DNA of 64,000 bases from Candidatus Tanganyikabacteria bacterium. GTDB lineage: Bacteria > Cyanobacteriota > Sericytochromatia > S15B-MN24 > VGJW01. This document shows, one piece after another, positions 1 to 64,000 of this stretch. Positions within the stretch are counted from its first letter, which is position 1. Each line of letters starts with the position of its first letter. The DNA lies in contig VGJY01000003.1 in assembly GCA_016867235.1 (NCBI GenBank), positions 406 to 64,405 on the forward strand, given 5' to 3'. The notes beneath the pieces are model-generated. The model did not search any database, had not been told where the DNA came from, and worked only from the letters and a program-made list of their open reading frames with translations. The translations under genes were made by a program, and so were the position numbers.

Positions 1-1009
1 AAAGATCGGTTATGGTTGCTGATCTAGTCATGATAATCTTGGAGCCTACGCCCCGCGCACGCGTGGACACCTCGACCAACCCGTTCGAATCCGGGTTCAG
101 GGAATCCGCCCAGTCAACGTGTATGCGAGCATGGTGGCCGGCGAGTGCTCGACTTAGTGCCGCTCTCCGGTTGTCCAGGCCAACCCCCCGGTGATGGTGT
201 ACGTGATAGGTGGTGCTGGTGTCGGAATCTTCGATACCTAGCAGCTCGGCCTTGGCCTCTCGGTCGCCAACGGGGTCGATCAGCGACTCCTCGTCGAGCG
301 CCATGACGAGCCTGTGCAGACGCACCGGGTACTTCCCGAAGTCGAGGTACTTGCCATAGTGGCGCCGGATGTCGGCAGGGACGCCGCCCACGATGCGCAA
401 GTAATCGGTCCGCCTCGGCGGCGCCTTCGGCTCGACCCTGACCATGAGCGCATAAGAGCGTTCTGGCGGGATCCAGACCGACTCCTTTTCCCACGGTTGC
501 CTGGGTCGAAGGTCGAAAATCAAGTCCAGCCGATAGGTCCCGCCTTCCAAGTTCACTGGCAGAAGCCGGGCCATCAACCTTCCGCGCTTGAGGAGGACAC
601 CGCAGTAGGCGATCGGCGCCCCGTCGAAGGCAAGCCGACGTAGAGCGTCCAGCTCGGCAAAACTGACCGCGTCCATGAGGTTGTGGCCGCCTGCCTCGGC
701 ACGTGCCTCGCCGATCACCCGGCCTCCCTTGCCGTGGCCCCTGATAGCCACCAGCGCCTCGAAGTAGGGGGCGGGCCGGTCTGGAGTTGTCAGCGCCGGC
801 GTCGCCACGACCCGGTAGGACATGCGCCTGTAGCGGCCGGATAGCGCCAGGAACAGACGTTCAAGGTAGGCGATATGATCGTCCCGGGTAATGACTTCGG
901 TTGCCCTGAACGGGTCAGCGAGGTGCGACGCGCTGTCGTCGAGTATCGCCAGCGCGGCCATGTCGGCGAGCGCAACCTGGCGGCGACCGAGCGTGCTAGA
1001 CCTGGGCAT
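1..1009 (-). CDS. Hypothetical protein, partial. The 3' end runs off the window start; ATG at 1009; 336 codons with no stop in window.
   Basis: Manual frame check: no TTA/CTA/TCA in forward triplets at positions congruent to 2 mod 3 from 2 to 1009. Absent from the ORF track because no in-window stop exists. Protein is compositionally normal (MPRSSTLGRRQVALADMAALAILDD...). No family recognised. Confidence 0.5.
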   Translation of the reverse strand, partial: MPRSSTLGRRQVALADMAALAILDDSASHLADPFRATEVITRDDHIAYLERLFLALSGRYRRMSYRVVATPALTTPDRPAPYFEALVAIRGHGKGGRVIGEARAEAGGHNLMDAVSFAELDALRRLAFDGAPIAYCGVLLKRGRLMARLLPVNLEGGTYRLDLIFDLRPRQPWEKESVWIPPERSYALMVRVEPKAPPRRTDYLRIVGGVPADIRRHYGKYLDFGKYPVRLHRLVMALDEESLIDPVGDREAKAELLGIEDSDTSTTYHVHHHRGVGLDNRRAALSRALAGHHARIHVDWADSLNPDSNGLVEVSTRARGVGSKIIMTRSATITDL

Positions 1010-1288
1010 GGCCTGGCGAGCGTACCACGAGGCCGTCAGCCGAATTCAACGCGCAGGTCGATTCCGTTGAACGGATTTCAACGGGTCGATGCAAGCCGTT
1101 GACTTGGCGTTGCCCATCCTCCCCAGCGGGCTGACGCTGCCCTTCCAGGAGGCCCTAGATGCCGGCTGTCCCCATCGGCAGACGTAAGACCACCTCGGAG
1201 TCGCTTCTTGCGCATCCTGGGCTTCCTGTGCTGGTACCGCGAGCGAATTCGGCCGGCGCCCGGCCAGACCGCCTATGGCCAGCGCCTT

Positions 1289-2413
1289 CTAGCCTTCCCC
1301 GTACATGAGGTCTCCAAGCCGCTTCGTCACCTCGACCTGCTTGTCCGGCAAGACGTGGGCATACTCGCCCATCGTGACGAGGGGCGAAGAGTGGCCAAGG
1401 CGCTGTGCGACCTCTGGGATCGGCGTCCCACGCTCAAGCAGGATGGAGGCCACCGTATGTCGCAGGTCGTGTAACCGGATTTCTGGCAGGCCAGCACTCG
1501 CGAGTAGCGTCTTGAACCGGTGGTACGCTGCATGCCGCGTGAGCGGGATGCCGGGCGTACTGGTGAAGATATAGTCAATCGCAGGCCGAATCTGCGTCTT
1601 GAGCAGCTCGGCCCGCTGAACCCTACGCTGTTCCTTGAGGGCGGCGATCGTCTTGCGATGAAGCGGTAGCGAGCGCTTGCCCCCTTCGGTCTTGGGGCCT
1701 TTCCTGTCCACTTTGTTCTGGAGCGACCGGGCCATCGCCGCAGCGATTCTTACGGTGTGGTTCTTGAAATCGACGTCCGCCCAGGTCAACGCGACCACTT
1801 CGCTGATCCTCGCGCCGGTCGTGAGCAAGAGGTCCCACATGGCCGTGTCCGGCGCAAGCTCGGCGCGCTTGAGGAACATAATCGCCTGCTCGACATTCCA
1901 AATCGTGGCCTGGCGCTTCGCTGCCCGCGGAAGGGCAACACCGACTGCCGGGTTGATGGCCAGCTCATTCCATTCGATGGCGACGTTAAGCATCCGCCTA
2001 AAGACCCGGTGCGCGTGCCGCACGGTTGTTGGACTGACTTCCTTGGCCAAGTCGTTGAACGCGGCCTGTACGGCCGGCTTACGGAGGTCCGAAAGGCGCA
2101 CATGACCCAGGCGCGGCAACATGTAGTAGTCGAGCGTTTCCTGGTAGTCGATCGCGGTACTATCCGCCAAGTTGCCACGGACACCGATCTCAAGCCACTG
2201 CGCGGCGAAGTCCCTTACCGTGGCCTTGGCTGGTAGGACAAAAATGCCCTTGCGCTGGTCAGCCCGCGCCTGGTCGCGGTATGCCTCGGCATCTGCCTTG
2301 CGCTCGAATCGCTTTCGGTGCTGGCGCCGCTTGCCGTCTGGGTCTCGTCCCAGCTCGATGTTGACCAGCCAGCTTCCGTCTCTCTGTCGCTTGATCCCGT
2401 TACCACGCGCCAT
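1289..2413 (-). CDS. Tyrosine-type site-specific recombinase / phage integrase
   Basis: 374 aa. N-terminal SAM-like/core-binding region and C-terminal catalytic region typical of tyrosine recombinases, with conserved catalytic-box residues (R...HDLRHT...Y). Start lies 143 bp from a tRNA 3' end. Confidence 0.9.
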   Translation of the reverse strand: MARGNGIKRQRDGSWLVNIELGRDPDGKRRQHRKRFERKADAEAYRDQARADQRKGIFVLPAKATVRDFAAQWLEIGVRGNLADSTAIDYQETLDYYMLPRLGHVRLSDLRKPAVQAAFNDLAKEVSPTTVRHAHRVFRRMLNVAIEWNELAINPAVGVALPRAAKRQATIWNVEQAIMFLKRAELAPDTAMWDLLLTTGARISEVVALTWADVDFKNHTVRIAAAMARSLQNKVDRKGPKTEGGKRSLPLHRKTIAALKEQRRVQRAELLKTQIRPAIDYIFTSTPGIPLTRHAAYHRFKTLLASAGLPEIRLHDLRHTVASILLERGTPIPEVAQRLGHSSPLVTMGEYAHVLPDKQVEVTKRLGDLMYGEG

Positions 2414-2556
2414 GATGCCCCCCGTCGCCCGTGCAGAGCGCGGCTAACTACCCAAGCTGCATATACCCGATGTGATCAAAATGTGATCGAATCGACGATT
2501 CTGGGCCAGAGTCAGCGGAGGTGATTTGGCACTCAAACCCGCTTGCCTACTCACAG

Positions 2557-2637
2557 TGCCTGAGAGGAGACTCGAACTCCTACGGGTCGCCCCGCCAGAT
2601 CCTAAGTCTGGTGCGTCTGCCATTCCGCCACTCAGGC
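2557..2637 (-). tRNA. tRNA-Leu (anticodon UAG)
   Basis: Reverse complement GCCTGAG...CTCAGGCA folds as a cloverleaf. 7-bp acceptor stem, anticodon stem CCAGA/TCTGG with loop CUUAGGA (anticodon UAG, G37), long variable arm typical of Leu, T-arm GGAGTTCGAGTCTCC. Confidence 0.8.
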
Positions 2638-2875
2638 CCGGACACCAGTATACGCGACCAGACCGGCGGTCGATCGCCGGTGGCCGTGCTGCCACCGGCA
2701 ACCGTCACTCCCGATCCGGCCGCACCGCCGGCGGTGGTCCGAGCACCGCCGACAACATCTCCTAAGGACACGTCATGGATGGGCCAAGGATCGTTTAAGT
2801 TCGCCCCCGCCACGACCATACGGCTCGTTAACGGGCGATGACACCTCCACCCGCACGTGGAGACCAGGAGGTGTC

Positions 2876-3751
2876 ATGGCCCCTATCGACAATGCAACCG
2901 GCGCGAAGGTCCACCGGCCGCAGATCCAGCCCCTGAGGCCGCGCCCGCCGCGTGTCGAACCCGGGCCCGCCATGCCGCCCGACTCCCTGGAGCTCACGCC
3001 CATGCGCCCGATCGCCCCGCGGCAGGCCGGCGACGGCGGCGCGGCGGCCCGCGCGCTCGGCCAGGCCTACGCCGACGCCTGGGCCGATCCGACGCTGCGG
3101 CTCGAGGTGATTGCCGCCCTGGGTGCCACCGAGAGCGCGGAGGGCGCGCACATCCTCATCAAGGCCCATGAGGACTACTGGGCCGACCGGCAGGGTCGCC
3201 TGGCGGTCATGAAGGCGCTTGGCAACACCCGGCGCCCCGAAGGGATCGCCCTCCTGGTCGAGCAGTACGACGACTTCCGCTCCGACCGCGAAATGAAGAT
3301 CGTGGCGCTGCGCGCGCTGGGCGCAACCCGCCAGCCGGGTGCCGTGCCGACCCTGCGAAAGGCCTACTCCGACTCGCGAAACGATCGCCAGCTACTGATC
3401 GAGACCATCCGCGCACTGGGGGACTCGCGCACCGCCGAAGGCGTCGCCGCCCTGTCCCGCGCCTACGCCGATCACGAGCGCGACACTCAGCTCCGCTCGG
3501 AGATCCTCAAGGCGCTCGGCCAGACCCGCCGCGCCGAAGCCGTATCGCCGCTGCGCCGGGCCTATGCCGACGGCTGGTCGAACACCCAGCTGCAGCTCGA
3601 GGTCATCCGCGCCCTGGGCGAGCTCCGGACCAGCGCCGCCGTGCCGGCCCTCCAGCAGGCCTACCAGGACTCGTGGGCAGACCGGAACCGGCGGGCGGAA
3701 GTCGTGCGGGCCCTCGCGAAGGCGCACACGCCAGCCGACCCGCTGCCGTAG
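2876..3751 (+). CDS. HEAT-repeat (PBS-lyase HEAT-like) protein
   Basis: 291 aa with about 8 tandem repeats of roughly 31 aa (…R/L..EVIRALG…A.PAL..AY.D…), characteristic of HEAT_2/PBS repeats. Confidence 0.7.
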   Translation: MAPIDNATGAKVHRPQIQPLRPRPPRVEPGPAMPPDSLELTPMRPIAPRQAGDGGAAARALGQAYADAWADPTLRLEVIAALGATESAEGAHILIKAHEDYWADRQGRLAVMKALGNTRRPEGIALLVEQYDDFRSDREMKIVALRALGATRQPGAVPTLRKAYSDSRNDRQLLIETIRALGDSRTAEGVAALSRAYADHERDTQLRSEILKALGQTRRAEAVSPLRRAYADGWSNTQLQLEVIRALGELRTSAAVPALQQAYQDSWADRNRRAEVVRALAKAHTPADPLP

Positions 3752-3814
3752 GCTGCGCCGAAGCAGGCCACCCCCTGGAATAGCCCCGCACCCTGCACCG
3801 GGCGGGCCCGGCTC

Positions 3815-6800
3815 TTACGCCGGGCCGGGCGCGGAGCGGAGACCCCCTTCAAAGGCGCCCAGTTGCTCGAACAGCGCCTGTGCGGCCTGGGCGTGGTGGC
3901 TCCGCTCGGGCTCGGGGACCCGGGCGCACGCCCCGAGTTCCCGCTGGGCCAGGGCGCGATCGTAGGGCATCTGCAGCCGGTCTGCCGCCTCGAGGCTCCG
4001 GCGCCAGGCTCGCACCGCCGCGGCCACGCGGCCTGCCCGGGCGAGGCGCCGGCCGTCGCACAGCAGGTACCGGGGCATGGCCACCGGAAACACGCCCGCC
4101 AGCTTCCCCAGGGCGCGCGAGGCCCCGGCCGCACCCTTGCGGTCGCCGGTCTCGATGTAGAAATCCGCCACGGCGGCGTAGGCATCCAGCACCGACGGGT
4201 TGACGGGTGGGGTCCTGGCCATCAGGGCGAGGGCCGCCGCCGCGGACGTCCCCGCCGCCGCGAGATCGCCCGCCCGCCACGCGGCGAGCGTGGTGAGACC
4301 CAGGTTGATCATCTGCTCGCCGTGGTCCTTGCTGCCGTCGAGGTGCCCGGCCGCGCTGGCCAGCAGGTCCGCCACTCCGTCGTCGCGGCCTTGCCGCAGC
4401 AGGCTCCATGCCAGGAGGTTGGCGTTGGCGGCCTGGTACTGCACGTCGCCCGCTCGCCGCGCCAGTTCCCCGAGTTCGCGGGCATCCGCCTCGCAGCGGG
4501 CGAAGTCGCCGGTGAAGTACGGGACCAGGTTGGCCATGTTGCGCGTCATGGTCCACTGCCGGCGATCGCCCAGCCGCTCGAAAATGCCGTAAGCGGCGGA
4601 AAGCTCGGAGCGGGCGCGTTCCCAGTCGCCTATGCCGGCATGGTAGTAACCCAGGGGATAGCGGGCGTTGGCCTGCGTCCTGGGGTCGGCGACCTGGTCC
4701 AGCACGCCCTTGGCGAGGTCGGCGTAGAGCCGCGCCATGCCGTGCAGCGGGATGATGCCGGAGATGGCCGCGGCCGCCGCATACGCCCGGGCGAGCTCCG
4801 GGCTCGGGCCGACCGCTTCCGAGAGCTCGAGCGCCCAGAGGCTGGCCAGGAACCCTTCGGCCACCTTGTTTTCCAGGAAGTAGATCTCGACCAGCGCCTC
4901 GTAGATCGCGATGCGATCGCACAGGGCTCCCCGCTCCTCCTCCGCGACGTCGCCGCGTGCCGGCCGGCCGACGATGCGCCGCCAGGCCTGGCCGGCTACC
5001 CGCGCCAGCAGCGGGGCCACGGCGGCAAGGGTTCCGGCGGGCATCGGGTGGCCAAGCAGCGCGAGCGCTTGCTCGAAGTGCCCGCGCGCGTCTCCCAGGC
5101 GCCCCAGGCCGAGGTACGCCTTTCCCAGCCCGCGCTCGCGGCGCCACCTGCGCCCCCGGCCGGCAGCATCCCCCGCGCCGGCATCCAGCGCGCCGGCCCG
5201 CCCGAACGCATCGGCCGCCTCGAGATAGCCACCGTCGAGCAGGGCGGCCTCCGCGGCCCGGTCGAGATGCCCGACGGCCAGCGCCACGTCGCCGGCCTGC
5301 TCGCGATGGTACGCCAGCAAGCCATGGAGCGCCGCCGGGTCGCCGGCGTCGCGCTCGAGGCATTCGGCGGCGGCGCGGTGCAGCGGCTGCCGCTGGGACA
5401 CGAGCATCGTCCCGTAGACGACCTCGCGGGTGACGGCATGGCGAAAGGCGTAGAGGCGCTCCGCGGGCTGGACCAGCAGCTGCGTCGGCTCGACCGAAGC
5501 CAGGACCGACGCCAGGCGCCCGCGTTCCGGCACGATCGGGTAGATGGCCTGGGCAAGGTCGAAGCGGAACTGGCGCCCGATGATGCTGCCGGTCTTGAGC
5601 GCAAGCTGCTGGGACGGCTCGAGCCTGTCCACGCGCGCCCGCACGATACCCTCGATCGAGGTGGGCAGCTCCAGGCTGCCCAGCACCCGCTCGTCTCCGG
5701 CCAGCCGGCACTCTTCATCGGCTACCACGATCACCCCGGCATCTCGCAATGCCAGCGCCAGCTCTTCGGAAAACAGCGGGTGCCCCTCGCCGCGTTCGCG
5801 GACGATCTCAACCGCCGCCGGCGGCAGGGCCCGCACGCCCAGCCGCTGGCATGCGACCGCGAGCGCATCGTCGGGGGTCAGCGGCTCGAGGATCACGCGG
5901 CTCGCCCGCTCGGATGCCAGCAGCCTGGCGAGTTCCCTGGGAACGGTCGGCTGCGGGCGCTGGCTGACGACGACCAGGCACGGGAGGAACTCTTCGTGGA
6001 CTCGCGCGAGCAGCGCCAGGGAAAGAGAGTCGAGCCAGTGGGCATCCTCGATCACCAGCACCAGAGGCTCGTGGATCGCCCGGTCGGTAAGGAGCGCCAG
6101 CAGGGCGCGCTGCGTGTTGTCGGCCCTCACCTGCTCGGTCATGGCCGCGGTGGCGTCGTTGTCGGGAATGCGGGCGCCGACGATGTGCCCGAGGAGCGGC
6201 GCGAGGTGCTCGAGTTCGGGATGGCGGGCCAGACGCTCCCGTACCCGACCCTCCCGCGACTCGCCGTCGGCCTCGGGCGAAAGGCGCAGCAACTCGGCGA
6301 AAATGGGCCGCCAGGCGTGGTAGGGCCGCGCCCAGGCGCGCGCGTCGCCGGCACCCTGCCAAACCGCCAGGCCACGCACCCGCGCCAGCCGATAGACTTC
6401 CTGGACCAGGCGGCTCTTGCCGATCCCGGGTTCGCCCTCCACGACCACCACCGTGCTCTCGCCGGTCCAGAGGCCATCGAGTCCGCGTTCGAGCAGGCGG
6501 ACCTCGGCCGTCCGGCCCACGAGGGGCGTGGCGGTGACCCCGGCGGCGGTCCCCGCACCGACGGGAGTGAACACCGTCAGGAGGCCGGTCTTGCCCTTTG
6601 CCTTGATCGCCGCCCTTTCGGCGAAGGTCACGCGCCCCCGAGCCTCGCGGTAGTTGTTGACGTCGCACAGGATCGCGCCCGGCGCCGCCTGCATCAGGCG
6701 GGCCGCGAGATTGACCGTGTCGCCGAGCATCGTGTACTCGCGGCGCGTGTCGTTGCCGACCTCGCCGCAGAACACGCGGCCGGATGCGACGCCTATGGCG

Positions 6801-7846
6801 GTCCGGATTTCCAGGACGCCCAGTTCGGCCTGGATCTCGAGCGAAGCGAGGGTCGCGCGGACCGCATCGTCCTCGTGAGTCAGTCCGGGGAGCCCCCAGG
6901 CCGCCAGGAGCGAGACGCCCTTGTCGTCCACGCTCAGCTTGTTGATGCTGCCCTCGAACCGCGACACGACCTCCTGGAGGGCGCGCACGGCTTCGTTGAT
7001 CTGCTCCAGCGGCAAGTGCCAGAGGCCGGGCAGGTTGACGAAGACCACCGACACCCGGCGCAACTCCGCGAGCCAGGCCTGCTGCCCCGCGAACACCCGG
7101 GTGCAGACCGACTCGGGCACGAACGCGGAAACGCCCCCGGGAGCGGCGGAAGGCTCGGCTCCGCGCAGCAGGCCGGTGGGGGCGGGCGCCACGCGCACGG
7201 CGCTCAAGCGCACGGCTCCTCCGGCCCGTTCCTCGCCCTCGGCGTTGGCACCCATCAGGCGCCAGGCGGCGTCGGTCGCAACGACCTCGCCCGGTGCGGC
7301 CACCTTCCCGGCGCGGCCCAGGTCGGCCAGCACGGCGCCCGTCACGAGGACCTCCCAGCGGTCGCCAACCCCGCCGACCTCGGACACCGCCACGTCTCCC
7401 ACGCCGATCGCGACCCGCAGGCCCAGCCGTACCTCTCCTCCCGGGTCGAAGGCATCCATGCGCCGCTGCAGCGCCAGGCCGCATGCCGCGCTCCGGAGCA
7501 CCAGGCCCTCGAGATCGCCGTCTCCCGGGCTCCCGGGCCAGACAGCCAGGAGGGCGTCCCCGGCGAACTTCAGGATGTCGCCGCCGGCCGCGGCAATGGC
7601 GTCGATCAATTCGCCGAAGTAGCCGTTGAGGATGCGCGTGAGTTCCTCGACGCCGCCCTCGCCCGGCGACATGAGCCGCTCGGACAGCGCGGTGAAGCCC
7701 GAGACGTCGGCAAAGAGCACGGCCGCCGGAAACACTCCGGTGCGAGGGGCGACAGGCGGCCCGCCTCTCTCGATCCGCCCCAGCACCAGCCGCGGTACGT
7801 AGGTAGCCAGGGCCGACAAGGCCGTCGTCGTCACGGGGTTTGCCAC
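3815..7846 (-). CDS. Large regulator with two tandem class III adenylate/guanylate cyclase homology domains (CHD) followed by an AAA/NB-ARC-like ATPase domain and C-terminal TPR repeats
   Basis: 1343 aa, GTG start. First CHD has FADVSGFT and KFAGDALLAVW. Second CHD has VVFVNLPGL ... EYTMLGDTVNLAARL. Walker A VVVEGEPGIGKSRL. TPR-like helical repeats at the C-terminus. Confidence 0.85.
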   Translation of the reverse strand: MANPVTTTALSALATYVPRLVLGRIERGGPPVAPRTGVFPAAVLFADVSGFTALSERLMSPGEGGVEELTRILNGYFGELIDAIAAAGGDILKFAGDALLAVWPGSPGDGDLEGLVLRSAACGLALQRRMDAFDPGGEVRLGLRVAIGVGDVAVSEVGGVGDRWEVLVTGAVLADLGRAGKVAAPGEVVATDAAWRLMGANAEGEERAGGAVRLSAVRVAPAPTGLLRGAEPSAAPGGVSAFVPESVCTRVFAGQQAWLAELRRVSVVFVNLPGLWHLPLEQINEAVRALQEVVSRFEGSINKLSVDDKGVSLLAAWGLPGLTHEDDAVRATLASLEIQAELGVLEIRTAIGVASGRVFCGEVGNDTRREYTMLGDTVNLAARLMQAAPGAILCDVNNYREARGRVTFAERAAIKAKGKTGLLTVFTPVGAGTAAGVTATPLVGRTAEVRLLERGLDGLWTGESTVVVVEGEPGIGKSRLVQEVYRLARVRGLAVWQGAGDARAWARPYHAWRPIFAELLRLSPEADGESREGRVRERLARHPELEHLAPLLGHIVGARIPDNDATAAMTEQVRADNTQRALLALLTDRAIHEPLVLVIEDAHWLDSLSLALLARVHEEFLPCLVVVSQRPQPTVPRELARLLASERASRVILEPLTPDDALAVACQRLGVRALPPAAVEIVRERGEGHPLFSEELALALRDAGVIVVADEECRLAGDERVLGSLELPTSIEGIVRARVDRLEPSQQLALKTGSIIGRQFRFDLAQAIYPIVPERGRLASVLASVEPTQLLVQPAERLYAFRHAVTREVVYGTMLVSQRQPLHRAAAECLERDAGDPAALHGLLAYHREQAGDVALAVGHLDRAAEAALLDGGYLEAADAFGRAGALDAGAGDAAGRGRRWRRERGLGKAYLGLGRLGDARGHFEQALALLGHPMPAGTLAAVAPLLARVAGQAWRRIVGRPARGDVAEEERGALCDRIAIYEALVEIYFLENKVAEGFLASLWALELSEAVGPSPELARAYAAAAAISGIIPLHGMARLYADLAKGVLDQVADPRTQANARYPLGYYHAGIGDWERARSELSAAYGIFERLGDRRQWTMTRNMANLVPYFTGDFARCEADARELGELARRAGDVQYQAANANLLAWSLLRQGRDDGVADLLASAAGHLDGSKDHGEQMINLGLTTLAAWRAGDLAAAGTSAAAALALMARTPPVNPSVLDAYAAVADFYIETGDRKGAAGASRALGKLAGVFPVAMPRYLLCDGRRLARAGRVAAAVRAWRRSLEAADRLQMPYDRALAQRELGACARVPEPERSHHAQAAQALFEQLGAFEGGLRSAPGPA

Positions 7847-7852
7847 TGACTC

Positions 7853-8155
7853 ATGCTACGGGAATCTGGGTACGACCATGATATGCCGAGCTTCCAAGTG
7901 CCGCCCCCCGGGGCCAATACGGGTTCGCTGCGCAACACGGGCAGCGCGAAAGGCTCCTCGGGATCGTCCGTCAAGGAATCCCAGCAGGCCAAGGCCGAAG
8001 CCAAGGCCGAGGCGATGGAGAACGCCAACTTCAGTTCGGCCGCCGATGCGCTCAAGCAGACGGCCGGAGCGCCGATGGAGAAGCCCCCGCCCACCGACCC
8101 TAACGGGCCAAATACACCGATCGTCGATAAGCGACCGAACGGCATCATCCCCTAG
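7853..8155 (+). CDS. Small low-complexity (K/A/E/S/P-rich) protein whose stop overlaps the start of the downstream synthase gene
   Basis: 100 aa ORF; alternative ATG at 7883. Stop TAG 8153-8155 overlaps GTG 8155-8157 of the next gene (TAGTG). No homology recognised; the start is uncertain. Confidence 0.4.
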   Translation: MLRESGYDHDMPSFQVPPPGANTGSLRNTGSAKGSSGSSVKESQQAKAEAKAEAMENANFSSAADALKQTAGAPMEKPPPTDPNGPNTPIVDKRPNGIIP

Positions 8156-10113
8156 TGGTGCCGGCTCCCCCGCGCGACCTCGCCGCTCTCGAGGCCGCGA
8201 TCGCCGGGGTCCTGGAAGCCGCGCGGGTCGCGCCGGGCTTCCGGTCGGCGCTGGCGGGCCACCTCGGACGTTACGCCGCTTTCAGCCTCGAACGACCGGA
8301 CTGGTACCCGGCCGGCATCCCGGGAGCGATCTGCTCCTCGTTCGGCTGCCCTCCCGAGAAGGGCGCCATGGTCGCGGCGGGCTGCATTGCCTACCATCTG
8401 GCCCTCGACGCCATGGACGACGTCCAGGATGGCGACCTGGCCCTGTGGCCCGACCAGTCGGGACCCGAGGTCCTGAATGCCGGCATCGCCTTGCACGTGG
8501 TGGCCCAGGAGGCCTTTCGCCTCGCCGGCTGCGGGCCCGCGTTCTTCGAACGGTATCACGCCCTAGCTCTCGAGACCGCGGCCGGCCAGTCGCTGGATCT
8601 CGCCTGGCGGCCCGGGCGGCTGGCCGAGACGCGGGAGGTCGACTACTTCCGTATCGTCTCGCTCAAGACCGGCGCGACCTTCGAGATCATTGCGCGGGCC
8701 GCCTGCGGCACGGCCGGCGCCGATCCGGCGGCGACCGAGGCCCTGGCCGCCTGGTCCCGCGAACTCGGTACCTACATGCAGGCACTCGGGGACAACGATG
8801 ACGCCGCGACCGAACCGAGCCCGGATCTGGCAAAGGGCAAGCCCAGCCTCCCCCTGATCTTCGCCTACGCGGACCTCGCGCCGGCAGAGCGGATCGCCCT
8901 GGCGAGCGCGCTCGCCGCCTATGCGGATCGGGACGCGGCGCGAGAGACGGTCCACCGGCAGTTGCGCGAGACCGATGCCATGGGCCGCGCTCGCGCCCGG
9001 GTGGCCGACATGGGCCGCCTGCTGGCCGCACGCCTGGACGACCTGGTCCCGGCCGAACACCGGGCCGCCTTCCGGCGGCTGATCTACCGGCTCGAAGACG
9101 GTATGCCCCCTCTGCCCGAGAAGAAGCCGGCCAAACCCGCCGAGCCCGACTGGTCGGAACTCGCGCCCCGCGGCGACCAGGCCGCCGCCGCCCTGCTCGC
9201 CGCGCCGACGTGCCCCGAGAGCTGGGACATCCACCGCTGGGGATTCTGCGGGCACCCCGAACTGGTGGGCGACGTATTCCCGGTCGCCCTGGTGGCGGCT
9301 GCCCTGCAGGCGTGCGGCCGCGACGCTTCCGCGGCCAGGATTCACCTCCTCGCGCGGGCAAACGCCGACGGCTGGCGCTACTTTCCCGAGATGCCCGAAC
9401 TTCCGCCCGACGCGGACGTACTCGGCCAGGTGCTCCAGGTGCTGGCGCCGGGCTCCGACCTGCCGGCGGTCGCGGCCGCGGCCTCGGCCCTGGTGGCGCA
9501 CATCGCTCCGTCCGGGGCGATCCCGACCTGGCTGGAGGGCGCCCCCGACCCCGCGGATTCACAGTGGGGGGGAAACGACTGCGTCGCGGCGATCGCCAAC
9601 GCCTATTACGGCCTGCTGCGCTTCGATGCGGCCCGGTACGCCGAGATCGTCCACGCCGGCCTGCCGCACCTGCTCGCCCACCTCGACCGGCATGGCGACT
9701 GGGAAAGCTTCTGGTACATCCCGGCCTATGCTCGCTACGCCGCGGCGCGCCTGCTGGCCGCCGCCGGGCGCGGGGACCTGCCGCCTTTCCTCGCGGCCGC
9801 CGTCTCGAGCGCCCTCGCCCGCACCCGCGACCGGGTCAAGGCCGAGACCCGCCCGGACGGCGCCTGGAACGGGCCCCAGGACACCGCGCTGGCCCTCCTG
9901 ACCCTGGCGGCCGCGGGCGACGAGGCGACCGATTTTCGCCCCGGGCTGCGCCTGCTGTGCGACTCGCAGCGCGGAGACGGCTACTGGCCGGCCTGGCCGC
10001 TGTACCTCATCCCTGCGCGGGACGGCGGCTACACCTGGTACGGCAGCAAGAGCGCGACGACCGCGTTCTGCCTCCGGGCCATCAGCCTTAACCTCGGCTT
10101 TACCTGGGCATAG
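8155..10113 (+). CDS. Fusion protein: N-terminal trans-isoprenyl (polyprenyl) diphosphate synthase domain plus C-terminal QW-motif alpha-alpha toroid (prenyltransferase / squalene-cyclase-like repeat) domain
   Basis: 652 aa. Asp-rich motifs LDAMDDVQDGD (FARM-like DDxxD) and GDNDD (SARM-like) in the N-terminal half. C-terminal half carries QxxxGxW-type motifs (QRGDGYW, RDGGYTW, HGDWESFW) but no class II DxDD motif. Confidence 0.8.
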   Translation: MVPAPPRDLAALEAAIAGVLEAARVAPGFRSALAGHLGRYAAFSLERPDWYPAGIPGAICSSFGCPPEKGAMVAAGCIAYHLALDAMDDVQDGDLALWPDQSGPEVLNAGIALHVVAQEAFRLAGCGPAFFERYHALALETAAGQSLDLAWRPGRLAETREVDYFRIVSLKTGATFEIIARAACGTAGADPAATEALAAWSRELGTYMQALGDNDDAATEPSPDLAKGKPSLPLIFAYADLAPAERIALASALAAYADRDAARETVHRQLRETDAMGRARARVADMGRLLAARLDDLVPAEHRAAFRRLIYRLEDGMPPLPEKKPAKPAEPDWSELAPRGDQAAAALLAAPTCPESWDIHRWGFCGHPELVGDVFPVALVAAALQACGRDASAARIHLLARANADGWRYFPEMPELPPDADVLGQVLQVLAPGSDLPAVAAAASALVAHIAPSGAIPTWLEGAPDPADSQWGGNDCVAAIANAYYGLLRFDAARYAEIVHAGLPHLLAHLDRHGDWESFWYIPAYARYAAARLLAAAGRGDLPPFLAAAVSSALARTRDRVKAETRPDGAWNGPQDTALALLTLAAAGDEATDFRPGLRLLCDSQRGDGYWPAWPLYLIPARDGGYTWYGSKSATTAFCLRAISLNLGFTWA

Positions 10114-10146
10114 CAAGGGCTTTCCTTCCTTAACCGATAGCCTCGT

Positions 10147-10728
10147 ATGCGAAAGATGCGTGGCGGGATCGGGTTCTTGGCCCTGGCGGCCGCCCTGCTG
10201 GCCGGTTGCGGGGCGGGGACGCCCTCGCTGGCGCAGGCGCCGGTCCGGTCCTACGGGGCGCTCGAAACCCGGGCCCCGAAGATCGACCGGTTCGCGAAGG
10301 TCAACGACGGCCTGTACCGCGGCGGGATGCCCGCCGACGGCCAGTTCCGCGAACTGCGCAAGCTGGGCATCCGCACCGACGTCTCGCTCCTGGGAGCCGG
10401 CCCGGCCAGCCAGCGGCAGGTGGTGGCCGCGGAACGCGAGGCCGCCGAGGCGGCCGGCCTGCGGTTCGTCAACGTCGTCGTGCCTTACGGGGAGCCGAGC
10501 CGGGCGCTCATCGACAAGTTCCTGCAGGTCGTGCAGGATCCTTCCAATCAGCCCGTCTACGTCCACTGCAAGCACGGCCGCGACCGCACCGGCACGATGA
10601 TCGCCCTGTACCGCATCGCGGTGGACGGCTACACGGGCCGGCAGGCCCTGGCCGAGATGGAGACCTTCGGCTTCGACCGCGACGAATATCCCTACTACGC
10701 CAAGACCGTGCTGAACTTCGGCCTCTAG
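10147..10728 (+). CDS. Lipoprotein protein-tyrosine/dual-specificity phosphatase
   Basis: Signal peptide with lipobox LLAGC. Catalytic P-loop HCKHGRDRTG (CX5R). Confidence 0.8.
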   Translation: MRKMRGGIGFLALAAALLAGCGAGTPSLAQAPVRSYGALETRAPKIDRFAKVNDGLYRGGMPADGQFRELRKLGIRTDVSLLGAGPASQRQVVAAEREAAEAAGLRFVNVVVPYGEPSRALIDKFLQVVQDPSNQPVYVHCKHGRDRTGTMIALYRIAVDGYTGRQALAEMETFGFDRDEYPYYAKTVLNFGL

Positions 10729-10764
10729 GAGCGCTCGGGTATAAGGTCCCCACAGGGGGGCGCC

Positions 10765-11355
10765 ATGACCACCGTCGACAACAAGAGCTTCGTCACCGGC
10801 CTGTACCGGGAAATCCTGGGCCGCAATCCCGAGAAGAGCGGGCTGGAGCACCATCTCAAGCTCCTCGACGGCGGCATGTCGCGCGAGGAGATGCGTGCCG
10901 CCATCATGGCGAGCAAGGAAAAGCAGCTCAAGGACGCCCGCGAGGCCGACAATGCCCCGCAGGCCAAGCCGCGCAAGGATCGGGCGCCCCGGCGCCGCGG
11001 CGACGGCTCCGACCTGCCTCTCCCGAAGGAGCCCGCCGGGCCCGGCAAGCCGGGAGTGGTGCGCGACGGCCCGGGCGGCTTCCTCTGGAAACCGGTCAGC
11101 GACAGCGACGGGAAACTGGCGGTGCTGCTGCCCGAGAAGCTCACCAACAACGCCAGGGCCGCCTACCTCGAGGGCCCGGACGGCACCAAGCTCGAAGACG
11201 GGCGCTACGCCGGCAACGGCAACGGCGGCCGCGAGCACTTCCGGTTCCGGAAGCAGGGCGGGGCGTACCCGCCGGGCACGACCGTGGTCGTGGTCACCCA
11301 GGACGGCACGACCGTGCGCTTCACGGTGAAGGACACGGGCGCGAGAAACGATTAG
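10765..11355 (+). CDS. DUF4214 domain protein
   Basis: N-terminus FVTGLYREILGRNPEKSGLEHHLKLLDGGMSREEMRAAIMASKE matches the DUF4214 pattern (F...LY..LGR.P...G...W...L..G.SR). Confidence 0.6.
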   Translation: MTTVDNKSFVTGLYREILGRNPEKSGLEHHLKLLDGGMSREEMRAAIMASKEKQLKDAREADNAPQAKPRKDRAPRRRGDGSDLPLPKEPAGPGKPGVVRDGPGGFLWKPVSDSDGKLAVLLPEKLTNNARAAYLEGPDGTKLEDGRYAGNGNGGREHFRFRKQGGAYPPGTTVVVVTQDGTTVRFTVKDTGARND

Positions 11356-11370
11356 CCGCCCGGCCCGAGC

Positions 11371-13065
11371 CTACAGCCTGAGCTCGGCCCGCAACGCGCT
11401 CAGTTTCGAGCCGAGTTCCTCGTCGGTCATGGCCTTGAAGCGCTCGGGCAGGAGCCGCCGGCTCGAACACTCGAAGACCGCCAGGAGCTCCATGAAGTCG
11501 ATCATCTTGCGGTTGCGATTCGGGACGAAGTCGGCGATGGCGTCGAGCAGATCCTCTTCGGTCATCTTGCGCGACCGCTCGGCGGCGAACTCGTCGGCCA
11601 GCAGCAGCAGGGCCTCTATCTCGGCGGCCGAGTAGCCGTCCGTGCGGGCGCACGCCTGCTCCCACGGGAAGGGCTCGCGGTCGATCCGATGCTTGCGGAC
11701 CTGCGCCTCGAAGATCAGTTGCCGCTCGGCCGCGGACTGCGGGAAGAAGAACGGGATCTTGCGATCGAACCGCCCGGGCCGCTTGAGGTCGATGTCCAGC
11801 TTGTCGGGCCGGTTGGACATCACCAGCCAGAGGATCTTGCCGCGGTGGCTGGTATCGCTCATGAACGCCTTGATCCGGGCGAAGACCCGCGACGAGACGC
11901 CCGAATCGCCATCCTCGCCGCCGAGCGCCCGGTCCACCTCGTCGATGATGATCATGACCGAGCCCAGGGCCCGCACGATGTTGAGAATCTTCTCGAGGTT
12001 GCCCTCGGTCGAGCCCACCCACTTGTCGCGGAAGTTCTTGAGCGCGAGGCAGGTCAGCCCCGAGTCGCGGGCGAACGCCTCGGCCACGTAGGTCTTGCCG
12101 GTGCCCATCGGGCCGACGAAGAAGATCCCCATCGGCACGTGGCGCCTGACGCCGTTCTTGATCGCCTCGGCCACGCGGGCGAGCTGGCCCTTGACGACCT
12201 CCATGCCCCCGACGACGTCGAGGCCGTGGTCGGGGTCGATCATTTCGACCAGGCCGAAGCACTCGTTCTCGATGATCTCCTTGCGCTTGGCCGCCAGCAT
12301 CGAGATGCTGACCGCCTCTCCCGACTTGGCCGACTGCCGGAGCACCCCCTCCAGCTGGATCAGGCGCAAGCCCGAGGAGAGGCGCGCGATGGCCTCCTCG
12401 GGAGCCTCCAGGCGCGCCGCCAGTTGCTGGGCGGTCTTGCGCAGGAAGGCCAGGCGCTCGTTCTCCCCCGGGAGAGAAAGGTCGATCGGCTGGATCTGCG
12501 GGCTGCGCACGATGGCCTTGTTGATTTCCGCGACGTTCTCCCCGATCAGGATGATGATGTTGTCCGAGGCCAACAGGTGCGGCTCGTTGGCCCAGCGCTC
12601 CAGCGTGATGAGACTGGTCCTGTCGTCGCCGCCGAGCATGGCCGGGTCGTTGGCCGGCACCAGGGCCTCGACGAAGTCGATCACCACCGCCACCCGCTGG
12701 CCGGGGATCGACAGGAACGCCTCGAGCAGCGGCAGGGCGCGCCGCGCGTCGCGGGGAAGTTCGGCCGGGACGGGGGGCAGGCCCAGGATGTTGTGCCGCA
12801 CGTTCAGCGCCGTGAGGAACTTCTCCTTCATCTGCGGCACCGCGAAAGTCAGGCCCTCGGAGATGTCGTAGTACACGACGACATCCTTGGTCTGCTTGAG
12901 GAGCGCCTCGTACAGGAACTTGTCCAGCCGGAGATACTCGCCGCGCCAGGCCACCAGATCGCGCACGTTGTTGTGCAGCAGGAACTGGATGGTCGTGCCG
13001 CTGAGGTAATGGTGGCGCAGTTTTTCGGCCCAGGCGGGCAGCGCGGCGGCGACTTCCAAGGTCAT
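11371..13065 (-). CDS. Classical-clade AAA ATPase (Vps4/FtsH/CDC48-type AAA module) with unknown ~300-aa N-terminal domain
   Basis: 564 aa. Walker A GPMGTGKT, Walker B IIIDEVD, second region of homology [21 protein letters not shown]. 9 bp downstream of the preceding membrane-protein gene. Confidence 0.85.
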
Positions 13066-13074
13066 CAGGCTCTC

Positions 13075-13905
13075 CTAGCGTTCGGCGGCCAGCATCTGGT
13101 CCGAGATGAGGGCGTTGGTCTCCTGCAGCACGGCCTCGGTCATCTCGACGCCCGAGACGATCTGGCCCAGATCGATGCCGAGCGCGCCCGGCGCCCGGAG
13201 CGAGACCATCTGGTCGTTGACGAGCTGGAATGTGTCCTCGATGACCTCGAGTTGCGCCTGCAGGTTGAGGTAGTCCCGCTGGATGGCCTCGATGCGCTCC
13301 AGCCGCTTCTCGAGGATGTCCAGGTTCTGGCGGGTGATGCGCTGCGTGTCGGTGTCGAGGTTGCGCTCCAGCCGGCCGCGCAAGTGGGCCACTTCCTTGA
13401 CGATGGCGTTCTCGTCGGTCTTGTTGAGATAGCGGCGATACCGCAGCCAGGTGACGAGGAGCCGCAGGAAGGCGTCGAGCAACGCATCCAGCTTGTCGAG
13501 TTCCTCGGCGAGCAGATCGTTGGCCACCGCTCCCGAGTCGCGGGCGCCCTGCCGGATGTCGTCGTACAGGCGGCGGACCTCCTGGTAGCGCGTCCCGAGT
13601 TCGGGCGTCAGCGCCGTGACCATGCGCTTGCGGTCGCGCTCTTTCTCGGCCTGCTGCCGCCGCGAGCGGCCGCGCAGCAGGCGTCGCTGGTAGCCGGGCA
13701 CGAAGGGCGCCCACAGCAGGTAGACCCCTTCGCAGGCGGCCACCGCGGCCAAGACCGCGCCATAGTGGTGCGGCACGGCGATGGCGGGGGCGAGCGCGAG
13801 CGGCAGGGCCGCGCAAGTGAGCACGGCAAGGTTGGCCCGCTCGAGGAAAGCGGCCTTGACTCCTTCCCAGTAGGTGGGACGCCTTACCAGAGGCCCGCTG
13901 GCCAT
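13075..13905 (-). CDS. Membrane protein with two N-terminal TM helices and a long coiled-coil
   Basis: 276 aa. Hydrophobic segments LAVLTCAALPLALAPAIAV / VLAAVAACEGVYLLWAPFV, then heptad-rich region. Sits between pspA and the AAA gene. Confidence 0.6.
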   Translation of the reverse strand: MASGPLVRRPTYWEGVKAAFLERANLAVLTCAALPLALAPAIAVPHHYGAVLAAVAACEGVYLLWAPFVPGYQRRLLRGRSRRQQAEKERDRKRMVTALTPELGTRYQEVRRLYDDIRQGARDSGAVANDLLAEELDKLDALLDAFLRLLVTWLRYRRYLNKTDENAIVKEVAHLRGRLERNLDTDTQRITRQNLDILEKRLERIEAIQRDYLNLQAQLEVIEDTFQLVNDQMVSLRAPGALGIDLGQIVSGVEMTEAVLQETNALISDQMLAAER

Positions 13906-13962
13906 CTAAACCCCTCGGGGACGTCGATCTCGGCCGCCTGCGTCGTCAAGCCGCCATCCGGG

Positions 13963-14703
13963 TCACATGGTCTTTTCGGTGCGCGCTTGCTGTGCCCCCA
14001 GGCTTTTATCGGCCTCGGCGGCCGGCTGGGACAGGCCTAGCTGGATCTTGTACTGCTCGAGTTCGGCCGCGGCGGCGCTGGTCTTGGCCAGGTCCTTGAT
14101 CTTGCGCATCTTGGACTCGACCGACTCGCTGCCGACCTCGCGGGCCAGATCGGCCTGCGCCTCGGTCTTCATGATGCTCTCGCGCACCTGATCGAGCGCC
14201 TTGACGTCCGCCTCGACCGACATGCCCGAGAGTTGCTCCTGGATCGTCAGGCGCGCCTTGGCGCTGTGAGCCCGGGCGACCATGCGGTCGCGCTCCTGCT
14301 TGAGCTTCTCTATCTCGGTCTGGAAGTTGAGGAGGTCCTGCTTGTGCTTCTCGGCATCCTCGGCGGTCTTGGTGAGCTCGGCCTGGATACGCTCGACTTC
14401 CTCGGTCAGCAGGTTCTTCTTCTCGATCAACTGGAGCGCCAGTTGCTCCTCGCCCTGCTGCACCGCCACCGGGATCTGCGTCATGATCTCCTTGAGACTG
14501 CCGCTCTTCTCGGTGAGCTCCTTTTCGAGCTTGTTGCGGAGGTAGACGATGCCCGAGACGGCCTTCATCAGCTTCTGATACTGATCCTGCCGGCTCTGGA
14601 TGGCGGATTCGTAGACGGCCTCCGGGTTGTCTTTCTCGAGGCCGCCGATGAAAAGGCCGAGAATACCCTTGAACAAGTTGGCCAACCTGGTCAGGAAGCC
14701 CAT
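13963..14703 (-). CDS. pspA: PspA/IM30/Vipp1 family protein (bacterial ESCRT-III-like)
   Basis: Protein from the internal ATG: MGFLTRLANLFKGILGLFIGGLEKDNPEAVYESAIQ..., the typical PspA N-terminal amphipathic helix and coiled-coil. GGGAGG RBS about 11 nt upstream of ATG 14703. About 246 aa including a C-terminal extension. Confidence 0.85.
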   Translation of the reverse strand: MGFLTRLANLFKGILGLFIGGLEKDNPEAVYESAIQSRQDQYQKLMKAVSGIVYLRNKLEKELTEKSGSLKEIMTQIPVAVQQGEEQLALQLIEKKNLLTEEVERIQAELTKTAEDAEKHKQDLLNFQTEIEKLKQERDRMVARAHSAKARLTIQEQLSGMSVEADVKALDQVRESIMKTEAQADLAREVGSESVESKMRKIKDLAKTSAAAAELEQYKIQLGLSQPAAEADKSLGAQQARTEKTM

Positions 14704-14804
14704 CTGTACGCTTACCTCCCTCCGGCGCCCCGGGCGCGGTCGGACCAATTATCTCACGCGCGTCTGTTAGGATCGGTATTCCCTGCCACACAGAGGAGCA
14801 ACGC

Positions 14805-16178
14805 ATGGGTGAGCCGATCGCGGCGCCTCGGGGCACGGCCGACATAGGTCCCCCGGACGGCGCCGTCTGGCACCTGGTCGAGGACGTGGCCCGGCGCAAC
14901 TGCTCGCGCCATGGTTTCGCCGAGATCAGGACCCCGCTCTTCGAGGCGACCGAGCTTTTCGCCCGAGGCATCGGCGCGGACACGGACATCGTGGGCAAGG
15001 AGATGTACACCTTCCGCGACCGGTCCGACCGCAGCCTCACGCTGCGCCCGGAAGGCACCGCCGGCGTCGTGCGGGCCTTCCTCGAACACAAGCTGTACGC
15101 CACCGCGCCCAGCCCGCTCAAGCTCTGGTACCAGGGACCGATGTTCCGCTACGAGCGGCCGCAGAAGGGCCGCCAGCGCCAGTTCTACCAGATCGGCGTC
15201 GAGGTCTTCGGATCGGCCGAGCCCGCTGCCGATGCCGAGGTCGTGGCCCTCGCCTACCAGTGCTACCAGGATATGGCGGCGGACCTCGCGTGCCGCGTCG
15301 CCGACCGCCTTGGAGCGGAGCGTGCCGCCGGCCTGCATGTACCGCCCGATCTGCGGGTGGAGCTCAACAGCCTTGGCGACCAGGCCTGTCGCCCCCGCTA
15401 CCGCGAGGCGTTGCAGGCCTATTTCCGCGACCGGGCCGCCGCCTACTGCGCCGACTGCGCCCGCCGGATGGAGACCAATCCCCTGCGCGTGCTCGACTGC
15501 AAGGTGCCGCCGTGCGTGGCGCTGAACGCGCAGGCGCCCGCTCTCGAACTCTGTGCCGACTGCTCGGCGCACTTCGCGGCGGTGAAGGACCTGCTGGCCG
15601 GCGCCGGCGTGCCGTTCTCGGTCAATCCGCGCATCGTTCGCGGGCTGGACTACTACACCCGCACCGTCTTCGAACTGGTGCCCGCCGACGCGCCGGCCGC
15701 CGGCCAGACGACGTTGTGCGCCGGCGGCCGTTACGACGGCCTGGTGGCCGAACTGGGCGGCCCGCCGACGCCCGCCGTGGGCTGGGCCCTCGGCGAGGAG
15801 CGCGCCGTGCAATGGTTGCTCGATCGAGCCGAACTCTCGGCGGCCGAACTCGCCCGCGTGGGCGCCCCGGCCACCGACGTCTTCGTGGCGCCGCTGGCTT
15901 CCGAGGCGGTGGCGGCGGCGTTCCGCCTGGTCCAGCATCTGCGGCGCGCCGGCCTCGCCGCCGACATGGCTTTCAAGGCCGCAAAGCCCGACAAGCACTT
16001 CAAGCAGGCCGAGCGCGCCGGCGCCCGCTTCATCGCCTTGCTCGGCCCGGACGAACTGGCCCGCCAGGAGATCGCCGTCAAGGATCTCGCCACGCGCACC
16101 CAGATCAACCTGCCGCTGGATGCCGAGATCATCGCCGCCCACGCGCGCGCCCCGGCGCGCGCCGCGCAGCTCACCTGA
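14805..16178 (+). CDS. hisS: Histidine--tRNA ligase
   Basis: 457 aa. Class II aaRS motifs and HisRS-specific segments (FRYERPQKGRQRQFYQIGVE, GGRYDGL). AGAGGAG RBS upstream. Confidence 0.9.
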   Translation: MGEPIAAPRGTADIGPPDGAVWHLVEDVARRNCSRHGFAEIRTPLFEATELFARGIGADTDIVGKEMYTFRDRSDRSLTLRPEGTAGVVRAFLEHKLYATAPSPLKLWYQGPMFRYERPQKGRQRQFYQIGVEVFGSAEPAADAEVVALAYQCYQDMAADLACRVADRLGAERAAGLHVPPDLRVELNSLGDQACRPRYREALQAYFRDRAAAYCADCARRMETNPLRVLDCKVPPCVALNAQAPALELCADCSAHFAAVKDLLAGAGVPFSVNPRIVRGLDYYTRTVFELVPADAPAAGQTTLCAGGRYDGLVAELGGPPTPAVGWALGEERAVQWLLDRAELSAAELARVGAPATDVFVAPLASEAVAAAFRLVQHLRRAGLAADMAFKAAKPDKHFKQAERAGARFIALLGPDELARQEIAVKDLATRTQINLPLDAEIIAAHARAPARAAQLT

Positions 16179-16414
16179 TGCCCGACTACTGGCTCGTCGA
16201 TCCGGAAGGGACGCGGCTGGCCCGCCTGATCGTCGGCCCCGAGAACCTCCAGGTCCTTTCCGACGACGCCCTGCACCAGAAAGCGACGGCCTGGCTGGCT
16301 CGCCGGCGGCAGACCGACCTGTGGCACGGGTGCGCCTCGATGGGCAGCTTCCTGCACGAATTCTCGCTATCGGCCGAAAACGCCAGCCTGCCCATCCAGG
16401 TGCGCTTCATCTAG
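16178..16414 (+). CDS. Possible small protein (78 aa) whose ATG overlaps the hisS stop (TGATG)
   Basis: MPDYWLVDPEGTRLARLIVGPENLQVLSDDALHQKATAWLARRRQTDLWHGCASMGSFLHEFSLSAENASLPIQVRFI. Balanced composition unlike the R/P/A-rich spurious ORFs. It is the tail of track ORF 15260..16414. No family recognised. Confidence 0.35.
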   Translation: MPDYWLVDPEGTRLARLIVGPENLQVLSDDALHQKATAWLARRRQTDLWHGCASMGSFLHEFSLSAENASLPIQVRFI

Positions 16415-17449
16415 TTGGTCTCGTCCGGCGGGACGAAGCGTCGGCCGGTGGAGCCGGCGACCATGGCTCCCATGAAAGTCCAGATCTGCTGGGACATCCC
16501 GGGGGGAGCCTGGCAGCGGCTCTTCGACGCGTCACCGGCCGCCTCGCCCTTCCACTCGCCGGCGTGGTATGCCGCCTGGCACGCCGAGACCGGCCAGGCG
16601 GTCGGCGCGGTCGGCTTCAAGTTCGGCGACGGGACGCGTGCGGCCCTCCCGCTGGCCCTGGAGCGGACATACCGGGGAGCGCTCCTCAGCGCGCGCTCGG
16701 GCGTGGCCGGCGGGTATGGGGGGCTCTTCGGTCCGCAGCCCCTCTCCGGACGGCACGTCCGTCTCGCATTCCAGGCCCTGGCCCGGAAGTTCCCCGATCT
16801 GGCGGTCCAGGCGTTCCCCCACCAGAGCTGGGACGGCGCCCCGCGCTGCCCCCTGACCGCCGTGACGCGGTCGCAGCGCGTGCGCCTTGCCCCGCGGGAA
16901 GTGCTGCGCAAGGGTTACTTCAAGAACCGCCGCCGGGACTCCCGCTTCGCGTTCGAGTTTGCCGTCGACTTCGGCCCCCTGGAGGGCGATCGCCTCGACG
17001 CCTTCCTGGCCCTGTACCGCGTGGCGACCGGCGCGTGGGCCCCCGATCGCCATGTCCGCGGCGAGGCCTTCTGGCGCGCGCTCGGCGAGCGTTTCACCGA
17101 CCTGGCGCTCGACCTCGCCTGGCAGCAGGGGGTGGTGGCGGCCGCCCGCGTCTTCGCCTGGCGCGGCGGCACGGCGTACGACCTGGCGCACGTGGTCGCG
17201 CCGCGCTTCCGCAACGGCGAGGCGGCCACGGCCGTGACCGAAGGGGCCCTGGTGTACGCCCACTCCCTGGGCCTCGCGTACTTCGACATGATGCCGTCGG
17301 ACGGCCAGGAGGGGGTCTTCCAGTTCAAGGCATCGTTCGGCGCCCAGCCGGTGCCGGTGCTGGAGTTCCGCCAACGGAGCCTGCTCGGCCGGCTCTACGA
17401 CCGCGGCCGAGCGTGGCTCGAACCGCGCGCGAGCCGATCGAGGATGTAG
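16415..17449 (+). CDS. GNAT-fold acyltransferase, FemAB/BioF2-like family (putative)
   Basis: 344 aa ORF; the likely true start is ATG 16463 (MAPMKVQICW). Weak family-level resemblance only. Confidence 0.5.
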   Translation: MVSSGGTKRRPVEPATMAPMKVQICWDIPGGAWQRLFDASPAASPFHSPAWYAAWHAETGQAVGAVGFKFGDGTRAALPLALERTYRGALLSARSGVAGGYGGLFGPQPLSGRHVRLAFQALARKFPDLAVQAFPHQSWDGAPRCPLTAVTRSQRVRLAPREVLRKGYFKNRRRDSRFAFEFAVDFGPLEGDRLDAFLALYRVATGAWAPDRHVRGEAFWRALGERFTDLALDLAWQQGVVAAARVFAWRGGTAYDLAHVVAPRFRNGEAATAVTEGALVYAHSLGLAYFDMMPSDGQEGVFQFKASFGAQPVPVLEFRQRSLLGRLYDRGRAWLEPRASRSRM

Positions 17450-18618
17450 CTTTCCATCTCGGCCAGGCGCACGTCCCACGACGCCGCCCGCGCCAGCGAC
17501 TGGCGGCGCGCCCGCGCGGCCTGCCCCAGGCCTTCGGTGAACGCCCGGACCACGGCCGCGACGAACGTCTCGGCATCCCCGGCCCAGTAGGTCGCCTCGC
17601 GGGCGTCGGGCAGGTCGGCAAAGGGCGTCGCGACGACCGGCAGGCCGGCGGCGAACGCCTCATGCAGCTCGTGCGGGTAGATCGCCCGGGTCCGCGCCGT
17701 GAGCCGCCAGGGCAGGATGGCGACGTCCATGCCCTTGAGCCAGCGCGGCAGGTCGGCCTGCGGGACGAGACCCGGCGCCCGGCACTCGGGCCACCTGGCC
17801 CTCAGCCGATCCACGCGCCCGCGTACCCGCGGGGCCACCGCACCGAGCAAGATGAGCGACCAGCCGGGCACCAGCGCACCCACCTGCTCGAGCAGGTCGA
17901 AGTCCACGCGCTCGTCGATCTGCCCGACGTAACCGAGCACCGGCCGGGGCAGGTCGGCGAGCGCACGAGGGACGGGCAGGCCGCTGGATTGGGCCTCCGC
18001 GAATCGCTCGTAGTCCACGCCGTTGGGCACGTAGATGCCGCCTCTCGAGGCCGCAAGCTCGGCCGAGGAGCAGAACACCAGGTCGGCGCGGGCGATCAGC
18101 CGGCGCTCGATGCGGGCCGCCGCCGGCGCCACGCCCGGCATGGCCGCGACGTCGTCCGTGCAGTGGTACACGACGAGCGCCTCGGAGGTTGCGCCGATCG
18201 CCCCTTCCGACGGCAACGTGCCGAACGACAGCCACAGGATCGGCTCGCGCAGGCCCAGGCGCCCGGCCACCAGCCGCAGGTCGCGTCGCACCCGCCGCTG
18301 GTTGCGGGCGTATGCCCACTCGAAGAGCGGTCCGTCCGGCAACCCGCCCATCGGCAGGCAGGGCGGCGGGGTGTGGATCCAGAGGTTGAGGCCCTCGCGC
18401 CGGGGATCGGGCGCCAGCCCGAGCCACCGCGCCAGCCGACCCCGCAGCCGGGGATCGCCCAGGTGGCGGAGGACGGTCCAGGGGCTCTCGAACGCGTCCA
18501 CGAACAGCACCCGGTTGCACATCGCCAGGCGGGCCATGAGAGCGTGCCGGGAAGTCGGGAACGGGTGGTCCCAGTCCATGACGGACAGGCAGACGATGTC
18601 CCGGCCGGCCAGGCGCAT
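17395..18618 (-). CDS. Glycosyltransferase family 4 (GT-B, 'glycosyl transferases group 1')
   Basis: 407 aa. C-terminal GT1 motif region (GYVGQIDERVDFDLL ... E.AAGLPVVAT). Confidence 0.8.
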   Translation of the reverse strand: MRLAGRDIVCLSVMDWDHPFPTSRHALMARLAMCNRVLFVDAFESPWTVLRHLGDPRLRGRLARWLGLAPDPRREGLNLWIHTPPPCLPMGGLPDGPLFEWAYARNQRRVRRDLRLVAGRLGLREPILWLSFGTLPSEGAIGATSEALVVYHCTDDVAAMPGVAPAAARIERRLIARADLVFCSSAELAASRGGIYVPNGVDYERFAEAQSSGLPVPRALADLPRPVLGYVGQIDERVDFDLLEQVGALVPGWSLILLGAVAPRVRGRVDRLRARWPECRAPGLVPQADLPRWLKGMDVAILPWRLTARTRAIYPHELHEAFAAGLPVVATPFADLPDAREATYWAGDAETFVAAVVRAFTEGLGQAARARRQSLARAASWDVRLAEMESYILDRLARGSSHARPRS

Positions 18619-18742
18619 GGGTTCGATGATGCCTTGCGCCCGGCGCCCGCACCTAGCGCGGACTGGCCAAACCTGTCATAGCGCCGCTCACTTGACCTGG
18701 CCCCGGCTTACGTCCGCGGCCCCGTGCCTCACGTACGCGCTG

Positions 18743-18870
18743 ATAGCGGCGCTCAAATGACCTGGCGCCTATCGGACGCAGGCACGGAGGCCTGCGCCAC
18801 CGATGCAACGGGTGGGGCCGGCCTCCGTGCCGGCCGCGATGCCGGAGCGAAGTCATCAGAGCCGCGCTAT
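18743..18870. repeat. 128-bp dispersed repeat, copy A (100% identical to 32007..32134); contains a nested hairpin with loop ACGGAG
   Basis: Direct base-by-base comparison: atagcggcgctcaaatgacc...gagccgcgctat identical in both copies. A degenerate partial copy lies just upstream (18684..18742). Confidence 0.9.
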
Positions 18871-18964
18871 GAGTACGCTGCGGCCCGGGGCCTGTGGGCG
18901 CGCGCGGGGCGAGGCCAATTGAGCGGCGCTGTCAGCGCGGGCTGGCGGCTGCCAGCCGGCGGAA

Positions 18965-20518
18965 TCAGCCCTCGTGCTTGACGTAGACCGTCTGCCACTC
19001 GGTCCAGAAGTCGATTGCCGTCGGGCCCATCTCGCGGCCGCCCGTGCCCGAATCCTTGATGCCGCCGAACGGCATCTGGATCTCGCTGTAGATGGACGGG
19101 CAGTTGACGTGCAGCATCCCGGCCTCGGAGGCGCGGGCGTAGGCGAAGGCCGCCGAGAGATCCTTCGTGTAGATGGCGCCGGTGAGCCCGTACTCGACGC
19201 TGTTGGCCACGTCCAGGGCATCTTCCAGGCCGTCGGCCTCCAGGATCGACAGGACGGGCCCGAAGACCTCCTCGCGGTTGAGGGTGTGCTCCTTGCGCAC
19301 GCCCACCACGATGGTGGGTTCGAAGAAGTAGCCGTGCTCGTGCTCGGGGCGGCTCTGGGCCCGCTTGCCGCCGCACAGCACCTGGTTGCCCTCCTGCCTG
19401 GCCACGTCGACGTACTGCTGCGCCTTCTCGATGGCCCGGTCGTCGACCATCGGGCCCATCAGGATGCCGTCGGCAAAGCCGTTGCCGGTCTGCACGTTCT
19501 TGGCCTCGGCCAGCAGCTTCTCGACGAGCAGGTCCTTGACCTTGCGATCCACCACCACGCGGCTGGTGGCCGTGCAGCGCTGGCCGGTGCTGCCGAAAGC
19601 GCCCACCACGATGTCCTTCGCCGCCTTGTCGAGGTCGGCGTCGGGCATGACGATGCACGCGTTCTTTCCGCCCATCTCCAGTTGCACCTTCGCCAGGTGC
19701 TCGCTGGCCTTGCGGTTGATCAGCTTGCCCACCTCGGTCGACCCCGTGAAACTGATGGCCCGGACGGCCGGGTCGGTGACGATGGCCTCGCCCACCTCGG
19801 GGCCGCCATGCACGAGGTTGAGGACCCCGGCCGGCAGGCCGGCGTCCACCAGGGCCTCGACGAGCAACTGCGCGCACAGCGGCGTCTGCTCGGCGGGCTT
19901 GAATACCACCGTATTGCCGCAGACCAGGGCAGGGGCGACCTTCCAGGCGGGAATGGCGAACGGGAAGTTCCACGGCGTGATGATGCCGACCACGCCCTTG
20001 GGCCTGCGCTGCGTCCACGCGAACATCCCCGGCTGCTCGGACGGTATCGTGTGGCCCAGCAAGCGCCGCCCCTCGGCCGCGAGGTACTCCATCGCCGTCA
20101 GGCCGCGATTGATCTCGACCCGCGCCTCGGCGAGGACCTTGCCCTCTTCCCAGGTCAGGGCCTGTGCGAGTTCCTCGGCGCGCCCCCGCAGGGAAGCGAT
20201 GGCCTTTTGCACGATGGCCTGGCGCTGCGGCGCCGGCGTGGCGGCCCAGCCCTTGAGGGCTGCCCGGGCCGCGTCGAGCGCCTTCCGGACGTCCTCGGCG
20301 GTCGAGTCCGGGAAGATCGCGATGATCTCCCGCGAATCCGCGGGATTGCGATCTTCGAAGGTGCGGCCCGAGCCGCTGGCGACCCACTCGCCTCCGACGA
20401 GGTTGAGGTAAGTCTGCTGGACCTTCCCGCGCAGCGCGGTCGGGCCCGCCAGGGGAGTCGCAGTCGCCAAGGAAGACCTCCTGTAAGTAGAAACAACGGT
20501 CATTCTAGCTCCAGCCAA
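18965..20518 (-). CDS. NAD(P)-dependent aldehyde dehydrogenase
   Basis: Catalytic Cys (GQRCTA) and Glu (LEMGGKN) motifs; GSTEVG NAD-binding segment. Confidence 0.85.
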   Translation of the reverse strand: MAGARMTVVSTYRRSSLATATPLAGPTALRGKVQQTYLNLVGGEWVASGSGRTFEDRNPADSREIIAIFPDSTAEDVRKALDAARAALKGWAATPAPQRQAIVQKAIASLRGRAEELAQALTWEEGKVLAEARVEINRGLTAMEYLAAEGRRLLGHTIPSEQPGMFAWTQRRPKGVVGIITPWNFPFAIPAWKVAPALVCGNTVVFKPAEQTPLCAQLLVEALVDAGLPAGVLNLVHGGPEVGEAIVTDPAVRAISFTGSTEVGKLINRKASEHLAKVQLEMGGKNACIVMPDADLDKAAKDIVVGAFGSTGQRCTATSRVVVDRKVKDLLVEKLLAEAKNVQTGNGFADGILMGPMVDDRAIEKAQQYVDVARQEGNQVLCGGKRAQSRPEHEHGYFFEPTIVVGVRKEHTLNREEVFGPVLSILEADGLEDALDVANSVEYGLTGAIYTKDLSAAFAYARASEAGMLHVNCPSIYSEIQMPFGGIKDSGTGGREMGPTAIDFWTEWQTVYVKHEG

Positions 20519-20527
20519 GCGGCGGAG

Positions 20528-23281
20528 CTACTTGGCCGGCGCGGACCCCGGCCCGACCACCACCGTCAGCAGCTTTTCGGGCGCGAGGTACCGTCTGGCC
20601 AGACCCTGGAGCCGCTCGGCGGTCGCCGCGCGGATGAGGTCGTTCTGACGGTCGTAGTACTCGTAGCCCAGGCCGTACGCCTCGTACGCACCCAGGTTGT
20701 TCGCCAGCGCCACCGCTCGCTGATCGGCGATGGCCTGGCCGCCGATCAGGCGATCCTTGATGTGGCCGAGTTCATCGGCCGGCACGCCCTTCTCCCGGAT
20801 GTCGCGCCACTTGGCATGCAACTCGGCGATCGCCTCGTCGGTCTTCTCGGCGGCGACGCCGATGTAGAGGGAGAGGGCCCCCGCGCCCTGGAGGAGGCTC
20901 GCCATCCCGCCCGTGCTGTACGCCATCGGCTTGGTGTAGACCAGGTCGACGAAACAGCGGAAGCCCACGAGGCTCGACAGTACCCGCAGGTCCGTGTAGT
21001 CGGGATGGAGTCGGGTCACCGCAGGGGCCCCGACGATGATCTGGCTCTGCAGCTTGTCCATGGCTTTGCCCTGCCTGCCCAGGAGGGGCTGCGGCGGGGC
21101 CCCGGACAGTTCGGGGCCCGGCGCCCCGGAAGCCTGCCAGCTCGCGAACCGCGAGGCGGCCAAGATGCGCTCGAATTGCTGCTCGGTCAGGTCGCCCACC
21201 ACCGTCAGCACGCTGCGGCCCGGTTGCACCGCCGCCCGGTGGAACGCGACCAGGTCGGACCGCTCGATCGCGGAGACGCCCTCGGGCGTGCCCACGACGG
21301 GATGACGGTACGGCGACGCGGCGAAGATCGCGGCCGAGTAGGCGTCGCCGGCCTGGGCGTTGATGTCGTCGGCCCGGCGCTCCAGGCGGCTGACGGCGGA
21401 CGCCTTCTCCTTGGCGAACTCCGCCGGATCGATGATCGGAGCGGTCAGTAACTCGGAGAAGAGCGCGAGGCCGTCGCGGGCGTCCTCGGCGGCCAGCGTG
21501 AGCGAGCCGTACAGCAGGTCCCGATCCGCACCGATCGAGTAGTTGCCGCCCCACTCGTCGAAGCGCCTCGCGACCTCCTCCTGAGAGAGCTTGGCCGTGC
21601 CCTTCGGCAGCATGTCCGCCAGCAACTGCGCCGTTCCTTCGCGGCCCGGGGGATCGAAGGCCGAACCGGCCCGCGCGTGGAGCGCGATCCCCACCACGGG
21701 CCGACCAGGTCGCCGCTTGAAGAGCACCGTGAGGCCGTTGGGCAGCACGCGCTTGGCCACCGAAAACGCCGCCGCGGCGGGAGTCGGCGGCAGGAGCGCG
21801 TCGCCGGTCGGGACGTCGGCCTCGCCGGGGGCGAACGCCGCCTGGGAGAAATCCAGCCAGGCCGGCCTGTTCCCGCTTCCCGCCAGCGCGGCGACGGCCG
21901 CGGCGACGGCCGCCTCGTCGCCCGGCGCCGGCGCGTTGGTCTCCTCCGGGAGGGTCTGCACGGCCGTAAGGTTCTCCTTGACCAGGTACCGGGTCGCCAC
22001 GTCCGCCACCTCGGCGGCGCTCACCTGCTCGAAGCGGGCGAGCCAGTCGGTCTCGTAGCGGATGCCGCCGTACAGCGCCGATTCGCCGAGTTCCTGCGCC
22101 CGGCTCAAGGCCTCTTCGCCGGAGAAGAGCTGCAGCAGCCTCGCCTGGCGCTTGATGCGGGCGAGTTCGTCGGCCGAGATGCCTTCCTTGCGCAGCCTGG
22201 CCACCTCGCGCAGGATGGCCGCCTGGAGCTTGAAGGCATCTTCCGGGCGCTTCGGGTACGCCGAGAGGTACACCAGGCCCAGATCCTCGAGCGTGAAGGC
22301 GCTTGCCCCGACCTGCGAGGCCAGGGGTTCGCGTTCGACGACGGCCTGCCAGAGCCGGCTGGACGTGTTGCCCCCCAGCACCCTGGCCATCGCATCCAGT
22401 GGCCACCGGTCGGGATGCCGCCACCCGGGCACGACGAACGCCAGCGTGACCTCCGCCCGCTTGATCGGCTGGCGCTGCGTGAGTTCCTGGTAGCCGCGAA
22501 AGGCCGTCGGGAGCTTGGGGTGCTCGGGGAGCGCCGGGTTGCGCTTCCAGTGCTTGAAGGCCGCGCGCACCTTCTCCAGGGCCACAGCGGCTTCCACGTC
22601 GCCCGCGATGGCCAGCACCACGTTGTTGGGCGCGTACATCGCCTTGTAGAACTTCATGAAATCGTCGCGGCGCAAGCCGTTGAGGGTGGCGAAATTGCCG
22701 ATGACGGGCCGGGAGTAGGGATGCGGGCCGAACGCCAGGCGGAACGTCTCACGATAGGCCGCCGTACCTGGATTGTCGAGAAAGCGCCGCAATTCCTCGG
22801 TGACGACCTTCCTCTCCGCCTCGATGCCTTCGGGGGGCAACTGGGCGTTCTGCAGGATGTCCGCCAGCGAATCCAGCGCCAGGTCGAAATGCTCCTTGCC
22901 GACCACGTTGTAGTACTGGGTGCGGTCAAAGTAGGTGTTGGCCGAGTTCTGCCCACCCACGTGGAAGATGTCCAGCCGATCCTGGAGCGGCTTGCGCTTC
23001 TTCGTACCGCGGGCCGTCAGGTGCTCGAGGTAGTGCGAGTACCCCGAGAACCATTCGGGCTCGTCCTTCCCGCCCGCATGGACCCAGGCGTTGACGGCCA
23101 CGACCGGCGAGGCGTGATCCTCGACGATCACCACCCGGAGCCCGTTGGGCAGGGTGTGGTAGGACAGGGCCGGGGAGACGGCGACGGCGGCGGCAAACTT
23201 GGTGGTAGGCACGATCATCACAATCAACGAGAGGAAGACGAAGGCGGCAAGGCGGACATGGTCTGGCACTGGGCGGGACAT
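20528..23281 (-). CDS. Secreted M16 (pitrilysin/insulinase) family zinc peptidase, tandem M16 units
   Basis: 917 aa. Signal peptide. Inverted zinc-binding motif HYLEH (HxxEH) in the first unit; second inactive-type M16 unit. Confidence 0.85.
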   Translation of the reverse strand: MSRPVPDHVRLAAFVFLSLIVMIVPTTKFAAAVAVSPALSYHTLPNGLRVVIVEDHASPVVAVNAWVHAGGKDEPEWFSGYSHYLEHLTARGTKKRKPLQDRLDIFHVGGQNSANTYFDRTQYYNVVGKEHFDLALDSLADILQNAQLPPEGIEAERKVVTEELRRFLDNPGTAAYRETFRLAFGPHPYSRPVIGNFATLNGLRRDDFMKFYKAMYAPNNVVLAIAGDVEAAVALEKVRAAFKHWKRNPALPEHPKLPTAFRGYQELTQRQPIKRAEVTLAFVVPGWRHPDRWPLDAMARVLGGNTSSRLWQAVVEREPLASQVGASAFTLEDLGLVYLSAYPKRPEDAFKLQAAILREVARLRKEGISADELARIKRQARLLQLFSGEEALSRAQELGESALYGGIRYETDWLARFEQVSAAEVADVATRYLVKENLTAVQTLPEETNAPAPGDEAAVAAAVAALAGSGNRPAWLDFSQAAFAPGEADVPTGDALLPPTPAAAAFSVAKRVLPNGLTVLFKRRPGRPVVGIALHARAGSAFDPPGREGTAQLLADMLPKGTAKLSQEEVARRFDEWGGNYSIGADRDLLYGSLTLAAEDARDGLALFSELLTAPIIDPAEFAKEKASAVSRLERRADDINAQAGDAYSAAIFAASPYRHPVVGTPEGVSAIERSDLVAFHRAAVQPGRSVLTVVGDLTEQQFERILAASRFASWQASGAPGPELSGAPPQPLLGRQGKAMDKLQSQIIVGAPAVTRLHPDYTDLRVLSSLVGFRCFVDLVYTKPMAYSTGGMASLLQGAGALSLYIGVAAEKTDEAIAELHAKWRDIREKGVPADELGHIKDRLIGGQAIADQRAVALANNLGAYEAYGLGYEYYDRQNDLIRAATAERLQGLARRYLAPEKLLTVVVGPGSAPAK

Positions 23282-23288
23282 CCCGGGC

Positions 23289-23921
23289 TCAGGCGCCCGC
23301 CCCGGACGCCTCCTGGCGGCGCCGGCGGATGACGTCGTACTCGGGATCCCGGTAGAAGTGCGACTCGAAGGCGCCGGTCTTGCCCGAGTACTTGGTGTAC
23401 GTCTTCTGGCCGTACGGCAAGCGAGTGGGGTGGCCCAGGAAGAAGCACAGTTGCGCGATACGCACCCCCGGATACAGCGCGATGGGCACGCGGCTCACGT
23501 TGTGGAGTTCGAACGTGATGCTGCCGGCGAAGCCCGGATCGACGAACCCGGCGGTCGCGTGGATGAGCAGGCCGACCCGGCCCCACGACGATCTCCCCTC
23601 GACCCGCACGGAAATGTCGGCCGGCACGCGCACGAACTCCATGCTCGCGCCCAGCGCGAACTCCCCCGGATGCAGGATGAACGCCTTATCGGGCGCCACC
23701 TGGTAGTTGCGCATCAGCGGTGCGGCGTTTTCCTGGCCCCACGTGGGATCCAGGTGGCTGACGTTGGCCACGTCGACGACCTTGAAGTCGGTGCCCAGGC
23801 GGATGTCGACCGACGTCGGGCCGAACTGCTCGCGCGGGTTGACGATCGGCGTGATCACGATGCGGCGGGCCGTGTCGGGATCGGTCAGGCGGTCGAGGAG
23901 CTCCAGCTCGTTGAGGATCAT
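23289..23921 (-). CDS. dcd: dCTP deaminase
   Basis: MILNELELLDRL...; conserved SSWGRVGLLIHATAGFVDPGFAGSITFEL core. Start ATG 23921 overlaps the upstream gene's stop (ATGA). Confidence 0.85.
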   Translation of the reverse strand: MILNELELLDRLTDPDTARRIVITPIVNPREQFGPTSVDIRLGTDFKVVDVANVSHLDPTWGQENAAPLMRNYQVAPDKAFILHPGEFALGASMEFVRVPADISVRVEGRSSWGRVGLLIHATAGFVDPGFAGSITFELHNVSRVPIALYPGVRIAQLCFFLGHPTRLPYGQKTYTKYSGKTGAFESHFYRDPEYDVIRRRRQEASGAGA

Positions 23922-25030
23922 TCGCGAACTCCGAGGTGGCGGTGGACGCTCGCCGTCTCCAGGGACTTGAGCACCAGGGAGTCGAGTTGCAGGACGCGCC
24001 GGCCGTAGGCTTCCCACGGGTCGGCGCCGGCGGCCGCCTCGCGCAGCCAACCCACGCGCGAGCGCTCCCGGAACAGCCAGGCGCCGGCCAGGATCTGCGC
24101 TCCCGAGAGCGGCTCCTCCCGGAGACCCGCCAGCGCGCCGTAAACCGCTTCGGCTCCGGCAGCGGGGTCCTGCAGCACCCGCTCGCGCGCCGCCCGGATC
24201 CGCGCGAAGTCCTCGGTCGGTCGGGCGCTAGCCAGTACGTCGTCGGCCAGGCGCGCCGCGACGATCGCCTCCGCCGCGCCGGGTTCGGCCGCCGCCCAGT
24301 CGCCCGGCACGCCGCAGGTGGCGAGCAGGTTCCCCAATTCGGGGTACAGAGCGCCGCGAGTCGCGAGATCGGTCGCGACACCAGCGGCGCGATCCGCCAG
24401 GCCGGGCACCTGCCCGTGCACGCCGCGCTCCAGCAGCGAAAACAGGTAGGCCGGCCCGACCAACCGCGCGGCGGCCAGATCGCGGGCGGCGGGTTCGGCG
24501 ACACCGGGCGAACGCGCCGCCACGAGGCCGAAAACCAGCCGCGGCCAGGCCAGCGGCGCGGCCACCTGCGCGATCGGCAAGGCCAGGAAGCCGTCGTCGT
24601 CGAGATCCTGGTCTTCCGGCACCAGGATCACCGGCGGAATGGCCCCGTCCCCGGCCTGCTCGGACAGGAACTGATAGACCTCGGCGCGCACGGGAAGCCC
24701 CGGCAGTTTCCTCAGCGCCTGCTCCAGCCGCCTGAGGTCTTCGGCCGCGCCGGCGCAGCTCCCGGCGATCCCCTCGGCTCCCTGCGAGTCGCCTTCGAGC
24801 AGGCGCGGCACGTCGGTCCAGGATCCGGCGAGGCGATCGGTGATCGAGGCCAGCCGGGCCCGGAGGCGGGCCACCACCTGGCCCCCGCCCTGGCCCGCGG
24901 CGGATGCGAGCTGCTCGAGGACGGCGCCCCACCTGGCCACGCGCTCGAGCAGGTCGCACGCGCGAAGGGTCGCGAGGCGTCCGGCGACCTTGGCTGGCGG
25001 AACCCCGATCATCTGGGCGCTAATCGGCAA
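23918..25030 (-). CDS. Hypothetical protein (370 aa), translationally coupled to dcd
   Basis: Long ORF with a 4-nt stop/start overlap with dcd. No family recognised. Confidence 0.5.
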   Translation of the reverse strand: MPISAQMIGVPPAKVAGRLATLRACDLLERVARWGAVLEQLASAAGQGGGQVVARLRARLASITDRLAGSWTDVPRLLEGDSQGAEGIAGSCAGAAEDLRRLEQALRKLPGLPVRAEVYQFLSEQAGDGAIPPVILVPEDQDLDDDGFLALPIAQVAAPLAWPRLVFGLVAARSPGVAEPAARDLAAARLVGPAYLFSLLERGVHGQVPGLADRAAGVATDLATRGALYPELGNLLATCGVPGDWAAAEPGAAEAIVAARLADDVLASARPTEDFARIRAARERVLQDPAAGAEAVYGALAGLREEPLSGAQILAGAWLFRERSRVGWLREAAAGADPWEAYGRRVLQLDSLVLKSLETASVHRHLGVRE

Positions 25031-25178
25031 TGTGACATAACGGCAGCCCGCACATCCTAGCAGGATTCAGGCAGAACCGACAGATACGGTTCGGTCGTCT
25101 TACAGATCACGCCTCCGCCTTGCGCTAGCGCACAGAATCATCCCCCTCATTCCGGGTAGAATCAGCCGAGACAGCCGC

Positions 25179-27518
25179 ATGGACGCTTCAAGCACCAGGT
25201 GCCGACCGCCCTCCCGCCTCCGGAGGGCCTGGCCCGCGCTGGTCGTGGCGCTATTTCTCACCGGCTGCGGCTTCACGTCGGCATTCGACATCGCCAAGAA
25301 GCTGACGAGCACCAGCGAGTCCAATCGCCTCAAGCTCCTGCCGAGCTGGCCGCTCGGCCTGCGGGTCGAACTCGGCGAGGCCAAGATAGCCTGGGGGAAA
25401 GTGCAGAAGCAGCTGGATGACAAGATCGTCCAGTCCGGGGCGTCGGTCTCGGAGGATGCCTCGGGGGTCCCCGTCATCACGCCGCCCGCCACCGACATCC
25501 CGCCGGTCAAGCTGGGCGAGAAGCTGCGGGTCGACGCCACCACCAAGCAGGACATCGCCACCGTGTCGATCGGCATCCCGATCACCTCCCACCAGGTTCC
25601 GGGCGTGACCGTGAAGCTGTCGGACACGCCGGCCGGCCAGACGCTGTTTCCGTTCCCGCCGCCCATCGGCAACCAGACGCTCGCCAGCGCCAAGACCATC
25701 GCCGGCGCCCAGGCGAGCTCGATCCAGTTGCCCCAGCCCGCCTCGCTCGACCGCACCGAGACCCAGACCCAGAACATCCAGGACGTGCAGTCGGCGACCC
25801 TCGCGTCGGGCAGCCTCACCGTCCCGCTGGTCAACGACACGGCCGGCACGCTGACGGTGACGGTCACGCTCAAGGACGGCACGAACCAGACCCTGGGCAC
25901 CGACTCCAAGTCCCTGGGCCCGCGCTCGACCGGGCAGATCCTCATCGACATCTCCGGCAAGACCATCACGGCCCCGCTGGTCACCACGATCCAGACCCAG
26001 GGCAACATCCCGCAGGGCACCACGCTCGACAAGATCAACCCGGACACCGACAAGGTCTCGGCGGGCCCGATCGGCCTCTCGATGGACGCCACGCAGGCCA
26101 ACGTCCACATCGCCGAGCGCCAGGGCTCCAACCCGAGCGGCGCCGGTTACGACGCCAACTTGAAGGATATCGTCCAGTCCTTCGACATCTCGGGGCAGAT
26201 CCCTTCCGACTCGGGCATCAAGCGAATCACGTCCGTCAAGGTGAGCTCCGGCTCGCTCGACCTGGACATGACCAACAACTTCGGCGTGGACACCGACCTG
26301 CGCATCCGGTTCGACGGCCTGACGGGCATTTCCACGGTATCCGGCTCGATCGTCCGAAACACGCAAGACACGGTGACCCTGGAAGTCAACGCCAACAACC
26401 GGGCGACCGCCTCGATCCCGCTCGCCGGCTGCATCATCACGCCCAACGCGCAGACCGGCAAGATCACCGCCGTCGTCTCGCCGCGCACCCTCGATACCGA
26501 CAACGACCGCTCCCACCCCCGGCCCGTCCCGCCGGCCAAGAACTACGTCCTGGTCAACAAGACCGACTCGCTGGCCGGCAGCGTGACGATGACGCCGATG
26601 GCCTTCGAGTACGTCGAGGGCGACTTCGACCGCACGCAGCCCCTGCCGAACTCGGACGTGCCCGTATCCCTGCCCAAGGAGTTCACCGACACCGGCATCC
26701 AGCCGGCGCGCGTCTCGATCAAGCTGACCATCAAGAACCAGAGCATGATCAACGGCAAGCTCATCCCGGTGATGACGGGCATCGCGACCGGCGGCACGCA
26801 GATACCCATCACCTTCGACGCCGAGACCATCGGGAGCCGGGTGGCGTTCAACGGCGACTTCACGGGCGCGACCTCGACGGGCGCCACCGCCGACACGGTC
26901 ATCGAGATCAACGAGAAGAACTCGAACATCGTCTCGGCCCTGCAGGCCGGGATCACCACCTTGCGGTTCGGCGGCAGCACCAAGGTCACCGGCAACGGCA
27001 TCAAGGTCACCCAGGACGACGTCATCGGCGGCAAGGTCGACATCGAAATTCCCCTGGCGGTCATCGTCCAGGCTTTCGGGCCGGGGTCGGCGCGCAAGCC
27101 GTTCGACCTCGAGCCCGCCAATCCGCTCGATATCGACGATTCGACCCGCGACCAGATCGACAAGTACCTCAAGGGCGCGGCGATCGAGTTCCGGGTGGAA
27201 AACGGCTGGGGCCTCCCGCTGAACCTGGGCATCCTGATGTCCACCAATTCGGTGGCGGTGGGCCCCTACGCGCCCGGGGCGGCGGCCATCTCGCGCACCA
27301 TCTCGCTGGGCAGCGGCCCCGTCACGCTCTCCACCGTCGACCTCACCGAGGAAGAGGCGAAGAAGCTCGGCTCGCTCAAGTGCCTGGGCGTCCGCATCGG
27401 CTCTCCCGGCACGGGCGGCAAGATCGTGGAGCTCATGAAGTCTAGCCAGCTCAAGATCCGCATCGCCGTGCGCCTGAAGCTGCAGATCGGGCCGGAGCTG
27501 GCCGGGGGGCTGAAATGA
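25179..27518 (+). CDS. Large Thr/Ser/Gly-rich lipoprotein (779 aa), probably cell-surface exposed
   Basis: Signal peptide plus lipobox LTGC. Beta-strand-rich low-charge composition. Stop overlaps the start of the next gene (ATGA at 27515-27518). Confidence 0.7.
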   Translation: MDASSTRCRPPSRLRRAWPALVVALFLTGCGFTSAFDIAKKLTSTSESNRLKLLPSWPLGLRVELGEAKIAWGKVQKQLDDKIVQSGASVSEDASGVPVITPPATDIPPVKLGEKLRVDATTKQDIATVSIGIPITSHQVPGVTVKLSDTPAGQTLFPFPPPIGNQTLASAKTIAGAQASSIQLPQPASLDRTETQTQNIQDVQSATLASGSLTVPLVNDTAGTLTVTVTLKDGTNQTLGTDSKSLGPRSTGQILIDISGKTITAPLVTTIQTQGNIPQGTTLDKINPDTDKVSAGPIGLSMDATQANVHIAERQGSNPSGAGYDANLKDIVQSFDISGQIPSDSGIKRITSVKVSSGSLDLDMTNNFGVDTDLRIRFDGLTGISTVSGSIVRNTQDTVTLEVNANNRATASIPLAGCIITPNAQTGKITAVVSPRTLDTDNDRSHPRPVPPAKNYVLVNKTDSLAGSVTMTPMAFEYVEGDFDRTQPLPNSDVPVSLPKEFTDTGIQPARVSIKLTIKNQSMINGKLIPVMTGIATGGTQIPITFDAETIGSRVAFNGDFTGATSTGATADTVIEINEKNSNIVSALQAGITTLRFGGSTKVTGNGIKVTQDDVIGGKVDIEIPLAVIVQAFGPGSARKPFDLEPANPLDIDDSTRDQIDKYLKGAAIEFRVENGWGLPLNLGILMSTNSVAVGPYAPGAAAISRTISLGSGPVTLSTVDLTEEEAKKLGSLKCLGVRIGSPGTGGKIVELMKSSQLKIRIAVRLKLQIGPELAGGLK

Positions 27519-28951
27519 ACCTGCGGCTTGCGATTGCGGGTGCCGCACGCCCGGCGCTCGCGATCCTGTCCGGCGCGATCGGCCTGGCCCTCGCGGCCGC
27601 GCCCGCCCGTGCGGCCACCACCAGCGCCAGGGCCCTCGGAATGGGGAATGCCTACGGCGTGGTCGCCATCGAGGCGGACATGGCGGCGTGGAACCCGGCG
27701 CTCCTGGGCATCAGCCGGCCGGGCACCCCGGTCTTCGCCGTGCAGTTGCCGTCGGCGAACCTCGGCATGGGCAACAACTTCCTGTCCCTGGACGCGCTCA
27801 ACGGCCTGCTCCCCGACGACAGCGGAAACTCGCGTACCTTCGGCGACGCCACCATGGAAACCCTCGTGGGCAGCATGAGCGACCGCGGCTGGGAACTCCT
27901 GGCGGTCGATTCCGGCGCGCGCCTCTTCGCGCTGGCGATCCCCCCGCTGCGCACCTCGTTGCACGCTCAGGCCGACGTAGACTTCCAGGGCCTGGGCCTG
28001 CCGCGCGGCCTGGTGGAGTTGCTTCTGCAGGGCAACACGGAGCAGCGCAACATCAATCTCGACGGCCTCAAGGGCGCTTCCGCGGCGGTCGTGGCGTCGG
28101 CGGGCCTGTCCCATGCCGTGCCGCTCCCGATGTTCTCGGAGCGCCCGAGCGCCATCGGCGCGACGTTCCGCTACCTGCACGGCCTCGGCTGGCTCAACGT
28201 CGAGGACGCCTCCGGCTCGATCCTCACCGTGGACCCGGAAGGCCGCATATCGGCCGACGCGGGCTTGCGCTACCTGCTCACGTATCCCGGCGACTGGATC
28301 CGGACGGGCAACGGCCTGGCCTGGGACCTCGGCCTCGCGACGCAATGGAACGAGGCCCTCACCTGGGGCCTGACGGTCGGCAACCTGGGCTACATCAAGT
28401 GGAACAAGGTCTCCGACAAGGTCACCACCGCCAAGATCTCCCCGCGCAGCCTGGGCCTGTCGTACGAGGCCAAGCCCGACGGCAGCGAGCAGACCCAGGG
28501 AACGCCCCAGGACCCGTTCAAGGATGCCTTCAAGGACTCGGTCGGGCCGGCGGACGGCAAGAGCGACATCGACGGGCGGCTCCCGCCCTATGCCCGCCTG
28601 GGCTTCGCCTGGCGCGGCGCGTTGGGCCTGCCGCCGATCAGCCGGAGCCCCCTGGCGTTCAACACGCCGCCGTTGCCGATCCTGGTGGCCGCCGACATCG
28701 TGCAGGGATTCGGCAACGGCTACGGCGTGTCCACCACGCCCGAACTGCACGTGGGAGCCGAGGCCAGGCCCCTCTTCCCGATGATGCCGCTGCGGGTGGG
28801 CTTCTCGTTCGGCGCGCGCTCCATGGTGAGCATGGGCGCGGGCCTGGACTTGAGCTTCTACAAGCTCGATCTGGCGTTCGGCACGATGAACGGGGTATTT
28901 GGAAACACGAAGGGCGTCTATGCGGCGCTCACCAGCAACCTCGCATTCTAG
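27515..28951 (+). CDS. FadL/TodX-family outer-membrane hydrophobic-compound channel (putative)
   Basis: Signal peptide. N-terminal segment ALGMGNAYGVVAIEADMAAWNPALLG resembles the FadL hatch region (GLGRAYSGEGAIADDA..NPA). C-terminal ...NLAF ends in an aromatic residue, typical of OM beta-barrels. Confidence 0.65.
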   Translation: MNLRLAIAGAARPALAILSGAIGLALAAAPARAATTSARALGMGNAYGVVAIEADMAAWNPALLGISRPGTPVFAVQLPSANLGMGNNFLSLDALNGLLPDDSGNSRTFGDATMETLVGSMSDRGWELLAVDSGARLFALAIPPLRTSLHAQADVDFQGLGLPRGLVELLLQGNTEQRNINLDGLKGASAAVVASAGLSHAVPLPMFSERPSAIGATFRYLHGLGWLNVEDASGSILTVDPEGRISADAGLRYLLTYPGDWIRTGNGLAWDLGLATQWNEALTWGLTVGNLGYIKWNKVSDKVTTAKISPRSLGLSYEAKPDGSEQTQGTPQDPFKDAFKDSVGPADGKSDIDGRLPPYARLGFAWRGALGLPPISRSPLAFNTPPLPILVAADIVQGFGNGYGVSTTPELHVGAEARPLFPMMPLRVGFSFGARSMVSMGAGLDLSFYKLDLAFGTMNGVFGNTKGVYAALTSNLAF

Positions 28952-28955
28952 CCGG

Positions 28956-29546
28956 ATGCCGGAAGGCGCACCCCTGGCCGACGAACTGCGGCGCCTCGTC
29001 GACCATCACCGGGTCCACGGCGCCAAGGGCCTCGATGCCGCCATCTGCGGCGCCATCGAGTCGGCGCCGGCTTTCTCGTTCCAGGACCTCCACGATGCCG
29101 GCCGCGCCCTCATGGAGGCGGTCGACACGGCTCTTTCCAGCAGGGAATGCAAGGACAAGCGAGCGCTCCAGCGCGGCTGGTTCGTCGGCATGGTGGCCGG
29201 GGCGGCGCGGCGGGGATTCGCGCCCGAGGAACTGGCCTACGTGATGGCATACAACGGCCTCCTGGTGGCCGTCGACGTCGGGATGATCCTGGGCGTCTAC
29301 GCCTTCTCCCTGGCCTGGGGCATGGGCCAGGCGCATGTCCGCCTGGGCTGGGATCCGGCCATCAAGCCGAAGTTGCACGAGGCGATGCTCCGTGGCCTCG
29401 CGGACGCCGAACGGCATCTGGGCGACGAGGTGCAACCCCAGGAACGCAAGTGGATGCGCGAGAATCTGGTCACCGGGTGGCGGGCCGGCGCGGTGCTGGC
29501 CAGGTTCCTGCCCGGGGCGCCGCTGGGGGCGCCGGCAAGCCCATGA
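28956..29546 (+). CDS. Hypothetical protein (196 aa) in the lipoprotein/FadL/KS operon
   Basis: ATG 6 nt after the FadL stop. Its stop overlaps the KS start (ATGA at 29543-29546). No family recognised. Confidence 0.5.
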   Translation: MPEGAPLADELRRLVDHHRVHGAKGLDAAICGAIESAPAFSFQDLHDAGRALMEAVDTALSSRECKDKRALQRGWFVGMVAGAARRGFAPEELAYVMAYNGLLVAVDVGMILGVYAFSLAWGMGQAHVRLGWDPAIKPKLHEAMLRGLADAERHLGDEVQPQERKWMRENLVTGWRAGAVLARFLPGAPLGAPASP

Positions 29547-30757
29547 CCTGCCCGCCGGCCGATCGGGCTCCCATGCGCATCGCGATCACCGGCATGGGGG
29601 CACTCTCGCCGCTCGGGGTCGGCGTCGCCGCCCTCTGGGATGGCCTCCTGGCGGGCCGCCACGGCATCTCGCACGTGAAGGCCTTCGACACCGCCCCGTA
29701 CGAATGCCACATGGGCGGCGAAGTGCCGTCCTTCGACCCCCTGGAGTACATGCCGGCCGACATGGCGCGCGCCGTCGGCCGCACCACCCAGTTCGCCATC
29801 GCCGCGTCCCGGATGGCCCTGGCGGACGCGGGCCTGGCGGACGCCTTCGAACCGGCACGCACGGGCATCTGCCTGGGCACGACCATGGGAGAGGTGCAGG
29901 AAATCGAGGCTCACTACACGCGAGGCGAAGTGGGGCGCCTGGGCCGGTATCCCGCGGCGCAGATAGCCGCCGCCACCGCCCGCGCGCTGCGCCTGGGCGG
30001 TCCCAACGCCGTGCTGCCGACCGCCTGCGCGGCCGGCAACTACAGCATCGGCCACGCCGTGGACCTCCTGCGCGACGGGCGCGCCGCCGTCATGCTGGCC
30101 GGCGGGGTGGACGTCATGGCCGAGATCCAGTACGTGGGCTTCCTGCGCCTCCGGTCGATGGCGCCCGACGTGCCGCGACCATTCTCGGCCGGGCGCGAAG
30201 GCATGATGGTATCCGAAGGGGCCGGGGTCCTGGCGCTCGAACCGCTGGAAGCCGCCAGGCGCCGCGGGGCCAGGGTCTACGCCGAGGTCCTCGGCTACGG
30301 CCTGTCGTGCGACGCCCACCACATGACGGCGCCGCACCCGGACGGCGCCGGCGCCCTGGCCGCCATGGCCGCGGCCCTGGCCGACGCCGGCCTCACCCCC
30401 GGCGACGTGGCCTACATCAACGCCCATGGCACCGGGACCCCGGCCAACGACAAGGTCGAGACCCTGGCCATCAAGCAATTGCTCGGGGAGGCGGCCTACC
30501 GCGTGCCGGTCACGAGCTGCAAGTCCGCCCTCGGGCATGCCATGGGCGCGGCGTCGGCCCTCGAAGCGATCGTGACGGCGCTGATCATCCACCACGGCCG
30601 CATTCCGCCCACCCAGAACTTCCTGGGCCCGGACCCCGACTGCGATCTGGACTACGTGACCGGCGGGCCGAGGGATGCCGACGTGCGCGTCGCCCTCTCC
30701 AACTCGTATGCCTTCGGCGGCAACAACGCCTGCCTGGTGCTCGGGAGGCCCGCGTGA
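29543..30757 (+). CDS. Beta-ketoacyl-ACP synthase (KS-alpha, FabF/type II PKS-like, catalytically complete)
   Basis: Active-site Cys (PTACAAGN) and both His (DAHHMTAPH, INAHGTGT, LGHAMGAAS). Alternative ATG at 29573. Confidence 0.9.
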   Translation: MTCPPADRAPMRIAITGMGALSPLGVGVAALWDGLLAGRHGISHVKAFDTAPYECHMGGEVPSFDPLEYMPADMARAVGRTTQFAIAASRMALADAGLADAFEPARTGICLGTTMGEVQEIEAHYTRGEVGRLGRYPAAQIAAATARALRLGGPNAVLPTACAAGNYSIGHAVDLLRDGRAAVMLAGGVDVMAEIQYVGFLRLRSMAPDVPRPFSAGREGMMVSEGAGVLALEPLEAARRRGARVYAEVLGYGLSCDAHHMTAPHPDGAGALAAMAAALADAGLTPGDVAYINAHGTGTPANDKVETLAIKQLLGEAAYRVPVTSCKSALGHAMGAASALEAIVTALIIHHGRIPPTQNFLGPDPDCDLDYVTGGPRDADVRVALSNSYAFGGNNACLVLGRPA

Positions 30758-31785
30758 GCGCGCGGGTGGTCGTGACCGGCCTCGGCGTCGTGTCGCCGGC
30801 GGGGGTCGGGTGCGAGGCGCTCCGGGGACCGGGACCCCGGGCCGGGGAAGGGCCGGCTTCGACACCCTTCGACGCCGCCGCGATCCTGGGACCCAAAGGC
30901 TTGCGCCTGCTTGATCGCGCCACGCTCATGACGATGGTCGCCGGTCATCTGGCGCTGGAGCAGGCCGGCTTGCTGGACCGGGCGCCCGCCTGGGCCGGAA
31001 TGCGAGCGCCGGGAATCGTGCTCGGCACGTCGTTCGGCTCGCTCGCCTCCATCACCGGCTACGTGAAGACCCGCCTGGCCCAGGGCGCGGCCGCGCTCAA
31101 CCCGAGCCTCTTCCCCAACACCGTGATCAACTCCCCGGCCAGCCAGTGCGCCATCCGCTTCGGCCTGCGAACGCTGTGCACGACGCTCGCGGCCGGCTGG
31201 GCCTCGGGCGCCGAGGCGATCTCCTACGCGGCCGACGCCCTGCGGCGCGGGCGAGCCGACATCGTGCTGGCCGGCGGCGTCGAGGAAGCCTCGGCGGACA
31301 ACCTGCTGGTATACGCGGATCTCGGCCTCGACCCGCCGGCCGGCTTCGGCGAAGGGGCGGCATTGCTGGTCCTGGAGCGCGAAACGGCCGCCCTGGAGCG
31401 CGGCGCGGCGCCCCTCGCGGAATTAGCGGGATGCGGGTCGGGCTTCGCGGGCGACGGCCCGCTCTCGGCTGCCCTGGCGCGAGCGGTGGCCGAGGTGGGA
31501 CTGCCTTCGGTCGACCTGCTGATCACCGGCGGCAACGGCTCGCCGGATCTGGACGATGCGGAACACGAGGTGTTTGCCGGTTGCGCGGCGCCCCGCGTCG
31601 CGCTCAAGGAGCGCCTCGGCGAATGCGACGGAGCCGGCGCGGCCCTTGCGGCCGCCTTCGGCGTCCTCGCTTGCTCGCGGCGGGCGGCCTCCGGGTATGA
31701 TACGGAGGTGGAAGCGGCCCTGGTCTCGGCGCCGAGCTACACCGGGCACGCCGCGGCGCTCGGCTTCAAGAGGTGGGACGGATGA
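30754..31785 (+). CDS. KS-beta / chain-length-factor-like ketosynthase paralogue lacking the catalytic Cys
   Basis: GTG 30754 overlaps the KS-alpha stop (GTGA), with GGGAGG RBS 6 nt upstream. Cys position reads TTLAAGW (Cys to Leu). HGTGT is replaced by ITGGNGSP. Confidence 0.8.
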   Translation: MSARVVVTGLGVVSPAGVGCEALRGPGPRAGEGPASTPFDAAAILGPKGLRLLDRATLMTMVAGHLALEQAGLLDRAPAWAGMRAPGIVLGTSFGSLASITGYVKTRLAQGAAALNPSLFPNTVINSPASQCAIRFGLRTLCTTLAAGWASGAEAISYAADALRRGRADIVLAGGVEEASADNLLVYADLGLDPPAGFGEGAALLVLERETAALERGAAPLAELAGCGSGFAGDGPLSAALARAVAEVGLPSVDLLITGGNGSPDLDDAEHEVFAGCAAPRVALKERLGECDGAGAALAAAFGVLACSRRAASGYDTEVEAALVSAPSYTGHAAALGFKRWDG

Positions 31786-32009
31786 ACAGCGCGATGGCCG
31801 ACGAGATCCGGCAGATCATCGCCGAGATCGCCGAGGTGGACCCCGCCGAGATCGGCGACGACACCCCGTTGCGCGAGGCGCTCAACATCGACTCGATGAG
31901 CGTCCTGGAAATCATGAGCGCCATCGAGGCGAAGTACGAGCTGAAGATCCCGGACGAAATGAGCAAGGAGTTCACCTCTCTGGGGTCGATCGTCGCGGCC
32001 GTCTCATAG
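31782..32009 (+). CDS. Acyl carrier protein
   Basis: About 75 aa with LNIDSMSVLEIM phosphopantetheine-attachment Ser motif. ATG overlaps the KS-beta stop (ATGA). Confidence 0.85.
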   Translation: MNSAMADEIRQIIAEIAEVDPAEIGDDTPLREALNIDSMSVLEIMSAIEAKYELKIPDEMSKEFTSLGSIVAAVS

Positions 32010-32134
32010 CGGCGCTCAAATGACCTGGCGCCTATCGGACGCAGGCACGGAGGCCTGCGCCACCGATGCAACGGGTGGGGCCGGCCTCCGTGCCGGCCGC
32101 GATGCCGGAGCGAAGTCATCAGAGCCGCGCTATC
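32007..32134. repeat. 128-bp dispersed repeat, copy B (100% identical to 18743..18870), starting within the ACP stop codon
   Basis: Direct sequence comparison. Same nested hairpin (stem GGCACGGAGGCC / GGCCTCCGTGCC; inner loop ACGGAG). Confidence 0.9.
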
Positions 32135-33572
32135 ACAGGGTGCCGCCGCCTCCGCCTGACGGCGCGCTGGCGCTCTCGGCCGGCCGGCCATCCAGGTAGG
32201 AGCGCACGCCAGCGGCGATCGCCCGCGCCAGGACCTGCTGGTAGGCGGGATCGACGAGTTGCCGCTCTTCGGCCGCGTTGGACAGGAAGCCCATCTCGAC
32301 CAGCGTCGCGGGGATGCGATCGTGCCGCAGCACGAAGAGCCGGGCCTGCCGGACTCCCCGGTCCGGCCGGCCGGTGGCGGCCACCAGTCGCTCGTGGACG
32401 GCCCGGGCGAGCGGCAGGCCGGGATCGTGCCGGTAGTAGGTTTCGACGCCCGTTGCCTCGGGCGTCTCGGCCGAATTGCAGTGCAGGCTGATCACGGCGG
32501 CCGGCCCGTGGCTGGCGATCAGCGCTTCCCGGTCGGCCAGCCGCAGCTCGCCGTCGAAGGAGCGCGTCAGCACGGGCTGGAGCCCCTCGGCCCTAAGCTC
32601 CTTCGCGAGGTGGCGGGCCACGCCGAGGGCCACCTGGCTCTCGGACGTCCCGGCGCCGCCCAGGGCACCCGGATCGTAGCCGCCGTGGCCGGCGTCCACC
32701 ACGACCACCGGCCGGCCGGCATCGAGCGCTGGAGCCTGCTCGATGCGCAGCGTCAAGCTCCGGCCGTCGGGGCTGCGGGTCGAGTCGAGGGCCAGGCGCC
32801 CGCCAGCCAGATCGAGGGCGAGCGTCCAGGCTTCCGGCTCGCGGCGCAGGGTGACGCGTTCGACCGCACCCTTCGCCCGCGGGGCCGCCACGGCCAGAGA
32901 GGAGCGGGGAATTCTCACGGTGAGGCGCCGGGGCTCGAGTTCTTCCAGCACCCAGGCCATCAGCGGCTCCCGACCGCGTATCTCGACGGTGGTCGCCCCC
33001 GAGTGCAACCGCCTGATCCGCATCCCGTCGATCACCTGGGGGACCGAAGGCCACGGCACGCTGCGCGTGGCTTCTCGCTCGCCCGACGCCTCCTCGCCGC
33101 TCGCCCAGGCGTGCGACCGCGTGGGGCCGGGCGGCCCGATGAATGCCGCGGGGCTCAGCGGGGCCGGGGGACCGATCGGCTCGCCGTGCCGGCGACCCGG
33201 TCCCGCATCCCCTGCGTCCACCCAGGCAAGCCGCGCCACCAGGCGCCGGCCGCCCTCGATCACGTCGGTGCGCAGGGCGGCGTCGCCGTCCAGATCCAGC
33301 ACGACGCGCAGCGTCCGGCTCTCCGGGTGGCGGGCGATCCTGACCTGCCGCACGCCGCCATGCTCCACCGGGATCAACGTGGGGGCCTGGCGATCGGCCA
33401 GGTCGGCATCCTGCAGATCCAGGATGCGGCGCTCCGGCTCGCGCAGCGTGCTCTGCCGCAGCACGATCGGCCTATCCGCCTCGATGACCAGCTGTCCGTC
33501 GCGCCAGGCCACGCTGCACGAGGCCGGTGTGGAGACGGCAGCCGCCGCAAGGATGGCGAACAAGGCAGACAC
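32133..33572 (-). CDS. N-acetylmuramoyl-L-alanine amidase (AmiC-type, Amidase_3) with N-terminal AMIN-like domains
   Basis: Catalytic domain VVVVDAGHGGYDPGA ... SLHCNS ... TLVEMGFLSN. Signal peptide. Confidence 0.85.
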   Translation of the reverse strand: MSALFAILAAAAVSTPASCSVAWRDGQLVIEADRPIVLRQSTLREPERRILDLQDADLADRQAPTLIPVEHGGVRQVRIARHPESRTLRVVLDLDGDAALRTDVIEGGRRLVARLAWVDAGDAGPGRRHGEPIGPPAPLSPAAFIGPPGPTRSHAWASGEEASGEREATRSVPWPSVPQVIDGMRIRRLHSGATTVEIRGREPLMAWVLEELEPRRLTVRIPRSSLAVAAPRAKGAVERVTLRREPEAWTLALDLAGGRLALDSTRSPDGRSLTLRIEQAPALDAGRPVVVVDAGHGGYDPGALGGAGTSESQVALGVARHLAKELRAEGLQPVLTRSFDGELRLADREALIASHGPAAVISLHCNSAETPEATGVETYYRHDPGLPLARAVHERLVAATGRPDRGVRQARLFVLRHDRIPATLVEMGFLSNAAEERQLVDPAYQQVLARAIAAGVRSYLDGRPAESASAPSGGGGGTL

Positions 33573-33695
33573 GCGAGATCCCTCTCTTGCCTCATCCTAG
33601 GCCGATCTGCGGACCCGGAGCGGTGGTCCGCCTCACATTCGCCTGCTCTCCGAGCCGAGAGGTAGGCCCTGGACCGGCCCGGGTAGGACCTACGT

Positions 33696-34670
33696 ATGGC
33701 GCTGAATCACGAACAGTTGATCAAGCTTCCCCAGTTCCAGGGCTTCACGCCCGACGAACTCGACGCGCTCTTCTCCATCGCCAAGCGTGTGGAAGCCAGC
33801 GCCGGCGAGCACATCATCAAGACCGGCGATGCCGCCGACTGCTTCTTCATCGTCGCGGGCGGCAGCCTCGAGGTGCTCGCCGACTCGGGCGGCGGCAAGC
33901 TGATGCCCGTCGCGCAGGTGGGCTCCGGCCAGCTCGTGGGCGAGATGCCGCTGATCTACAACCAGAAGCTGCGCCAGGCGGACATCGTCTGCGCCTCGGA
34001 CTGCAAGCTCCTGCGTTTCGACTACGCCGACTACGAGGAGATCGGCAAGCTGCACCCGACGGTGGCCAAGAAGTTCCGCTCCAACATCGGCAAGATAGTC
34101 GCCTCCCGGGTCTGGGCGGCGCAGGCCGCCACCGCCAAGCCCGGCGCGGGCAAGCCTGGAGCGCCGGCGGCTCCGGCCAGGCCGGTGACCTCCAAGTCGG
34201 CCAACCGCGACGCGATGAAGCGAGCGCAGGTCTTCGCGGGCCTGACCGACGAGGAGTACGAGAAGCTCGAACAGATCGCCCAGCCCTTCCCGGTCGAGCG
34301 CACGCACACGGTCTGCACGGCCGGCGATCCGGCCACGAGCTTCTTCCTCATCACGCGCGGCCAGGTCGAGGTGCAAATAGAGAAGTCCGGGCGCGCCTTC
34401 CCCCTGGCGCGGCTTGGCCCGGGCCAGTGCGTCGGCGAGATGGCGCTCATTTACAAGACCGACAAGCGCTCGGCCACGGTCGTCGCCGTGGACCAGACCC
34501 ACCTGCTGATGTGGGAATTCGAGGACTTCAACCGCCTGATCGCCCACGAGCAGAACATCGGCCGCAAGCTGCGCAACAACCTCGGCCGCGTCGCCGCCTC
34601 CCGCTCCTGGGCCCTGCCCGAAGCCGACGAGGCCAAGAAGATGCAGGCCCGCGGCTCGAGCGACGACTGA
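33696..34670 (+). CDS. Tandem cyclic-nucleotide-binding (cNMP/CAP-family effector) domain protein
   Basis: Two copies of the cNMP-binding signature (...GEMPLIYNQKLRQADIVCA..., ...GEMALIYKTDKRSATVVAV...). No output domain. Confidence 0.8.
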   Translation: MALNHEQLIKLPQFQGFTPDELDALFSIAKRVEASAGEHIIKTGDAADCFFIVAGGSLEVLADSGGGKLMPVAQVGSGQLVGEMPLIYNQKLRQADIVCASDCKLLRFDYADYEEIGKLHPTVAKKFRSNIGKIVASRVWAAQAATAKPGAGKPGAPAAPARPVTSKSANRDAMKRAQVFAGLTDEEYEKLEQIAQPFPVERTHTVCTAGDPATSFFLITRGQVEVQIEKSGRAFPLARLGPGQCVGEMALIYKTDKRSATVVAVDQTHLLMWEFEDFNRLIAHEQNIGRKLRNNLGRVAASRSWALPEADEAKKMQARGSSDD

Positions 34671-34704
34671 CGGCGGCCCTCCCCCGTCCGGGTAGAATGA
34701 CCTC

Positions 34705-35310
34705 GTGGACAGGACCGTCACCGAGGAACGCCTGCGAATCGGCTTCCTGCTCGACACGATCTGGTTCGAGATGAAGCACCAGCCCGTACGCTCCAAGGAG
34801 CAGACCCTCAAGCTGCTCGTCGACCTGCTGGCCGCGGAAGGGATCCCGTACGCCATCATCGGCGGCATGGCCCTGCAGGTCCACGTGGCGGATCCGCGGA
34901 CCACGGTGGACGTCGACGTGGCCCTCCTGGCGCGCGAGGACGTCCCGCGCACCGCGCTCGAGGCGCTGGGCTTCAAGCACACCGGCTCCTTCGAGCATTC
35001 CGAGAATTTCCGCAGCCCGGACGGGATCATGGTCCAGTTCAGCGGCGAGCCCGAGTGGCAGGGGGTGGTCCGCCGGGCCGAGATCCATGACGCGTTCGAC
35101 CGGCGCATCCCTTTCATCTCCCCCATCGACCTGGTGCGGGCCAAGCTGCGGGCGGCCGCGGATCCGGGTCGCCGCAGGTCCAAGCGGCTGATCGACGTGG
35201 CCGACATCACGACGCTTCTGGAGGAGCACGCCGACCTCGCGTCGCTCCTGACGGAGGACGAAATGGCGCGCATCGCCCGCCTGCCCGCCGAAATCGGCAG
35301 TCCCCTCTAG
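34705..35310 (+). CDS. Minimal nucleotidyltransferase-fold protein (putative)
   Basis: 201 aa. IIGGMALQVHVADPRTTVDVDVAL fits the GG...[DE]xD pol-beta-type NTase signature. Confidence 0.5.
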   Translation: MDRTVTEERLRIGFLLDTIWFEMKHQPVRSKEQTLKLLVDLLAAEGIPYAIIGGMALQVHVADPRTTVDVDVALLAREDVPRTALEALGFKHTGSFEHSENFRSPDGIMVQFSGEPEWQGVVRRAEIHDAFDRRIPFISPIDLVRAKLRAAADPGRRRSKRLIDVADITTLLEEHADLASLLTEDEMARIARLPAEIGSPL

Positions 35311-35385
35311 CGGGCTGCCAGGCGCCCCGCGGGAAGCGCAAAGCGCCCCGCGATCGCGAGGCGCTCCAGCTTTGCCTTCTCGGGG

Positions 35386-35784
35386 TTACTTGCCGCCGCG
35401 CTTGGGCAGGTGGTCCATCCAGTTGGACCCCAGGCCGGCGAAGAAGTTGTGCGCGTCGAGGACCTCGTCGTCGCTGATGGGCGGGAGGTTGCTGAACTTC
35501 TCTTCCTCGCGGCGCGACGAGAAGATGGCGCGCGACCGGGCGCTGCCGTAGCTGGGCACCGGGGCGGGGAGTTCGTTGCGGTCGCGAGGGGAGTCGGAGG
35601 ATTCGTACTCGACGCCGACGATCGCGACGCCGGCCGGCTGGTTGCAAGAGGTGCAATGCACCTTCACCACCCAGTAATCCTTCTCTTCGCGCAGGAGCTT
35701 GACGCCGTCAGGGGTGAACGCTTCGTTGCAATGTGCGCACCGGAGCTTTCGGAAGTGCTCCTGCACCACGGAGAAGTTCTTCAT
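35386..35784 (-). CDS. Zinc-ribbon protein (CxxC...CxxC), unknown function
   Basis: MKNFSVVQEHFRKLRCAHCNE...VHCTSCNQ. Start chosen at the internal ATG of track ORF 35386..35844. Confidence 0.45.
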   Translation of the reverse strand: MKNFSVVQEHFRKLRCAHCNEAFTPDGVKLLREEKDYWVVKVHCTSCNQPAGVAIVGVEYESSDSPRDRNELPAPVPSYGSARSRAIFSSRREEEKFSNLPPISDDEVLDAHNFFAGLGSNWMDHLPKRGGK

Positions 35785-35890
35785 CGCCAACCTCTTGATG
35801 TCTCCTCGCTCGCCCACCCCCGGGGACGGCTCGGCATTTCCCATGCCCTTGTACCCGAAAAATCGGGCGCCTATCCCGGAGTTGACAAGT

Positions 35891-36652
35891 TTACCCGCCT
35901 GTCACAGCCTTTGCGACGACGACCAGAATCCGCGTCCCTGCGCCCTCCGGCAGGTCCAGAGCCATGAGCTCCGGCTCCCTGCCGCCGGCCCTCCGGATGG
36001 CTGCAGCCGCATTCGCGGCCTCTTCGCGCCCCTTGGGGCCCTTCGAGATGAGCAGCCGCCCGCCTGGGCGAAGATATTCCAAAGTCCAATCGACGATAGT
36101 CGCCACATCCGCCACGGCTCGGGCGGTAACGAGATCATACCGCCCTTTGCCAGATTTGGAAGCCTCTTCGGCGCGCCCCCAGTGGGCTTGGGCCCTGAGG
36201 GACAAGCCGAGTTCCCGGATTGCCTCGTCCAGGAAGTTTGCCTTCTTCCTGGTCGCCTCCAGCAGCACTCCCGTCCACTTCGGGCGGGCGAGCAACAGGG
36301 GGATTCCAGGAAACCCGGCCCCCGCGCCCACGTCGAGCAGTCGAGTGGGCCGGTCGTGCCAGGAAGCAGGGATGCCCACCAGGTAGGCGAGCGAGTCAAG
36401 AAAGTGCTTCAGGACCGCGTCGCGTTCCCCGGTGATGCGGGTCAGGTTGATCCTCTGGTTCCACTCGACCAGAAGGTCGTAGTATCGCCGAAAGGCGGAC
36501 ACCTGATCCGCCGAAAGGGTTGCACCGTAGGCCTTGGCGCCCTCTGATAACAGCTCCCAGGGCGTCAACAGGCCGCTTGTGCCTCCTCTGTCGGTAGCCT
36601 TATACCCGTCCCATCGGACTCTATTCGGCCTGGAAGCCCGCTTAAACAACAA
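35891..36652 (-). CDS. rsmG: 16S rRNA (guanine527-N7)-methyltransferase RsmG (GidB)
   Basis: SAM-MTase motif LLDVGAGAGFPGIPLLLARP and RsmG N-terminal helix (YYDLLVEWNQRINLTRI). The true start is probably downstream of the track start. Confidence 0.8.
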   Translation of the reverse strand: MLFKRASRPNRVRWDGYKATDRGGTSGLLTPWELLSEGAKAYGATLSADQVSAFRRYYDLLVEWNQRINLTRITGERDAVLKHFLDSLAYLVGIPASWHDRPTRLLDVGAGAGFPGIPLLLARPKWTGVLLEATRKKANFLDEAIRELGLSLRAQAHWGRAEEASKSGKGRYDLVTARAVADVATIVDWTLEYLRPGGRLLISKGPKGREEAANAAAAIRRAGGREPELMALDLPEGAGTRILVVVAKAVTGG

Positions 36653-36704
36653 TTCATCGGGTTAATTCGCGCTGAAGCGCGATGCCGCGACTGCCTCCCC
36701 GGAT

Positions 36705-37469
36705 TCAATCCAGCTTGAAGGCGTCGGGCTCGTGAACGTTGATCTTGATGCTCTCCAGTTGCAGCCGATAGGTAAGCTGCCCCTTCTGGTACATCTCGCG
36801 CACGACCGGAAGGTAGTTTCCGGTATCGATGGCGATCCGCTCGGACTCCACGCCCTTGACCATGAACTTGCTCTTGAGCGAGATCTGCGCGATCGGTCGA
36901 CCCTTGTACTCGCCGCGGCCGACCAGGGCCACCTGGGCCTGCGGATCGAGGAGGGCCTGCATCATCTTGGGCACCGCGGTGTCCGAAAGGCTGTCGCCGC
37001 GGGCGTCGCGCAACCGATCGTCCTGCTCGTCGAGGTTGGTCTTCACCCAGAAGCCGATGAACTTCGTCTTGATGCCCACCTTGGACCCGCCCATCCAGAC
37101 CATCTTGGTGCCGGCGGCGGCCGTCTTGGTGTGCTCCTTGATGAGCAAGGCGGTGGAACTGGGCTTCTGGAACCAGTAATCCAGCTTCGCCGACTCCACG
37201 GCACCCTTGTTGACGTCTTTCACGTAGAGCGTGACGTCGGCGCGGAGATTGGTGTTGCGGGCCCAGACCTCGCCCATCTTCTGGCGCAGCGTCGCGACCT
37301 CCTTGGCCGGATCCGCGCCAGGCTGCGCCGAACCCGTCGCCGGCGTCGTGGGCGCCACGATCTTGAGATCCTTGAGCTTGCCGCCCGGGTCGATGGTCGG
37401 CGCGTTGCTGCCGCAGGCCGTGGCGAGCTGGCCGACCAAGAGCAAGAACGGCAGACTAACGCGCTTCAT
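36705..37469 (-). CDS. Lipoprotein, unknown function (LolA-like size and composition)
   Basis: Signal peptide plus lipobox LATAC(G). Confidence 0.55.
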   Translation of the reverse strand: MKRVSLPFLLLVGQLATACGSNAPTIDPGGKLKDLKIVAPTTPATGSAQPGADPAKEVATLRQKMGEVWARNTNLRADVTLYVKDVNKGAVESAKLDYWFQKPSSTALLIKEHTKTAAAGTKMVWMGGSKVGIKTKFIGFWVKTNLDEQDDRLRDARGDSLSDTAVPKMMQALLDPQAQVALVGRGEYKGRPIAQISLKSKFMVKGVESERIAIDTGNYLPVVREMYQKGQLTYRLQLESIKINVHEPDAFKLD

Positions 37470-37591
37470 ACTGGCCTATAGCCTCGGAGGCTCGGCAGCT
37501 TCTTATCTTGCGGTTACGTAAGGGTAAAGAACCAGGGAGGATGTTCCCAAGTGGGCCCCGCGTAGGGTATAGTTCTTCACTCGAGTAACTG

Positions 37592-37665
<74 letters not shown>

Positions 37666-37711
37666 CCTGGGACGACCGGGACGCCCGCCTGCTTCGTTGC
37701 GCCGAGGCCGC

Positions 37712-39085
37712 CTACATATGCGCGACGATCGTCAGGCCGGAGTAGTTGGCGCCGCCGACGATCGGCGTGTTCTTGAGATCGGTGTTGTGCCAGACCCGAT
37801 CGAACTCGCGCTCGCCAAGTTTCTGGTTCGGCCCGTCGATGCTGTCGTGGTAGATGATCTCGCCCTGCTCGTCGTTGTAGCCGATGACCGTCACGTAATG
37901 CGGCACGTCGAACTGCAGCATCACGATCACCGGATGCCCCTGGTCCACGGCCGACTTGAGGTGGTTGATCGTGCCGTTCTTGTAGGCGTCGACCTGCAGG
38001 CCCTTGGCCTTGAGGTAGTTGGTCACGGTGGTGTGGGTCGTGGCCATGTTGAACTTGTTGGACTCGTCGACCACCTGCTGGTAGGTCGGCGCCTGCTGGC
38101 CCTGGTGGTAGTTCAGGACCATCGACATCGCGGCCTGGGCGCAGGTGTTGTCGGGGACGTCCCGCGTGCCCTTCACCGCCGCCCCCTGGAAGAACCAGGG
38201 CACGTTGTCGATGATGCGCGTCCCGTCCGCGTGATCGGAGACCGTGTGCATGCCGCCGCCGGCGTTGCTCGCCACCGTGCGGTGCTCGGCCCCTCCGGCG
38301 CCGCCTCCCCCGCCGTTCCAGGAGAAGGTCTTGCCGTGGCCGTTGTCGTACTGGTAGCTACCGGAAGTGGTCTTCGCGATGCCGGCTCCCTCGTGCACGT
38401 CGATGCCCGACAGGCTCACCCCCGTGCCGCAGCCGGTGAGCGCCGCCGAGCCGATGACGCCGATCAGCGCCGCCGCGACCAGCTTGCCCTGGATGCGCAG
38501 GGCCTCGGCGATGTGGTTGGGCTTGGCCAGGCCGGCCTCCACCAGGATGTCGCCGATTTGCCGCTTGGTGAGCTTCTGGGTCTCGAGGGCGGACTTCAAC
38601 TGGTCGCGGGTGATGACCTTGGACGCGACCAGGATCTCGCCGAGCATGAACCGCACGGCCTTGGCCGAGTTGTAGCTGTGCTCGTGCTGCCAGTCGAGGA
38701 CCGCCGAGAGTTCGTCGGCCGAGATGAGGCCGAGGCGCAGCAGCACCTCGCCCAGCTTCTCGTTGGTCTTCTCCTGCTCGGCCAGCGCGGATTCGAGCTG
38801 GTGCTTGGTGACCTTCTTCGCACGGAGCAGCAGATCGCCCAGCTTGTGGCGCACCGCCGCGTTGTGCTCGTCGGGGGTCTCCCCGTCGTGATGGTGGTAA
38901 TGCAGGACGGCGTTGAGCTCCATCTCGGACACGATGCCCAGCCGCAGCAGGATCTCGCCGAGGCGCTCGTTGGTGGCGCTCTGCTCGGCCAGCGCGCGCT
39001 CGAGGTCGACGGGCGAGATGAACTCGCCCGCGACCAGCACTTCGCCGATCTTGGGCTTGGGAACGAGCGTCGCAGTCGATGCCAT
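37712..39085 (-). CDS. Multidomain protein: three MshEN-type (T2SSE_N-like, putative c-di-GMP-binding) domains plus TM helix plus Gly-rich linker plus C39/papain-like cysteine peptidase domain
   Basis: Six 24-residue motifs fitting xLGxxLLxxGxIxxxxLxxALxxQ (KIGEVLVAGEFISPVDLERALAEQ, RLGEILLRLGIVSEMELNAVL, KLGDLLLRAKKVTKHQLESALAEQ, ...). TM segment LVAAALIGVIGSAALTGCG. C-terminal domain with Cys (NTCAQAAMSMVLNYHQG) and His (HYVTVIGYNDEQGEIIYHDS). Confidence 0.7.
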   Translation of the reverse strand: MASTATLVPKPKIGEVLVAGEFISPVDLERALAEQSATNERLGEILLRLGIVSEMELNAVLHYHHHDGETPDEHNAAVRHKLGDLLLRAKKVTKHQLESALAEQEKTNEKLGEVLLRLGLISADELSAVLDWQHEHSYNSAKAVRFMLGEILVASKVITRDQLKSALETQKLTKRQIGDILVEAGLAKPNHIAEALRIQGKLVAAALIGVIGSAALTGCGTGVSLSGIDVHEGAGIAKTTSGSYQYDNGHGKTFSWNGGGGGAGGAEHRTVASNAGGGMHTVSDHADGTRIIDNVPWFFQGAAVKGTRDVPDNTCAQAAMSMVLNYHQGQQAPTYQQVVDESNKFNMATTHTTVTNYLKAKGLQVDAYKNGTINHLKSAVDQGHPVIVMLQFDVPHYVTVIGYNDEQGEIIYHDSIDGPNQKLGEREFDRVWHNTDLKNTPIVGGANYSGLTIVAHM

Positions 39086-39087
39086 GG

Positions 39088-40149
39088 TTATCTAGCGCCT
39101 CCAGGGAAGTACGCGAATCCGGATGTGGAACCCTGGGGGGCGGCAAGCGACGCGAACACGATGCCACGTGCGCCGGCTGCCGGATATATACCCCAGGCCA
39201 GGGCCCGCCCGCCGTCGGGCAAGAACTGTAAAGTCGGATTTACATTGTCGTCGCCGCCGCTGGTCAGCGCCTCGGGGGCCGACCAGGCGTCCCCCCGCGT
39301 GGCGAGGGCCAGTTGCAGCGGGTCGTCCGGGCCGCCGCGGCGCCAGCCGAAGGCGAGCGCGATGCGCCCGTTGCGATCGACGGCGAGCGCCGGATTGATG
39401 GCCTGCCCGGACAGGCCCAGCGACTTCGGTGCCGACCAGGCGCCCGAGGGGCCGCGGGAGACCTCGTAGAGTTGCGCCGAGCGGTGCGCCACGACATGGA
39501 GGCGCCCGTTGGCCGAGGCGATCGCGGGATCGCCCAGATGCGTGGCCGCCACCCGCGCCTCGTACCAGTTGTGGCCGTCGGCGCTCTCGGCGACCACCAG
39601 GCCGTCGGAACTGCGGTAGGTGAGCGCCCAGCCATGCGGCGTCGCCGTCACGGCCGGCTCGGAGACCATCGCGCCCGGCACGTTCAGGCGCTCGGGAGCG
39701 CTCCACCCCGTACCGGTCTGATCGCAGACGTACAACGCCCATGTGGGCACCTCGCGGTTGGAGGCGAAGATCACGTGGAAGCCCCGGCTGTCTGCAAACA
39801 ACGCCGGGTCGATGTCCGAGAGGGCGCCAGGCTGGACCGCCGCCGCGGGCGTCCAGGAGGCGCCGTCCCTGCTGGTCGCGAAGTAGATATGCTTGTTGCC
39901 GAGCTTCTCGGAACCGTACGCCACGCCCCAGGTGCCGTCGGCGGCCCGGTACAGCGACGGCGTCTTGGGGCCCTCGGGACCGAACGAGACGGCCGCCGCC
40001 TGCTGCCCGCCGACCGTCGGCAAGCTCGCGGGCGGCCTGGTGCCGGGTCCCTGACCGGGAGCGCCGGGCCCGAACGGCGCCTCGGCGCCGCAAGCCGACA
40101 GCGCCGCCGTGGCCACGGCGGCGATGAAGATGCGGCGAAACAGAGACAT
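39088..40149 (-). CDS. Lipoprotein with BNR/Asp-box beta-propeller (sialidase-like fold)
   Basis: Lipobox LSACG. Asp-box motifs SRDGASWT, SADGHNWY. Confidence 0.6.
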   Translation of the reverse strand: MSLFRRIFIAAVATAALSACGAEAPFGPGAPGQGPGTRPPASLPTVGGQQAAAVSFGPEGPKTPSLYRAADGTWGVAYGSEKLGNKHIYFATSRDGASWTPAAAVQPGALSDIDPALFADSRGFHVIFASNREVPTWALYVCDQTGTGWSAPERLNVPGAMVSEPAVTATPHGWALTYRSSDGLVVAESADGHNWYEARVAATHLGDPAIASANGRLHVVAHRSAQLYEVSRGPSGAWSAPKSLGLSGQAINPALAVDRNGRIALAFGWRRGGPDDPLQLALATRGDAWSAPEALTSGGDDNVNPTLQFLPDGGRALAWGIYPAAGARGIVFASLAAPQGSTSGFAYFPGGAR

Positions 40150-40216
40150 GACCTCTAGTTGGAGTTATCCGGGGGCCCAAACGAAGCCTTGCTAAAGGCC
40201 GGGTTAAAGTTCCACT

Positions 40217-41182
40217 ATGAATGGGACCATGCGGACACTTCATGAACTCGGCGAAACCGGCGCGATCGCCCTGATGAGCGAGATCCTTGCCGGAGGGCGC
40301 CTGCCTCCCGGCTGGCTGGGCCCCGGAGACGATACCGCGATCACCGATCTGCCTGCCGGGATGCGGGTCTTGACCACCTGCGACGTGCTCGTGGAAGGGA
40401 TCCACTTCCGCCGCGAGACCGCCCCGCCGGAGGATCTCGGCTGGAAAGCCCTGGCCGTCAACGTGTCGGACATCCACGCGATGGGCGGCACCGCGGCCTG
40501 GGCGGTGGTGGGCCTCTGCCTGCCGTCGGAGCTGGCCGCCGACTGGCTGGCGGGCCTCTACCGAGGCCTGGCCGCCGCCGCCGCGGCCTACGACGCCCCG
40601 GTGGTGGGCGGGGACACCGGTGGCTCGACCGGCCCGATCGCCCTGTCGGTCACGGTGGTCGGCTACACGCGGCAACCTCGCCTGCGCGCCGACGCCCGAC
40701 CGGGCGACGTCCTGATCTCCACCGGCCCGCACGGCCTCTCGCGCGCCGGCCTCTGGGCGCTGGAGCACCCCGGGGTCGACCTGCCGCTGGATCTGCGCAT
40801 CCGGGCCGAACGCCACCACAACCGACCCGAGTTGCCGGGCGCCCGCGCCGCGCTCACCGACCTGCCGCGGGCGGCCCTGCTGGACGATTCCGACGGGCTC
40901 GGCACGTCGTGCCGGCTGCTGGCCGAGGCGTCGGGCGTGGCGCTGCACCTCGCGCCTGGCCGCGTCCCGATCGATCCGGTCGCCCGCGCGATCGCCGCGG
41001 CGGCCGGCGCCGATCCCCTGGCTTGGGCGCTATGGGGCGGCGAGGACTACGGCCTGGTCGCCGCCGTTCCCGCCGGCACGCCGCTGTTCGACGGCTGGCA
41101 CGTCATCGGGGACGTGCGCGCCGGCGCCGGCGTCTACATGGACGGCGAGCCGCTGCTGGGGATGCCGTACCGGCATTTTTGA
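40217..41182 (+). CDS. thiL: Thiamine-monophosphate kinase
   Basis: AIR-synthase-related fold with ThiL N-terminal signature (GDDTAI ... VLTTCDVLVEGIHF). Confidence 0.8.
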   Translation: MNGTMRTLHELGETGAIALMSEILAGGRLPPGWLGPGDDTAITDLPAGMRVLTTCDVLVEGIHFRRETAPPEDLGWKALAVNVSDIHAMGGTAAWAVVGLCLPSELAADWLAGLYRGLAAAAAAYDAPVVGGDTGGSTGPIALSVTVVGYTRQPRLRADARPGDVLISTGPHGLSRAGLWALEHPGVDLPLDLRIRAERHHNRPELPGARAALTDLPRAALLDDSDGLGTSCRLLAEASGVALHLAPGRVPIDPVARAIAAAAGADPLAWALWGGEDYGLVAAVPAGTPLFDGWHVIGDVRAGAGVYMDGEPLLGMPYRHF

Positions 41183-41192
41183 AGCACATGAC

Positions 41193-41210
41193 GCCGGCAC
41201 GGAGGCCGGC
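41193..41210. terminator. GC hairpin GCCGGC-ACGGAG-GCCGGC immediately after the thiL stop; member of a recurring hairpin family with loop ACGGAG
   Basis: Palindromic 6-mer stems flanking the loop ACGGAG. Same stem-loop at 47508..47525 and, with a GCAGGC/GCCTGC stem, inside both 128-bp repeats. Confidence 0.35.
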
Positions 41211-41357
41211 GCCACTGGGCCGGCGCCACTGGGCCGGAGCTACCGGGCCGGCGCCACTGGGCCGGCGCCACTGGGCCGGAGCTACCGGGCCGGAGCTACC
41301 GGGCCGGCGCCACTGGGCCGGAGCCACTGGGCCGGAGCCACTGGGCCGGAGCTACTG
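41204..41357. repeat. Tandem minisatellite: 11 copies of a 14-bp unit (GGCCGGCGCCACTG / GGCCGGAGCTACCG variants)
   Basis: Unit-by-unit parsing gives pattern A A B A A B B A C C D with no spacers. Period 14 is not a multiple of 3, so it is non-coding. Lies between convergent thiL and a small ORF. Confidence 0.95.
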
Positions 41358-41540
41358 GGCCGTCGGAGCCCGTCCGTTGGCGAAGCGCACCCGCAGCAGG
41401 CATTCGCCCGTGTTGTTGAGCTGCTCGGCGACCACGTACATCTCCAGTTGCTTGAGCACGCTTTCCAGCGAAAGCGAGGGCTCGTGGAAGGTGCGGCGCA
41501 TGAGGACTTCTTCGTTGCGATGTACTTCGGCTTCGATCAT
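41352..41540 (-). CDS. Small hypothetical protein (62 aa), divergent from recA
   Basis: MIEAEVHRNEEVLMRRTFHEPSLSLESVLKQLEMYVVAEQLNNTGECLLRVRFANG. Protein-like composition. Its stop lies in the last minisatellite unit. Confidence 0.4.
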   Translation of the reverse strand: MIEAEVHRNEEVLMRRTFHEPSLSLESVLKQLEMYVVAEQLNNTGECLLRVRFANGRAPTAQ

Positions 41541-41681
41541 GGCGTTACCGCTCCCTTCGGCCTGGAAGCGCTCCTTGGCACAGAGGGTAGGGCGGCGCCG
41601 TGCGGAAGCGTGCGGCCGAAATGTTCAAAAAAGACGTGGTAGAATGGGCCTTTGCTTTGTTCGCCTAGACAAGGAATCCGG

Positions 41682-42701
41682 ATGTCCTCGGACAAGGAAA
41701 AGGCGCTCGAGCTGGCGATAGCGGGTATCGAGAAGCAGTTCGGCAAGGGCGCCATCATGCGGCTCGGAGAGAGTGGCCGCTTCCGCGTCAGCACCATTCC
41801 CACCGGCATCCTCCCGCTCGACCTGGCCTTGGGCGTGGGCGGCCTGCCCCGCGGTCGCGTCGTCGAGGTCTACGGCCCCGAGTCCTCGGGCAAGACCACG
41901 GTCGCCCTCACCGTCGCGGCACAGGTGCAAAAGGCGGGGGGAATCGCGGCATTCATCGACGCCGAGCACGCCCTGGATCCTGTCTACGCCCGCAACCTGG
42001 GCGTGGACGTGGACGAGTTGCTCGTCTCGCAGCCCGACACCGGGGAGCAGGCGCTGGAGATCGCCGAGCACCTGGTGCGCAGCGGCGCCGTGGATGTCGT
42101 CATCGTGGACTCCGTGGCCGCCCTGGTGCCCCGGGCCGAGCTGGAGGGCGAGATGGGCGACGCCCACGTCGGGTTGCAGGCGCGCCTGATGAGCCAGGCC
42201 CTGCGCAAGCTGACCGCGGCCATCTCGAAGTCCAACGGCATCGTCATCTTCATCAACCAGCTGCGCGAGAAGGTCGGCGTGATGTTCGGCAACCCCGAGA
42301 TCACCACCGGCGGCCGGGCGCTGCGGTTCTACGCCTCGGTGCGCATCGAGGTCCGCCGCATCGAGACCCTCAAGCGCGAGGGCCTGGAGATCGGTAACCG
42401 GGTCAAGGCCAAGGTGGTCAAGAACAAGTTGTCGCCACCCTTCAAGGTGGCCGAGTTCGACCTGCTGTTCGGCAGCGGCGTGTCCCGCGAGGGTTGCCTG
42501 CTGGATATGGGCTGCGAGCACGGCATCCTCACCCGCAACGGCTCGTGGTTCGCCCTGGATGGCGAGCGCCTGGGCCAGGGGCGGGACGCCGCCCGCGAAT
42601 TCCTGCGCGAGCATCCCGACGTGGCCGCCCGCATCGAGGGCCGGATCCGCGAAAAGGCCCTCCCCGCCCCCGCCGACGATGCGGCGCTGGCCGAGGCCTA
42701 G
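41682..42701 (+). CDS. recA: Recombinase RecA
   Basis: Unmistakable RecA sequence ([50 protein letters not shown]). AAGGA RBS. Confidence 0.95.
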
Positions 42702-42704
42702 CGC

Positions 42705-44261
42705 GTGAGCTACAACCTCTTGCAGCTCCTGGTGGCGCTCGTGGCGATCGTCGCCGTGGGCGGGGTGGTCGGCGGCGCGGCCTTCCTGGCGTTCCGCCGG
42801 CAGGCCGCCGCGGCCATCGCCGAGGCCACCCGCGAGCAGGAAGCCGTCCGGGCGAGGTACCTGCAGGAAGCGGAGAGCGCCCAGCGCGCCGCCCTGCAAC
42901 TGGCCCGCGAGGAGGCGCAGCGCATCCGCGAGGACGAAGAGAAGCGCCTGCGCGAACAGGCCGACGAGCTCCGCAACCGCGAGCGCCGGCTCGAGCAGCG
43001 GGAATTCCAGCTCGACCAGAAGCACGAGACGCTCGAGGCCAAGCTCACGGAGGTCCGCACGAAGGAAGACGACCTGGCGGCCAGGCAGCAGGCCGTGGTG
43101 GAGGCCCGCGACCGGCACCTGGTCGAGCTGGAGCGCATCGCCGGCCTGAGCCGCGACGAGGCCCGCGACCAGTTGCTGACGCGCCTGGACGAGGAACTGG
43201 CCCGCGAGGTGGCCCTCAAGGTCAAGTCGGCCGAACAGGACGCCAAGGAGCAGGCCGAGAAGCGGGCGCGGGAAATCGTCACGACGGCCATCCAGCGCAC
43301 CGCCGTGGACCATTGCGTCGAGCGTACGGTCTCGGTCGTCCAGTTGCCGTCCGAGGAGATGAAGGGGCGCATCATCGGGCGCGAGGGCCGCAACATCCGC
43401 GCCCTCGAGAACGCCACCGGCATCGACCTGATCATCGACGACACGCCCGAGGCCATCATCCTGTCGTCGTTCGATCCGGTGCGCCGCGAGGTGGCGCGCA
43501 TCGCCATCGAGCGCCTCATCTCGGACGGCCGCATCCACCCGGCGCGCATCGAGGAGCACGTCGAGAAGGCCCGTATCGAAGTCGACGAGACCATTCTCTC
43601 CGAAGGTGAGAAAGCCCTGCTGGAACTCGGGATCGTGGGCGTCCACACCGAGATCACCAGGACCCTGGGACGGCTCCGGTACCGCACGTCCTACGGCCAG
43701 AACGTCCTGGCGCACACCAAGGAAGTCGCCCACATCTGCAGCGCCATCGCTTCGGAAATCGGCGCCAACGTCGCGATCGCCAAGCGCGCCGCCCTCTTCC
43801 ACGACCTCGGCAAGGCCGTGTCGCACGAGCAGGAGGGCTCGCACGCGGTGCTCGGCGCCGACATCGCGCAGAAGTACGGCGAGCGGCCGGAGGTGGTCCA
43901 CGCCATCAAAGCGCACCACTACGACGTCGAGCCGGCGAGCGTCGAGGCCTGCCTCGTGCTGCTTTCCGACGCGATCTCGGCCGCCCGGCCAGGCGCCCGG
44001 CGCGAGAACATCGACATCTACATCAAGCGCCTCGAGAAACTCGAGGAGATAGCCAAGTCCTTCGAGGGCGTGGACAAGGTCTTCGCCGTGCAGGCCGGCC
44101 GCGAGGTGCGCCTCATGGTCGCGCCCGAGGTCGTCGACGACGTGATGGCCGCCAAGCTGGCGCGCGACATCGCCAGGCGCATCGAGACCGAGATGGAGTA
44201 CCCGGGCATGATCAAGGTCACGGTCATCCGGGAGACTCGCAACACTGAATTTGCCAAGTAG
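42705..44261 (+). CDS. rny: Ribonuclease Y
   Basis: N-terminal TM helix, coiled-coil, KH domain ([15 protein letters not shown]), HD domain ([13 protein letters not shown]...FHDLGK). GTG start 4 nt after the recA stop. Confidence 0.9.
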
Positions 44262-44280
44262 GCCTAGATCGTAGGAATCG

Positions 44281-45066
44281 TTGCTTCATGTCCTGGTGAT
44301 CGGGGACGTCGTCGGCCAACCCGGGCTCAACAGCATCGCGGACCTCATTCCGCAAATCCGGAAGGAACGGGCGGTGGACCTGGTCGTCGCCAACGGCGAG
44401 AATTCCGAGCGGGGCTTCGGGCTCTCCGAGAAGAGCTATCACGCCCTCAAGGATGCGGGCGTGGACGTGATCACCCTCGGCAACCACGCCTGGGATCGCA
44501 AGGAGATCTTTTCGTTCATCGACCAGGCCGAGGACCTGGTGCGCCCCGCCAATTACCCGCCGGGCACGCCGGGGCGCGGGTGGGCGATGGTACATTCCGG
44601 CCAGACGCCGGTCGCGGTGCTGCAATTGATGGGCCGCACGTTCCTCAACATCGGCGACTGCCCCTTCCAGGCCGCCGACCGCGAACTCAAGGCCATCCAG
44701 GATCGCGCCCGGGTGGTCGTCGTGGACATGCACGGCGAGGCCACGGCCGACAAGCAGGCCATGGGTTACTACCTCGATGGCCGCGTGAGCGCGGTCCTGG
44801 GCACCCACACCCACGTGCAGACAGCAGACGAACGGATTCTCCCCGGCGGGACAGGGTATATTAGCGACATCGGAATGTGTGGCCCGGTGCATTCGGTGCT
44901 GGGCATGCGACCCGAGCAATCTCTGAGACGCATCCGGGAGCACCTCCCGGTGCGCTTCGAGGTCGCAGACGGCCCCGCCGTGTTTTGCGCCGTGTGGTTG
45001 GCAATCGACGCGGACACGGGCCTGACGAAGCAGATAGACCGCATACAAGTTCGTTCCAGCTCCTGA
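44281..45066 (+). CDS. ymdB: YmdB-family metallophosphoesterase (2',3'-cyclic-nucleotide phosphodiesterase, TIGR00282)
   Basis: MLHVLVIGDVVGQPG ... GNHAWD ... DMHGEATAD ... GTHTHVQTAD. TTG start. Confidence 0.85.
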   Translation: MLHVLVIGDVVGQPGLNSIADLIPQIRKERAVDLVVANGENSERGFGLSEKSYHALKDAGVDVITLGNHAWDRKEIFSFIDQAEDLVRPANYPPGTPGRGWAMVHSGQTPVAVLQLMGRTFLNIGDCPFQAADRELKAIQDRARVVVVDMHGEATADKQAMGYYLDGRVSAVLGTHTHVQTADERILPGGTGYISDIGMCGPVHSVLGMRPEQSLRRIREHLPVRFEVADGPAVFCAVWLAIDADTGLTKQIDRIQVRSSS

Positions 45067-45125
45067 TCACAGCCGATCTCCGCCGCCGTCGGCGGGGAAC
45101 AATACGTAACAAGAGGTCATCGCCC

Positions 45126-45395
45126 GTGTCGGACGCCAGCGTTTTCAAGGTTTCGGCCAAGTCGAACCCTAGCTCGGTGGCCGGCGCGCTGGCCGGCGCC
45201 CTGCGCGAGCGCGGGCGCGCGGAGCTGCAAGCCATCGGCGCCGGGGCGATCAACCAGGCGATCAAGGCCATCGCCATCGCCCGGGGCTACGTGGCCCCCG
45301 GCGGCATGGACCTGGTGTGCGTGCCGGCGTTCATCGACATCCAGATCGACGGCGAAGAGCGCACGGCCATCAAGCTGATCGTCGAGCCCAGGTAA
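45126..45395 (+). CDS. spoVS: SpoVS-family protein
   Basis: VSDASVFKVSAKSNPSSVAGALAGALRE...GAINQAIKAIAIARGY...IQIDGEERTAIKLIVEPR. GTG start with AAGAGG RBS about 9 nt upstream. Confidence 0.85.
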   Translation: MSDASVFKVSAKSNPSSVAGALAGALRERGRAELQAIGAGAINQAIKAIAIARGYVAPGGMDLVCVPAFIDIQIDGEERTAIKLIVEPR

Positions 45396-45467
45396 GCTGG
45401 AACTCCGGCGCGCAGATCCCGTAACATGGGGGAAAAGACCCCACCTGAGATTAGAGAGGGTAGGCGC

Positions 45468-46031
45468 ATGGAGCTCGTCATCAAGGGCAAGAACATAGAG
45501 ATCACCGACTCGCTGCGCGACTACGCCGCCAAGAAGCTCGGGCGCATCACCAAGAGCGCCAGCGACAGCGTCCAGTCCGCGCACGTCGAACTCACCGTGA
45601 TCAAGAACCCCTCGGTCGCCGAGAATCAGGTCGTCGAGGTCACCCTCTTCGCCAACGGCAACGTCATCCGCGGCGAGGAAGCCTCCGACAGCATGTACGC
45701 CTCCATCGATCTGGTCTCCGACAAGATCGAGCGGCAGCTCAAGCGCTACAAGAAGCGGCTAGAGGACCGGCGGCATCACCGTACCAAGACCTCCATGGCG
45801 GTCGTGACCGAGGAAGAGGCCGCCGAGATCACCACCGAGGAAGAGGCGCCCCAGATCGTCAAGGCGCGCGACTACGAGCTCAAGCCCCTCGCTCCCGAGG
45901 ACGCCGCGTACCACCTCGACCTGTCGGGCAAGGACTTCCTGGTCTTCCTGAATCGCAACACCGACCAGGTCTCGGTCATCTACCACCGCCGCGACGGCAA
46001 CTACGGACTCATCGAGCCCAACGTCGGCTGA
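45468..46031 (+). CDS. hpf: Ribosome hibernation-promoting factor (long HPF / RaiA family)
   Basis: MELVIKGKNIEITDSLRDYAAKKLGRI ... plus the C-terminal dimerisation domain. Confidence 0.85.
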   Translation: MELVIKGKNIEITDSLRDYAAKKLGRITKSASDSVQSAHVELTVIKNPSVAENQVVEVTLFANGNVIRGEEASDSMYASIDLVSDKIERQLKRYKKRLEDRRHHRTKTSMAVVTEEEAAEITTEEEAPQIVKARDYELKPLAPEDAAYHLDLSGKDFLVFLNRNTDQVSVIYHRRDGNYGLIEPNVG

Positions 46032-46062
46032 CCCACGGACCGCCCGGCTCGGGCGGCACCTG

Positions 46063-46701
46063 ATGCACTACGAGATAGGCCAAGAGGTAACACTGAGGCT
46101 CGGGGACCGGGTCCTCAAGGGCAAGATCACCGACATGACGGTCTCGTCGGCCGTGATGTCCTTTCCCGTGCCGTTCGAACTGCCGCCCTCCGGCATGGTG
46201 GTCTGGCCGGACGGCATGGTCGCCCGGGCCGACATGTCCCAGGCTTCGCCCTCGACTAACGTGATGATCAAGCTGCCCTTCCCCACCCGGTCCGAGGGCG
46301 CGCGCCTGCCGGCCCCGCTGCCCGCGGCCGAGAACAAGGCCACCGACCACCGCCGCACGGTGCGCATCGACGTGTCACTGCCCCTCACGGTCGCCGACTT
46401 CACCGGCACGCGGCGGCTGATGGACGCCAGGACGCTCAATATGTCCTCGGGCGGCGCCCTGGTGCTGTGCGAGTCCAACCTGATCGTGGGGCGGGACTAC
46501 ACCCTCAAGCTCGAACTGCTGGCCGAACTCATCGCGCTAAAGGCGCGGGTCGTACGCCGCCTCGGCCGCAACACCTACGCATTTCGCTTCCTGGCCGACT
46601 CGGACACGGGCCACGGCCTGATGCGCAAGGTCTTCATGCTGCTGCGCGGTTCCGAGTCCTCGTCCGGCAAGCGACCTTCATGGAATTTCAGGAGAGGCTA
46701 G
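46063..46701 (+). CDS. PilZ-domain protein (putative c-di-GMP receptor)
   Basis: RRTVRIDVSLPLTV (RxxxR) ... TLNMSSGGALV (D/NxSxGG). Confidence 0.6.
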   Translation: MHYEIGQEVTLRLGDRVLKGKITDMTVSSAVMSFPVPFELPPSGMVVWPDGMVARADMSQASPSTNVMIKLPFPTRSEGARLPAPLPAAENKATDHRRTVRIDVSLPLTVADFTGTRRLMDARTLNMSSGGALVLCESNLIVGRDYTLKLELLAELIALKARVVRRLGRNTYAFRFLADSDTGHGLMRKVFMLLRGSESSSGKRPSWNFRRG

Positions 46702-47501
46702 TCGCGGCGACCGGGGCCGGCGATCCCGAGACCGGCGCGGTCGAGACGCCGGCAAACGGGCAGCCCGAGGCCGAGCCCATGCGCAAGCCGGGCGAGATGC
46801 CGCTCACCGACCACCTCGAGGAACTGCGGTGGCGCATCATCAAGAGCGCGGGTGCCCTCGCCGCGGGCTTCGGCGTCTGCTTCGCGTTGCACCAGCAGAT
46901 CATCACCCTGCTGCTGGCCCCGGCTCACCGGGCCGCCATCGTGCACGGCAACCTCGTATTCACCGCGCCGGCCGAGTACTTCGTCGCCGCCCTCAAGGTG
47001 TCTTTCTTCGCCGGGCTCTTCCTCTCGCTGCCCGTGCTCCTCTACCAGGTCATGGCGTTCGTCGCCCCCGGCCTCACGAATCGGGAGCGGCGCTGGGTGG
47101 TGCCCATGTCCGTCGCGGCGGCGGTGCTCTTCGCGGCGGGCGCCGCGTTCAGCTATCTGGCGCTGCTGCCCATCGGCTTCAAGTTCCTGGTGGGCTTCGC
47201 CCCGCAGGACGTGGTGCAGCCCATGCTGTCCATCGGCGAGGTGCTGTCGTTTTCGACGCTCTTCCTCTTCGCCACCGGCGGAGTGTTCCAGTTGCCCCTG
47301 GTGTTGCTGGCCATGTCGCTGGTGGGCATCGTTTCCTCGGGGCAACTGGCTCGCTTCCGCCGGATGGCCATCGTCCTGGCCTTCCTCGCCGGTGCCCTGC
47401 TGTCGCCGTCTCCCGACGTGTTCAGCCAGGGCCTGCTCGCCGCGGCCTTGCTCGGCCTCTACGAGATCAGCATCGTGCTGATGAAGGTGGCGCGGCGCTG
47501 A
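46680..47501 (+). CDS. tatC: Twin-arginine translocase subunit TatC
   Basis: MPLTDHLEELRWRIIKS... six-TM TatC pattern. Overlaps the PilZ gene by 22 nt. Confidence 0.85.
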   Translation: MEFQERLVAATGAGDPETGAVETPANGQPEAEPMRKPGEMPLTDHLEELRWRIIKSAGALAAGFGVCFALHQQIITLLLAPAHRAAIVHGNLVFTAPAEYFVAALKVSFFAGLFLSLPVLLYQVMAFVAPGLTNRERRWVVPMSVAAAVLFAAGAAFSYLALLPIGFKFLVGFAPQDVVQPMLSIGEVLSFSTLFLFATGGVFQLPLVLLAMSLVGIVSSGQLARFRRMAIVLAFLAGALLSPSPDVFSQGLLAAALLGLYEISIVLMKVARR

Positions 47502-47507
47502 TCCGAG

Positions 47508-47525
47508 GCCGGCACGGAGGCCGGC
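47508..47525. terminator. GC hairpin GCCGGC-ACGGAG-GCCGGC 7 nt after the tatC stop (same family as 41193..41210)
   Basis: Identical 18-mer to 41193..41210. Confidence 0.35.
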
Positions 47526-47531
47526 CCCACC

Positions 47532-47726
47532 CTATTCGACCACCCGCAGGCGGCGGATCGGTTCGGCCACGCCGTGCCGGGACACGATCTTGAAGATCAC
47601 GGCCGGCGCCAGCAGGCGCATGCAGTCCATGACCCCCTCGGTGATGACGCTGACCTTGCCGCTGGTGCGAACCTCGAGGGGAATCGCCTCGATGATCGCG
47701 TCCACTGCCTTCTGTTCGTGCCGCAT
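47532..47726 (-). CDS. Small hypothetical protein (64 aa) at the end of the mglBA/GGDEF gene string
   Basis: MRHEQKAVDAIIEAIPLEVRTSGKVSVITEGVMDCMRLLAPAVIFKIVSRHGVAEPIRRLRVVE. GGAGGG RBS about 9 nt upstream of the internal ATG. Confidence 0.4.
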   Translation of the reverse strand: MRHEQKAVDAIIEAIPLEVRTSGKVSVITEGVMDCMRLLAPAVIFKIVSRHGVAEPIRRLRVVE

Positions 47727-47837
47727 CCTCTCAACCCTCCTGCAATCGAGGATAGGTGGGCGGACGCGGCGCTGTGAACCGGGATCGGGCCATCTCCCGA
47801 CAACCTTCACGGGTGACGCGGGTCGCCCCCGTCGCGA

Positions 47838-48611
47838 TCACTTGCCGCGGTCGGTGGATCCCCTGAGCATGTCGGTCACGCGCCGGACCGTGGGCCGGAA
47901 CAGGTCGGCCAGCGTGTAAGGCTGGGGCGGTGCCTCCTTGAGGCCCTCGACGTCCCTGGGATCGAGGGTGCCCGTGCCGCGTGGCCGCACCAGGTGCGGC
48001 GGCGGGAACAGGCGCGCCAGCACCGGATCGTTCTCGAAATGCACGTGCACCGACGTGAGGTGAAACACCTGCCCGCGCATCTTCTCGACCGAGATGCCGG
48101 CGAGCTTGTCGAACGCCTCCTCGGGCGGGCCCATCTCGCACTCGGTGAGCGCCTCCTCGACGTAGCGCAGGGCTTCCCATGCCGATTCGTACTGGCCGGA
48201 CGCCACGGCGGCGGCGCGGGCGGCGTCCCGGCTCTCGGCGATGCGGGCGGCGACCTGCCTGGTGAACAGCTTCTCCTGCATCGGCAGGTTCTGGAAGAGC
48301 ACCGCCTCTGAAAGCTTGCCTTCGTTGAGGCGTATGGCGCGCTTGAGGATGGCCATGCGCGGCCGCACCTCCAGGACCGTGGCCTTGGCTCGCGCCAGTT
48401 CCTCGTGGAGTTCGCGGATGCGCGCCCGGCCTTGCTCGGCGGTGCGGTTCGGCAACCGGCCCGTCCCGGCGCTCGCCCGCAGGCCCGGCGAGGCCTTGAA
48501 CTGGTCCGTGCCGAACGCCTTCAGGTCCTCCGGCTGCAGCGGCGCCGTAGGGGAAGCGGTGATCTTGTCGGTCCCTTGGCCTGCCTTCTGGGGCCGACGG
48601 GGAAAGGGCAT
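47838..48611 (-). CDS. Hypothetical protein, paralogue B of a tandem pair (about 258 aa)
   Basis: Shares the C-terminal motif ...EKMRGQVFHLTSVHVHFENDPVLARLFPPP... with the upstream paralogue (...EKIRGLVHPLAMLHVTFEGDEMLSALVPPP...). Start taken at the internal ATG (MPFPRRPQKAG). Confidence 0.5.
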   Translation of the reverse strand: MPFPRRPQKAGQGTDKITASPTAPLQPEDLKAFGTDQFKASPGLRASAGTGRLPNRTAEQGRARIRELHEELARAKATVLEVRPRMAILKRAIRLNEGKLSEAVLFQNLPMQEKLFTRQVAARIAESRDAARAAAVASGQYESAWEALRYVEEALTECEMGPPEEAFDKLAGISVEKMRGQVFHLTSVHVHFENDPVLARLFPPPHLVRPRGTGTLDPRDVEGLKEAPPQPYTLADLFRPTVRRVTDMLRGSTDRGK

Positions 48612-48645
48612 TCCGGCTTGCCCCCTTTGCTCGCTCGTCTCTCCC

Positions 48646-49428
48646 CTACTTACCCGACGGCGGCGGGGGGTATAACAGCGCCCTGACCGCCCGCCTGACG
48701 AACCTCCTGGCCGCCTTGGCCACGTCCTGCGGGTTGTTGAGCACGTTCGCCAGGGCGTCCGTGAGGGGGCCCGTGAGGGGCCGGGTGCCGGATGCCTGCG
48801 GCAGCCCATCGTCCGGCGCGACTAGCTTCCGGGTCTCGGTCTTGCGCGGCGGCGGCACCAGGGCCGAGAGCATCTCGTCGCCCTCGAACGTCACGTGCAG
48901 CATCGCCAGCGGGTGGACCAGACCGCGGATCTTCTCGATGCGCAGGTCGCGAAACGCCTCGGTGCCGATGGTCTGCGCGGAAACGGCCGCCTGCTCGACC
49001 GCCTTCTCCAGCGCGGCCATCTGCTCGGCGGCCGCATTGAACTGCGCCACCGCCACCTCGACGCGCTGCCGGAACTGCGTGGCGTCCACCAGGTGCAGGG
49101 CGAGGGCCCGCACGTAGTCCTTCTCGTCGGCCGAGCAACCGGCGAAGAGCTGGGCCTCCGGCACCTCGCCGGCCAGCAGGCCGAGCGCCAGGCGCAACGC
49201 GAACATCGGCCCCTGCAGGTCCTCGAGCAGCACCTTCGAACGCGCGATCTCGGCGTAGATGTCCCCCAGGCGCTTGGCGGCATCCGCGTCCACCGCCGAC
49301 CCCTGCTCGGCCCGCACCCAGGCCGACAGGCTGACCTCGTCGCTCCCCTTGGGACTGCCGAGGCTCAGGTCGCTCGTCCGGGGCGTGTTGAGCTTCCCCG
49401 TGTCGCCCCGCTGGAACTCGTCTCGCAA
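48646..49428 (-). CDS. Hypothetical protein, paralogue A of a tandem pair (260 aa)
   Basis: See paralogue B. Lies 4 nt downstream of the GGDEF gene stop. Confidence 0.5.
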   Translation of the reverse strand: MRDEFQRGDTGKLNTPRTSDLSLGSPKGSDEVSLSAWVRAEQGSAVDADAAKRLGDIYAEIARSKVLLEDLQGPMFALRLALGLLAGEVPEAQLFAGCSADEKDYVRALALHLVDATQFRQRVEVAVAQFNAAAEQMAALEKAVEQAAVSAQTIGTEAFRDLRIEKIRGLVHPLAMLHVTFEGDEMLSALVPPPRKTETRKLVAPDDGLPQASGTRPLTGPLTDALANVLNNPQDVAKAARRFVRRAVRALLYPPPPSGK

Positions 49429-49432
49429 TGGC

Positions 49433-51406
49433 CTATTCCAGCTGCTCGCGCGGCGGCACGCCGACCTGGTTGCGGCCGTTCTGCTTGGCGTGGTACAGCG
49501 CCTCGTCGGCCACGTGGATGAGCGCCTCCGTGGACGGCCCGTGCACCGGGTAGGTCGAGAAGCCGAAGCTCGCCGTGATGGTGCGGTCGGGCAGCAGTTC
49601 CTGGTCGGCGAACGGAAACTCCGCGACCCCCAGGCGCAGCTTCTCGGCGACCTGCCAGGCGCCTTCGTAGCCGGTCTCGGGCAGGATCACGGCGAATTCC
49701 TCGCCGCCGAAGCGCGCCACGATGTCCACCTTGCGCGTCTGGTCGCGCAGGAAGGCCGCGGTTTGCTTGAGCACGGTATCCCCCGCGAGGTGGCCGAGGT
49801 AGTCGTTGCAGATCTTGAAGTGGTCGATATCCAGGATGATAAGCGAGAAAGGCCTGTTGTAGCGATAGCCCTTCTGCTGCTCCTCGTGGAGGCGCTGGTT
49901 GAAGTAGCGGCGGTTGAAGACGCCGGTCAGGCCGTCGGTGATGGATCGTTCGTGCTCGCGCTGCCACTGGATGGCGTTGAACACCGCCGACGCCGTGTGC
50001 GCCACGAGGGTCTCGACCATGTCCCGCCCGGTCGTCTCGGTCTCGCTCTCGGTAGCCACGACGACCAGGCCCAGGCAGGCCTGCTGCACCTTGAGCGGGA
50101 AGAGCACGACCTTCCCGGCCTCGGAGAACGGCGTGCCCTCGAGGGCCTCGCGCGGCAGATCCAGCGAGGGCGGGTAGCCGGTCTTGTCCAGGAAGTAGAG
50201 CCACTGGTCGGCCGGCTTGAAGCCCTGGGTGCTCGACCCGGCCGCGAACGTCCAGCCTTCGATGCCGGCGAGGTAGACGTCTACCCAGTGGACGGGCTGC
50301 ATGAAGTGGGGCAGGTGCGAGACCAGTTCCTTGCAGGCGACGTGCATGTCCAGGGTCTTGCCGACCTCGCGGGTGGCCTTGGTCAGGTCGCGGAGCTTGT
50401 CGACCAGGGCCGCGACGCGGTTGCGCTCCTGGTGGGCCTCGAAGTACAGCCGGCTGGTCAGCAGCGCGCCGGTGGCGGCCTGGGCGAGATCGGCCAGGGT
50501 CTCGAGTTCCGCCGACGTGAAGAGGCGAGGTTGCCGGCTGCCCACCAGGAGAACGCCCAGTTCTTCCCGCTGCGTGAGGAGCGGCACGGCCATCGCGGCC
50601 AGGAGGCCGTGCTTGCCCAGGCCGGCCGGCGGTTCGCCGAGGGCCGCCAGGTTGGGGATGACCATCGGCTTGCCCTCTTCGAGCACGTCGGCCAGGAAGC
50701 CCGCCTCGGAGAGGGGGACCGTCGGTGCGACCTCCTGGATGCCGCCCTTGCGCAGGATGTCCCGCAGCGAGCCCTGCTTGGGCGGATACACAGCCAGATC
50801 CTCCACCAGGCGCAGGCCCCCGGGCTCGCGGTGGTAGAGGCAGGCGTACTGGGCGCCGGTGGCCTGGGCCACGATGGTGCAGATGTTCTGGGAGAGCTGG
50901 TTGAGGTCGTAGGCGTTGTTGATGTTGAGGGTGAGAAGTTGCAGCGCGTGGAGCTTCCGGGCGACCTCGCCCATCATCAGGTCGGCGCGGATGGCCTTGC
51001 GGCCGAAGGCGCTCGCCGCCAGGCCCGCGGCCACCATGTGGGCCGCCGTCTCCCACTCGCCGGCCACCACCTCGGGCGCGAAGAAGATCCCGCCCAGCGG
51101 CCGCGGCACCGGCAGGGCCACCGGCAGCCACATACGCCCGTCCTCGTCGGCCAGGGGGGCCAGGTCCCGGTCGCCGTAGGACAGCAGCAGCCCGGCGAAG
51201 TGCGCCTCCACCTCGGGCGAGCCGGCAAACGGCCGCCATGGCCGGGAGCCGTCCTCGCGGAAGGCGATGGCGCAATCGGTCTTGCCCAGGCCCTCGCCCC
51301 AGATCGCCGCCGCCCCGCGCGCGAACTCCGCGAGATCCTCCGCCTCCCGCCACAGCTTGGCGATCGGCTCCAGGACCCGACGGGTCAGCGCCTCGGATAG
51401 AGGCAT
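49433..51406 (-). CDS. Diguanylate cyclase with tandem N-terminal GAF domains (GAF-GAF-GGDEF)
   Basis: 657 aa. Active-site RFGGEEF, upstream RYNRPFSLIILDIDHFK. Two GAF-like regions. Confidence 0.85.
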   Translation of the reverse strand: MPLSEALTRRVLEPIAKLWREAEDLAEFARGAAAIWGEGLGKTDCAIAFREDGSRPWRPFAGSPEVEAHFAGLLLSYGDRDLAPLADEDGRMWLPVALPVPRPLGGIFFAPEVVAGEWETAAHMVAAGLAASAFGRKAIRADLMMGEVARKLHALQLLTLNINNAYDLNQLSQNICTIVAQATGAQYACLYHREPGGLRLVEDLAVYPPKQGSLRDILRKGGIQEVAPTVPLSEAGFLADVLEEGKPMVIPNLAALGEPPAGLGKHGLLAAMAVPLLTQREELGVLLVGSRQPRLFTSAELETLADLAQAATGALLTSRLYFEAHQERNRVAALVDKLRDLTKATREVGKTLDMHVACKELVSHLPHFMQPVHWVDVYLAGIEGWTFAAGSSTQGFKPADQWLYFLDKTGYPPSLDLPREALEGTPFSEAGKVVLFPLKVQQACLGLVVVATESETETTGRDMVETLVAHTASAVFNAIQWQREHERSITDGLTGVFNRRYFNQRLHEEQQKGYRYNRPFSLIILDIDHFKICNDYLGHLAGDTVLKQTAAFLRDQTRKVDIVARFGGEEFAVILPETGYEGAWQVAEKLRLGVAEFPFADQELLPDRTITASFGFSTYPVHGPSTEALIHVADEALYHAKQNGRNQVGVPPREQLE

Positions 51407-51431
51407 TTGCCCTCTTTACCTGCTCCCGCGG

Positions 51432-52013
51432 CTACTTGTTGAAGGTCTCCAGCACCAGTTGCGAAAGAGACCGCAATGTATCGGATACCCCCAAACCGGT
51501 CACTGCCACCGCTTCATGCGCCGGAACGGCGTTTTTGTTGAGTTCCCGTTCGAGATCGACGACCGGCACGGCACCCGGAATGTCCCGCTTGTTGTACTGC
51601 ATCACCCACGGCAGGCCGCCGAGGGAGAGGCTGTAGTCCTCGAGGTTCGCGGCGAGATCCTCCATGCTCTCCAGGTTCGCGCTCCAGCGCGCCGGGGAGG
51701 AATCGGCCACGAAGACCAGGCCGTCCACGCCGGAGAGGATGGACTTGCGCGAGTTGACGTACTGGACCTGGCCGGGGACGGTGTAGAGCTGGAAGCGCAC
51801 GTCGAACCCCTGGATCTTGCCCACCTCCAGCGGCATCAGGTCGAAGAAGATGGTCCGCTCCGTCTCGGTCGCCAGGTTCAGCAGATCGCCGCGCATGTCC
51901 GGGTCGATGGAGTGGTGGAGCCATTCGAGGTTGGTCGTCTTGCCGCAGAACCCCGGCCCGTAGTACACGAGCTTGCAGAGGATTTCTTTCTTCCCGAAGT
52001 TGATGATCGGCAC
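51432..52013 (-). CDS. mglA: MglA, Ras-like polarity/motility GTPase
   Basis: Near-collinear match to Myxococcus/Thermus MglA (INFGKKEILCKLVYYGPGFCGKTTNL ... TETERTIFFDLMP ... LYTVPGQVQY ... VMQYNKRDIP). Confidence 0.9.
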   Translation of the reverse strand: MPIINFGKKEILCKLVYYGPGFCGKTTNLEWLHHSIDPDMRGDLLNLATETERTIFFDLMPLEVGKIQGFDVRFQLYTVPGQVQYVNSRKSILSGVDGLVFVADSSPARWSANLESMEDLAANLEDYSLSLGGLPWVMQYNKRDIPGAVPVVDLERELNKNAVPAHEAVAVTGLGVSDTLRSLSQLVLETFNK

Positions 52014-52124
52014 GTCGGCCGCCTACCGAAGGCCGCGCGGCCGAAACGGCTGCGGCGGACGACACCGGCGCCTCATGCGCCCCAAGATCTCTCCCGAGCC
52101 GAGACCCAACACAGCAAATCTTCC

Positions 52125-52622
52125 CTAGAAGTTCCCCAGCGCGTCGTCGATGCTCGAGGCATCGAGCAGGCCGCCCTGCTGGACGGGCGCGCGCTGCTGC
52201 CGGGCCGACGACATCAGCATCGCCAGGCGCCCCGCGGCCGTCTTGAGCGGGACGTCCACCTGCGATGCCAGGCGTTCCGACGGGAAGGTCGCCACGAGCA
52301 GATCGTCGGTCTCGAGCAGGATCAGGGCCGTGTAGCTGTGCGGCCCCTTCTGCATCAGCTCGCGGATGGCGTACTCGCCCATGAGGCCCGAGAGGGTCTT
52401 GAGGCTCTTGAAGATGCCGCCGACCAGGGCGCCCACCGCCGGGTGCGCGGTCCGGCCGCCGCCCTTGGCCGCGAGCGTCAGGCCGCTGCGCTCGACCAGG
52501 GCCGCCGAATCGGCGCCGCCCTCGCGCAGCAGGCCGTCCAGCGCGCCGTCGAGTTCGGCTTGCAGTTCGGCCGTGACGACCAGGTTGGTCAACAGGTCGT
52601 GGGGAGTGCCTTGAGCGTCCAC
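52125..52622 (-). CDS. mglB: MglB, Roadblock/LC7-domain GAP of MglA
   Basis: 165 aa with roadblock-like core (SAALVERSGLTLAAKG ... ALILLETDDLLVATF). Immediately upstream of mglA in the canonical mglBA order. Confidence 0.7.
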   Translation of the reverse strand: MDAQGTPHDLLTNLVVTAELQAELDGALDGLLREGGADSAALVERSGLTLAAKGGGRTAHPAVGALVGGIFKSLKTLSGLMGEYAIRELMQKGPHSYTALILLETDDLLVATFPSERLASQVDVPLKTAAGRLAMLMSSARQQRAPVQQGGLLDASSIDDALGNF

Positions 52623-52901
52623 TTGGCCTCCTTGGGGGGAGTTCGGGTTCTACTTACCCGCCCGGGCCCAGCCTATCGCAACCGGGCACGCTCGACCGAG
52701 TCCAGCTGGCCGGCTGCACTCCCAGACCGCCGAGCACGTACAGGTGCGGGACAGAACGGCACGCTCGAACACGGCATCTCCGGCCCGCTGTCGGCAGAAT
52801 CGTTTCCGGCTCACCCGGCAAGGCAGTTCGAGGGCAATCGCTGCCGCGCAGGGCCCGAGCATTGCAGTCGAGGCGAATGCCGAGCATAATCGCTTCAGGA
52901 A

Positions 52902-54014
52902 TTGAAGCAAATGTGGATCTGGGAGCGACCAGAGTGGCCGACCTTCCGGTGGGACGCGGCCGCGCTTTCGGGCCCGCTCGGCAGCGCACGCCTTGCGCAG
53001 GGTAAGATGCTCGGGGCCATGCGGTTGTTCGACCCTGCCTCGAGCGCGGAGGCCGCTGCCGAGATCCTGGTCGAGGATGGTTTTGCCACCAGCGCCATCG
53101 AAGGCGAGCACCTCGATCCGGCCCGCTTGCGCTCGTCGGTGGCGCGGCACCTTGGCCTGCCGGCCGGCGGCTTGCCCTCCCCGTCGCCGGAGGGGGAGGG
53201 CCTGATCCAGGTGCTGCTGGACGCGACCGGGCGGCACGACGAGCCGCTGACGATCTCGCGCCTTTGCGCCTGGCAGGCCGCGCTGTTTCCCGGCGGGCGC
53301 TCGGGCCTCGCGCGGATCCGCGCGGGGGAGCTGCGCGGCGAATCGCCGATGCGCGTGGTGTCCGGCCGGCCGGAGCGCGAGCGCATCCATTTCGAGGCGC
53401 CGCCTCGCGCCGCCCTGGCATCGGAGTTGTCGCGCTTCCTTGATTGGTTCGGCCAGCGGGATCCGGGCAGGGATGGCCTTGTCCGGGCCGGGCTCGCGCA
53501 CCTGTGGTTCGTCACGATCCACCCGTTCGAGGACGGGAATGGCCGCCTCGCCAGGGCGATCACCGACATGGCATTGTCGCAGGACGAGGGGCGGCCGTTC
53601 CGCGCCTTCAGTCTCTCGGCGCAGATCTTGCGCGAGCGGGACGCCTACTACGAGATCCTCGAGCGCACGCAGCGTTCGGATCTCGAAGTCACGGCCTGGC
53701 TGGGATGGTTCCTCGCACAGGTGGCATCGGCTGCCGAGGCATCCGAAGCGACGATTGCCAGGGTCCTGGGAAAGGCGCGCTTCTGGCTCAAGCATCAGGG
53801 CACGCCGCTCAACGACCGGCAACGTAAGGTCCTGAACCGTCTTCTGGACGCAGGCCCGGGCGGCTTCGCCGGGGGCCTCAACACGCGCAAGTACGTGGGC
53901 ATGACGCGGATCAGCCGCGCCACGGCTTACCGCGAATTGACCGACATGGTTGCCAAGGGCTGCCTGCGGCAAGCGGGCGCAGGCCGATCGGTGAAATACG
54001 AGGCGGCCTGGTGA
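52902..54014 (+). CDS. fic: Fic-family AMPylase, class II (N-terminal inhibitory helix), with C-terminal wHTH-like domain
   Basis: Canonical Fic motif HPFEDGNGRLAR. Inhibitory motif TSAIEG ((S/T)xxxE(G/N)) about 115 residues upstream. Confidence 0.85.
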   Translation: MKQMWIWERPEWPTFRWDAAALSGPLGSARLAQGKMLGAMRLFDPASSAEAAAEILVEDGFATSAIEGEHLDPARLRSSVARHLGLPAGGLPSPSPEGEGLIQVLLDATGRHDEPLTISRLCAWQAALFPGGRSGLARIRAGELRGESPMRVVSGRPERERIHFEAPPRAALASELSRFLDWFGQRDPGRDGLVRAGLAHLWFVTIHPFEDGNGRLARAITDMALSQDEGRPFRAFSLSAQILRERDAYYEILERTQRSDLEVTAWLGWFLAQVASAAEASEATIARVLGKARFWLKHQGTPLNDRQRKVLNRLLDAGPGGFAGGLNTRKYVGMTRISRATAYRELTDMVAKGCLRQAGAGRSVKYEAAW

Positions 54015-54135
54015 GCGGCCTTTCCCTCACAAATCTGGACGAGGTTATCCAGACTGGCCGGGCGTTTTCCCGCCTCTTTCCCGCCAGGCTACGCGATCTG
54101 TTAATCCCCGGGCCTCTGGAGAGCCAGTGTAGCTG

Positions 54136-55191
54136 CTATTGGGCTGTTTGCGCGGCGTACGCGAAGACCTGCGACGCCTGCGAGACGGCGCCCAGGTCCA
54201 CCAGGCTGTCGTCGAGAGCCTTGACGGTCTCCTCGCCGCCCAGGCCGAACACGTTGGCGCTCGTCCTGGCCAGCTGCAGGACCCCGAACGCCGCTGTGGC
54301 ATACAGGCCGAGCGTGTTGCCCCACTCGGCGGTCGATTGCGTGACGTTGCCGGGCTGCTCGCCCTTGCCCAGCGCCTCCATGGCCACCCTGGACTCCTTG
54401 AAGAAGCTCTCGGCCCGGTCGGGGTCCGGGTTCGACATCCCGAGCCACTTCATCACCGGCTTGACGTACTTGAAGTTGCGGACCAGGTTGTCGAGGCTCT
54501 TTTGCACCTTCTGCGCGGCGCTCTGCATCTGGTAGGTCACCACGAAGGGCCGGGTGGCCAGATCGGCGGCCGCCCGCTGCACGTCGGGGGTGGCGTACTC
54601 GTTGACCGCCCAGTTGCCGTCGGCGGCCTTGTAACTCTGGTGCAGGCCGCGCATGCGCTTGAAGAGGATGACGGCTTCGGCGGTGGCCGCGTCGAACTGC
54701 CCGGTGGCGTACGACAGGTAGCCCAGGCGCACCAGGTGCCGCTGCAGTTCGTGCACCTGCCCGCCCATGCCGGGCAGGCTGGGCCCGACCGTGCCGCTGC
54801 GCGAATAGCCCTTGACCTCCTGCGTGAAGTTCCAGACGTTGTCGAGATCGACCTGCAGGCGGTACCGCGCCGCCGTCGCCCGCCAGTCGCCCAGTTGCAG
54901 CACGCGGAACGCCCGGGCGAACGCCGCCGCGATGCCGGCGAAGAGCGCCTTGATGGCCTCGAGCACGCCGCTGCCGGGCGACCCCTGTATCGGCTGCGCC
55001 GGGGGTCCCCCGTAGGCCGGAGGCGGCCCGTAGGGCGGAGGCGATCCGTAGGCCGGCTGGCCGAAGCCGGGGCCGGCAACCGGGGGGTTCCAGCCTGGGG
55101 TCGGCGCGGGGTAGTAAGCCGGCGCCTGGCTGGCACCCCGGGCTTGACCCGGGAGTGACCAACTATTGGAAGCGGGGACTCCTAACAGCAC
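54136..55191 (-). CDS. Pro/Gly-rich protein with peptidoglycan-binding (PG_binding_1-like) domain
   Basis: N-terminal PPPYGPPPAYGGPP repeats. VHELQRHLVRLGYLSYATGQFDAATAEAVILFKRMRGL matches the PGBD1 pattern. Confidence 0.55.
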   Translation of the reverse strand: MLLGVPASNSWSLPGQARGASQAPAYYPAPTPGWNPPVAGPGFGQPAYGSPPPYGPPPAYGGPPAQPIQGSPGSGVLEAIKALFAGIAAAFARAFRVLQLGDWRATAARYRLQVDLDNVWNFTQEVKGYSRSGTVGPSLPGMGGQVHELQRHLVRLGYLSYATGQFDAATAEAVILFKRMRGLHQSYKAADGNWAVNEYATPDVQRAAADLATRPFVVTYQMQSAAQKVQKSLDNLVRNFKYVKPVMKWLGMSNPDPDRAESFFKESRVAMEALGKGEQPGNVTQSTAEWGNTLGLYATAAFGVLQLARTSANVFGLGGEETVKALDDSLVDLGAVSQASQVFAYAAQTAQ

Positions 55192-55283
55192 TCTAACACC
55201 CCTATCCCGCCGGCCGGAGAATCCGCGGTTAAGCGGATGCCAAGGACGGGGAAAGCACCGGTTAAATGCTAGAATGGAGGCCC

Positions 55284-56111
55284 ATGGGCGGCCCAGAACT
55301 CACGGTGTACACGGTCTCCGACGCCTCCGGAGAGACCGCTGAGATGGTCGCCAAGGCCGCCGCGCTCCAGTTCAGGGGCCACGCCATAAAGCTGGTGCGG
55401 CTCCCGCGGGCGCGCACTCCCGAGCAGATCGTCGGCATGATCACCCTGGCTGCCCAGACGCCGTGCGTCGTGACGTTCACGATGGTCGACGCGAAGCTGC
55501 GGGCTTCGCTGCAGGCCGAGTCCACGAAGCGCGGGATCCCGACCGTGGATGTCATGGATCCGCTCATCACCTGCATCTCGCGGGCGCTGGGAGCCGAGCC
55601 GCGGCTGGAGCCCGGCCTTCTCCACCACAAGGACGAGCAGTACTTCAACCGGATGGATGCAATCGACTTTGCGATAAAGTACGACGATGGCAAGGATCCC
55701 AAGGGCCTGGTGAAGGCCGATCTCGTCCTGGTGGGAGTGAGCCGGACATCCAAGACGCCGACCTGCATGTACCTGGCCCAGAACCGCGGCATCAAGGCGT
55801 CCAACGTGCCGCTGGTCCTGGGCGTGCCGCCGCCCGAGGAGCTGTTCCACCTGCCGGCCGGCCGGGTAATCGGCCTTACCCTGCACTCCCGGACGCTGAC
55901 CGAGATACGCCATCAGCGACTGGCGAACCTGGGGCTGGGCCCCAGCGCGAGCTATGCCAAGCAAGATCACATCGAGCGCGAGCTGGATTACGCCGAGGGC
56001 ATTTTCCGGCGCCTGCGCTGCCCGGTGGTCGACGTCACCCACAAGGCGATCGAGGAGACCGCCGCGGAAATCCTGGAAATCACCCAGCGCAAAGAGACCT
56101 ACGTCCTGTAG
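55284..56111 (+). CDS. Pyruvate, phosphate dikinase regulatory protein (PDRP, DUF299 kinase/pyrophosphorylase)
   Basis: P-loop LVGVSRTSKTPTCMYLA. Directly upstream of ppdK. Alternative starts at 55266/55275. Confidence 0.8.
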   Translation: MGGPELTVYTVSDASGETAEMVAKAAALQFRGHAIKLVRLPRARTPEQIVGMITLAAQTPCVVTFTMVDAKLRASLQAESTKRGIPTVDVMDPLITCISRALGAEPRLEPGLLHHKDEQYFNRMDAIDFAIKYDDGKDPKGLVKADLVLVGVSRTSKTPTCMYLAQNRGIKASNVPLVLGVPPPEELFHLPAGRVIGLTLHSRTLTEIRHQRLANLGLGPSASYAKQDHIERELDYAEGIFRRLRCPVVDVTHKAIEETAAEILEITQRKETYVL

Positions 56112-56140
56112 TCCGCCCCTAGAGACCTGGAGGTAAGCAC

Positions 56141-58816
<2,676 letters not shown>

Positions 58817-58835
58817 CTTCTAGGCGTGTCCTGAT

Positions 58836-58858
58836 GCCGGCGCCCGAGGGCGCCGGCC
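58836..58858. terminator. GC-rich hairpin between convergent ppdK and the TPR gene (bidirectional terminator candidate)
   Basis: GCCGGCGCCC-GAG-GGCGCCGGC, about 9-10 bp stem, overlapping the TPR gene stop. Weak U-tract. Confidence 0.4.
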
Positions 58859-59886
58859 TACTTCTTTTCGATGATCGGCACCGAGTAAGTGGCGCCGGGG
58901 ATGAACTTGCGGATGACCTGCGGCTTGTCCCTGTCGTCGAGTTCCTTCTTGACGAACTGGAAGGCGATCGACGCCGAGGCGTTGGTGGGATCCAGCTGCA
59001 GGCTGCGGTCGAAGCGGTCGTAGGCCTCCACCAGGCGCTTGCCGTCCACCAGTTTCTTGCCCTCCCAGTAGAGGTCGGCCGACGCCGCGATCTTCGCCTC
59101 GCCCAGCATCGTCTGGCTCTCGAGATCGCCGGGCTTGAGCCGGACGGCCTCTTCGAGGAGGTCCACGGCGGCCTCGTTGCGCCCCTCCCGGAGCATCGTG
59201 CGCGATTCGGTCATGAGCTCCTGGTAACGCTTCTCGAGGATGCGCTTCGGATCGTTCTCGGCCGCCTCGCGCTCGCGATTCTGCGCGGCTTCCAGCTTCT
59301 CCACCTCCTGGAGCTTGCCCAGCGAGAACGTGCTGTTGCGCTTGGCCACGTTGAACATCTTGCGGGCGTTTTCCCAGTCCTTCAGCTCGATGAAGTACAG
59401 GCCCCAGGTGTTGTACAGGGCATCGCGCAGGTCGGCGCCGATCCCCAGCTTGCCCGTGCGATCGAGTTGCTTCTTGGTCGCCTCCACATCGTGCTCGTTT
59501 TGCAGGAGCGCGATGGCCAGGAGCAGGTTGTTCTGCACGTCCTGGGGCTCGTCGGCGACCAAGCGCTGGTAGACCATTGTTCCCTCGATGCCGGTGAAGG
59601 TCGAGAAGATGGCGATGCGGCGATTCTGGGCGCTGTCCTTGCGGGCTAGCGCCTGGCCGGCCTCGTGGACGAGCGGCGGGAAGACGTTCTGGTAGCAGTC
59701 GGCCAGCAGCCCCCACGCCCGCGGCTCGTTGGGGAAGGTCTTGGTGAATTTTTCCAGGATGGGGATCGCGTCCTGGTACTGCCCCGCCTCCATGTAGCCT
59801 CGCGCCTTGGCGAGTTCGCCGGCCATCGCCGCCGTCGGAACGGTCAGGGCGATCGCCAGCGCGAGGAAGAGCGCGCGAAACTTCAT
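58858..59886 (-). CDS. Secreted TPR-repeat protein
   Basis: Signal peptide MKFRALFLALAIALTVPTAAMA. TPR-like helical repeats. Confidence 0.7.
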   Translation of the reverse strand: MKFRALFLALAIALTVPTAAMAGELAKARGYMEAGQYQDAIPILEKFTKTFPNEPRAWGLLADCYQNVFPPLVHEAGQALARKDSAQNRRIAIFSTFTGIEGTMVYQRLVADEPQDVQNNLLLAIALLQNEHDVEATKKQLDRTGKLGIGADLRDALYNTWGLYFIELKDWENARKMFNVAKRNSTFSLGKLQEVEKLEAAQNREREAAENDPKRILEKRYQELMTESRTMLREGRNEAAVDLLEEAVRLKPGDLESQTMLGEAKIAASADLYWEGKKLVDGKRLVEAYDRFDRSLQLDPTNASASIAFQFVKKELDDRDKPQVIRKFIPGATYSVPIIEKK

Positions 59887-59934
59887 TTGAGCGGATCCTC
59901 TTCATGAGGCCGGCAGGGACGCCGGCCCCACATT

Positions 59935-61176
59935 CTAGGGTTCTGTGCCGTCTATACCCGTCTGATATTCGACGAGAACCTGCTGCACGCGGATCCCTTT
60001 GAGCGACTTGACCGTGACCTTCACGCCCTCGGCGGGTTCGACCACGTCGCCCACGCGGGCGACCCGGCCGAGCGAATTGATGACCAGGCCGCCGATGGTC
60101 TGGTAGCCGTTGACCGGCAACTCGATGCCGAGCGTGTCGTTGAGCTCCGAGATGGCCGTCATGCCGTCCGCCTGCGCCAGGCCGTCGCGGATGCGGCGGA
60201 TGGCGTCCTGCTCTTCGTCGTACTCGTCGCGCAACTCGCCGACGATTTGCTCCAGGATGTCTTCCTGGGTCACCAGGCCCGCCGTGCCGCCATACTCGTC
60301 GCTGACGATCGCCATCTCGATGCCCTGCTGCTGCATCTCCTTGAGCAGTTCGTGCAGCTTCTTGTTCTCCGGCACCGAGTAGGCCGGGCGAATCCACTGC
60401 GCCAGATCGATCGGCTCGCGCCGCGACATCGCGACCAGGAGGTCCTTCACGTGCAGGATGCCGATGATGTCGTCGACATTCTCGCGAATGACCGGCAGGC
60501 GCGAGTAGCCCTGCTCGGCGATGAGCTTTAGCACGCTCTCGAGGGGCGCATCCTCGGGGATGGCCACGATGTCCACGCGCGGCGTGAGGACCGCGTCCAC
60601 GGTGGTATCGTCGAACGCCAGCGCCGAGGTCACCAGGGTGGCCTCGACATCCTCGAGCGCGCCTTGCTCCTCGCCGATCTCCACCAGCGTGCGCAGCTCC
60701 TCCTCGGTGTAGCGCGGCGTCGCCAGCGCCTCCCGACCGCCGAGCAGGCGGATGAAGGGCATCGCCAGCACCAGGGCCGCGCCCACGAGGGGCCGCAGCA
60801 CCGCCATCACGAGCGACACCGGGCGGGCGATCCATTCTGCCACGTCCTGCGCGCGGGCGGTCGCGACCGATTTGGGGACTATCTCCCCGACAACCAGGAC
60901 CAGGGGAGCGAGGACGGCGATGGCGATGAGGGCCGAGAAAGCCTCGTACCGGCTGCCCGCGAGGATCTGGTGGCTGACGTGGGCGCCGAGTACCGCGACG
61001 ATGACGGTCGAGAGGGTGTTTACCAGCAACACGGTGGACATCAGCCGTTGCGGATGCTCGGACAGGTCGGCGACCAGTTTCGCCGCCGGGATTCCTTCGT
61101 CCAGGCGTTGTCGCAGTTTCACGCGATTCAGACCCGTCAGCGCCGCTTCGGCCGCCGAGAACAGCGCCGCCAGCAA
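59935..61176 (-). CDS. CNNM/HlyC-CorC family transporter (DUF21 plus CBS pair plus CorC_HlyC domain)
   Basis: TM-rich N-terminus, CBS pair region (VDAVLTPRVDIVAIPE...), C-terminal transporter-associated domain. TTG start; the true start may be slightly upstream. Confidence 0.8.
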   Translation of the reverse strand: MLAALFSAAEAALTGLNRVKLRQRLDEGIPAAKLVADLSEHPQRLMSTVLLVNTLSTVIVAVLGAHVSHQILAGSRYEAFSALIAIAVLAPLVLVVGEIVPKSVATARAQDVAEWIARPVSLVMAVLRPLVGAALVLAMPFIRLLGGREALATPRYTEEELRTLVEIGEEQGALEDVEATLVTSALAFDDTTVDAVLTPRVDIVAIPEDAPLESVLKLIAEQGYSRLPVIRENVDDIIGILHVKDLLVAMSRREPIDLAQWIRPAYSVPENKKLHELLKEMQQQGIEMAIVSDEYGGTAGLVTQEDILEQIVGELRDEYDEEQDAIRRIRDGLAQADGMTAISELNDTLGIELPVNGYQTIGGLVINSLGRVARVGDVVEPAEGVKVTVKSLKGIRVQQVLVEYQTGIDGTEP

Positions 61177-61348
61177 GAGCGCGAGGGTCAGAACCGTGAT
61201 CTCGATAGAGACCGTACTAATTCAGCCTGCCTCCACCCGGCCGGGAGGCCGGGATTGTCAAGATATTATACCGCCGGGCTACACGGTCCTCTCATAACCG
61301 CGTGCCCGGCGGACATTAATCCTGGCTTAGGGTCGGCCTCGGAGGAGG

Positions 61349-62629
61349 CTAGTCGAGCAGCGCCCGGTAGGCGTTGACCCGGCCGTGGCCGAATTCCTTG
61401 TCGAAGCCGGCGGTGCCGAGATCCTCGGCGGCCTTCTCGACCTTGGCCTGGACGGCCTTGTAATCCCAGTCCGGATGCAGGTCGCGCACCAGGGCGGCGA
61501 TGCCGGCGACGAACGGGGTGGCCATCGAGGTGCCCGAGAGCGTCCCGTAGTCGGTCTTGCCGATCTGGTTCTTGAAGGTCGGCAGGGTCGAGAGGATGGC
61601 GCTACCGGGGGCGCCGACCGAGATGTGGCTGCCCATGTTGGAGAAGCTGCTGCGGCGATCGGCCGAGTCGGTCGAACCGACGGCCATCACGCCCGGCAGG
61701 GCGGCCGGGTAGCTCTTCTTCTCGCGGCCGTCGTTGCCCATCGCGGCGACCAGGAGGGCGTCCTTGGAGATGGCGTAGGCGACCGCGTCCTCGAGGACCT
61801 TCGCCGTGCTGCTGCCGCCCAGGCTCATGCTGATGACCTTGGCGCCCATGTCGGCCGCGTGGACGATGCCGCCGGCGACGCTGTCGTACGAGCCGGAACC
61901 GTAGTCGGACAGAACCTTCTCGGCGAGGATCGTGACGTTTGCGGCGACCCCGACGACGCCTTCGCCGTTGTTGACGCTGGCCGCCGCGGACCCTGCGCAG
62001 TGCGTGCCGTGGCCGTGGCCGTCACGCGGGTTGTCGTTGTTGGCGACGTGGTCGCGGCCCTTCGCGACCCGGCTCTTCTTGTCGGCATCCTGGAAATCGG
62101 GGTGATCCCAGTCCACGCCGGTGTCCACGATGGACAGGATGGTCTTGGCGCTGCCCATGGTGATGGCGTGCGCCCGGGCGGTGTCGCCCTTGACGAGGGC
62201 GTACTGGTCCTTGGCCATCGGGTCGTTGTAGCTGACGGGCTGCACGTCGCCCTGCGGCTGGAGCTGCATCTTGGGAAGCTGCAGGGTGTAGCGGGGCTCG
62301 ACGGCGGCCACGCCGGGGTTCTGCGAGAGGGTCGTGAGGAGCGACTGGGCGCCGATCTTGCCGGCATCGTAGGCCATGACCTTCCAGCCGAGCTTGGCGA
62401 TCGACGCGTTGGTCGGCAGGGCCTTGAGGCCAAGCTGGCTCTGGGCCGAGATCAACGAGGAGGTATTGAGACCGGGCTTCATCTTGACCATGATCTGGCC
62501 GGGCACCGCCTGCGCGGTCATCAGGGAGGCCTGCCCGGTCTGGAGCTGGGCGCCGGGGTTCACTCCGCAGCCTGCCAGGACGGCCAGCGTGGCGGCGATC
62601 GCAGCGGGGTGGACGCGCAGGGGGTTCAT
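61349..62629 (-). CDS. Subtilisin-like (S8) serine protease lipoprotein
   Basis: Lipobox LAGC. Catalytic triad motifs DTGVDWDHPDF, HGTHCAG, GTSMATP. Confidence 0.9.
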   Translation of the reverse strand: MNPLRVHPAAIAATLAVLAGCGVNPGAQLQTGQASLMTAQAVPGQIMVKMKPGLNTSSLISAQSQLGLKALPTNASIAKLGWKVMAYDAGKIGAQSLLTTLSQNPGVAAVEPRYTLQLPKMQLQPQGDVQPVSYNDPMAKDQYALVKGDTARAHAITMGSAKTILSIVDTGVDWDHPDFQDADKKSRVAKGRDHVANNDNPRDGHGHGTHCAGSAAASVNNGEGVVGVAANVTILAEKVLSDYGSGSYDSVAGGIVHAADMGAKVISMSLGGSSTAKVLEDAVAYAISKDALLVAAMGNDGREKKSYPAALPGVMAVGSTDSADRRSSFSNMGSHISVGAPGSAILSTLPTFKNQIGKTDYGTLSGTSMATPFVAGIAALVRDLHPDWDYKAVQAKVEKAAEDLGTAGFDKEFGHGRVNAYRALLD

Positions 62630-62804
62630 CTCGCTTGTTGCTCCTCGTTAATCGGTTGTGTGTTAACTAGGGTTTAGTTATGGGCTAAGCTGAACTTAAC
62701 CTTGCTTTTACCTTAAGGACGCAACGAGGCGGATTCAAGCGGTTTGGCGGAGCTTTATCGAGGATTTAACAGCATGGAGACGAATTTAACGGCCCTTTAA
62801 AAAA

Positions 62805-62840
62805 CCAAGACGAAGCGCCGCCGGGCTCTCCGGCGGCGCG
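62805..62840 (-). terminator. Rho-independent terminator candidate downstream of the small gene 62861..63109
   Basis: On the minus strand: 8-bp GC stem (GCCGCCGG/CCGGCGGC, loop AGAGC) followed by ...CTTGGTTTTTT. Sits in an unusually AT-rich 230-bp spacer upstream of the S8 protease gene. Confidence 0.45.
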
Positions 62841-62860
62841 GTGATATTCTTCTCGTATTG

Positions 62861-63109
62861 TTACGGGCGGTGGAATGCCCTCACGGCTTGCTCGACGGTC
62901 TCGGACATCTTCTTGAGGGCGTCGAGACTGGCGGTGGCATACATCATGAACGCCTGGAACTCCTCGGCGGAGAACCCGCCTTCCTTGCCGACCCCCAGGG
63001 CGCGCCGGCGCATCTCGGCGATCGTCTGCTGCGCGGCCCACGCGCACATCTCGGCCGTCGCCACGCCTTCGACATGTATGGAACCCATTGAGGCCACCAC
63101 CCTTCCCAA
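62861..63109 (-). CDS. Small hypothetical protein (about 75-82 aa)
   Basis: MGRVVASMGSIHVEGVATAEMCAWAAQQTIAEMRRRALGVGKEGGFSAEEFQAFMMYATASLDALKKMSETVEQAVRAFHRP. Followed by the terminator candidate. Confidence 0.4.
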   Translation of the reverse strand: MGRVVASMGSIHVEGVATAEMCAWAAQQTIAEMRRRALGVGKEGGFSAEEFQAFMMYATASLDALKKMSETVEQAVRAFHRP

Positions 63110-63165
63110 CCGCTTTGTATATAGAAAGGGTTTCGTCCGGGGCCGCCTGGCTTAACAGAGACTTA

Positions 63166-63990
63166 TCAGTAGCGGAGGGCCGGGCGGAAGCCGCCCACGG
63201 CGTGCGCCCATGTTCGCTCTTTTACCAGCGCCATTCCCCAGATTCCCGCGGCGTTGTTCCATGCGCCCCCTCGCAAGGTCTTCATCCTGGCAGCCGTGTC
63301 GATGGCGAACGTCGCCCCCCAGAAGGAGTTGACCGCAGCCTGCGTCACTCCGGGCAAGCCCAGCCGACGCAAGCGAAGGTCCGTCGCCAAGGCGGAAACG
63401 AAGTTCGTTCCGGGAGCCACAACCGGCATCGTCAAGTCGTTCAGCAAGTACTTCCCCGTCGTGGCTTCCAGGCCGACCGTCTCGGTCCATTCCCAGGCGT
63501 TCCCGTGGAGATCGAAGACGCCATCTTCAAGGCCGGTGTGGGTCGAGAAGTTCGTCGTGCCTGCCCAGGTGCTCTTGGTCGCCGAACCCGTCAGAGCCAG
63601 AACCTGGGATTCTCCGAACGGATCTTCCAGGAACGTGATGGCGGGGTCGCCGGAGTCCTTTCGGGAATCGGTGTTTCCTGCCACGGAAACACCGTTGATC
63701 GTCGCCCAGACTGCCAGGGCGGTCCACTCGTCGTCTCGCATCAGATGGGCGTGCGCGTCGAAGGCCAGGCAAGTACTTGCGGCCGCGTCCCAATCCATGT
63801 TTCCCCACAACACGCAATACCGGGCGACCTTGAGCGTGCTGCCGGTGCCGGCCGTCGCGCCGGTGCCGGTCGTGGGATCGCCAGGGGTAGCGTCCGACCG
63901 GCTGGCCTCGTACTTGCCGGCGTAGAAGCCGCCGAAGCGCTCTTCGGCCCAGTCGGCGTCCCTGGTGCCGGTGGTCGGCTGGTTGGCCAC
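63166..63990 (-). CDS. FGE-sulfatase (SUMF1/formylglycine-generating-enzyme-like) domain protein
   Basis: Signature segments HGNAWEWT, LRGGAWNN, GGFRPALRY. No signal peptide seen. Confidence 0.7.
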   Translation of the reverse strand: MANQPTTGTRDADWAEERFGGFYAGKYEASRSDATPGDPTTGTGATAGTGSTLKVARYCVLWGNMDWDAAASTCLAFDAHAHLMRDDEWTALAVWATINGVSVAGNTDSRKDSGDPAITFLEDPFGESQVLALTGSATKSTWAGTTNFSTHTGLEDGVFDLHGNAWEWTETVGLEATTGKYLLNDLTMPVVAPGTNFVSALATDLRLRRLGLPGVTQAAVNSFWGATFAIDTAARMKTLRGGAWNNAAGIWGMALVKERTWAHAVGGFRPALRY

Positions 63991-64000
63991 CCAGTAGCCC

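Follow-up and report, generated by a model that had tools for sequence, protein, structure and literature searches.

A putative lipid-anchored C39-type peptidase of Sericytochromatia with three MshEN_N-type c-di-GMP modules ahead of its predicted signal peptide

Introduction

How might cytoplasmic c-di-GMP act on a peptidase that is predicted to lie on the other side of the membrane? The question is raised by a gene in the stretch of DNA analysed here (64,000 nucleotides from Candidatus Tanganyikabacteria bacterium, contig VGJY01000003.1; hereafter the window), whose product carries MshEN-type repeats at its N terminus and a C39-like peptidase domain at its C terminus. A preliminary description of the locus saw in it three MshEN domains connected by one transmembrane helix and a poly-Gly linker to an extracytoplasmic peptidase, and proposed a conformational switch operating across the membrane. 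c-di-GMP is known to act through transcription factors, through riboswitches, through cytoplasmic enzymes and secretion ATPases that bear PilZ or MshEN domains, and through inside-out signalling of the LapD type. Almost nothing published on c-di-GMP in Sericytochromatia, the non-photosynthetic sister lineage of cyanobacteria, was found in the open-access literature.

Results

Three MshEN_N units and a C39-type peptidase

An MshEN_N subdomain is a four-helix unit of 53 residues, in which two 24-residue motifs are linked by a spacer of 5 residues (Wang et al. 2016, PMC5013675). Its key contacts are R-L-G at motif positions 1-3, a turn Gly and L...L..Q, and MshEN receptors bind c-di-GMP with affinities from nanomolar to micromolar. 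In the query protein, six 24-mers begin at residues 12, 41, 81, 110, 147 and 176 and are paired by the 5-residue spacers SATNE, EKTNE and KLTKR into three such units (Table 1). The NCBIfam model NF053729 ('c-di-GMP_motif, MshE-related') matched the protein in three stretches with a score of 158.4 bits (cut-off 38, E 2.5e-47), the top-scoring stretch being residues 81-131 in unit 2. No match to PF05157 (T2SSE_N) was obtained for the query protein at E<=1 in Pfam, and the units are just 13-16 residues apart, which places the protein in the published 'MshEN_N only' class. The six 24-mers and three domains reported earlier were thus recovered, although the domains are MshEN_N subdomains only and no motif follows the strict consensus; carrying the MshEN_N motif, and with no PF05157 match, the repeats are not the generic T2SSE_N folds that had been considered as an alternative. 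The accompanying premise that MshEN is normally the N terminus of T2SS/T4P ATPases proved too narrow, since its partners are many, including Peptidase_M23 in the combination MshEN_N-Peptidase_M23, and are not confined to those ATPases (Wang et al. 2016, PMC5013675). The sequence comparisons confirm the N-terminal 200 residues as three MshEN_N-type c-di-GMP modules, with binding predicted.

The peptidase half gave Pfam matches to C39_2, C39 and C70, among which PF13529 (Peptidase_C39_2) scored 52.3 bits against a cut-off of 24, the match covering residues 294-415 and all but the ends of the profile (2-142 of 143 positions). A Foldseek search against the PDB returned Alr0975, LahT150 (6MPZ), 3ERV and ComA (3K8U), solved structures that share just 14-21% identity with the domain. 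Its best viral fold matches were cyanophage endolysins, and C39_2 is counted among endolysin catalytic domains. The strings NTCAQAAMSMVLNY, HYVTVIGY and YHDS are present in the domain, and in a profile alignment Q300, C315, H396 and D414 fall on ComA Q11, C17, H96 and D112, all four being invariant in 39 homologues. The C39-like Cys...His domain of the preliminary description is thereby substantiated, its dyad aligning with C17 and H96 of ComA. These results support the C-terminal domain as a papain-like C39-type peptidase with a complete Gln/Cys/His/Asp set and predicted activity. In C39 peptidases (MEROPS clan CA) the Cys and His, with the Asp, are catalytic and the Gln belongs to the oxyanion hole. 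Its position C-terminal to the signal peptide implies that it is extracytoplasmic. No ABC transporter domain was found in the query protein or neighbouring genes, and no conserved double-glycine leader candidate was found nearby.

Table 1. Features of the peptidase gene and of nearby genes in the window
Feature	Position	Strand	Description
Whole CDS	37712..39085	-	457 aa, ATG start; (MshEN_N)x3, lipoprotein-type signal peptide, linker/beta region, Peptidase_C39_2
MshEN_N unit 1	38894..39052	-	Residues 12-64: KIGEVLVAGEFISPVDLERALAEQ-SATNE-RLGEILLRLGIVSEMELNAVLHYH; alone matches MshE 5HTL, E 6e-5
MshEN_N unit 2	38687..38845	-	Residues 81-133: KLGDLLLRAKKVTKHQLESALAEQ-EKTNE-KLGEVLLRLGLISADELSAVLDWQ; 5HTL E 8e-6, PilF GSPII-B c-di-GMP domain E 6e-6
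MshEN_N unit 3	38489..38647	-	Residues 147-199: MLGEILVASKVITRDQLKSALETQ-KLTKR-QIGDILVEAGLAKPNHIAEALRIQ; 5HTL E 1e-4, PilF 304-358 (whole-chain E 9e-13)
Signal-peptide-like segment	38429..38488	-	Residues 200-219: G-K, h-region LVAAALIGVIGSAAL, lipobox T-G-C; Cys219 = 38429-38431
Post-Cys tether	38207..38428	-	Residues 220-293: short beta strands and Gly-rich linker 254-279, low confidence (AF2 secondary structure, pLDDT)
Papain-like Peptidase_C39_2	37715..38206	-	Residues 294-457; Pfam, Foldseek, profile alignment
Catalytic codons	Q300 38186-38188; C315 38141-38143; H396 37898-37900; D414 37844-37846	-	
Operon partner	39088..40149	-	353-aa lipoprotein, weak BNR_2/sialidase-like (beta-propeller) signature; stop codon 6 nt before peptidase-gene ATG
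Downstream lipoprotein	36705..37469	-	254 aa, signal peptide ...LATAC; co-linear in closer relatives only
GAF-GGDEF protein	49433-51406	-	
PilZ protein	46063-46701	+	

A lipobox between the two halves

The segment earlier taken for a transmembrane helix is instead an h-region of ~15 residues (202-216) that ends in the lipobox LTGC at Cys219. Gly218 and Cys219 are invariant in the 39 sequences compared, and the core pattern of PS51257 is matched by 38/39 family members, compared to 3% of shuffles. With its Cys at residue 219, the lipobox breaks the PS51257 positional rule, which calls for an N-terminal signal peptide with the Cys in about the first 15-35 residues. There are only two Cys residues in the query, one in the lipobox and the other catalytic. 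The predicted topology of the fusion is N-in, C-out, in agreement with the orientation assumed in the preliminary description.

In the AF2 model, a helix runs unbroken from unit 3 into the h-region (residues 189-216), and the junction motif [EN]AL[KR]IQ[SGA]K[LM] ranks among the two best-conserved stretches in the family. The spacing from the Lys to the Cys is 16-17 in the fused family, compared to 13-21 in standalone homologues. The conserved junction, fixed spacing and continuous helix would fit a helix-coupled, uncleaved anchor equally well.

Beyond the Cys, a motif C-x-x-P-x-V-P-x-Q is common to most fused forms and to standalone homologues, after which the tether differs in length and sequence among homologues. 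The poly-Gly linker noted previously is indeed present, as the Gly-rich stretch in the tether, but is specific to the subclade of the query and is no feature of the family.

Homologues and the fate of the precursor

A search of other genomes for the same fusion, as had been suggested, recovered the same continuous architecture in ~55 distinct proteins and in ~20 species-level Sericytochromatia genomes, in independent assemblies and at 40-84% identity. Homologous lipoproteins carry 0, 2, 3 or 4 MshEN_N units, and in 8/9 of the fused forms (2-4 units) the last half-motif lies 42 aa ahead of the lipobox Cys. The standalone homologues came from an exhaustive HMMER scan, a word-indexed search with the mature part having yielded 3 hits from 266 candidates; their lipobox Cys lies at residue 17-28. 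Two of them (P0131 and P0127) have classical N-terminal signal peptides of the signal peptidase II type; their starts are preceded by in-frame stops, at distances of 12 and 42 nt, and the genes before them are unrelated. A further candidate, P0134, is doubtful as a standalone form, since its cluster mate P0272 is longer and includes MshEN sequence, pointing to a start-site or assembly variant. The existence of plain lipoprotein homologues and of forms with two or four units indicates that the MshEN array extends a lipoprotein signal peptide at its N terminus.

The block of three MshEN_N units and an h-region also precedes three unrelated passengers (a beta-helix and two unknown domains) in Nitrospirota and Deltaproteobacteria, and the blocks ahead of these non-C39 passengers end in a lipobox or in AxA-like sites. 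In Ala-rich sequence, the A-x-A regex applied to the deltaproteobacterial relatives is a crude indicator of signal peptidase I sites, and the sites it marks are suggestive only. Several homologues of the query are misnamed 'N4 adsorption protein B', owing to their similarity to the MshEN domain of NfrB.

We infer that Cys219 is the lipidation site and that the precursor would be cut there by signal peptidase II, on the assumption that a signal peptide with a 200-aa n-region is processed. The invariant lipobox and the standalone homologous lipoproteins make it probable that the two halves are cut apart by this enzyme. Such a cut would part the sensor from the peptidase; this speaks against a simple allosteric switch and favours a control exerted on export, maturation or placement. 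The conformational transmembrane switch proposed earlier is thereby undermined for the mature protein. The evidence suggests, but does not prove, that an envelope enzyme is controlled by c-di-GMP at the level of its export or maturation. We give roughly even chances to the reading that the gene encodes the precursor of a lipid-anchored C39_2 peptidase whose signal peptide is extended by three c-di-GMP-binding MshEN_N units, and whose export or maturation is controlled at the precursor stage. The precursor would be inserted N-in, Cys219 would be lipidated by Lgt, and cleavage before Cys219 by LspA would separate sensor and enzyme. Cytoplasmic c-di-GMP would act on the precursor, setting the occurrence, timing or site of the export of the peptidase, of its maturation or of its release from the inner membrane, and would not tune the mature enzyme allosterically.

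A possible but rather unlikely alternative is that the segment is an uncleaved signal anchor. The protein would then be a single-pass N-in/C-out receptor-enzyme, in which c-di-GMP on the array, and especially on unit 3, switches the peptidase by helix movement or oligomerisation; its description as a one-polypeptide analogue of LapD/LapG inside-out signalling would be just as tentative. The continuity of the predicted helix and the conservation of the junction motif speak for such an anchor, as do the fixed K-to-Cys spacing and 42-aa register, which are tighter than in ordinary signal peptides, and the precedent of LapD/LapG, where a periplasmic Cys protease is under the control of cytoplasmic c-di-GMP (PMC3032545). 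Processing is favoured by the invariant lipobox and by the plain signal peptidase II lipoprotein homologues with the same post-Cys motif, and the relatives with AxA-like sites resemble cleavable type I signal peptides. The long, variable and poorly ordered linker, including its poly-Gly stretch, would be a poor conduit for conformational signals. Moreover, a stable membrane span would be expected to be longer than the ~15 residues of this h-region.

Binding competence of the units

Both the extended-signal-peptide reading and the signal anchor presuppose that the array binds c-di-GMP. The Gly at position 3 of the motif, equivalent to MshE Gly11 and Gly40, is invariant in all six motifs, including those of unit 1, and mutation of these Gly residues in MshE abolishes c-di-GMP binding (Wang et al. 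2016, PMC5013675). L17, L21 and Q24 are kept in nearly all of the 39 homologues. At motif position 1, the six 24-mers of the query have K, R, K, K, M and Q, respectively. In unit 1, this position is K/R in most homologues. Unit 3 is without a basic residue there in either half: across the family its first half has M/L and its second half always Q, although R/K is kept at this position in non-C39 relatives. The first half of unit 2 (unit 2a) has K/R where MshE has Ile19. The strict published motif is matched by 0/6 of the 24-mers and the relaxed regex of Wang et al. by 1/6 (residues 110-133), the others being off at 1-2 positions. Given the lack of a basic position 1 in unit 3 and the K/R at the Ile19 equivalent in unit 2a, binding competence is uncertain unit by unit.

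These departures from the motif, both the low match counts and the substitutions in units 2a and 3 (the former at a core position), would be accounted for if the repeats were non-binding and served in the cytoplasm for oligomerisation, docking or membrane targeting, for instance to site lipoprotein export, the protein being no c-di-GMP effector. Loss of binding through changes in key residues has been noted for XpsE and similar homologues (Wang et al. 2016, PMC5013675). We nevertheless consider this reading improbable, as the binding-critical Gly and the Leu/Gln contacts are conserved, R/K is retained at position 1 in units 1 and 2, the NF053729 score is four times its cut-off, and the genome has c-di-GMP turnover and other receptors.

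Gene integrity and neighbourhood

The source organism is uncultured and its genome is a metagenome-assembled genome. The GC3 of the open reading frame is 0.95, a value usual for genuine genes of this window (~69% GC), its codon usage is uniform, and a GGAGG ribosome-binding motif precedes the ATG by 12 nt. NCBI has an identical protein under the name 'C39 family peptidase [Candidatus Sericytochromatia bacterium]', and an independent Logan contig carries an identical gene. Between residue 190 and the h-region of the query, no ATG, GTG or TTG was found (L196 and L202 are encoded by CTG), ruling out an internal start that would yield a plain lipoprotein from this gene, as there is no usable start codon ahead of the h-region. 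That a mis-assembly, a joining frameshift or a wrong start has merged a separate MshEN protein with an ordinary lipoprotein, as the metagenomic source and the apparent start-site or assembly variant P0134 might suggest, is hardly credible: recurrence of the architecture in the ~55 proteins effectively refutes an assembly or annotation artefact, and the absence of internal starts, the uniform codon usage and the Logan copy also stand against it.

Wherever the sequence of a Sericytochromatia locus reaches far enough upstream, the BNR-like lipoprotein gene is the next gene on that side and has the same orientation as the peptidase gene. Its product has an invariant lipobox Cys20, a Pfam BNR_2 match (E 3.7e-7) under the gathering score, and weak PDB profile matches to sialidases; its single-sequence model had a pLDDT of 42. 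As a double-glycine substrate it was rejected, since the GG near residue 48 in the neighbour of the query is not conserved. The 254-aa downstream lipoprotein is found in five further loci (L006-L010) at 40-43% identity, and gave no Pfam, NCBIfam or PDB match. No promoter or terminator was found by a minus-strand scan of the intervals separating the three lipoprotein genes. Following its proposed export, the mature peptidase would work in the envelope alongside the BNR-like lipoprotein. Cell wall or matrix material would be its most plausible target, hints in this direction being the cyanophage endolysin matches, the place of C39_2 among endolysin catalytic domains and the published MshEN_N-Peptidase_M23 combination.

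The GGDEF and PilZ genes mentioned in the preliminary description are real, but lie 7-10 kb away and are not operon partners. A role as functional partners is not supported, since both belong to a block of housekeeping genes, thiL-recA-rny-ymdB ... hpf-PilZ-tatC, whose synteny is repeated in another locus (L002).

Discussion

If the extended-signal-peptide reading is true, a receptor array in the n-region of a signal peptide would follow a different logic from the known outputs of c-di-GMP, in that the precursor of one exported enzyme would read the messenger. A broader and more doubtful proposal, though one we take seriously, is that MshEN_N arrays are portable c-di-GMP-sensing extensions of cleavable Sec/lipoprotein signal peptides, through which the messenger would gate the export, lipoprotein maturation or membrane release of certain enzymes of the envelope. 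The output would then be exerted on the signal peptide, and not on activity, transcription or a secretion ATPase. Should binding and gating be confirmed, the gene would offer a compact one-gene model of second-messenger control over export or lipoprotein maturation, a predicted c-di-GMP effector for Sericytochromatia, and a rule to spot effectors now hidden under the annotations 'C39 family peptidase', 'hypothetical protein' or the erroneous 'N4 adsorption protein B'. Were binding to fail, the gene would still be a clean case of domain accretion onto a signal peptide.

Vibrio cholerae MshE (5HTL, a co-crystal with c-di-GMP; PMC5013675) has the same 24-5-24 four-helix unit with Gly, Leu and Gln contacts, and each unit of the query aligns with it. 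Unlike MshE, the query has three tandem copies, is without the MshEN_C/T2SSE_N part and the ATPase, and has K, M or Q in place of the MshE R at position 1 in 5/6 motifs, its c-di-GMP binding being predicted. Three successive MshEN (GSPII) units are also present in the T4P ATPase PilF of Thermus thermophilus (6F8L), the best PDB match of the N-terminal half, whose c-di-GMP domains, like those of MshE, are matched by each unit of the query. In PilF, however, the units are complete domains of ~140 aa in an ATPase that is cytoplasmic and hexameric, whereas the query has 53-aa units before a signal peptide.

The peptidase domain resembles both C39 domains (ComA-PEP 3K8U, LahT150 6MPZ and PCAT1) and C39_2 proteins (Bacillus anthracis 3ERV and phage endolysins) in being papain-like with Gln/Cys/His/Asp. 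In contrast to the bacteriocin-processing C39 domains, which cleave double-glycine leader peptides, it is not the N-terminal cytoplasmic part of an ABC exporter, and is predicted to be extracytoplasmic and lipid-anchored.

In the LapD/LapG system of Pseudomonas fluorescens, the cell surface is remodelled by a periplasmic cysteine protease under the control of cytoplasmic c-di-GMP (PMC3032545, PMC3032553). LapD is a separate protein, a degenerate GGDEF-EAL/HAMP dimer with two transmembrane helices, whereas the query is one polypeptide; LapG is a soluble calcium-dependent protease of another family, controlled by sequestration, and its resemblance to the query is functional only. No LapD-like (HAMP and degenerate GGDEF-EAL) or LapG (DUF920/BTLCP) domains were found in the query protein or its neighbours.

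Like the query, the Escherichia coli glycosyltransferase NfrB (PMC8669469) is a non-ATPase envelope enzyme with an MshEN-type receptor, in this case C-terminal. The MshEN domain of NfrB is cytoplasmic, beside the catalytic domain, and activates it directly, whereas the sensor and enzyme of the query are predicted to be on opposite sides of the membrane.

No description of the MshEN_N/lipoprotein-C39 architecture was found in the open-access literature, the nearest precedent being the table entry MshEN_N-Peptidase_M23, which is the NlpD of Acaryochloris marina, AM1_1153 (Supplementary Table 4, Wang et al. 2016, PMC5013675). We found no other published combination of MshEN_N with an envelope peptidase, and this one, too, comes from the cyanobacterial lineage. 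It differs from the query in having a single MshEN_N and a metallopeptidase of the M23 family, and the entry comes without an analysis of topology, lipobox or function. The NlpD of E. coli is a lipoprotein, and AM1_1153 may therefore be the same kind of signal-peptide extension.

Identification and distribution of the fusion protein

The open reading frame originally proposed at 37712-39085 on the minus strand was recovered exactly. It encodes 457 residues, comprising three MshEN_N units, a hydrophobic segment with a lipobox, a tether and a peptidase domain. Its GC3 of 0.95 is what genuine genes show in this ~69% GC window; GGAGG lies 12 nt upstream of the ATG, and the stop codon of the upstream gene 6 nt before it. 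Public databases contain an identical protein under the title 'MAG: C39 family peptidase [Candidatus Sericytochromatia bacterium]'. Homologues are named 'C39 family peptidase', 'hypothetical protein' or, wrongly, 'N4 adsorption protein B'. The full MshEN_N-lipobox-C39 architecture was found in about 55 distinct proteins from about 20 species-representative genomes, essentially all Sericytochromatia, the non-photosynthetic sister class of cyanobacteria, with 'Tanganyikabacteria' included.

Peptidase domain and candidate substrate

The C-terminal half matched Pfam Peptidase_C39_2 (52 bits, cut-off 24), and C39 and C70 more weakly. An AlphaFold2 model built from an alignment of 39 sequences had a mean pLDDT of 75 (about 90 within the peptidase domain), and the modelled domain resembled papain-like structures, namely Nostoc Alr0975, the LahT and ComA C39 domains and B. 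anthracis 3ERV (E 5e-4 to 1e-3, TM up to 0.77 on the target). The domain profile aligned Q300, C315, H396 and D414 with Q11, C17, H96 and D112 of ComA-PEP, in which C17/H96/D112 form the catalytic triad (PMC5481443), and none of the four aligned residues varies across the family. The Cys...His arrangement of a C39-like peptidase is thus upheld: the dyad, whose loss on alignment had been named beforehand as evidence against it, is present, and the peptidase looks catalytically competent.

Among viral fold matches cyanophage endolysins were best (E down to 6e-7), beating every PDB match; C39_2 is counted among the catalytic domains of endolysins, and the single published precedent joins MshEN_N to an NlpD-type M23 peptidase (PMC5013675). 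On these observations, remodelling of the cell wall or matrix is a better candidate function than leader cleavage of the bacteriocin type, which is also unlikely since neither an ABC transporter nor a GG-leader gene was found near the target.

Lipobox and proposed processing of the precursor

The preliminary description placed a transmembrane helix between the two halves. The segment is not a plain transmembrane helix, which alters the interpretation: a hydrophobic run of ~15 residues (202-216), preceded by Lys201, is followed by T-G-C219, and the lipobox residues G218 and C219 do not vary in the family. The PROSITE lipoprotein core pattern was present in 38 of 39 homologues, compared to 3% of query shuffles, and C219 and the catalytic residue are the only cysteines of the query. 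When the peptidase domain was used in an exhaustive HMMER scan, it recovered close homologues that are 205-250 aa long, have no MshEN_N and start with a classical lipoprotein signal peptide (for example MKRLTINPLFIVLIALILFNSC followed by GAPTVPIQ); for two of these standalone forms, P0131 and P0127, the DNA has in-frame stops 12 and 42 nt upstream, and the upstream genes are unrelated. The post-Cys motif C-x-x-P-x-V-P-x-Q is common to the standalone and most fused forms, with CGTGVSLSG in its place in the query subclade. Homologues with two or four MshEN_N units were also found, and the distance from the start of the last half-motif to the lipobox Cys is exactly 42 residues in eight of nine fused forms, independent of unit count. 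Most simply, these sequences are read as those of a mature lipoprotein whose signal peptide has gained the MshEN_N array in its n-region.

The precursor would be inserted N-in with the array in the cytoplasm, Cys219 would be lipidated, and signal peptidase II would take off the signal peptide, so that a lipid-anchored peptidase of ~24 kDa, flexibly tethered, would no longer be connected to the sensor. Because cleavage would separate the two, c-di-GMP would act on the precursor only; it might govern whether the targeting/translocation machinery recognises the h-region, whether Lgt or LspA gains access, or whether the protein leaves the inner membrane. We give this cleaved lipoprotein, controlled solely as a precursor, an even chance of being correct. 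The model first proposed, in which the single-pass protein stays uncleaved and signals inside-out as LapD does, retains genuine support from a predicted helix that is continuous over residues 189-216, from the strong conservation of the junction and from the fixed spacing; we consider it rather unlikely.

The (MshEN_N)3-plus-h-region block (~215 residues) also aligns as a single unit, at 30-35% identity, before at least three other passenger domains: a right-handed beta-helix (P0084), an unknown domain of ~170 aa (P0096, P0098, P0103) and another of ~130 aa (P0057 type). These non-C39 carriers (proteins P0057-P0120, loci L026-L029) belong to Nitrospirota, Deltaproteobacteria (Geomonas) and others. 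A lipobox, often with a Gly-rich tether after it, occurs in 13 of 64 such carriers; most others have an h-region of 13-16 residues and then a small-residue c-region like signal peptidase I sites, as judged by a crude regular expression. The block in these relatives terminates in a lipobox or an AxA-like site.

MshEN_N array and predicted c-di-GMP binding

The N-terminal half contains six 24-residue motifs (starting at residues 12, 41, 81, 110, 147 and 176), joined into pairs by 5-residue spacers. Of the three MshEN domains initially claimed, the three units stand, with a 24-5-24 layout identical to the 53-residue c-di-GMP-binding MshEN_N unit of V. cholerae MshE (PMC5013675); they are MshEN_N subdomains only, since a Pfam search gave no T2SSE_N match. 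MshEN_N-only proteins were already recognised as a class in the 2016 MshEN paper (PMC5013675). NCBIfam NF053729 ('c-di-GMP_motif, MshE-related') scored 158 bits (cut-off 38) over three stretches, and the top PDB match was the triple-MshEN tandem of T. thermophilus PilF. Searched separately, each unit matched the MshE-c-di-GMP co-crystal chain 5HTL (E 6e-5, 8e-6 and 1e-4) as well as the c-di-GMP-binding domains of PilF.

None of the six motifs matches the strict published consensus, and only motif 110-133 matches the authors' relaxed regular expression. All 39 homologues have Gly at position 3 of each of the six motifs, and the contacting Leu and Gln positions are retained; MshE mutants at G11 and G40 lose c-di-GMP binding (PMC5013675). 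In the same homologues, the R/K expected in unit 3 is replaced by M/L and by an invariant Q, and the first half of unit 2 has K/R at the core position equivalent to Ile19. Judged by these residues, c-di-GMP binding is likely for units 1 and 2 and uncertain for unit 3. We rate a purely structural, non-binding role of the repeats as unlikely.

A His-rich insert between units 1 and 2, HYHHHDGETPDEH (38864-38902, minus strand; residues 62-74), is restricted to the query and its nearest relatives P0002 and P0003, and aligned spuriously with His-tags of PDB chains. The Pfam models DUF2949 (a cyanobacterial family of 56 aa), DUF4388/PatA_N and FumaraseC_C all match the repeats (residues 84-205), which suggests that part of what they model is helical hairpins of the MshEN_N type; DUF2949 may itself correspond to a standalone MshEN_N.

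Genomic neighbourhood

Wherever upstream sequence suffices, the same-strand upstream neighbour is a lipoprotein of ~305-353 aa with a weak BNR/sialidase-like signature (pLDDT 42 in single-sequence structure prediction for the 353-aa protein of the window). It adjoins the three-unit fusion throughout Sericytochromatia and is absent at the standalone forms and a two-unit paralogue. A second lipoprotein, without a match in Pfam, NCBIfam or PDB, lies downstream with rsmG in closer relatives as well, co-linear at 40-43% identity (L006-L010). Further upstream are thiL, divergent, and then recA, rny and ymdB.

Genes in the window around the fusion gene
Feature	Position	Strand	Remark
Adenylate/guanylate cyclase-AAA_16-TPR protein, 1343 aa	3815-7846	-	second-messenger component
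AmiC-like cell-wall amidase (AMIN + Amidase_3)	32133-33572	-	4 kb from target
Protein with two cNMP-binding domains	33696-34670	+	second-messenger component, 3 kb from target
AbiEii-like nucleotidyltransferase	34705-35310	+	type IV toxin-antitoxin family
Lipoprotein, 254 aa	36705-37469	-	signal peptide ...LATAC; between target and rsmG
BNR_2/sialidase-like lipoprotein, 353 aa	39088-40149	-	upstream neighbour
PilZ-domain protein, 212 aa	46063-46701	+	between hpf and tatC
GAF-GGDEF gene	49433-51406	-
Arf-like small GTPase	51432-52013	-	beside GAF-GGDEF
Roadblock/LC7 protein	52125-52622	-	beside Arf-like GTPase
DUF4172-Fic/DOC protein	52902-54014	+
PG_binding_1 protein	54136-55191
Subtilase (Peptidase_S8)	61349-62629	-	fervidolysin-like N-terminal prodomain

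The GGDEF cyclase and PilZ receptor noted earlier are both real genes; they belong to a housekeeping block instead of sharing an operon with the target. The tatC frame as listed (46467-47501) overlaps the PilZ gene, its 5' end probably being over-extended, and the hpf-PilZ-tatC order is also present in locus L002. The Arf-like GTPase and Roadblock/LC7 pair is like MglA/MglB; a similar Arf, Roadblock and PatA_N (DUF4388) cluster adjoins a two-unit C39 paralogue in L005. With the amidase and the PG_binding_1 protein, the neighbourhood contains further cell-wall remodelling genes. The AbiEii-like and Fic/DOC genes, among housekeeping genes, are possible toxin or defence genes. An S8 gene similar to the subtilase (4084-5508 in L042) lies directly downstream of a standalone C39 lipoprotein, which may be coincidence.

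Comparison with known systems

MshEN_N, the C39-like papain fold and the lipobox are each already known; neither an MshEN-C39 fusion nor MshEN arrays before signal peptides are described in the searchable literature. Control of a periplasmic cysteine protease by c-di-GMP is an established concept from LapD/LapG. The present system would be alike in concept, but none of the LapD/LapG components is present at the target. If demonstrated, c-di-GMP-gated export or maturation would be a new mode of c-di-GMP output.

Follow-up and report, generated by a model that had tools for sequence, protein, structure and literature searches.

The mglBA and diguanylate cyclase gene string

The window (the whole 64,000-nt stretch of DNA analysed) harbors six ORFs, all on the minus strand, encoding MglB, MglA, a diguanylate cyclase (DGC), two paralogous proteins (X1 and X2) and a small protein, confirming that the gene string reported in the initial annotation is real. 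These genes and the surrounding features are as follows.

52125..52622, minus: mglB-like Roadblock/LC7 protein, 165 aa; opens the string, with AAGGAGG preceding its GTG start
52014..52124, minus: mglB-mglA spacer, 111 nt; length specific to the window genome (3-9 nt in relatives)
51432..52013, minus: mglA, group-1-like Ras-like GTPase, 193 aa; PDB match to M. xanthus MglA
49433..51406, minus: DGC, 657 aa; Pfam GGDEF E 5.5e-44, GAF E 1.3e-14
DGC residues: GAF/PAS-like module 5-118, GAF 168-297, GAF-like 354-460, GGDEF 499-642, with long connecting helices
48646..49428, minus: X1, 260 aa, new family, predicted helical; begins 4 nt past the DGC stop
47838..48611, minus: X2, diverged X1 paralogue, 257 aa; start at Met67 of a 323-aa ORF
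47532..47726, minus: small conserved protein, 64 aa; ATG at 47726 with a GGAGGG Shine-Dalgarno sequence
47507..47526, no strand: GC-rich hairpin (GGCCGGC / GCCGGCC) in the convergent interval separating tatC from the small-protein gene
about 46680-47501, plus: tatC, overlapping pilZ by 22 nt
46063..46701, plus: PilZ-domain protein, 212 aa, Pfam PilZ E 5.7e-10; outside the transcription unit of the string

The GC3 of all six ORFs was 0.82-0.93, and both protein sequences and gene order were kept in independent metagenomic contigs, indicating that the string is more than a chance arrangement. Pfam, PDB, motif and profile evidence bore out the gene identities first assigned. The reported gaps of 111, 25, 4 and 34 nt were likewise right, whereas the last gap, if measured to the 64-aa protein named at the outset, is 111 nt instead of 27 bp; the latter value fits a 92-aa ORF with a GTG start. 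The mglB-mglA spacer is only 3, 8 or 9 nt long in relatives, its predicted RNA fold was no stabler than that of shuffled sequence (z = 0.35), and a terminator scan requiring a T-run detected no terminator-like sites between the string genes, this spacer included.

For the GTPase switch, the mglB product matched Pfam Robl_LC7 with an E of 1.1e-4, its 22.3 bits falling just short of the cut-off of 23, and scored 23 bits against the NCBIfam MglB equivalog, far below its cut-off of 200, while a profile of three MglB orthologues searched against the PDB retrieved M. xanthus MglB (6hjm, E 1.4e-6) and then T. thermophilus MglB. The mglA product aligned with M. xanthus MglA (6hjh) without gaps, residues 1-191 to 1-191 (53% identity, E 3.4e-66), in line with the collinearity initially proposed. 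Its motifs were intact: P-loop GPGFCGKT, Arg53-Thr54 (Arg53 being the intrinsic Arg finger), PGQ with the catalytic residue Gln82, and NKRD. By sequence, the catalytic apparatus is complete.

The DGC is a cytoplasmic cyclase that harbors an intact GGEEF active site and product-inhibition I-site (RxxD, here RKVD), both kept in four lineages. Of the two GAF sensors first assigned, Pfam recovered one, and the second is known as a GAF-like module from structure prediction, as is a third, N-terminal GAF-like module (AF2 model, pLDDT 77.5). The sensor is thus predicted by the model to consist of three GAF-like modules on long signalling helices in a phytochrome-like layout; its region had only 11 relatives, all belonging to one orthologous group. 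Foldseek analysis of the model revealed its best match to be the phytochrome-DGC IsPadC (PAS-GAF-PHY-coiled coil-GGDEF; PDB 5llw; E 3.8e-27), and the predicted likeness covers the full length (about 770 alignment columns) and extends to the plan in which a helical spine carries three sensor modules that feed the GGDEF domain, although the TM-scores reached just 0.28-0.38. The likeness to IsPadC is one of layout and gives no evidence of a photoreceptor. Phytochrome sequence motifs are absent: Pfam PAS_2 and PHY went unmatched even at E 10, and on inspection the alignment lacked a bilin-binding Cys, a DIP motif and the PRxSF motif of the tongue.

X1 and X2 shared 27% identity over 172 aa (BLASTP, E 2e-18), the common motif EK[IM]RG..h.L..hHV.FE.D..L..L.PPP and, in a joint alignment, motifs running the full length. 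No Pfam, NCBIfam or PDB relative of X was detected, and the family comprised 108 representatives among 1.8 billion proteins, with all named members originating from Sericytochromatia-type MAGs or a compost metagenome. As first described, the paralogue pair is real; its family is rare and uncharacterised, not a housekeeping one. The AF2 model of X1 displayed a confident helical core (residues 45-190), suggesting that X-family members are mostly helical proteins. The neighbourhoods of other X-family paralogues were unrelated, featuring NHL proteins, peptidoglycan-binding proteins, a Ser/Thr kinase that contains a GAF domain, or an FHIPEP-C/T2SSE ATPase pair, and none had an MglA within 10 kb, indicating that the family as a whole is not a dedicated MglA partner.

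The small protein, without a Pfam or PDB relative, had orthologues in L001 and L003 (73-81% identity), and in three aligned orthologues (64-70 aa) the N-terminus was conserved from Met1, with the extra residues at the C-terminus. Upstream of its gene, a sigma-70-like site was identified at 47778-47749. It was present in the L020 lineage and absent from the Tanganyikabacteria version of the string, and in L003, L019 and ERZ1305449 an Mpo1-like gene separates it from the other genes. Given this absence, the Mpo1-like gene and the 111-nt gap, the small protein, initially counted as a string member, is loosely attached and not part of the core.

Conservation of the string and its flanks

Sericytochromatia are uncultured non-photosynthetic relatives of cyanobacteria, and the window corresponds to a MAG of Candidatus Sericytochromatia. 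Within the same clade, the string recurred in six independent contig sets, one of them with different flanks: the order mglB-mglA-DGC-X1-X2-(Mpo1-like)-small was complete in L001, L019 and ERZ1305449, and partial in L004, L003 and L018, whose contigs are truncated. X1 orthologues (62-84% identity) always directly followed the DGC, and nine X2 orthologues (54-100% identity) were found. The Candidatus Tanganyikabacteria form is mglB-mglA-DGC-X, in which mglA/DGC and DGC/X overlap by 4 bp, an arrangement typical of translational coupling. Its MglA-like protein is 33% identical and carries an atypical GKA P-loop, and its single-copy X resembles X1 (34% identity, E 5.5e-24) more closely than X2. 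The X1/X2 duplication is specific to one clade. In the L020/L021 lineage, mglA and X were both absent, whereas mglB, the small protein and a DGC with 57% identity and an intact GGEEF were kept. Overall, the coupling of mglBA, DGC and X claimed at the outset is kept across deep Sericytochromatia lineages, as evidenced by the contig with different flanks and the lineage with 4-bp overlaps. No description of such an operon was found in the searched literature, consistent with its designation as undescribed.

On one side, the string converges with pilZ and tatC, which end the array recA-rny-ymdB-spoVS-hpf-pilZ-tatC. The hairpin in between may serve as a bidirectional terminator; it has no U-tract and was unflagged by the T-run-requiring scan. 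The pilZ-tatC overlap was described correctly, but the placement of pilZ immediately downstream needs amending, because the gene lies on the opposite strand within a housekeeping array and is adjacent rather than transcriptionally downstream. The RxxxR and NxSxxG motifs were invariant in five PilZ orthologues, making this neighbour a candidate c-di-GMP receptor. PilZ was the convergent neighbour of the string in L001, L003, L018, L019, L006/L007 and L020 (in L020, cut at the contig end and identified by tblastn), but not on the ERZ1305449 contig.

Beyond the other end lie genes for a TPR protein, PPDK and a PPDK regulator, and the region from PPDK to recA is syntenic across these MAGs. This retention of both flanks across the same MAGs is what would be expected if mglBA, the cyclase, X and the small protein served separate pathways and were merely held together in a slowly rearranging chromosomal region. 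Such an explanation also accommodates the spacers of about 100 nt inside the string, the promoter-like site before the small gene and the variable content, including the Mpo1-like insertion and the genes for Fic and a peptidoglycan-binding protein inserted upstream of the string in the window only. It is nevertheless considered improbable: the mglA, DGC and X junctions comprise a 4-bp overlap, 0 nt and 4 nt, no terminator-like sites separate the genes, and mglA and X vanish jointly while their neighbours remain. Moreover, in ERZ1305449 the string persists with both flanks replaced by unrelated genes (SLT at one end, and integrase, FlhB-like and BMC genes at the opposite end), suggesting that its cohesion is independent of local synteny.

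A possible GTPase-gated c-di-GMP module

The reading preferred here, with a probability of roughly 0.5, is that the string is a conserved, Sericytochromatia-restricted operon encoding a small-GTPase-gated c-di-GMP signalling module. Gene order suggests that MglB, MglA, the DGC and X may act as one complex or pathway, and the interactions among the products proposed below have the same basis. The cyclase dimer would integrate a ligand signal via its GAF modules, while MglB, as a GTPase-activating protein, would set the GTP/GDP state of MglA. This state could reach the cyclase through X, an adaptor or effector binding both MglA-GTP and the cyclase, so that c-di-GMP would be made only where or when MglA is in its GTP form and would be sensed by receptors, of which the conserved PilZ neighbour is an example. 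Signalling may run in either direction, from GTPase to cyclase or from cyclase/c-di-GMP to GTPase. MglB and the cyclase would form the invariant core, with MglA and X as an add-on inherited and lost together.

In favour of this module are the gene identities, the kept order, the co-loss of mglA and X, the rarity of the DGC sensor and of X, the sensor architecture and the precedents discussed below. Against it, the PPDK to recA synteny means that inherited gene order could account for some of the conservation, and the window has 111 nt both between mglB and mglA and before the small gene. In addition, the co-loss is a single event and both genes may sit elsewhere in that genome, X as a family is not dedicated to MglA, and the Tanganyikabacteria MglA-like protein is divergent in identity and P-loop.

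The mglB and DGC genes were the only ones found in all three lineages, and an mglB-like gene accompanied the DGC in every DGC-bearing lineage. X was always the gene physically nearest the DGC (junctions of -4 to 37 nt in every called locus). Both patterns could also arise if the MglB-like protein and X were regulatory subunits of the GAF cyclase, with X acting on the cyclase rather than on MglA (e.g., as a dimerisation or localisation factor) and MglA as an optional modulator, and conservon Roadblock proteins do partner sensor kinases (PMC4316618). However, X is gone from a lineage that keeps the DGC, implying that the cyclase does not require X, and the best relatives of the MglB-like protein are true MglB GAPs, leaving this arrangement a long shot.

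The label of polarity/motility module given initially has only MglAB homology behind it. It corresponds to a Myxococcus-type front-rear system, in which MglA-GTP would label one cell pole and activate type IV pili or gliding, and RomR-, RomX-, RomY- or MglC-like roles would fall to the cyclase, X1/X2 and the small protein as new polarity factors. The M. xanthus-like MglA with group-1 catalytic residues, the accompanying MglB, the adjoining canonical PilZ protein and an X-family subgroup adjoining a PilB-type T2SSE ATPase are compatible with this possibility, and c-di-GMP influences MglA/MglB polarity in M. xanthus (PMC11255338). Nonetheless, none of about 45 window proteins scanned against Pfam belonged to type IV pilus, gliding, flagellar or Frz families, X and the small protein show no detectable likeness to solved or Pfam-modelled proteins, and one lineage has mglB and the DGC without mglA. 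MglA-family proteins also have non-motility roles, such as predation in Bdellovibrio (PMC3983030) and conservons (PMC4316618), and a polarity system is thus viewed as unlikely compared with the GTPase-gated module.

Relation to known GTPase systems

The adjacent mglB-mglA pair resembles the M. xanthus and T. thermophilus switch, made up of a group 1 MglA and a Roadblock GAP, but here the pair shares an operon with an active-site-intact DGC and a new protein family, and no RomR, RomX, RomY, MglC or motility genes were seen near the string. Group 1 MglA neighbourhoods are reported to be variable, and group 1 was not listed in Cyanobacteria (Wuichet and Søgaard-Andersen, PMC4316618). The actinobacterial conservon (CvnA sensor kinase, CvnB Roadblock, CvnC DUF742, and CvnD MglA-like GTPase; PMC4316618) similarly combines a Roadblock protein, an MglA-family GTPase, a signalling enzyme and an accessory protein of unassigned function in one conserved operon. 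It differs in having a histidine kinase instead of a GAF-GGDEF cyclase, a group 2 rather than a group-1-like GTPase, a membrane anchor where the present proteins are cytoplasmic, and a DUF742 protein to which X is unrelated (no Pfam match).

Group 1 Rup clusters, found in Cyanobacteria among others, contain Rup, a coiled-coil protein, an OmpA-domain membrane protein, and a DGC/PDE or histidine kinase (PMC4316618). They also couple a small Ras-like GTPase genomically to a c-di-GMP enzyme and a predicted coiled-coil cytoplasmic protein, the latter likened to X by description only. In the present string, however, the GTPase is an MglA that has an MglB partner and itself supplies the catalytic Gln and Arg, the cyclase has no PDE domain, and no OmpA-type membrane protein occurs.

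Functional links are known as well. In the Bdellovibrio hub MglA-Bd2492(TPR)-RomR-CdgA (PMC3983030), an MglA-type polarity protein is linked to a GGDEF protein, but the genes are not linked to each other, CdgA functions as a degenerate receptor and not an enzyme, and no X-like adaptor is known. The M. xanthus cyclase DmxA (TM-GAFx2-GGDEF), required for correct MglA/MglB/RomR polarity (PMC11255338), shares the GAF-GAF-GGDEF catalytic layout, the I-site and long-helix dimerisation; unlike the window DGC, it is membrane-bound and divisome-recruited, with unlinked genes and again no known X-like adaptor.

As the coupling of GTPases to c-di-GMP enzymes or kinases is known from Rup clusters and conservons, the kind of system is not new. 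What the searched literature does not describe is an MglAB switch joined in an operon to c-di-GMP synthesis and to this previously undescribed protein family.

Layout of the string and its surroundings

The six minus-strand genes were arranged, in the direction of transcription, as mglB, mglA, a gene encoding a diguanylate cyclase (DGC), two tandem paralogues of about 260 aa (X1 and X2) and a gene encoding a small protein, and the string converged on a plus-strand pilZ-tatC unit.

Features of the string and of the converging unit
52125-52622, minus strand: mglB, 165 aa
51432-52013, minus strand: mglA, 193 aa
49433-51406, minus strand: diguanylate cyclase, 657 aa
48646-49428, minus strand: X1, 260 aa
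47838-48611, minus strand: X2, 257 aa, start at Met67 of a longer ORF, with AAGGGGG upstream
47532-47726, minus strand: small protein, 64 aa, ATG start with GGAGGG upstream
47507-47526: GC-rich hairpin between the converging string and pilZ-tatC units
about 46680-47501, plus strand: tatC, converging on the string
46063-46701, plus strand: pilZ, converging on the string

The window had a G+C content of ~69%, and the six ORFs of the string showed GC3 values of 0.82-0.93, as in real genes. From mglB to the small gene, the intergenic gaps were 111, 25, 4, 34 and 111 nt. The initial annotation had given the first four values correctly, and its last one (27) fits a 92-aa GTG-start ORF, whereas the ATG start adopted here is supported because three aligned orthologues (64-70 aa) have the same conserved N-terminus from Met1. 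Consensus scans revealed no terminator-like sites between the genes of the string and a single promoter-like site, located within the gap preceding the small gene. Moreover, RNA structure was ruled out for the mglB-mglA spacer of 111 nt (z = 0.35), and no Rfam families or repeats of note were found across the string.

The PilZ gene, which had been linked to the string in the initial annotation, was rejected as an operon member since it lies on the opposite strand. Its product matched Pfam PilZ (E 5.7e-10), and the residues R97-R101 (RxxxR) and N126-S128-G131 (NxSxxG) were invariant in five orthologues, indicating a predicted PilZ protein with c-di-GMP receptor motifs. In the window (46063-47501, plus strand), pilZ was embedded in the housekeeping array recA-rny-ymdB-spoVS-hpf-pilZ-tatC; its 3' end overlapped tatC by about 22 nt, and the pilZ-tatC coupling was kept in three of three lineages.

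Several further features were noted elsewhere in the window. A plus-strand Fic/DUF4172 gene and a minus-strand gene for a 351-aa PG_binding_1 protein (52902-55191) separated mglB from the PPDK regulator only in this genome, and in L019 (a window-clade locus) and L006 (a Tanganyikabacteria locus) the PPDK regulator was directly divergent from mglB. In addition, a 1346-aa adenylate/guanylate cyclase with an AAA_16 (STAND-like) domain (3815-7855, minus strand), a protein with two cNMP-binding domains (33687-34670, plus strand) and an AbiEii-like nucleotidyltransferase toxin (34696-35310, plus strand) were detected. An 825-aa ORF without Pfam match (25041-27518, plus strand) overlapped three antisense ORFs (25100-27265, minus strand) with GC3 of 0.93-0.96, which left the coding strand ambiguous by composition alone.

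The GTPase pair and the cyclase

The mglA product aligned without gaps (residues 1-191 to 1-191) with the solved MglA of M. xanthus (6hjh, 6h17 and 5ymx; E about 3e-66, 3.4e-66 for 6hjh; 53% identity) and also matched Thermus MglA (3t12, E 2.7e-60). The P-loop GPGFCGKT, the ERT (Arg53-Thr54), PGQ (Gln82) and NKRD motifs were all aligned with those of M. xanthus MglA, and the P-loop, Arg finger and catalytic Gln features correspond to the group 1 set of Wuichet and Søgaard-Andersen (PMC4316618). The protein is thereby placed in group 1 of the MglA family, with intact catalytic residues and a predicted GTPase activity.

The mglB product scored 22.3 bits against Pfam Robl_LC7 (gathering score 23), a domain that was recorded for the orthologue in L001 (window clade). 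A single-sequence search against PDB MglB gave a weak match (E about 0.03), and a three-orthologue profile placed M. xanthus MglB at the top (E 1.4e-6 to 2.9e-6), Thermus MglB second (E about 1e-3) and LAMTOR and dynein Roadblock proteins after them. The score against NCBIfam NF052242, the Thermus-type MglB equivalog, was 23.2 bits with a cut-off of 200, and mglB lay directly upstream of mglA in the window and in the relatives examined (window clade and Tanganyikabacteria). The protein is best described as a distant, putative MglB-like protein and not as the Thermus MglB equivalog. The mglB-mglA pair proposed in the initial annotation was thus borne out, as the solved MglA was matched over its full length and the nearest solved relatives of the Roadblock protein were MglB proteins. 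In ERZ1305449 (window clade), two tandem 163-aa genes preceded mglA, which may represent a duplicated MglB and a possible heterodimeric Roadblock pair.

The pair had earlier been read as a polarity and motility switch. A polarity and motility module of the Myxococcus type would agree with the close match to M. xanthus MglA, but no motility machinery was present among the ~45 window proteins scanned, and no homologues of RomR, RomX, RomY or MglC were detected among the scanned window proteins; this label was left unproven, and such a module is considered unlikely. PATAN domains have been reported near mglB and mglA genes (PMC4316618). A minus-strand gene about 9 kb from the string (37712-39091; also L006:17884-19206) encoded a protein with a DUF2949 domain, a weak PATAN/DUF4388 match (E 3e-5) and a Peptidase_C39-like domain, and was conserved in Tanganyikabacteria.

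For the cyclase, the catalytic domain was recognised with high significance (Pfam GGDEF, E 5.5e-44; TIGR00254, E 2.2e-50), and RKVD-IVARF-GGEEF was kept in four aligned lineages and in L020 (third lineage), with the RxxD I-site exactly five residues before GGEEF. The enzyme is a GGDEF cyclase with catalytic and feedback sites, predicted to be active and product-inhibited. Its only Pfam GAF domain covered residues 167-314; sequence searches of the flanking segments gave no Pfam or PDB match and no relatives outside their own orthologous group, and when hhalign was used to compare the N-terminal and middle segments with the GAF segment, the matches were in register without being significant. A scan of JGI metagenome contigs with the sensor recovered Tanganyika contigs and one short fragment only.

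In an AlphaFold2 model that drew on nine orthologues (pLDDT 77.5), three alpha/beta modules were predicted (5-118, 168-297 and 354-460), each followed by a helix of 28-52 residues, with GGDEF last. The second and third modules showed the order alpha-beta-beta-alpha...beta-beta-alpha, and the first was a reduced version. The two GAF sensors of the initial annotation were therefore retained as predicted GAF-type folds and not at the sequence level, where Pfam found one GAF, and an additional N-terminal module was predicted beyond them. In Foldseek searches, the best match of the model was IsPadC, a full-length bacteriophytochrome-cyclase (E 3.8e-27), and many phytochrome PAS-GAF-PHY cores were matched at E about 1e-13, but all of these matches, IsPadC included, had low TM-scores (0.2-0.4), with an rmsd of about 20 Å. 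Neither PAS_2 nor PHY was matched in Pfam, even with E allowed up to 10, and inspection of the four-lineage alignment revealed no bilin-binding Cys, DIP or PRxSF motifs. A phytochrome was ruled out on these grounds, and because PHY/PAS_2 and chromophore motifs were lacking the sensor is read as GAF-type modules laid out as in a phytochrome and not as a photoreceptor.

The X family and its distribution among relatives

Homology between X1 and X2 spanned the full sequence (27% identity, E 2e-18), and both aligned end to end with a family of further homologues. Searches of X1 and X2 against Pfam and NCBIfam returned nothing at E up to 10, and an exhaustive search with a profile, covering 1.84 billion representative proteins, yielded 108 relatives at E < 1e-3, of which 35 were at E < 1e-10. 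Among 64 relatives examined, the only known domain was Prok-RING_1, in two of them. Three traits mark the family: the N-terminus is disordered and carries an invariant Asp together with a 'TGxL' motif, the core is helical and contains a Gln that is nearly invariant (Gln129 in X1), and the C-terminal part holds the motif [KR]x[RK]G..[YH]PL.N[LF]H..F...P.L..LFPPP. The AlphaFold2 model of X had a confident helical core (45-190) and disordered ends. Both the model searched against the PDB with Foldseek (best E 0.43) and the 64-member profile searched against PDB sequences (best E 0.06) returned coiled-coil noise. The small protein likewise had no Pfam or PDB relative, so that the remote-homology search proposed earlier, run against Pfam and the PDB, found no relative for either the paralogues or the small protein. 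The paralogue pair is real and belongs to a rare family, and a common housekeeping family was ruled out by its rarity and taxonomic restriction.

The organism-named members were confined to Candidatus Sericytochromatia, Candidatus Tanganyikabacteria and 'Cyanobacteria bacterium RYN_339' (at least three paralogues in the last), and three further members were labelled only 'compost metagenome'. Scans of GTDB genome contigs found no locus with the X1/X2 alignment and five Sericytochromatia/cyanobacterial MAG loci with the alignment of a second X subgroup, none of which had MglA, MglB or a string-type DGC within 10 kb; a scan of JGI metagenome contigs with X found nothing. The 64-member alignment, being diverse, was too degenerate to serve in pattern scans. 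Where the flanks of the other paralogues could be read, MglA was not encoded within 10 kb. Their contexts differed from that of the string and included the vicinity of an FlhB-like gene, of NHL-repeat proteins and a GAF-containing Ser/Thr kinase, and of peptidoglycan-binding proteins. At L017, an X member was flanked by PG_binding_1 proteins. A 375-aa protein beside an FlhB-like gene in L006 was rejected as a member, being a TPR protein.

At two loci of relatives (L005:2387-6151 and L011:7070-10822), an X subgroup with the motif HVEKLRGQLYPLINLH was divergent from a conserved gene pair encoding an FHIPEP (FlhA) C-terminal domain alone (348-425 aa) and a T2SSE/PilB-type ATPase (573-580 aa). This pairing of FHIPEP-C with a T2SSE ATPase is not one known to us.

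Gene order of the string in three lineages
Window clade: mglB-mglA-DGC-X1-X2-small; complete in L001, L019 and ERZ1305449, partial in L004, L003 and L018
Candidatus Tanganyikabacteria: mglB-mglA-like-DGC-X; L006 and L007
Third lineage: mglB-DGC-small, without mglA and X; L020 and L021 (GCA_027331485.1)

The arrangement was kept in relatives, with the complete order in three window-clade loci and a shorter form in Tanganyikabacteria. X1, X2 and the cyclase exactly matched a Candidatus Sericytochromatia MAG (locus tags FJZ01_00905 and FJZ01_00910), the X1 orthologues of the window clade were 62-84% identical, and a short Mpo1-like gene preceded the small gene in L003, L019 and ERZ1305449. In L018:3547-3731, from the closest relative (GCA_040960315.1), the small gene, called at 40 aa, matched in two pieces in different frames, which points to a frameshift that would make it a pseudogene or else to a fault in the assembly. 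In Tanganyikabacteria, the cyclase was 49% identical, a single X was nearer to X1 than to X2, the small protein was absent, and the mglA/DGC and DGC/X junctions were 4-bp overlaps. The MglA-like GTPase of L006 (7480-8061) was 33% identical to the window MglA, which is itself 53% identical to Myxococcus MglA; its P-loop was atypical (GPVGSGKA, with Ala replacing the Mg-coordinating Ser/Thr), with Arg53, Thr54 and Gln82 kept, and the protein may be evolving fast or have changed its function as a switch. In the third lineage, the cyclase was 57% identical, about 100 nt occupied the place of mglA, and a repeat-containing gap of ~390 nt occupied that of X. There, mglB-DGC-small sat between PPDK and tatC (L020:4539-7677 and L021, GCA_027331485.1 / ERZ27233565), and the gap after the DGC held a duplicated stretch with the peptide 'RGRGFSLALCARAV' repeated in one frame, which suggests a repeat element at a deletion site.

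Across the three lineages, mglB and the cyclase were invariant, mglA and X were both present or both absent, and the small protein and the X duplication were lineage-specific. The DGC-X1 junction was always the tightest of the string (-4 to 37 nt). A core of Roadblock protein and cyclase, in which X serves the cyclase and not MglA, would suit the invariant pair and this tight junction, but X is missing from the lineage that keeps the cyclase without it; such a core is regarded as very unlikely.

In most MAGs, the surrounding genes were also syntenic (TPR, PPDK and PPDK regulator upstream; tatC, pilZ, hpf, spoVS, ymdB, rny and recA downstream). This region-wide synteny weakens the argument from conservation without removing it. 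In ERZ1305449, the string was intact though both flanks differed, with SLT on one side and integrase, FlhB-like and microcompartment genes on the other. Shared synteny in the absence of a functional link is therefore held to be improbable. The feature itself is real, conserved and lineage-restricted, and the genes for a predicted GTPase, a Roadblock protein of the MglB type, a cyclase with catalytic and feedback sites, and a helical protein of a new family form an operon-like, partly overlapping arrangement.

Precedents, candidate pathway and significance

Bioinformatic precedents exist for the combination of a GTPase, a Roadblock protein and a signalling enzyme as a kind of system. The actinobacterial conservon comprises a kinase, a Roadblock protein, a DUF742 protein and a group 2 MglA-like GTPase, and group 1 Rup clusters comprise a GTPase, a coiled-coil protein, a membrane protein and a DGC/PDE or kinase (PMC4316618). 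Unlike the conservon, which it resembles in layout only, the string has no kinase and no DUF742 protein and its GTPase has group 1 residues; it falls outside both classes because defining components are absent. In Bdellovibrio, MglA, a TPR protein, RomR and CdgA are functionally linked to c-di-GMP, the TPR protein bound by MglA being Bd2492 (PMC3983030), and in M. xanthus the GAFx2-GGDEF cyclase DmxA is required for MglA, MglB and RomR to be correctly polarised (PMC11255338). Common to all of these is a Ras-like GTPase or its polarity partners tied, by gene order or function, to a signalling enzyme or c-di-GMP. A TPR protein of about 340-375 aa was, in each of the three lineages, syntenic upstream of the string and convergent with PPDK (window 58858-59901, minus strand; L006:2094-3221; L020:426-1433). 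The literature searched contained no account of the X family or of an operon joining mglBA to a DGC.

The favoured reading, held to be about as likely as not, is that MglA, MglB, the cyclase and X act in one pathway, in which the dimeric cyclase would sense a ligand via its GAF modules, MglB would set the GTP/GDP state of MglA, and X would form a bridge between MglA-GTP and the cyclase, placing c-di-GMP synthesis under spatial or temporal control. The signal would be read by PilZ-type receptors, with the convergent PilZ neighbour as a candidate. The opposite flow of control, from c-di-GMP or the cyclase to the GTPase cycle, is also conceivable. A bolder reading, to which a probability of only about one in four is attached, is that X1 and X2 found a novel class of proteins that bind MglA, whether as effector, co-GAP or exchange factor, and physically couple its GTP state to the phytochrome-like, ligand-sensing cyclase. 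The support for a four-protein pathway is genomic and comes from uncultured organisms.

To our knowledge, cross-talk between MglA and c-di-GMP is known only via unlinked genes (Myxococcus and Bdellovibrio). In the string, a putative GTPase, its Roadblock partner, a cyclase with intact sites and an adaptor-like X adjoin in one operon-like unit, with 4-bp overlaps in the Tanganyikabacteria form, offering a minimal four-protein set, reconstitutable in vitro, with which to ask directly whether the synthesis of a second messenger can be controlled by a Ras-like GTPase in bacteria. The present analysis also widens the known range of group 1-type MglA/MglB to include sister classes of Cyanobacteria that are not photosynthetic, defines a protein family without a Pfam, NCBIfam or PDB relative, and flags a phytochrome-like three-module sensor. 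A coupling of MglA-GTP to cyclase activity through X, if demonstrated, would make the string considerably more interesting. If the bolder reading is true, the string would be a hard-wired pathway from a G protein to a second-messenger cyclase in bacteria, with a logic like that from eukaryotic G alpha to adenylate cyclase, and the wider X family would be Sericytochromatia-specific adaptors for varied signalling enzymes and secretion/motility ATPases.
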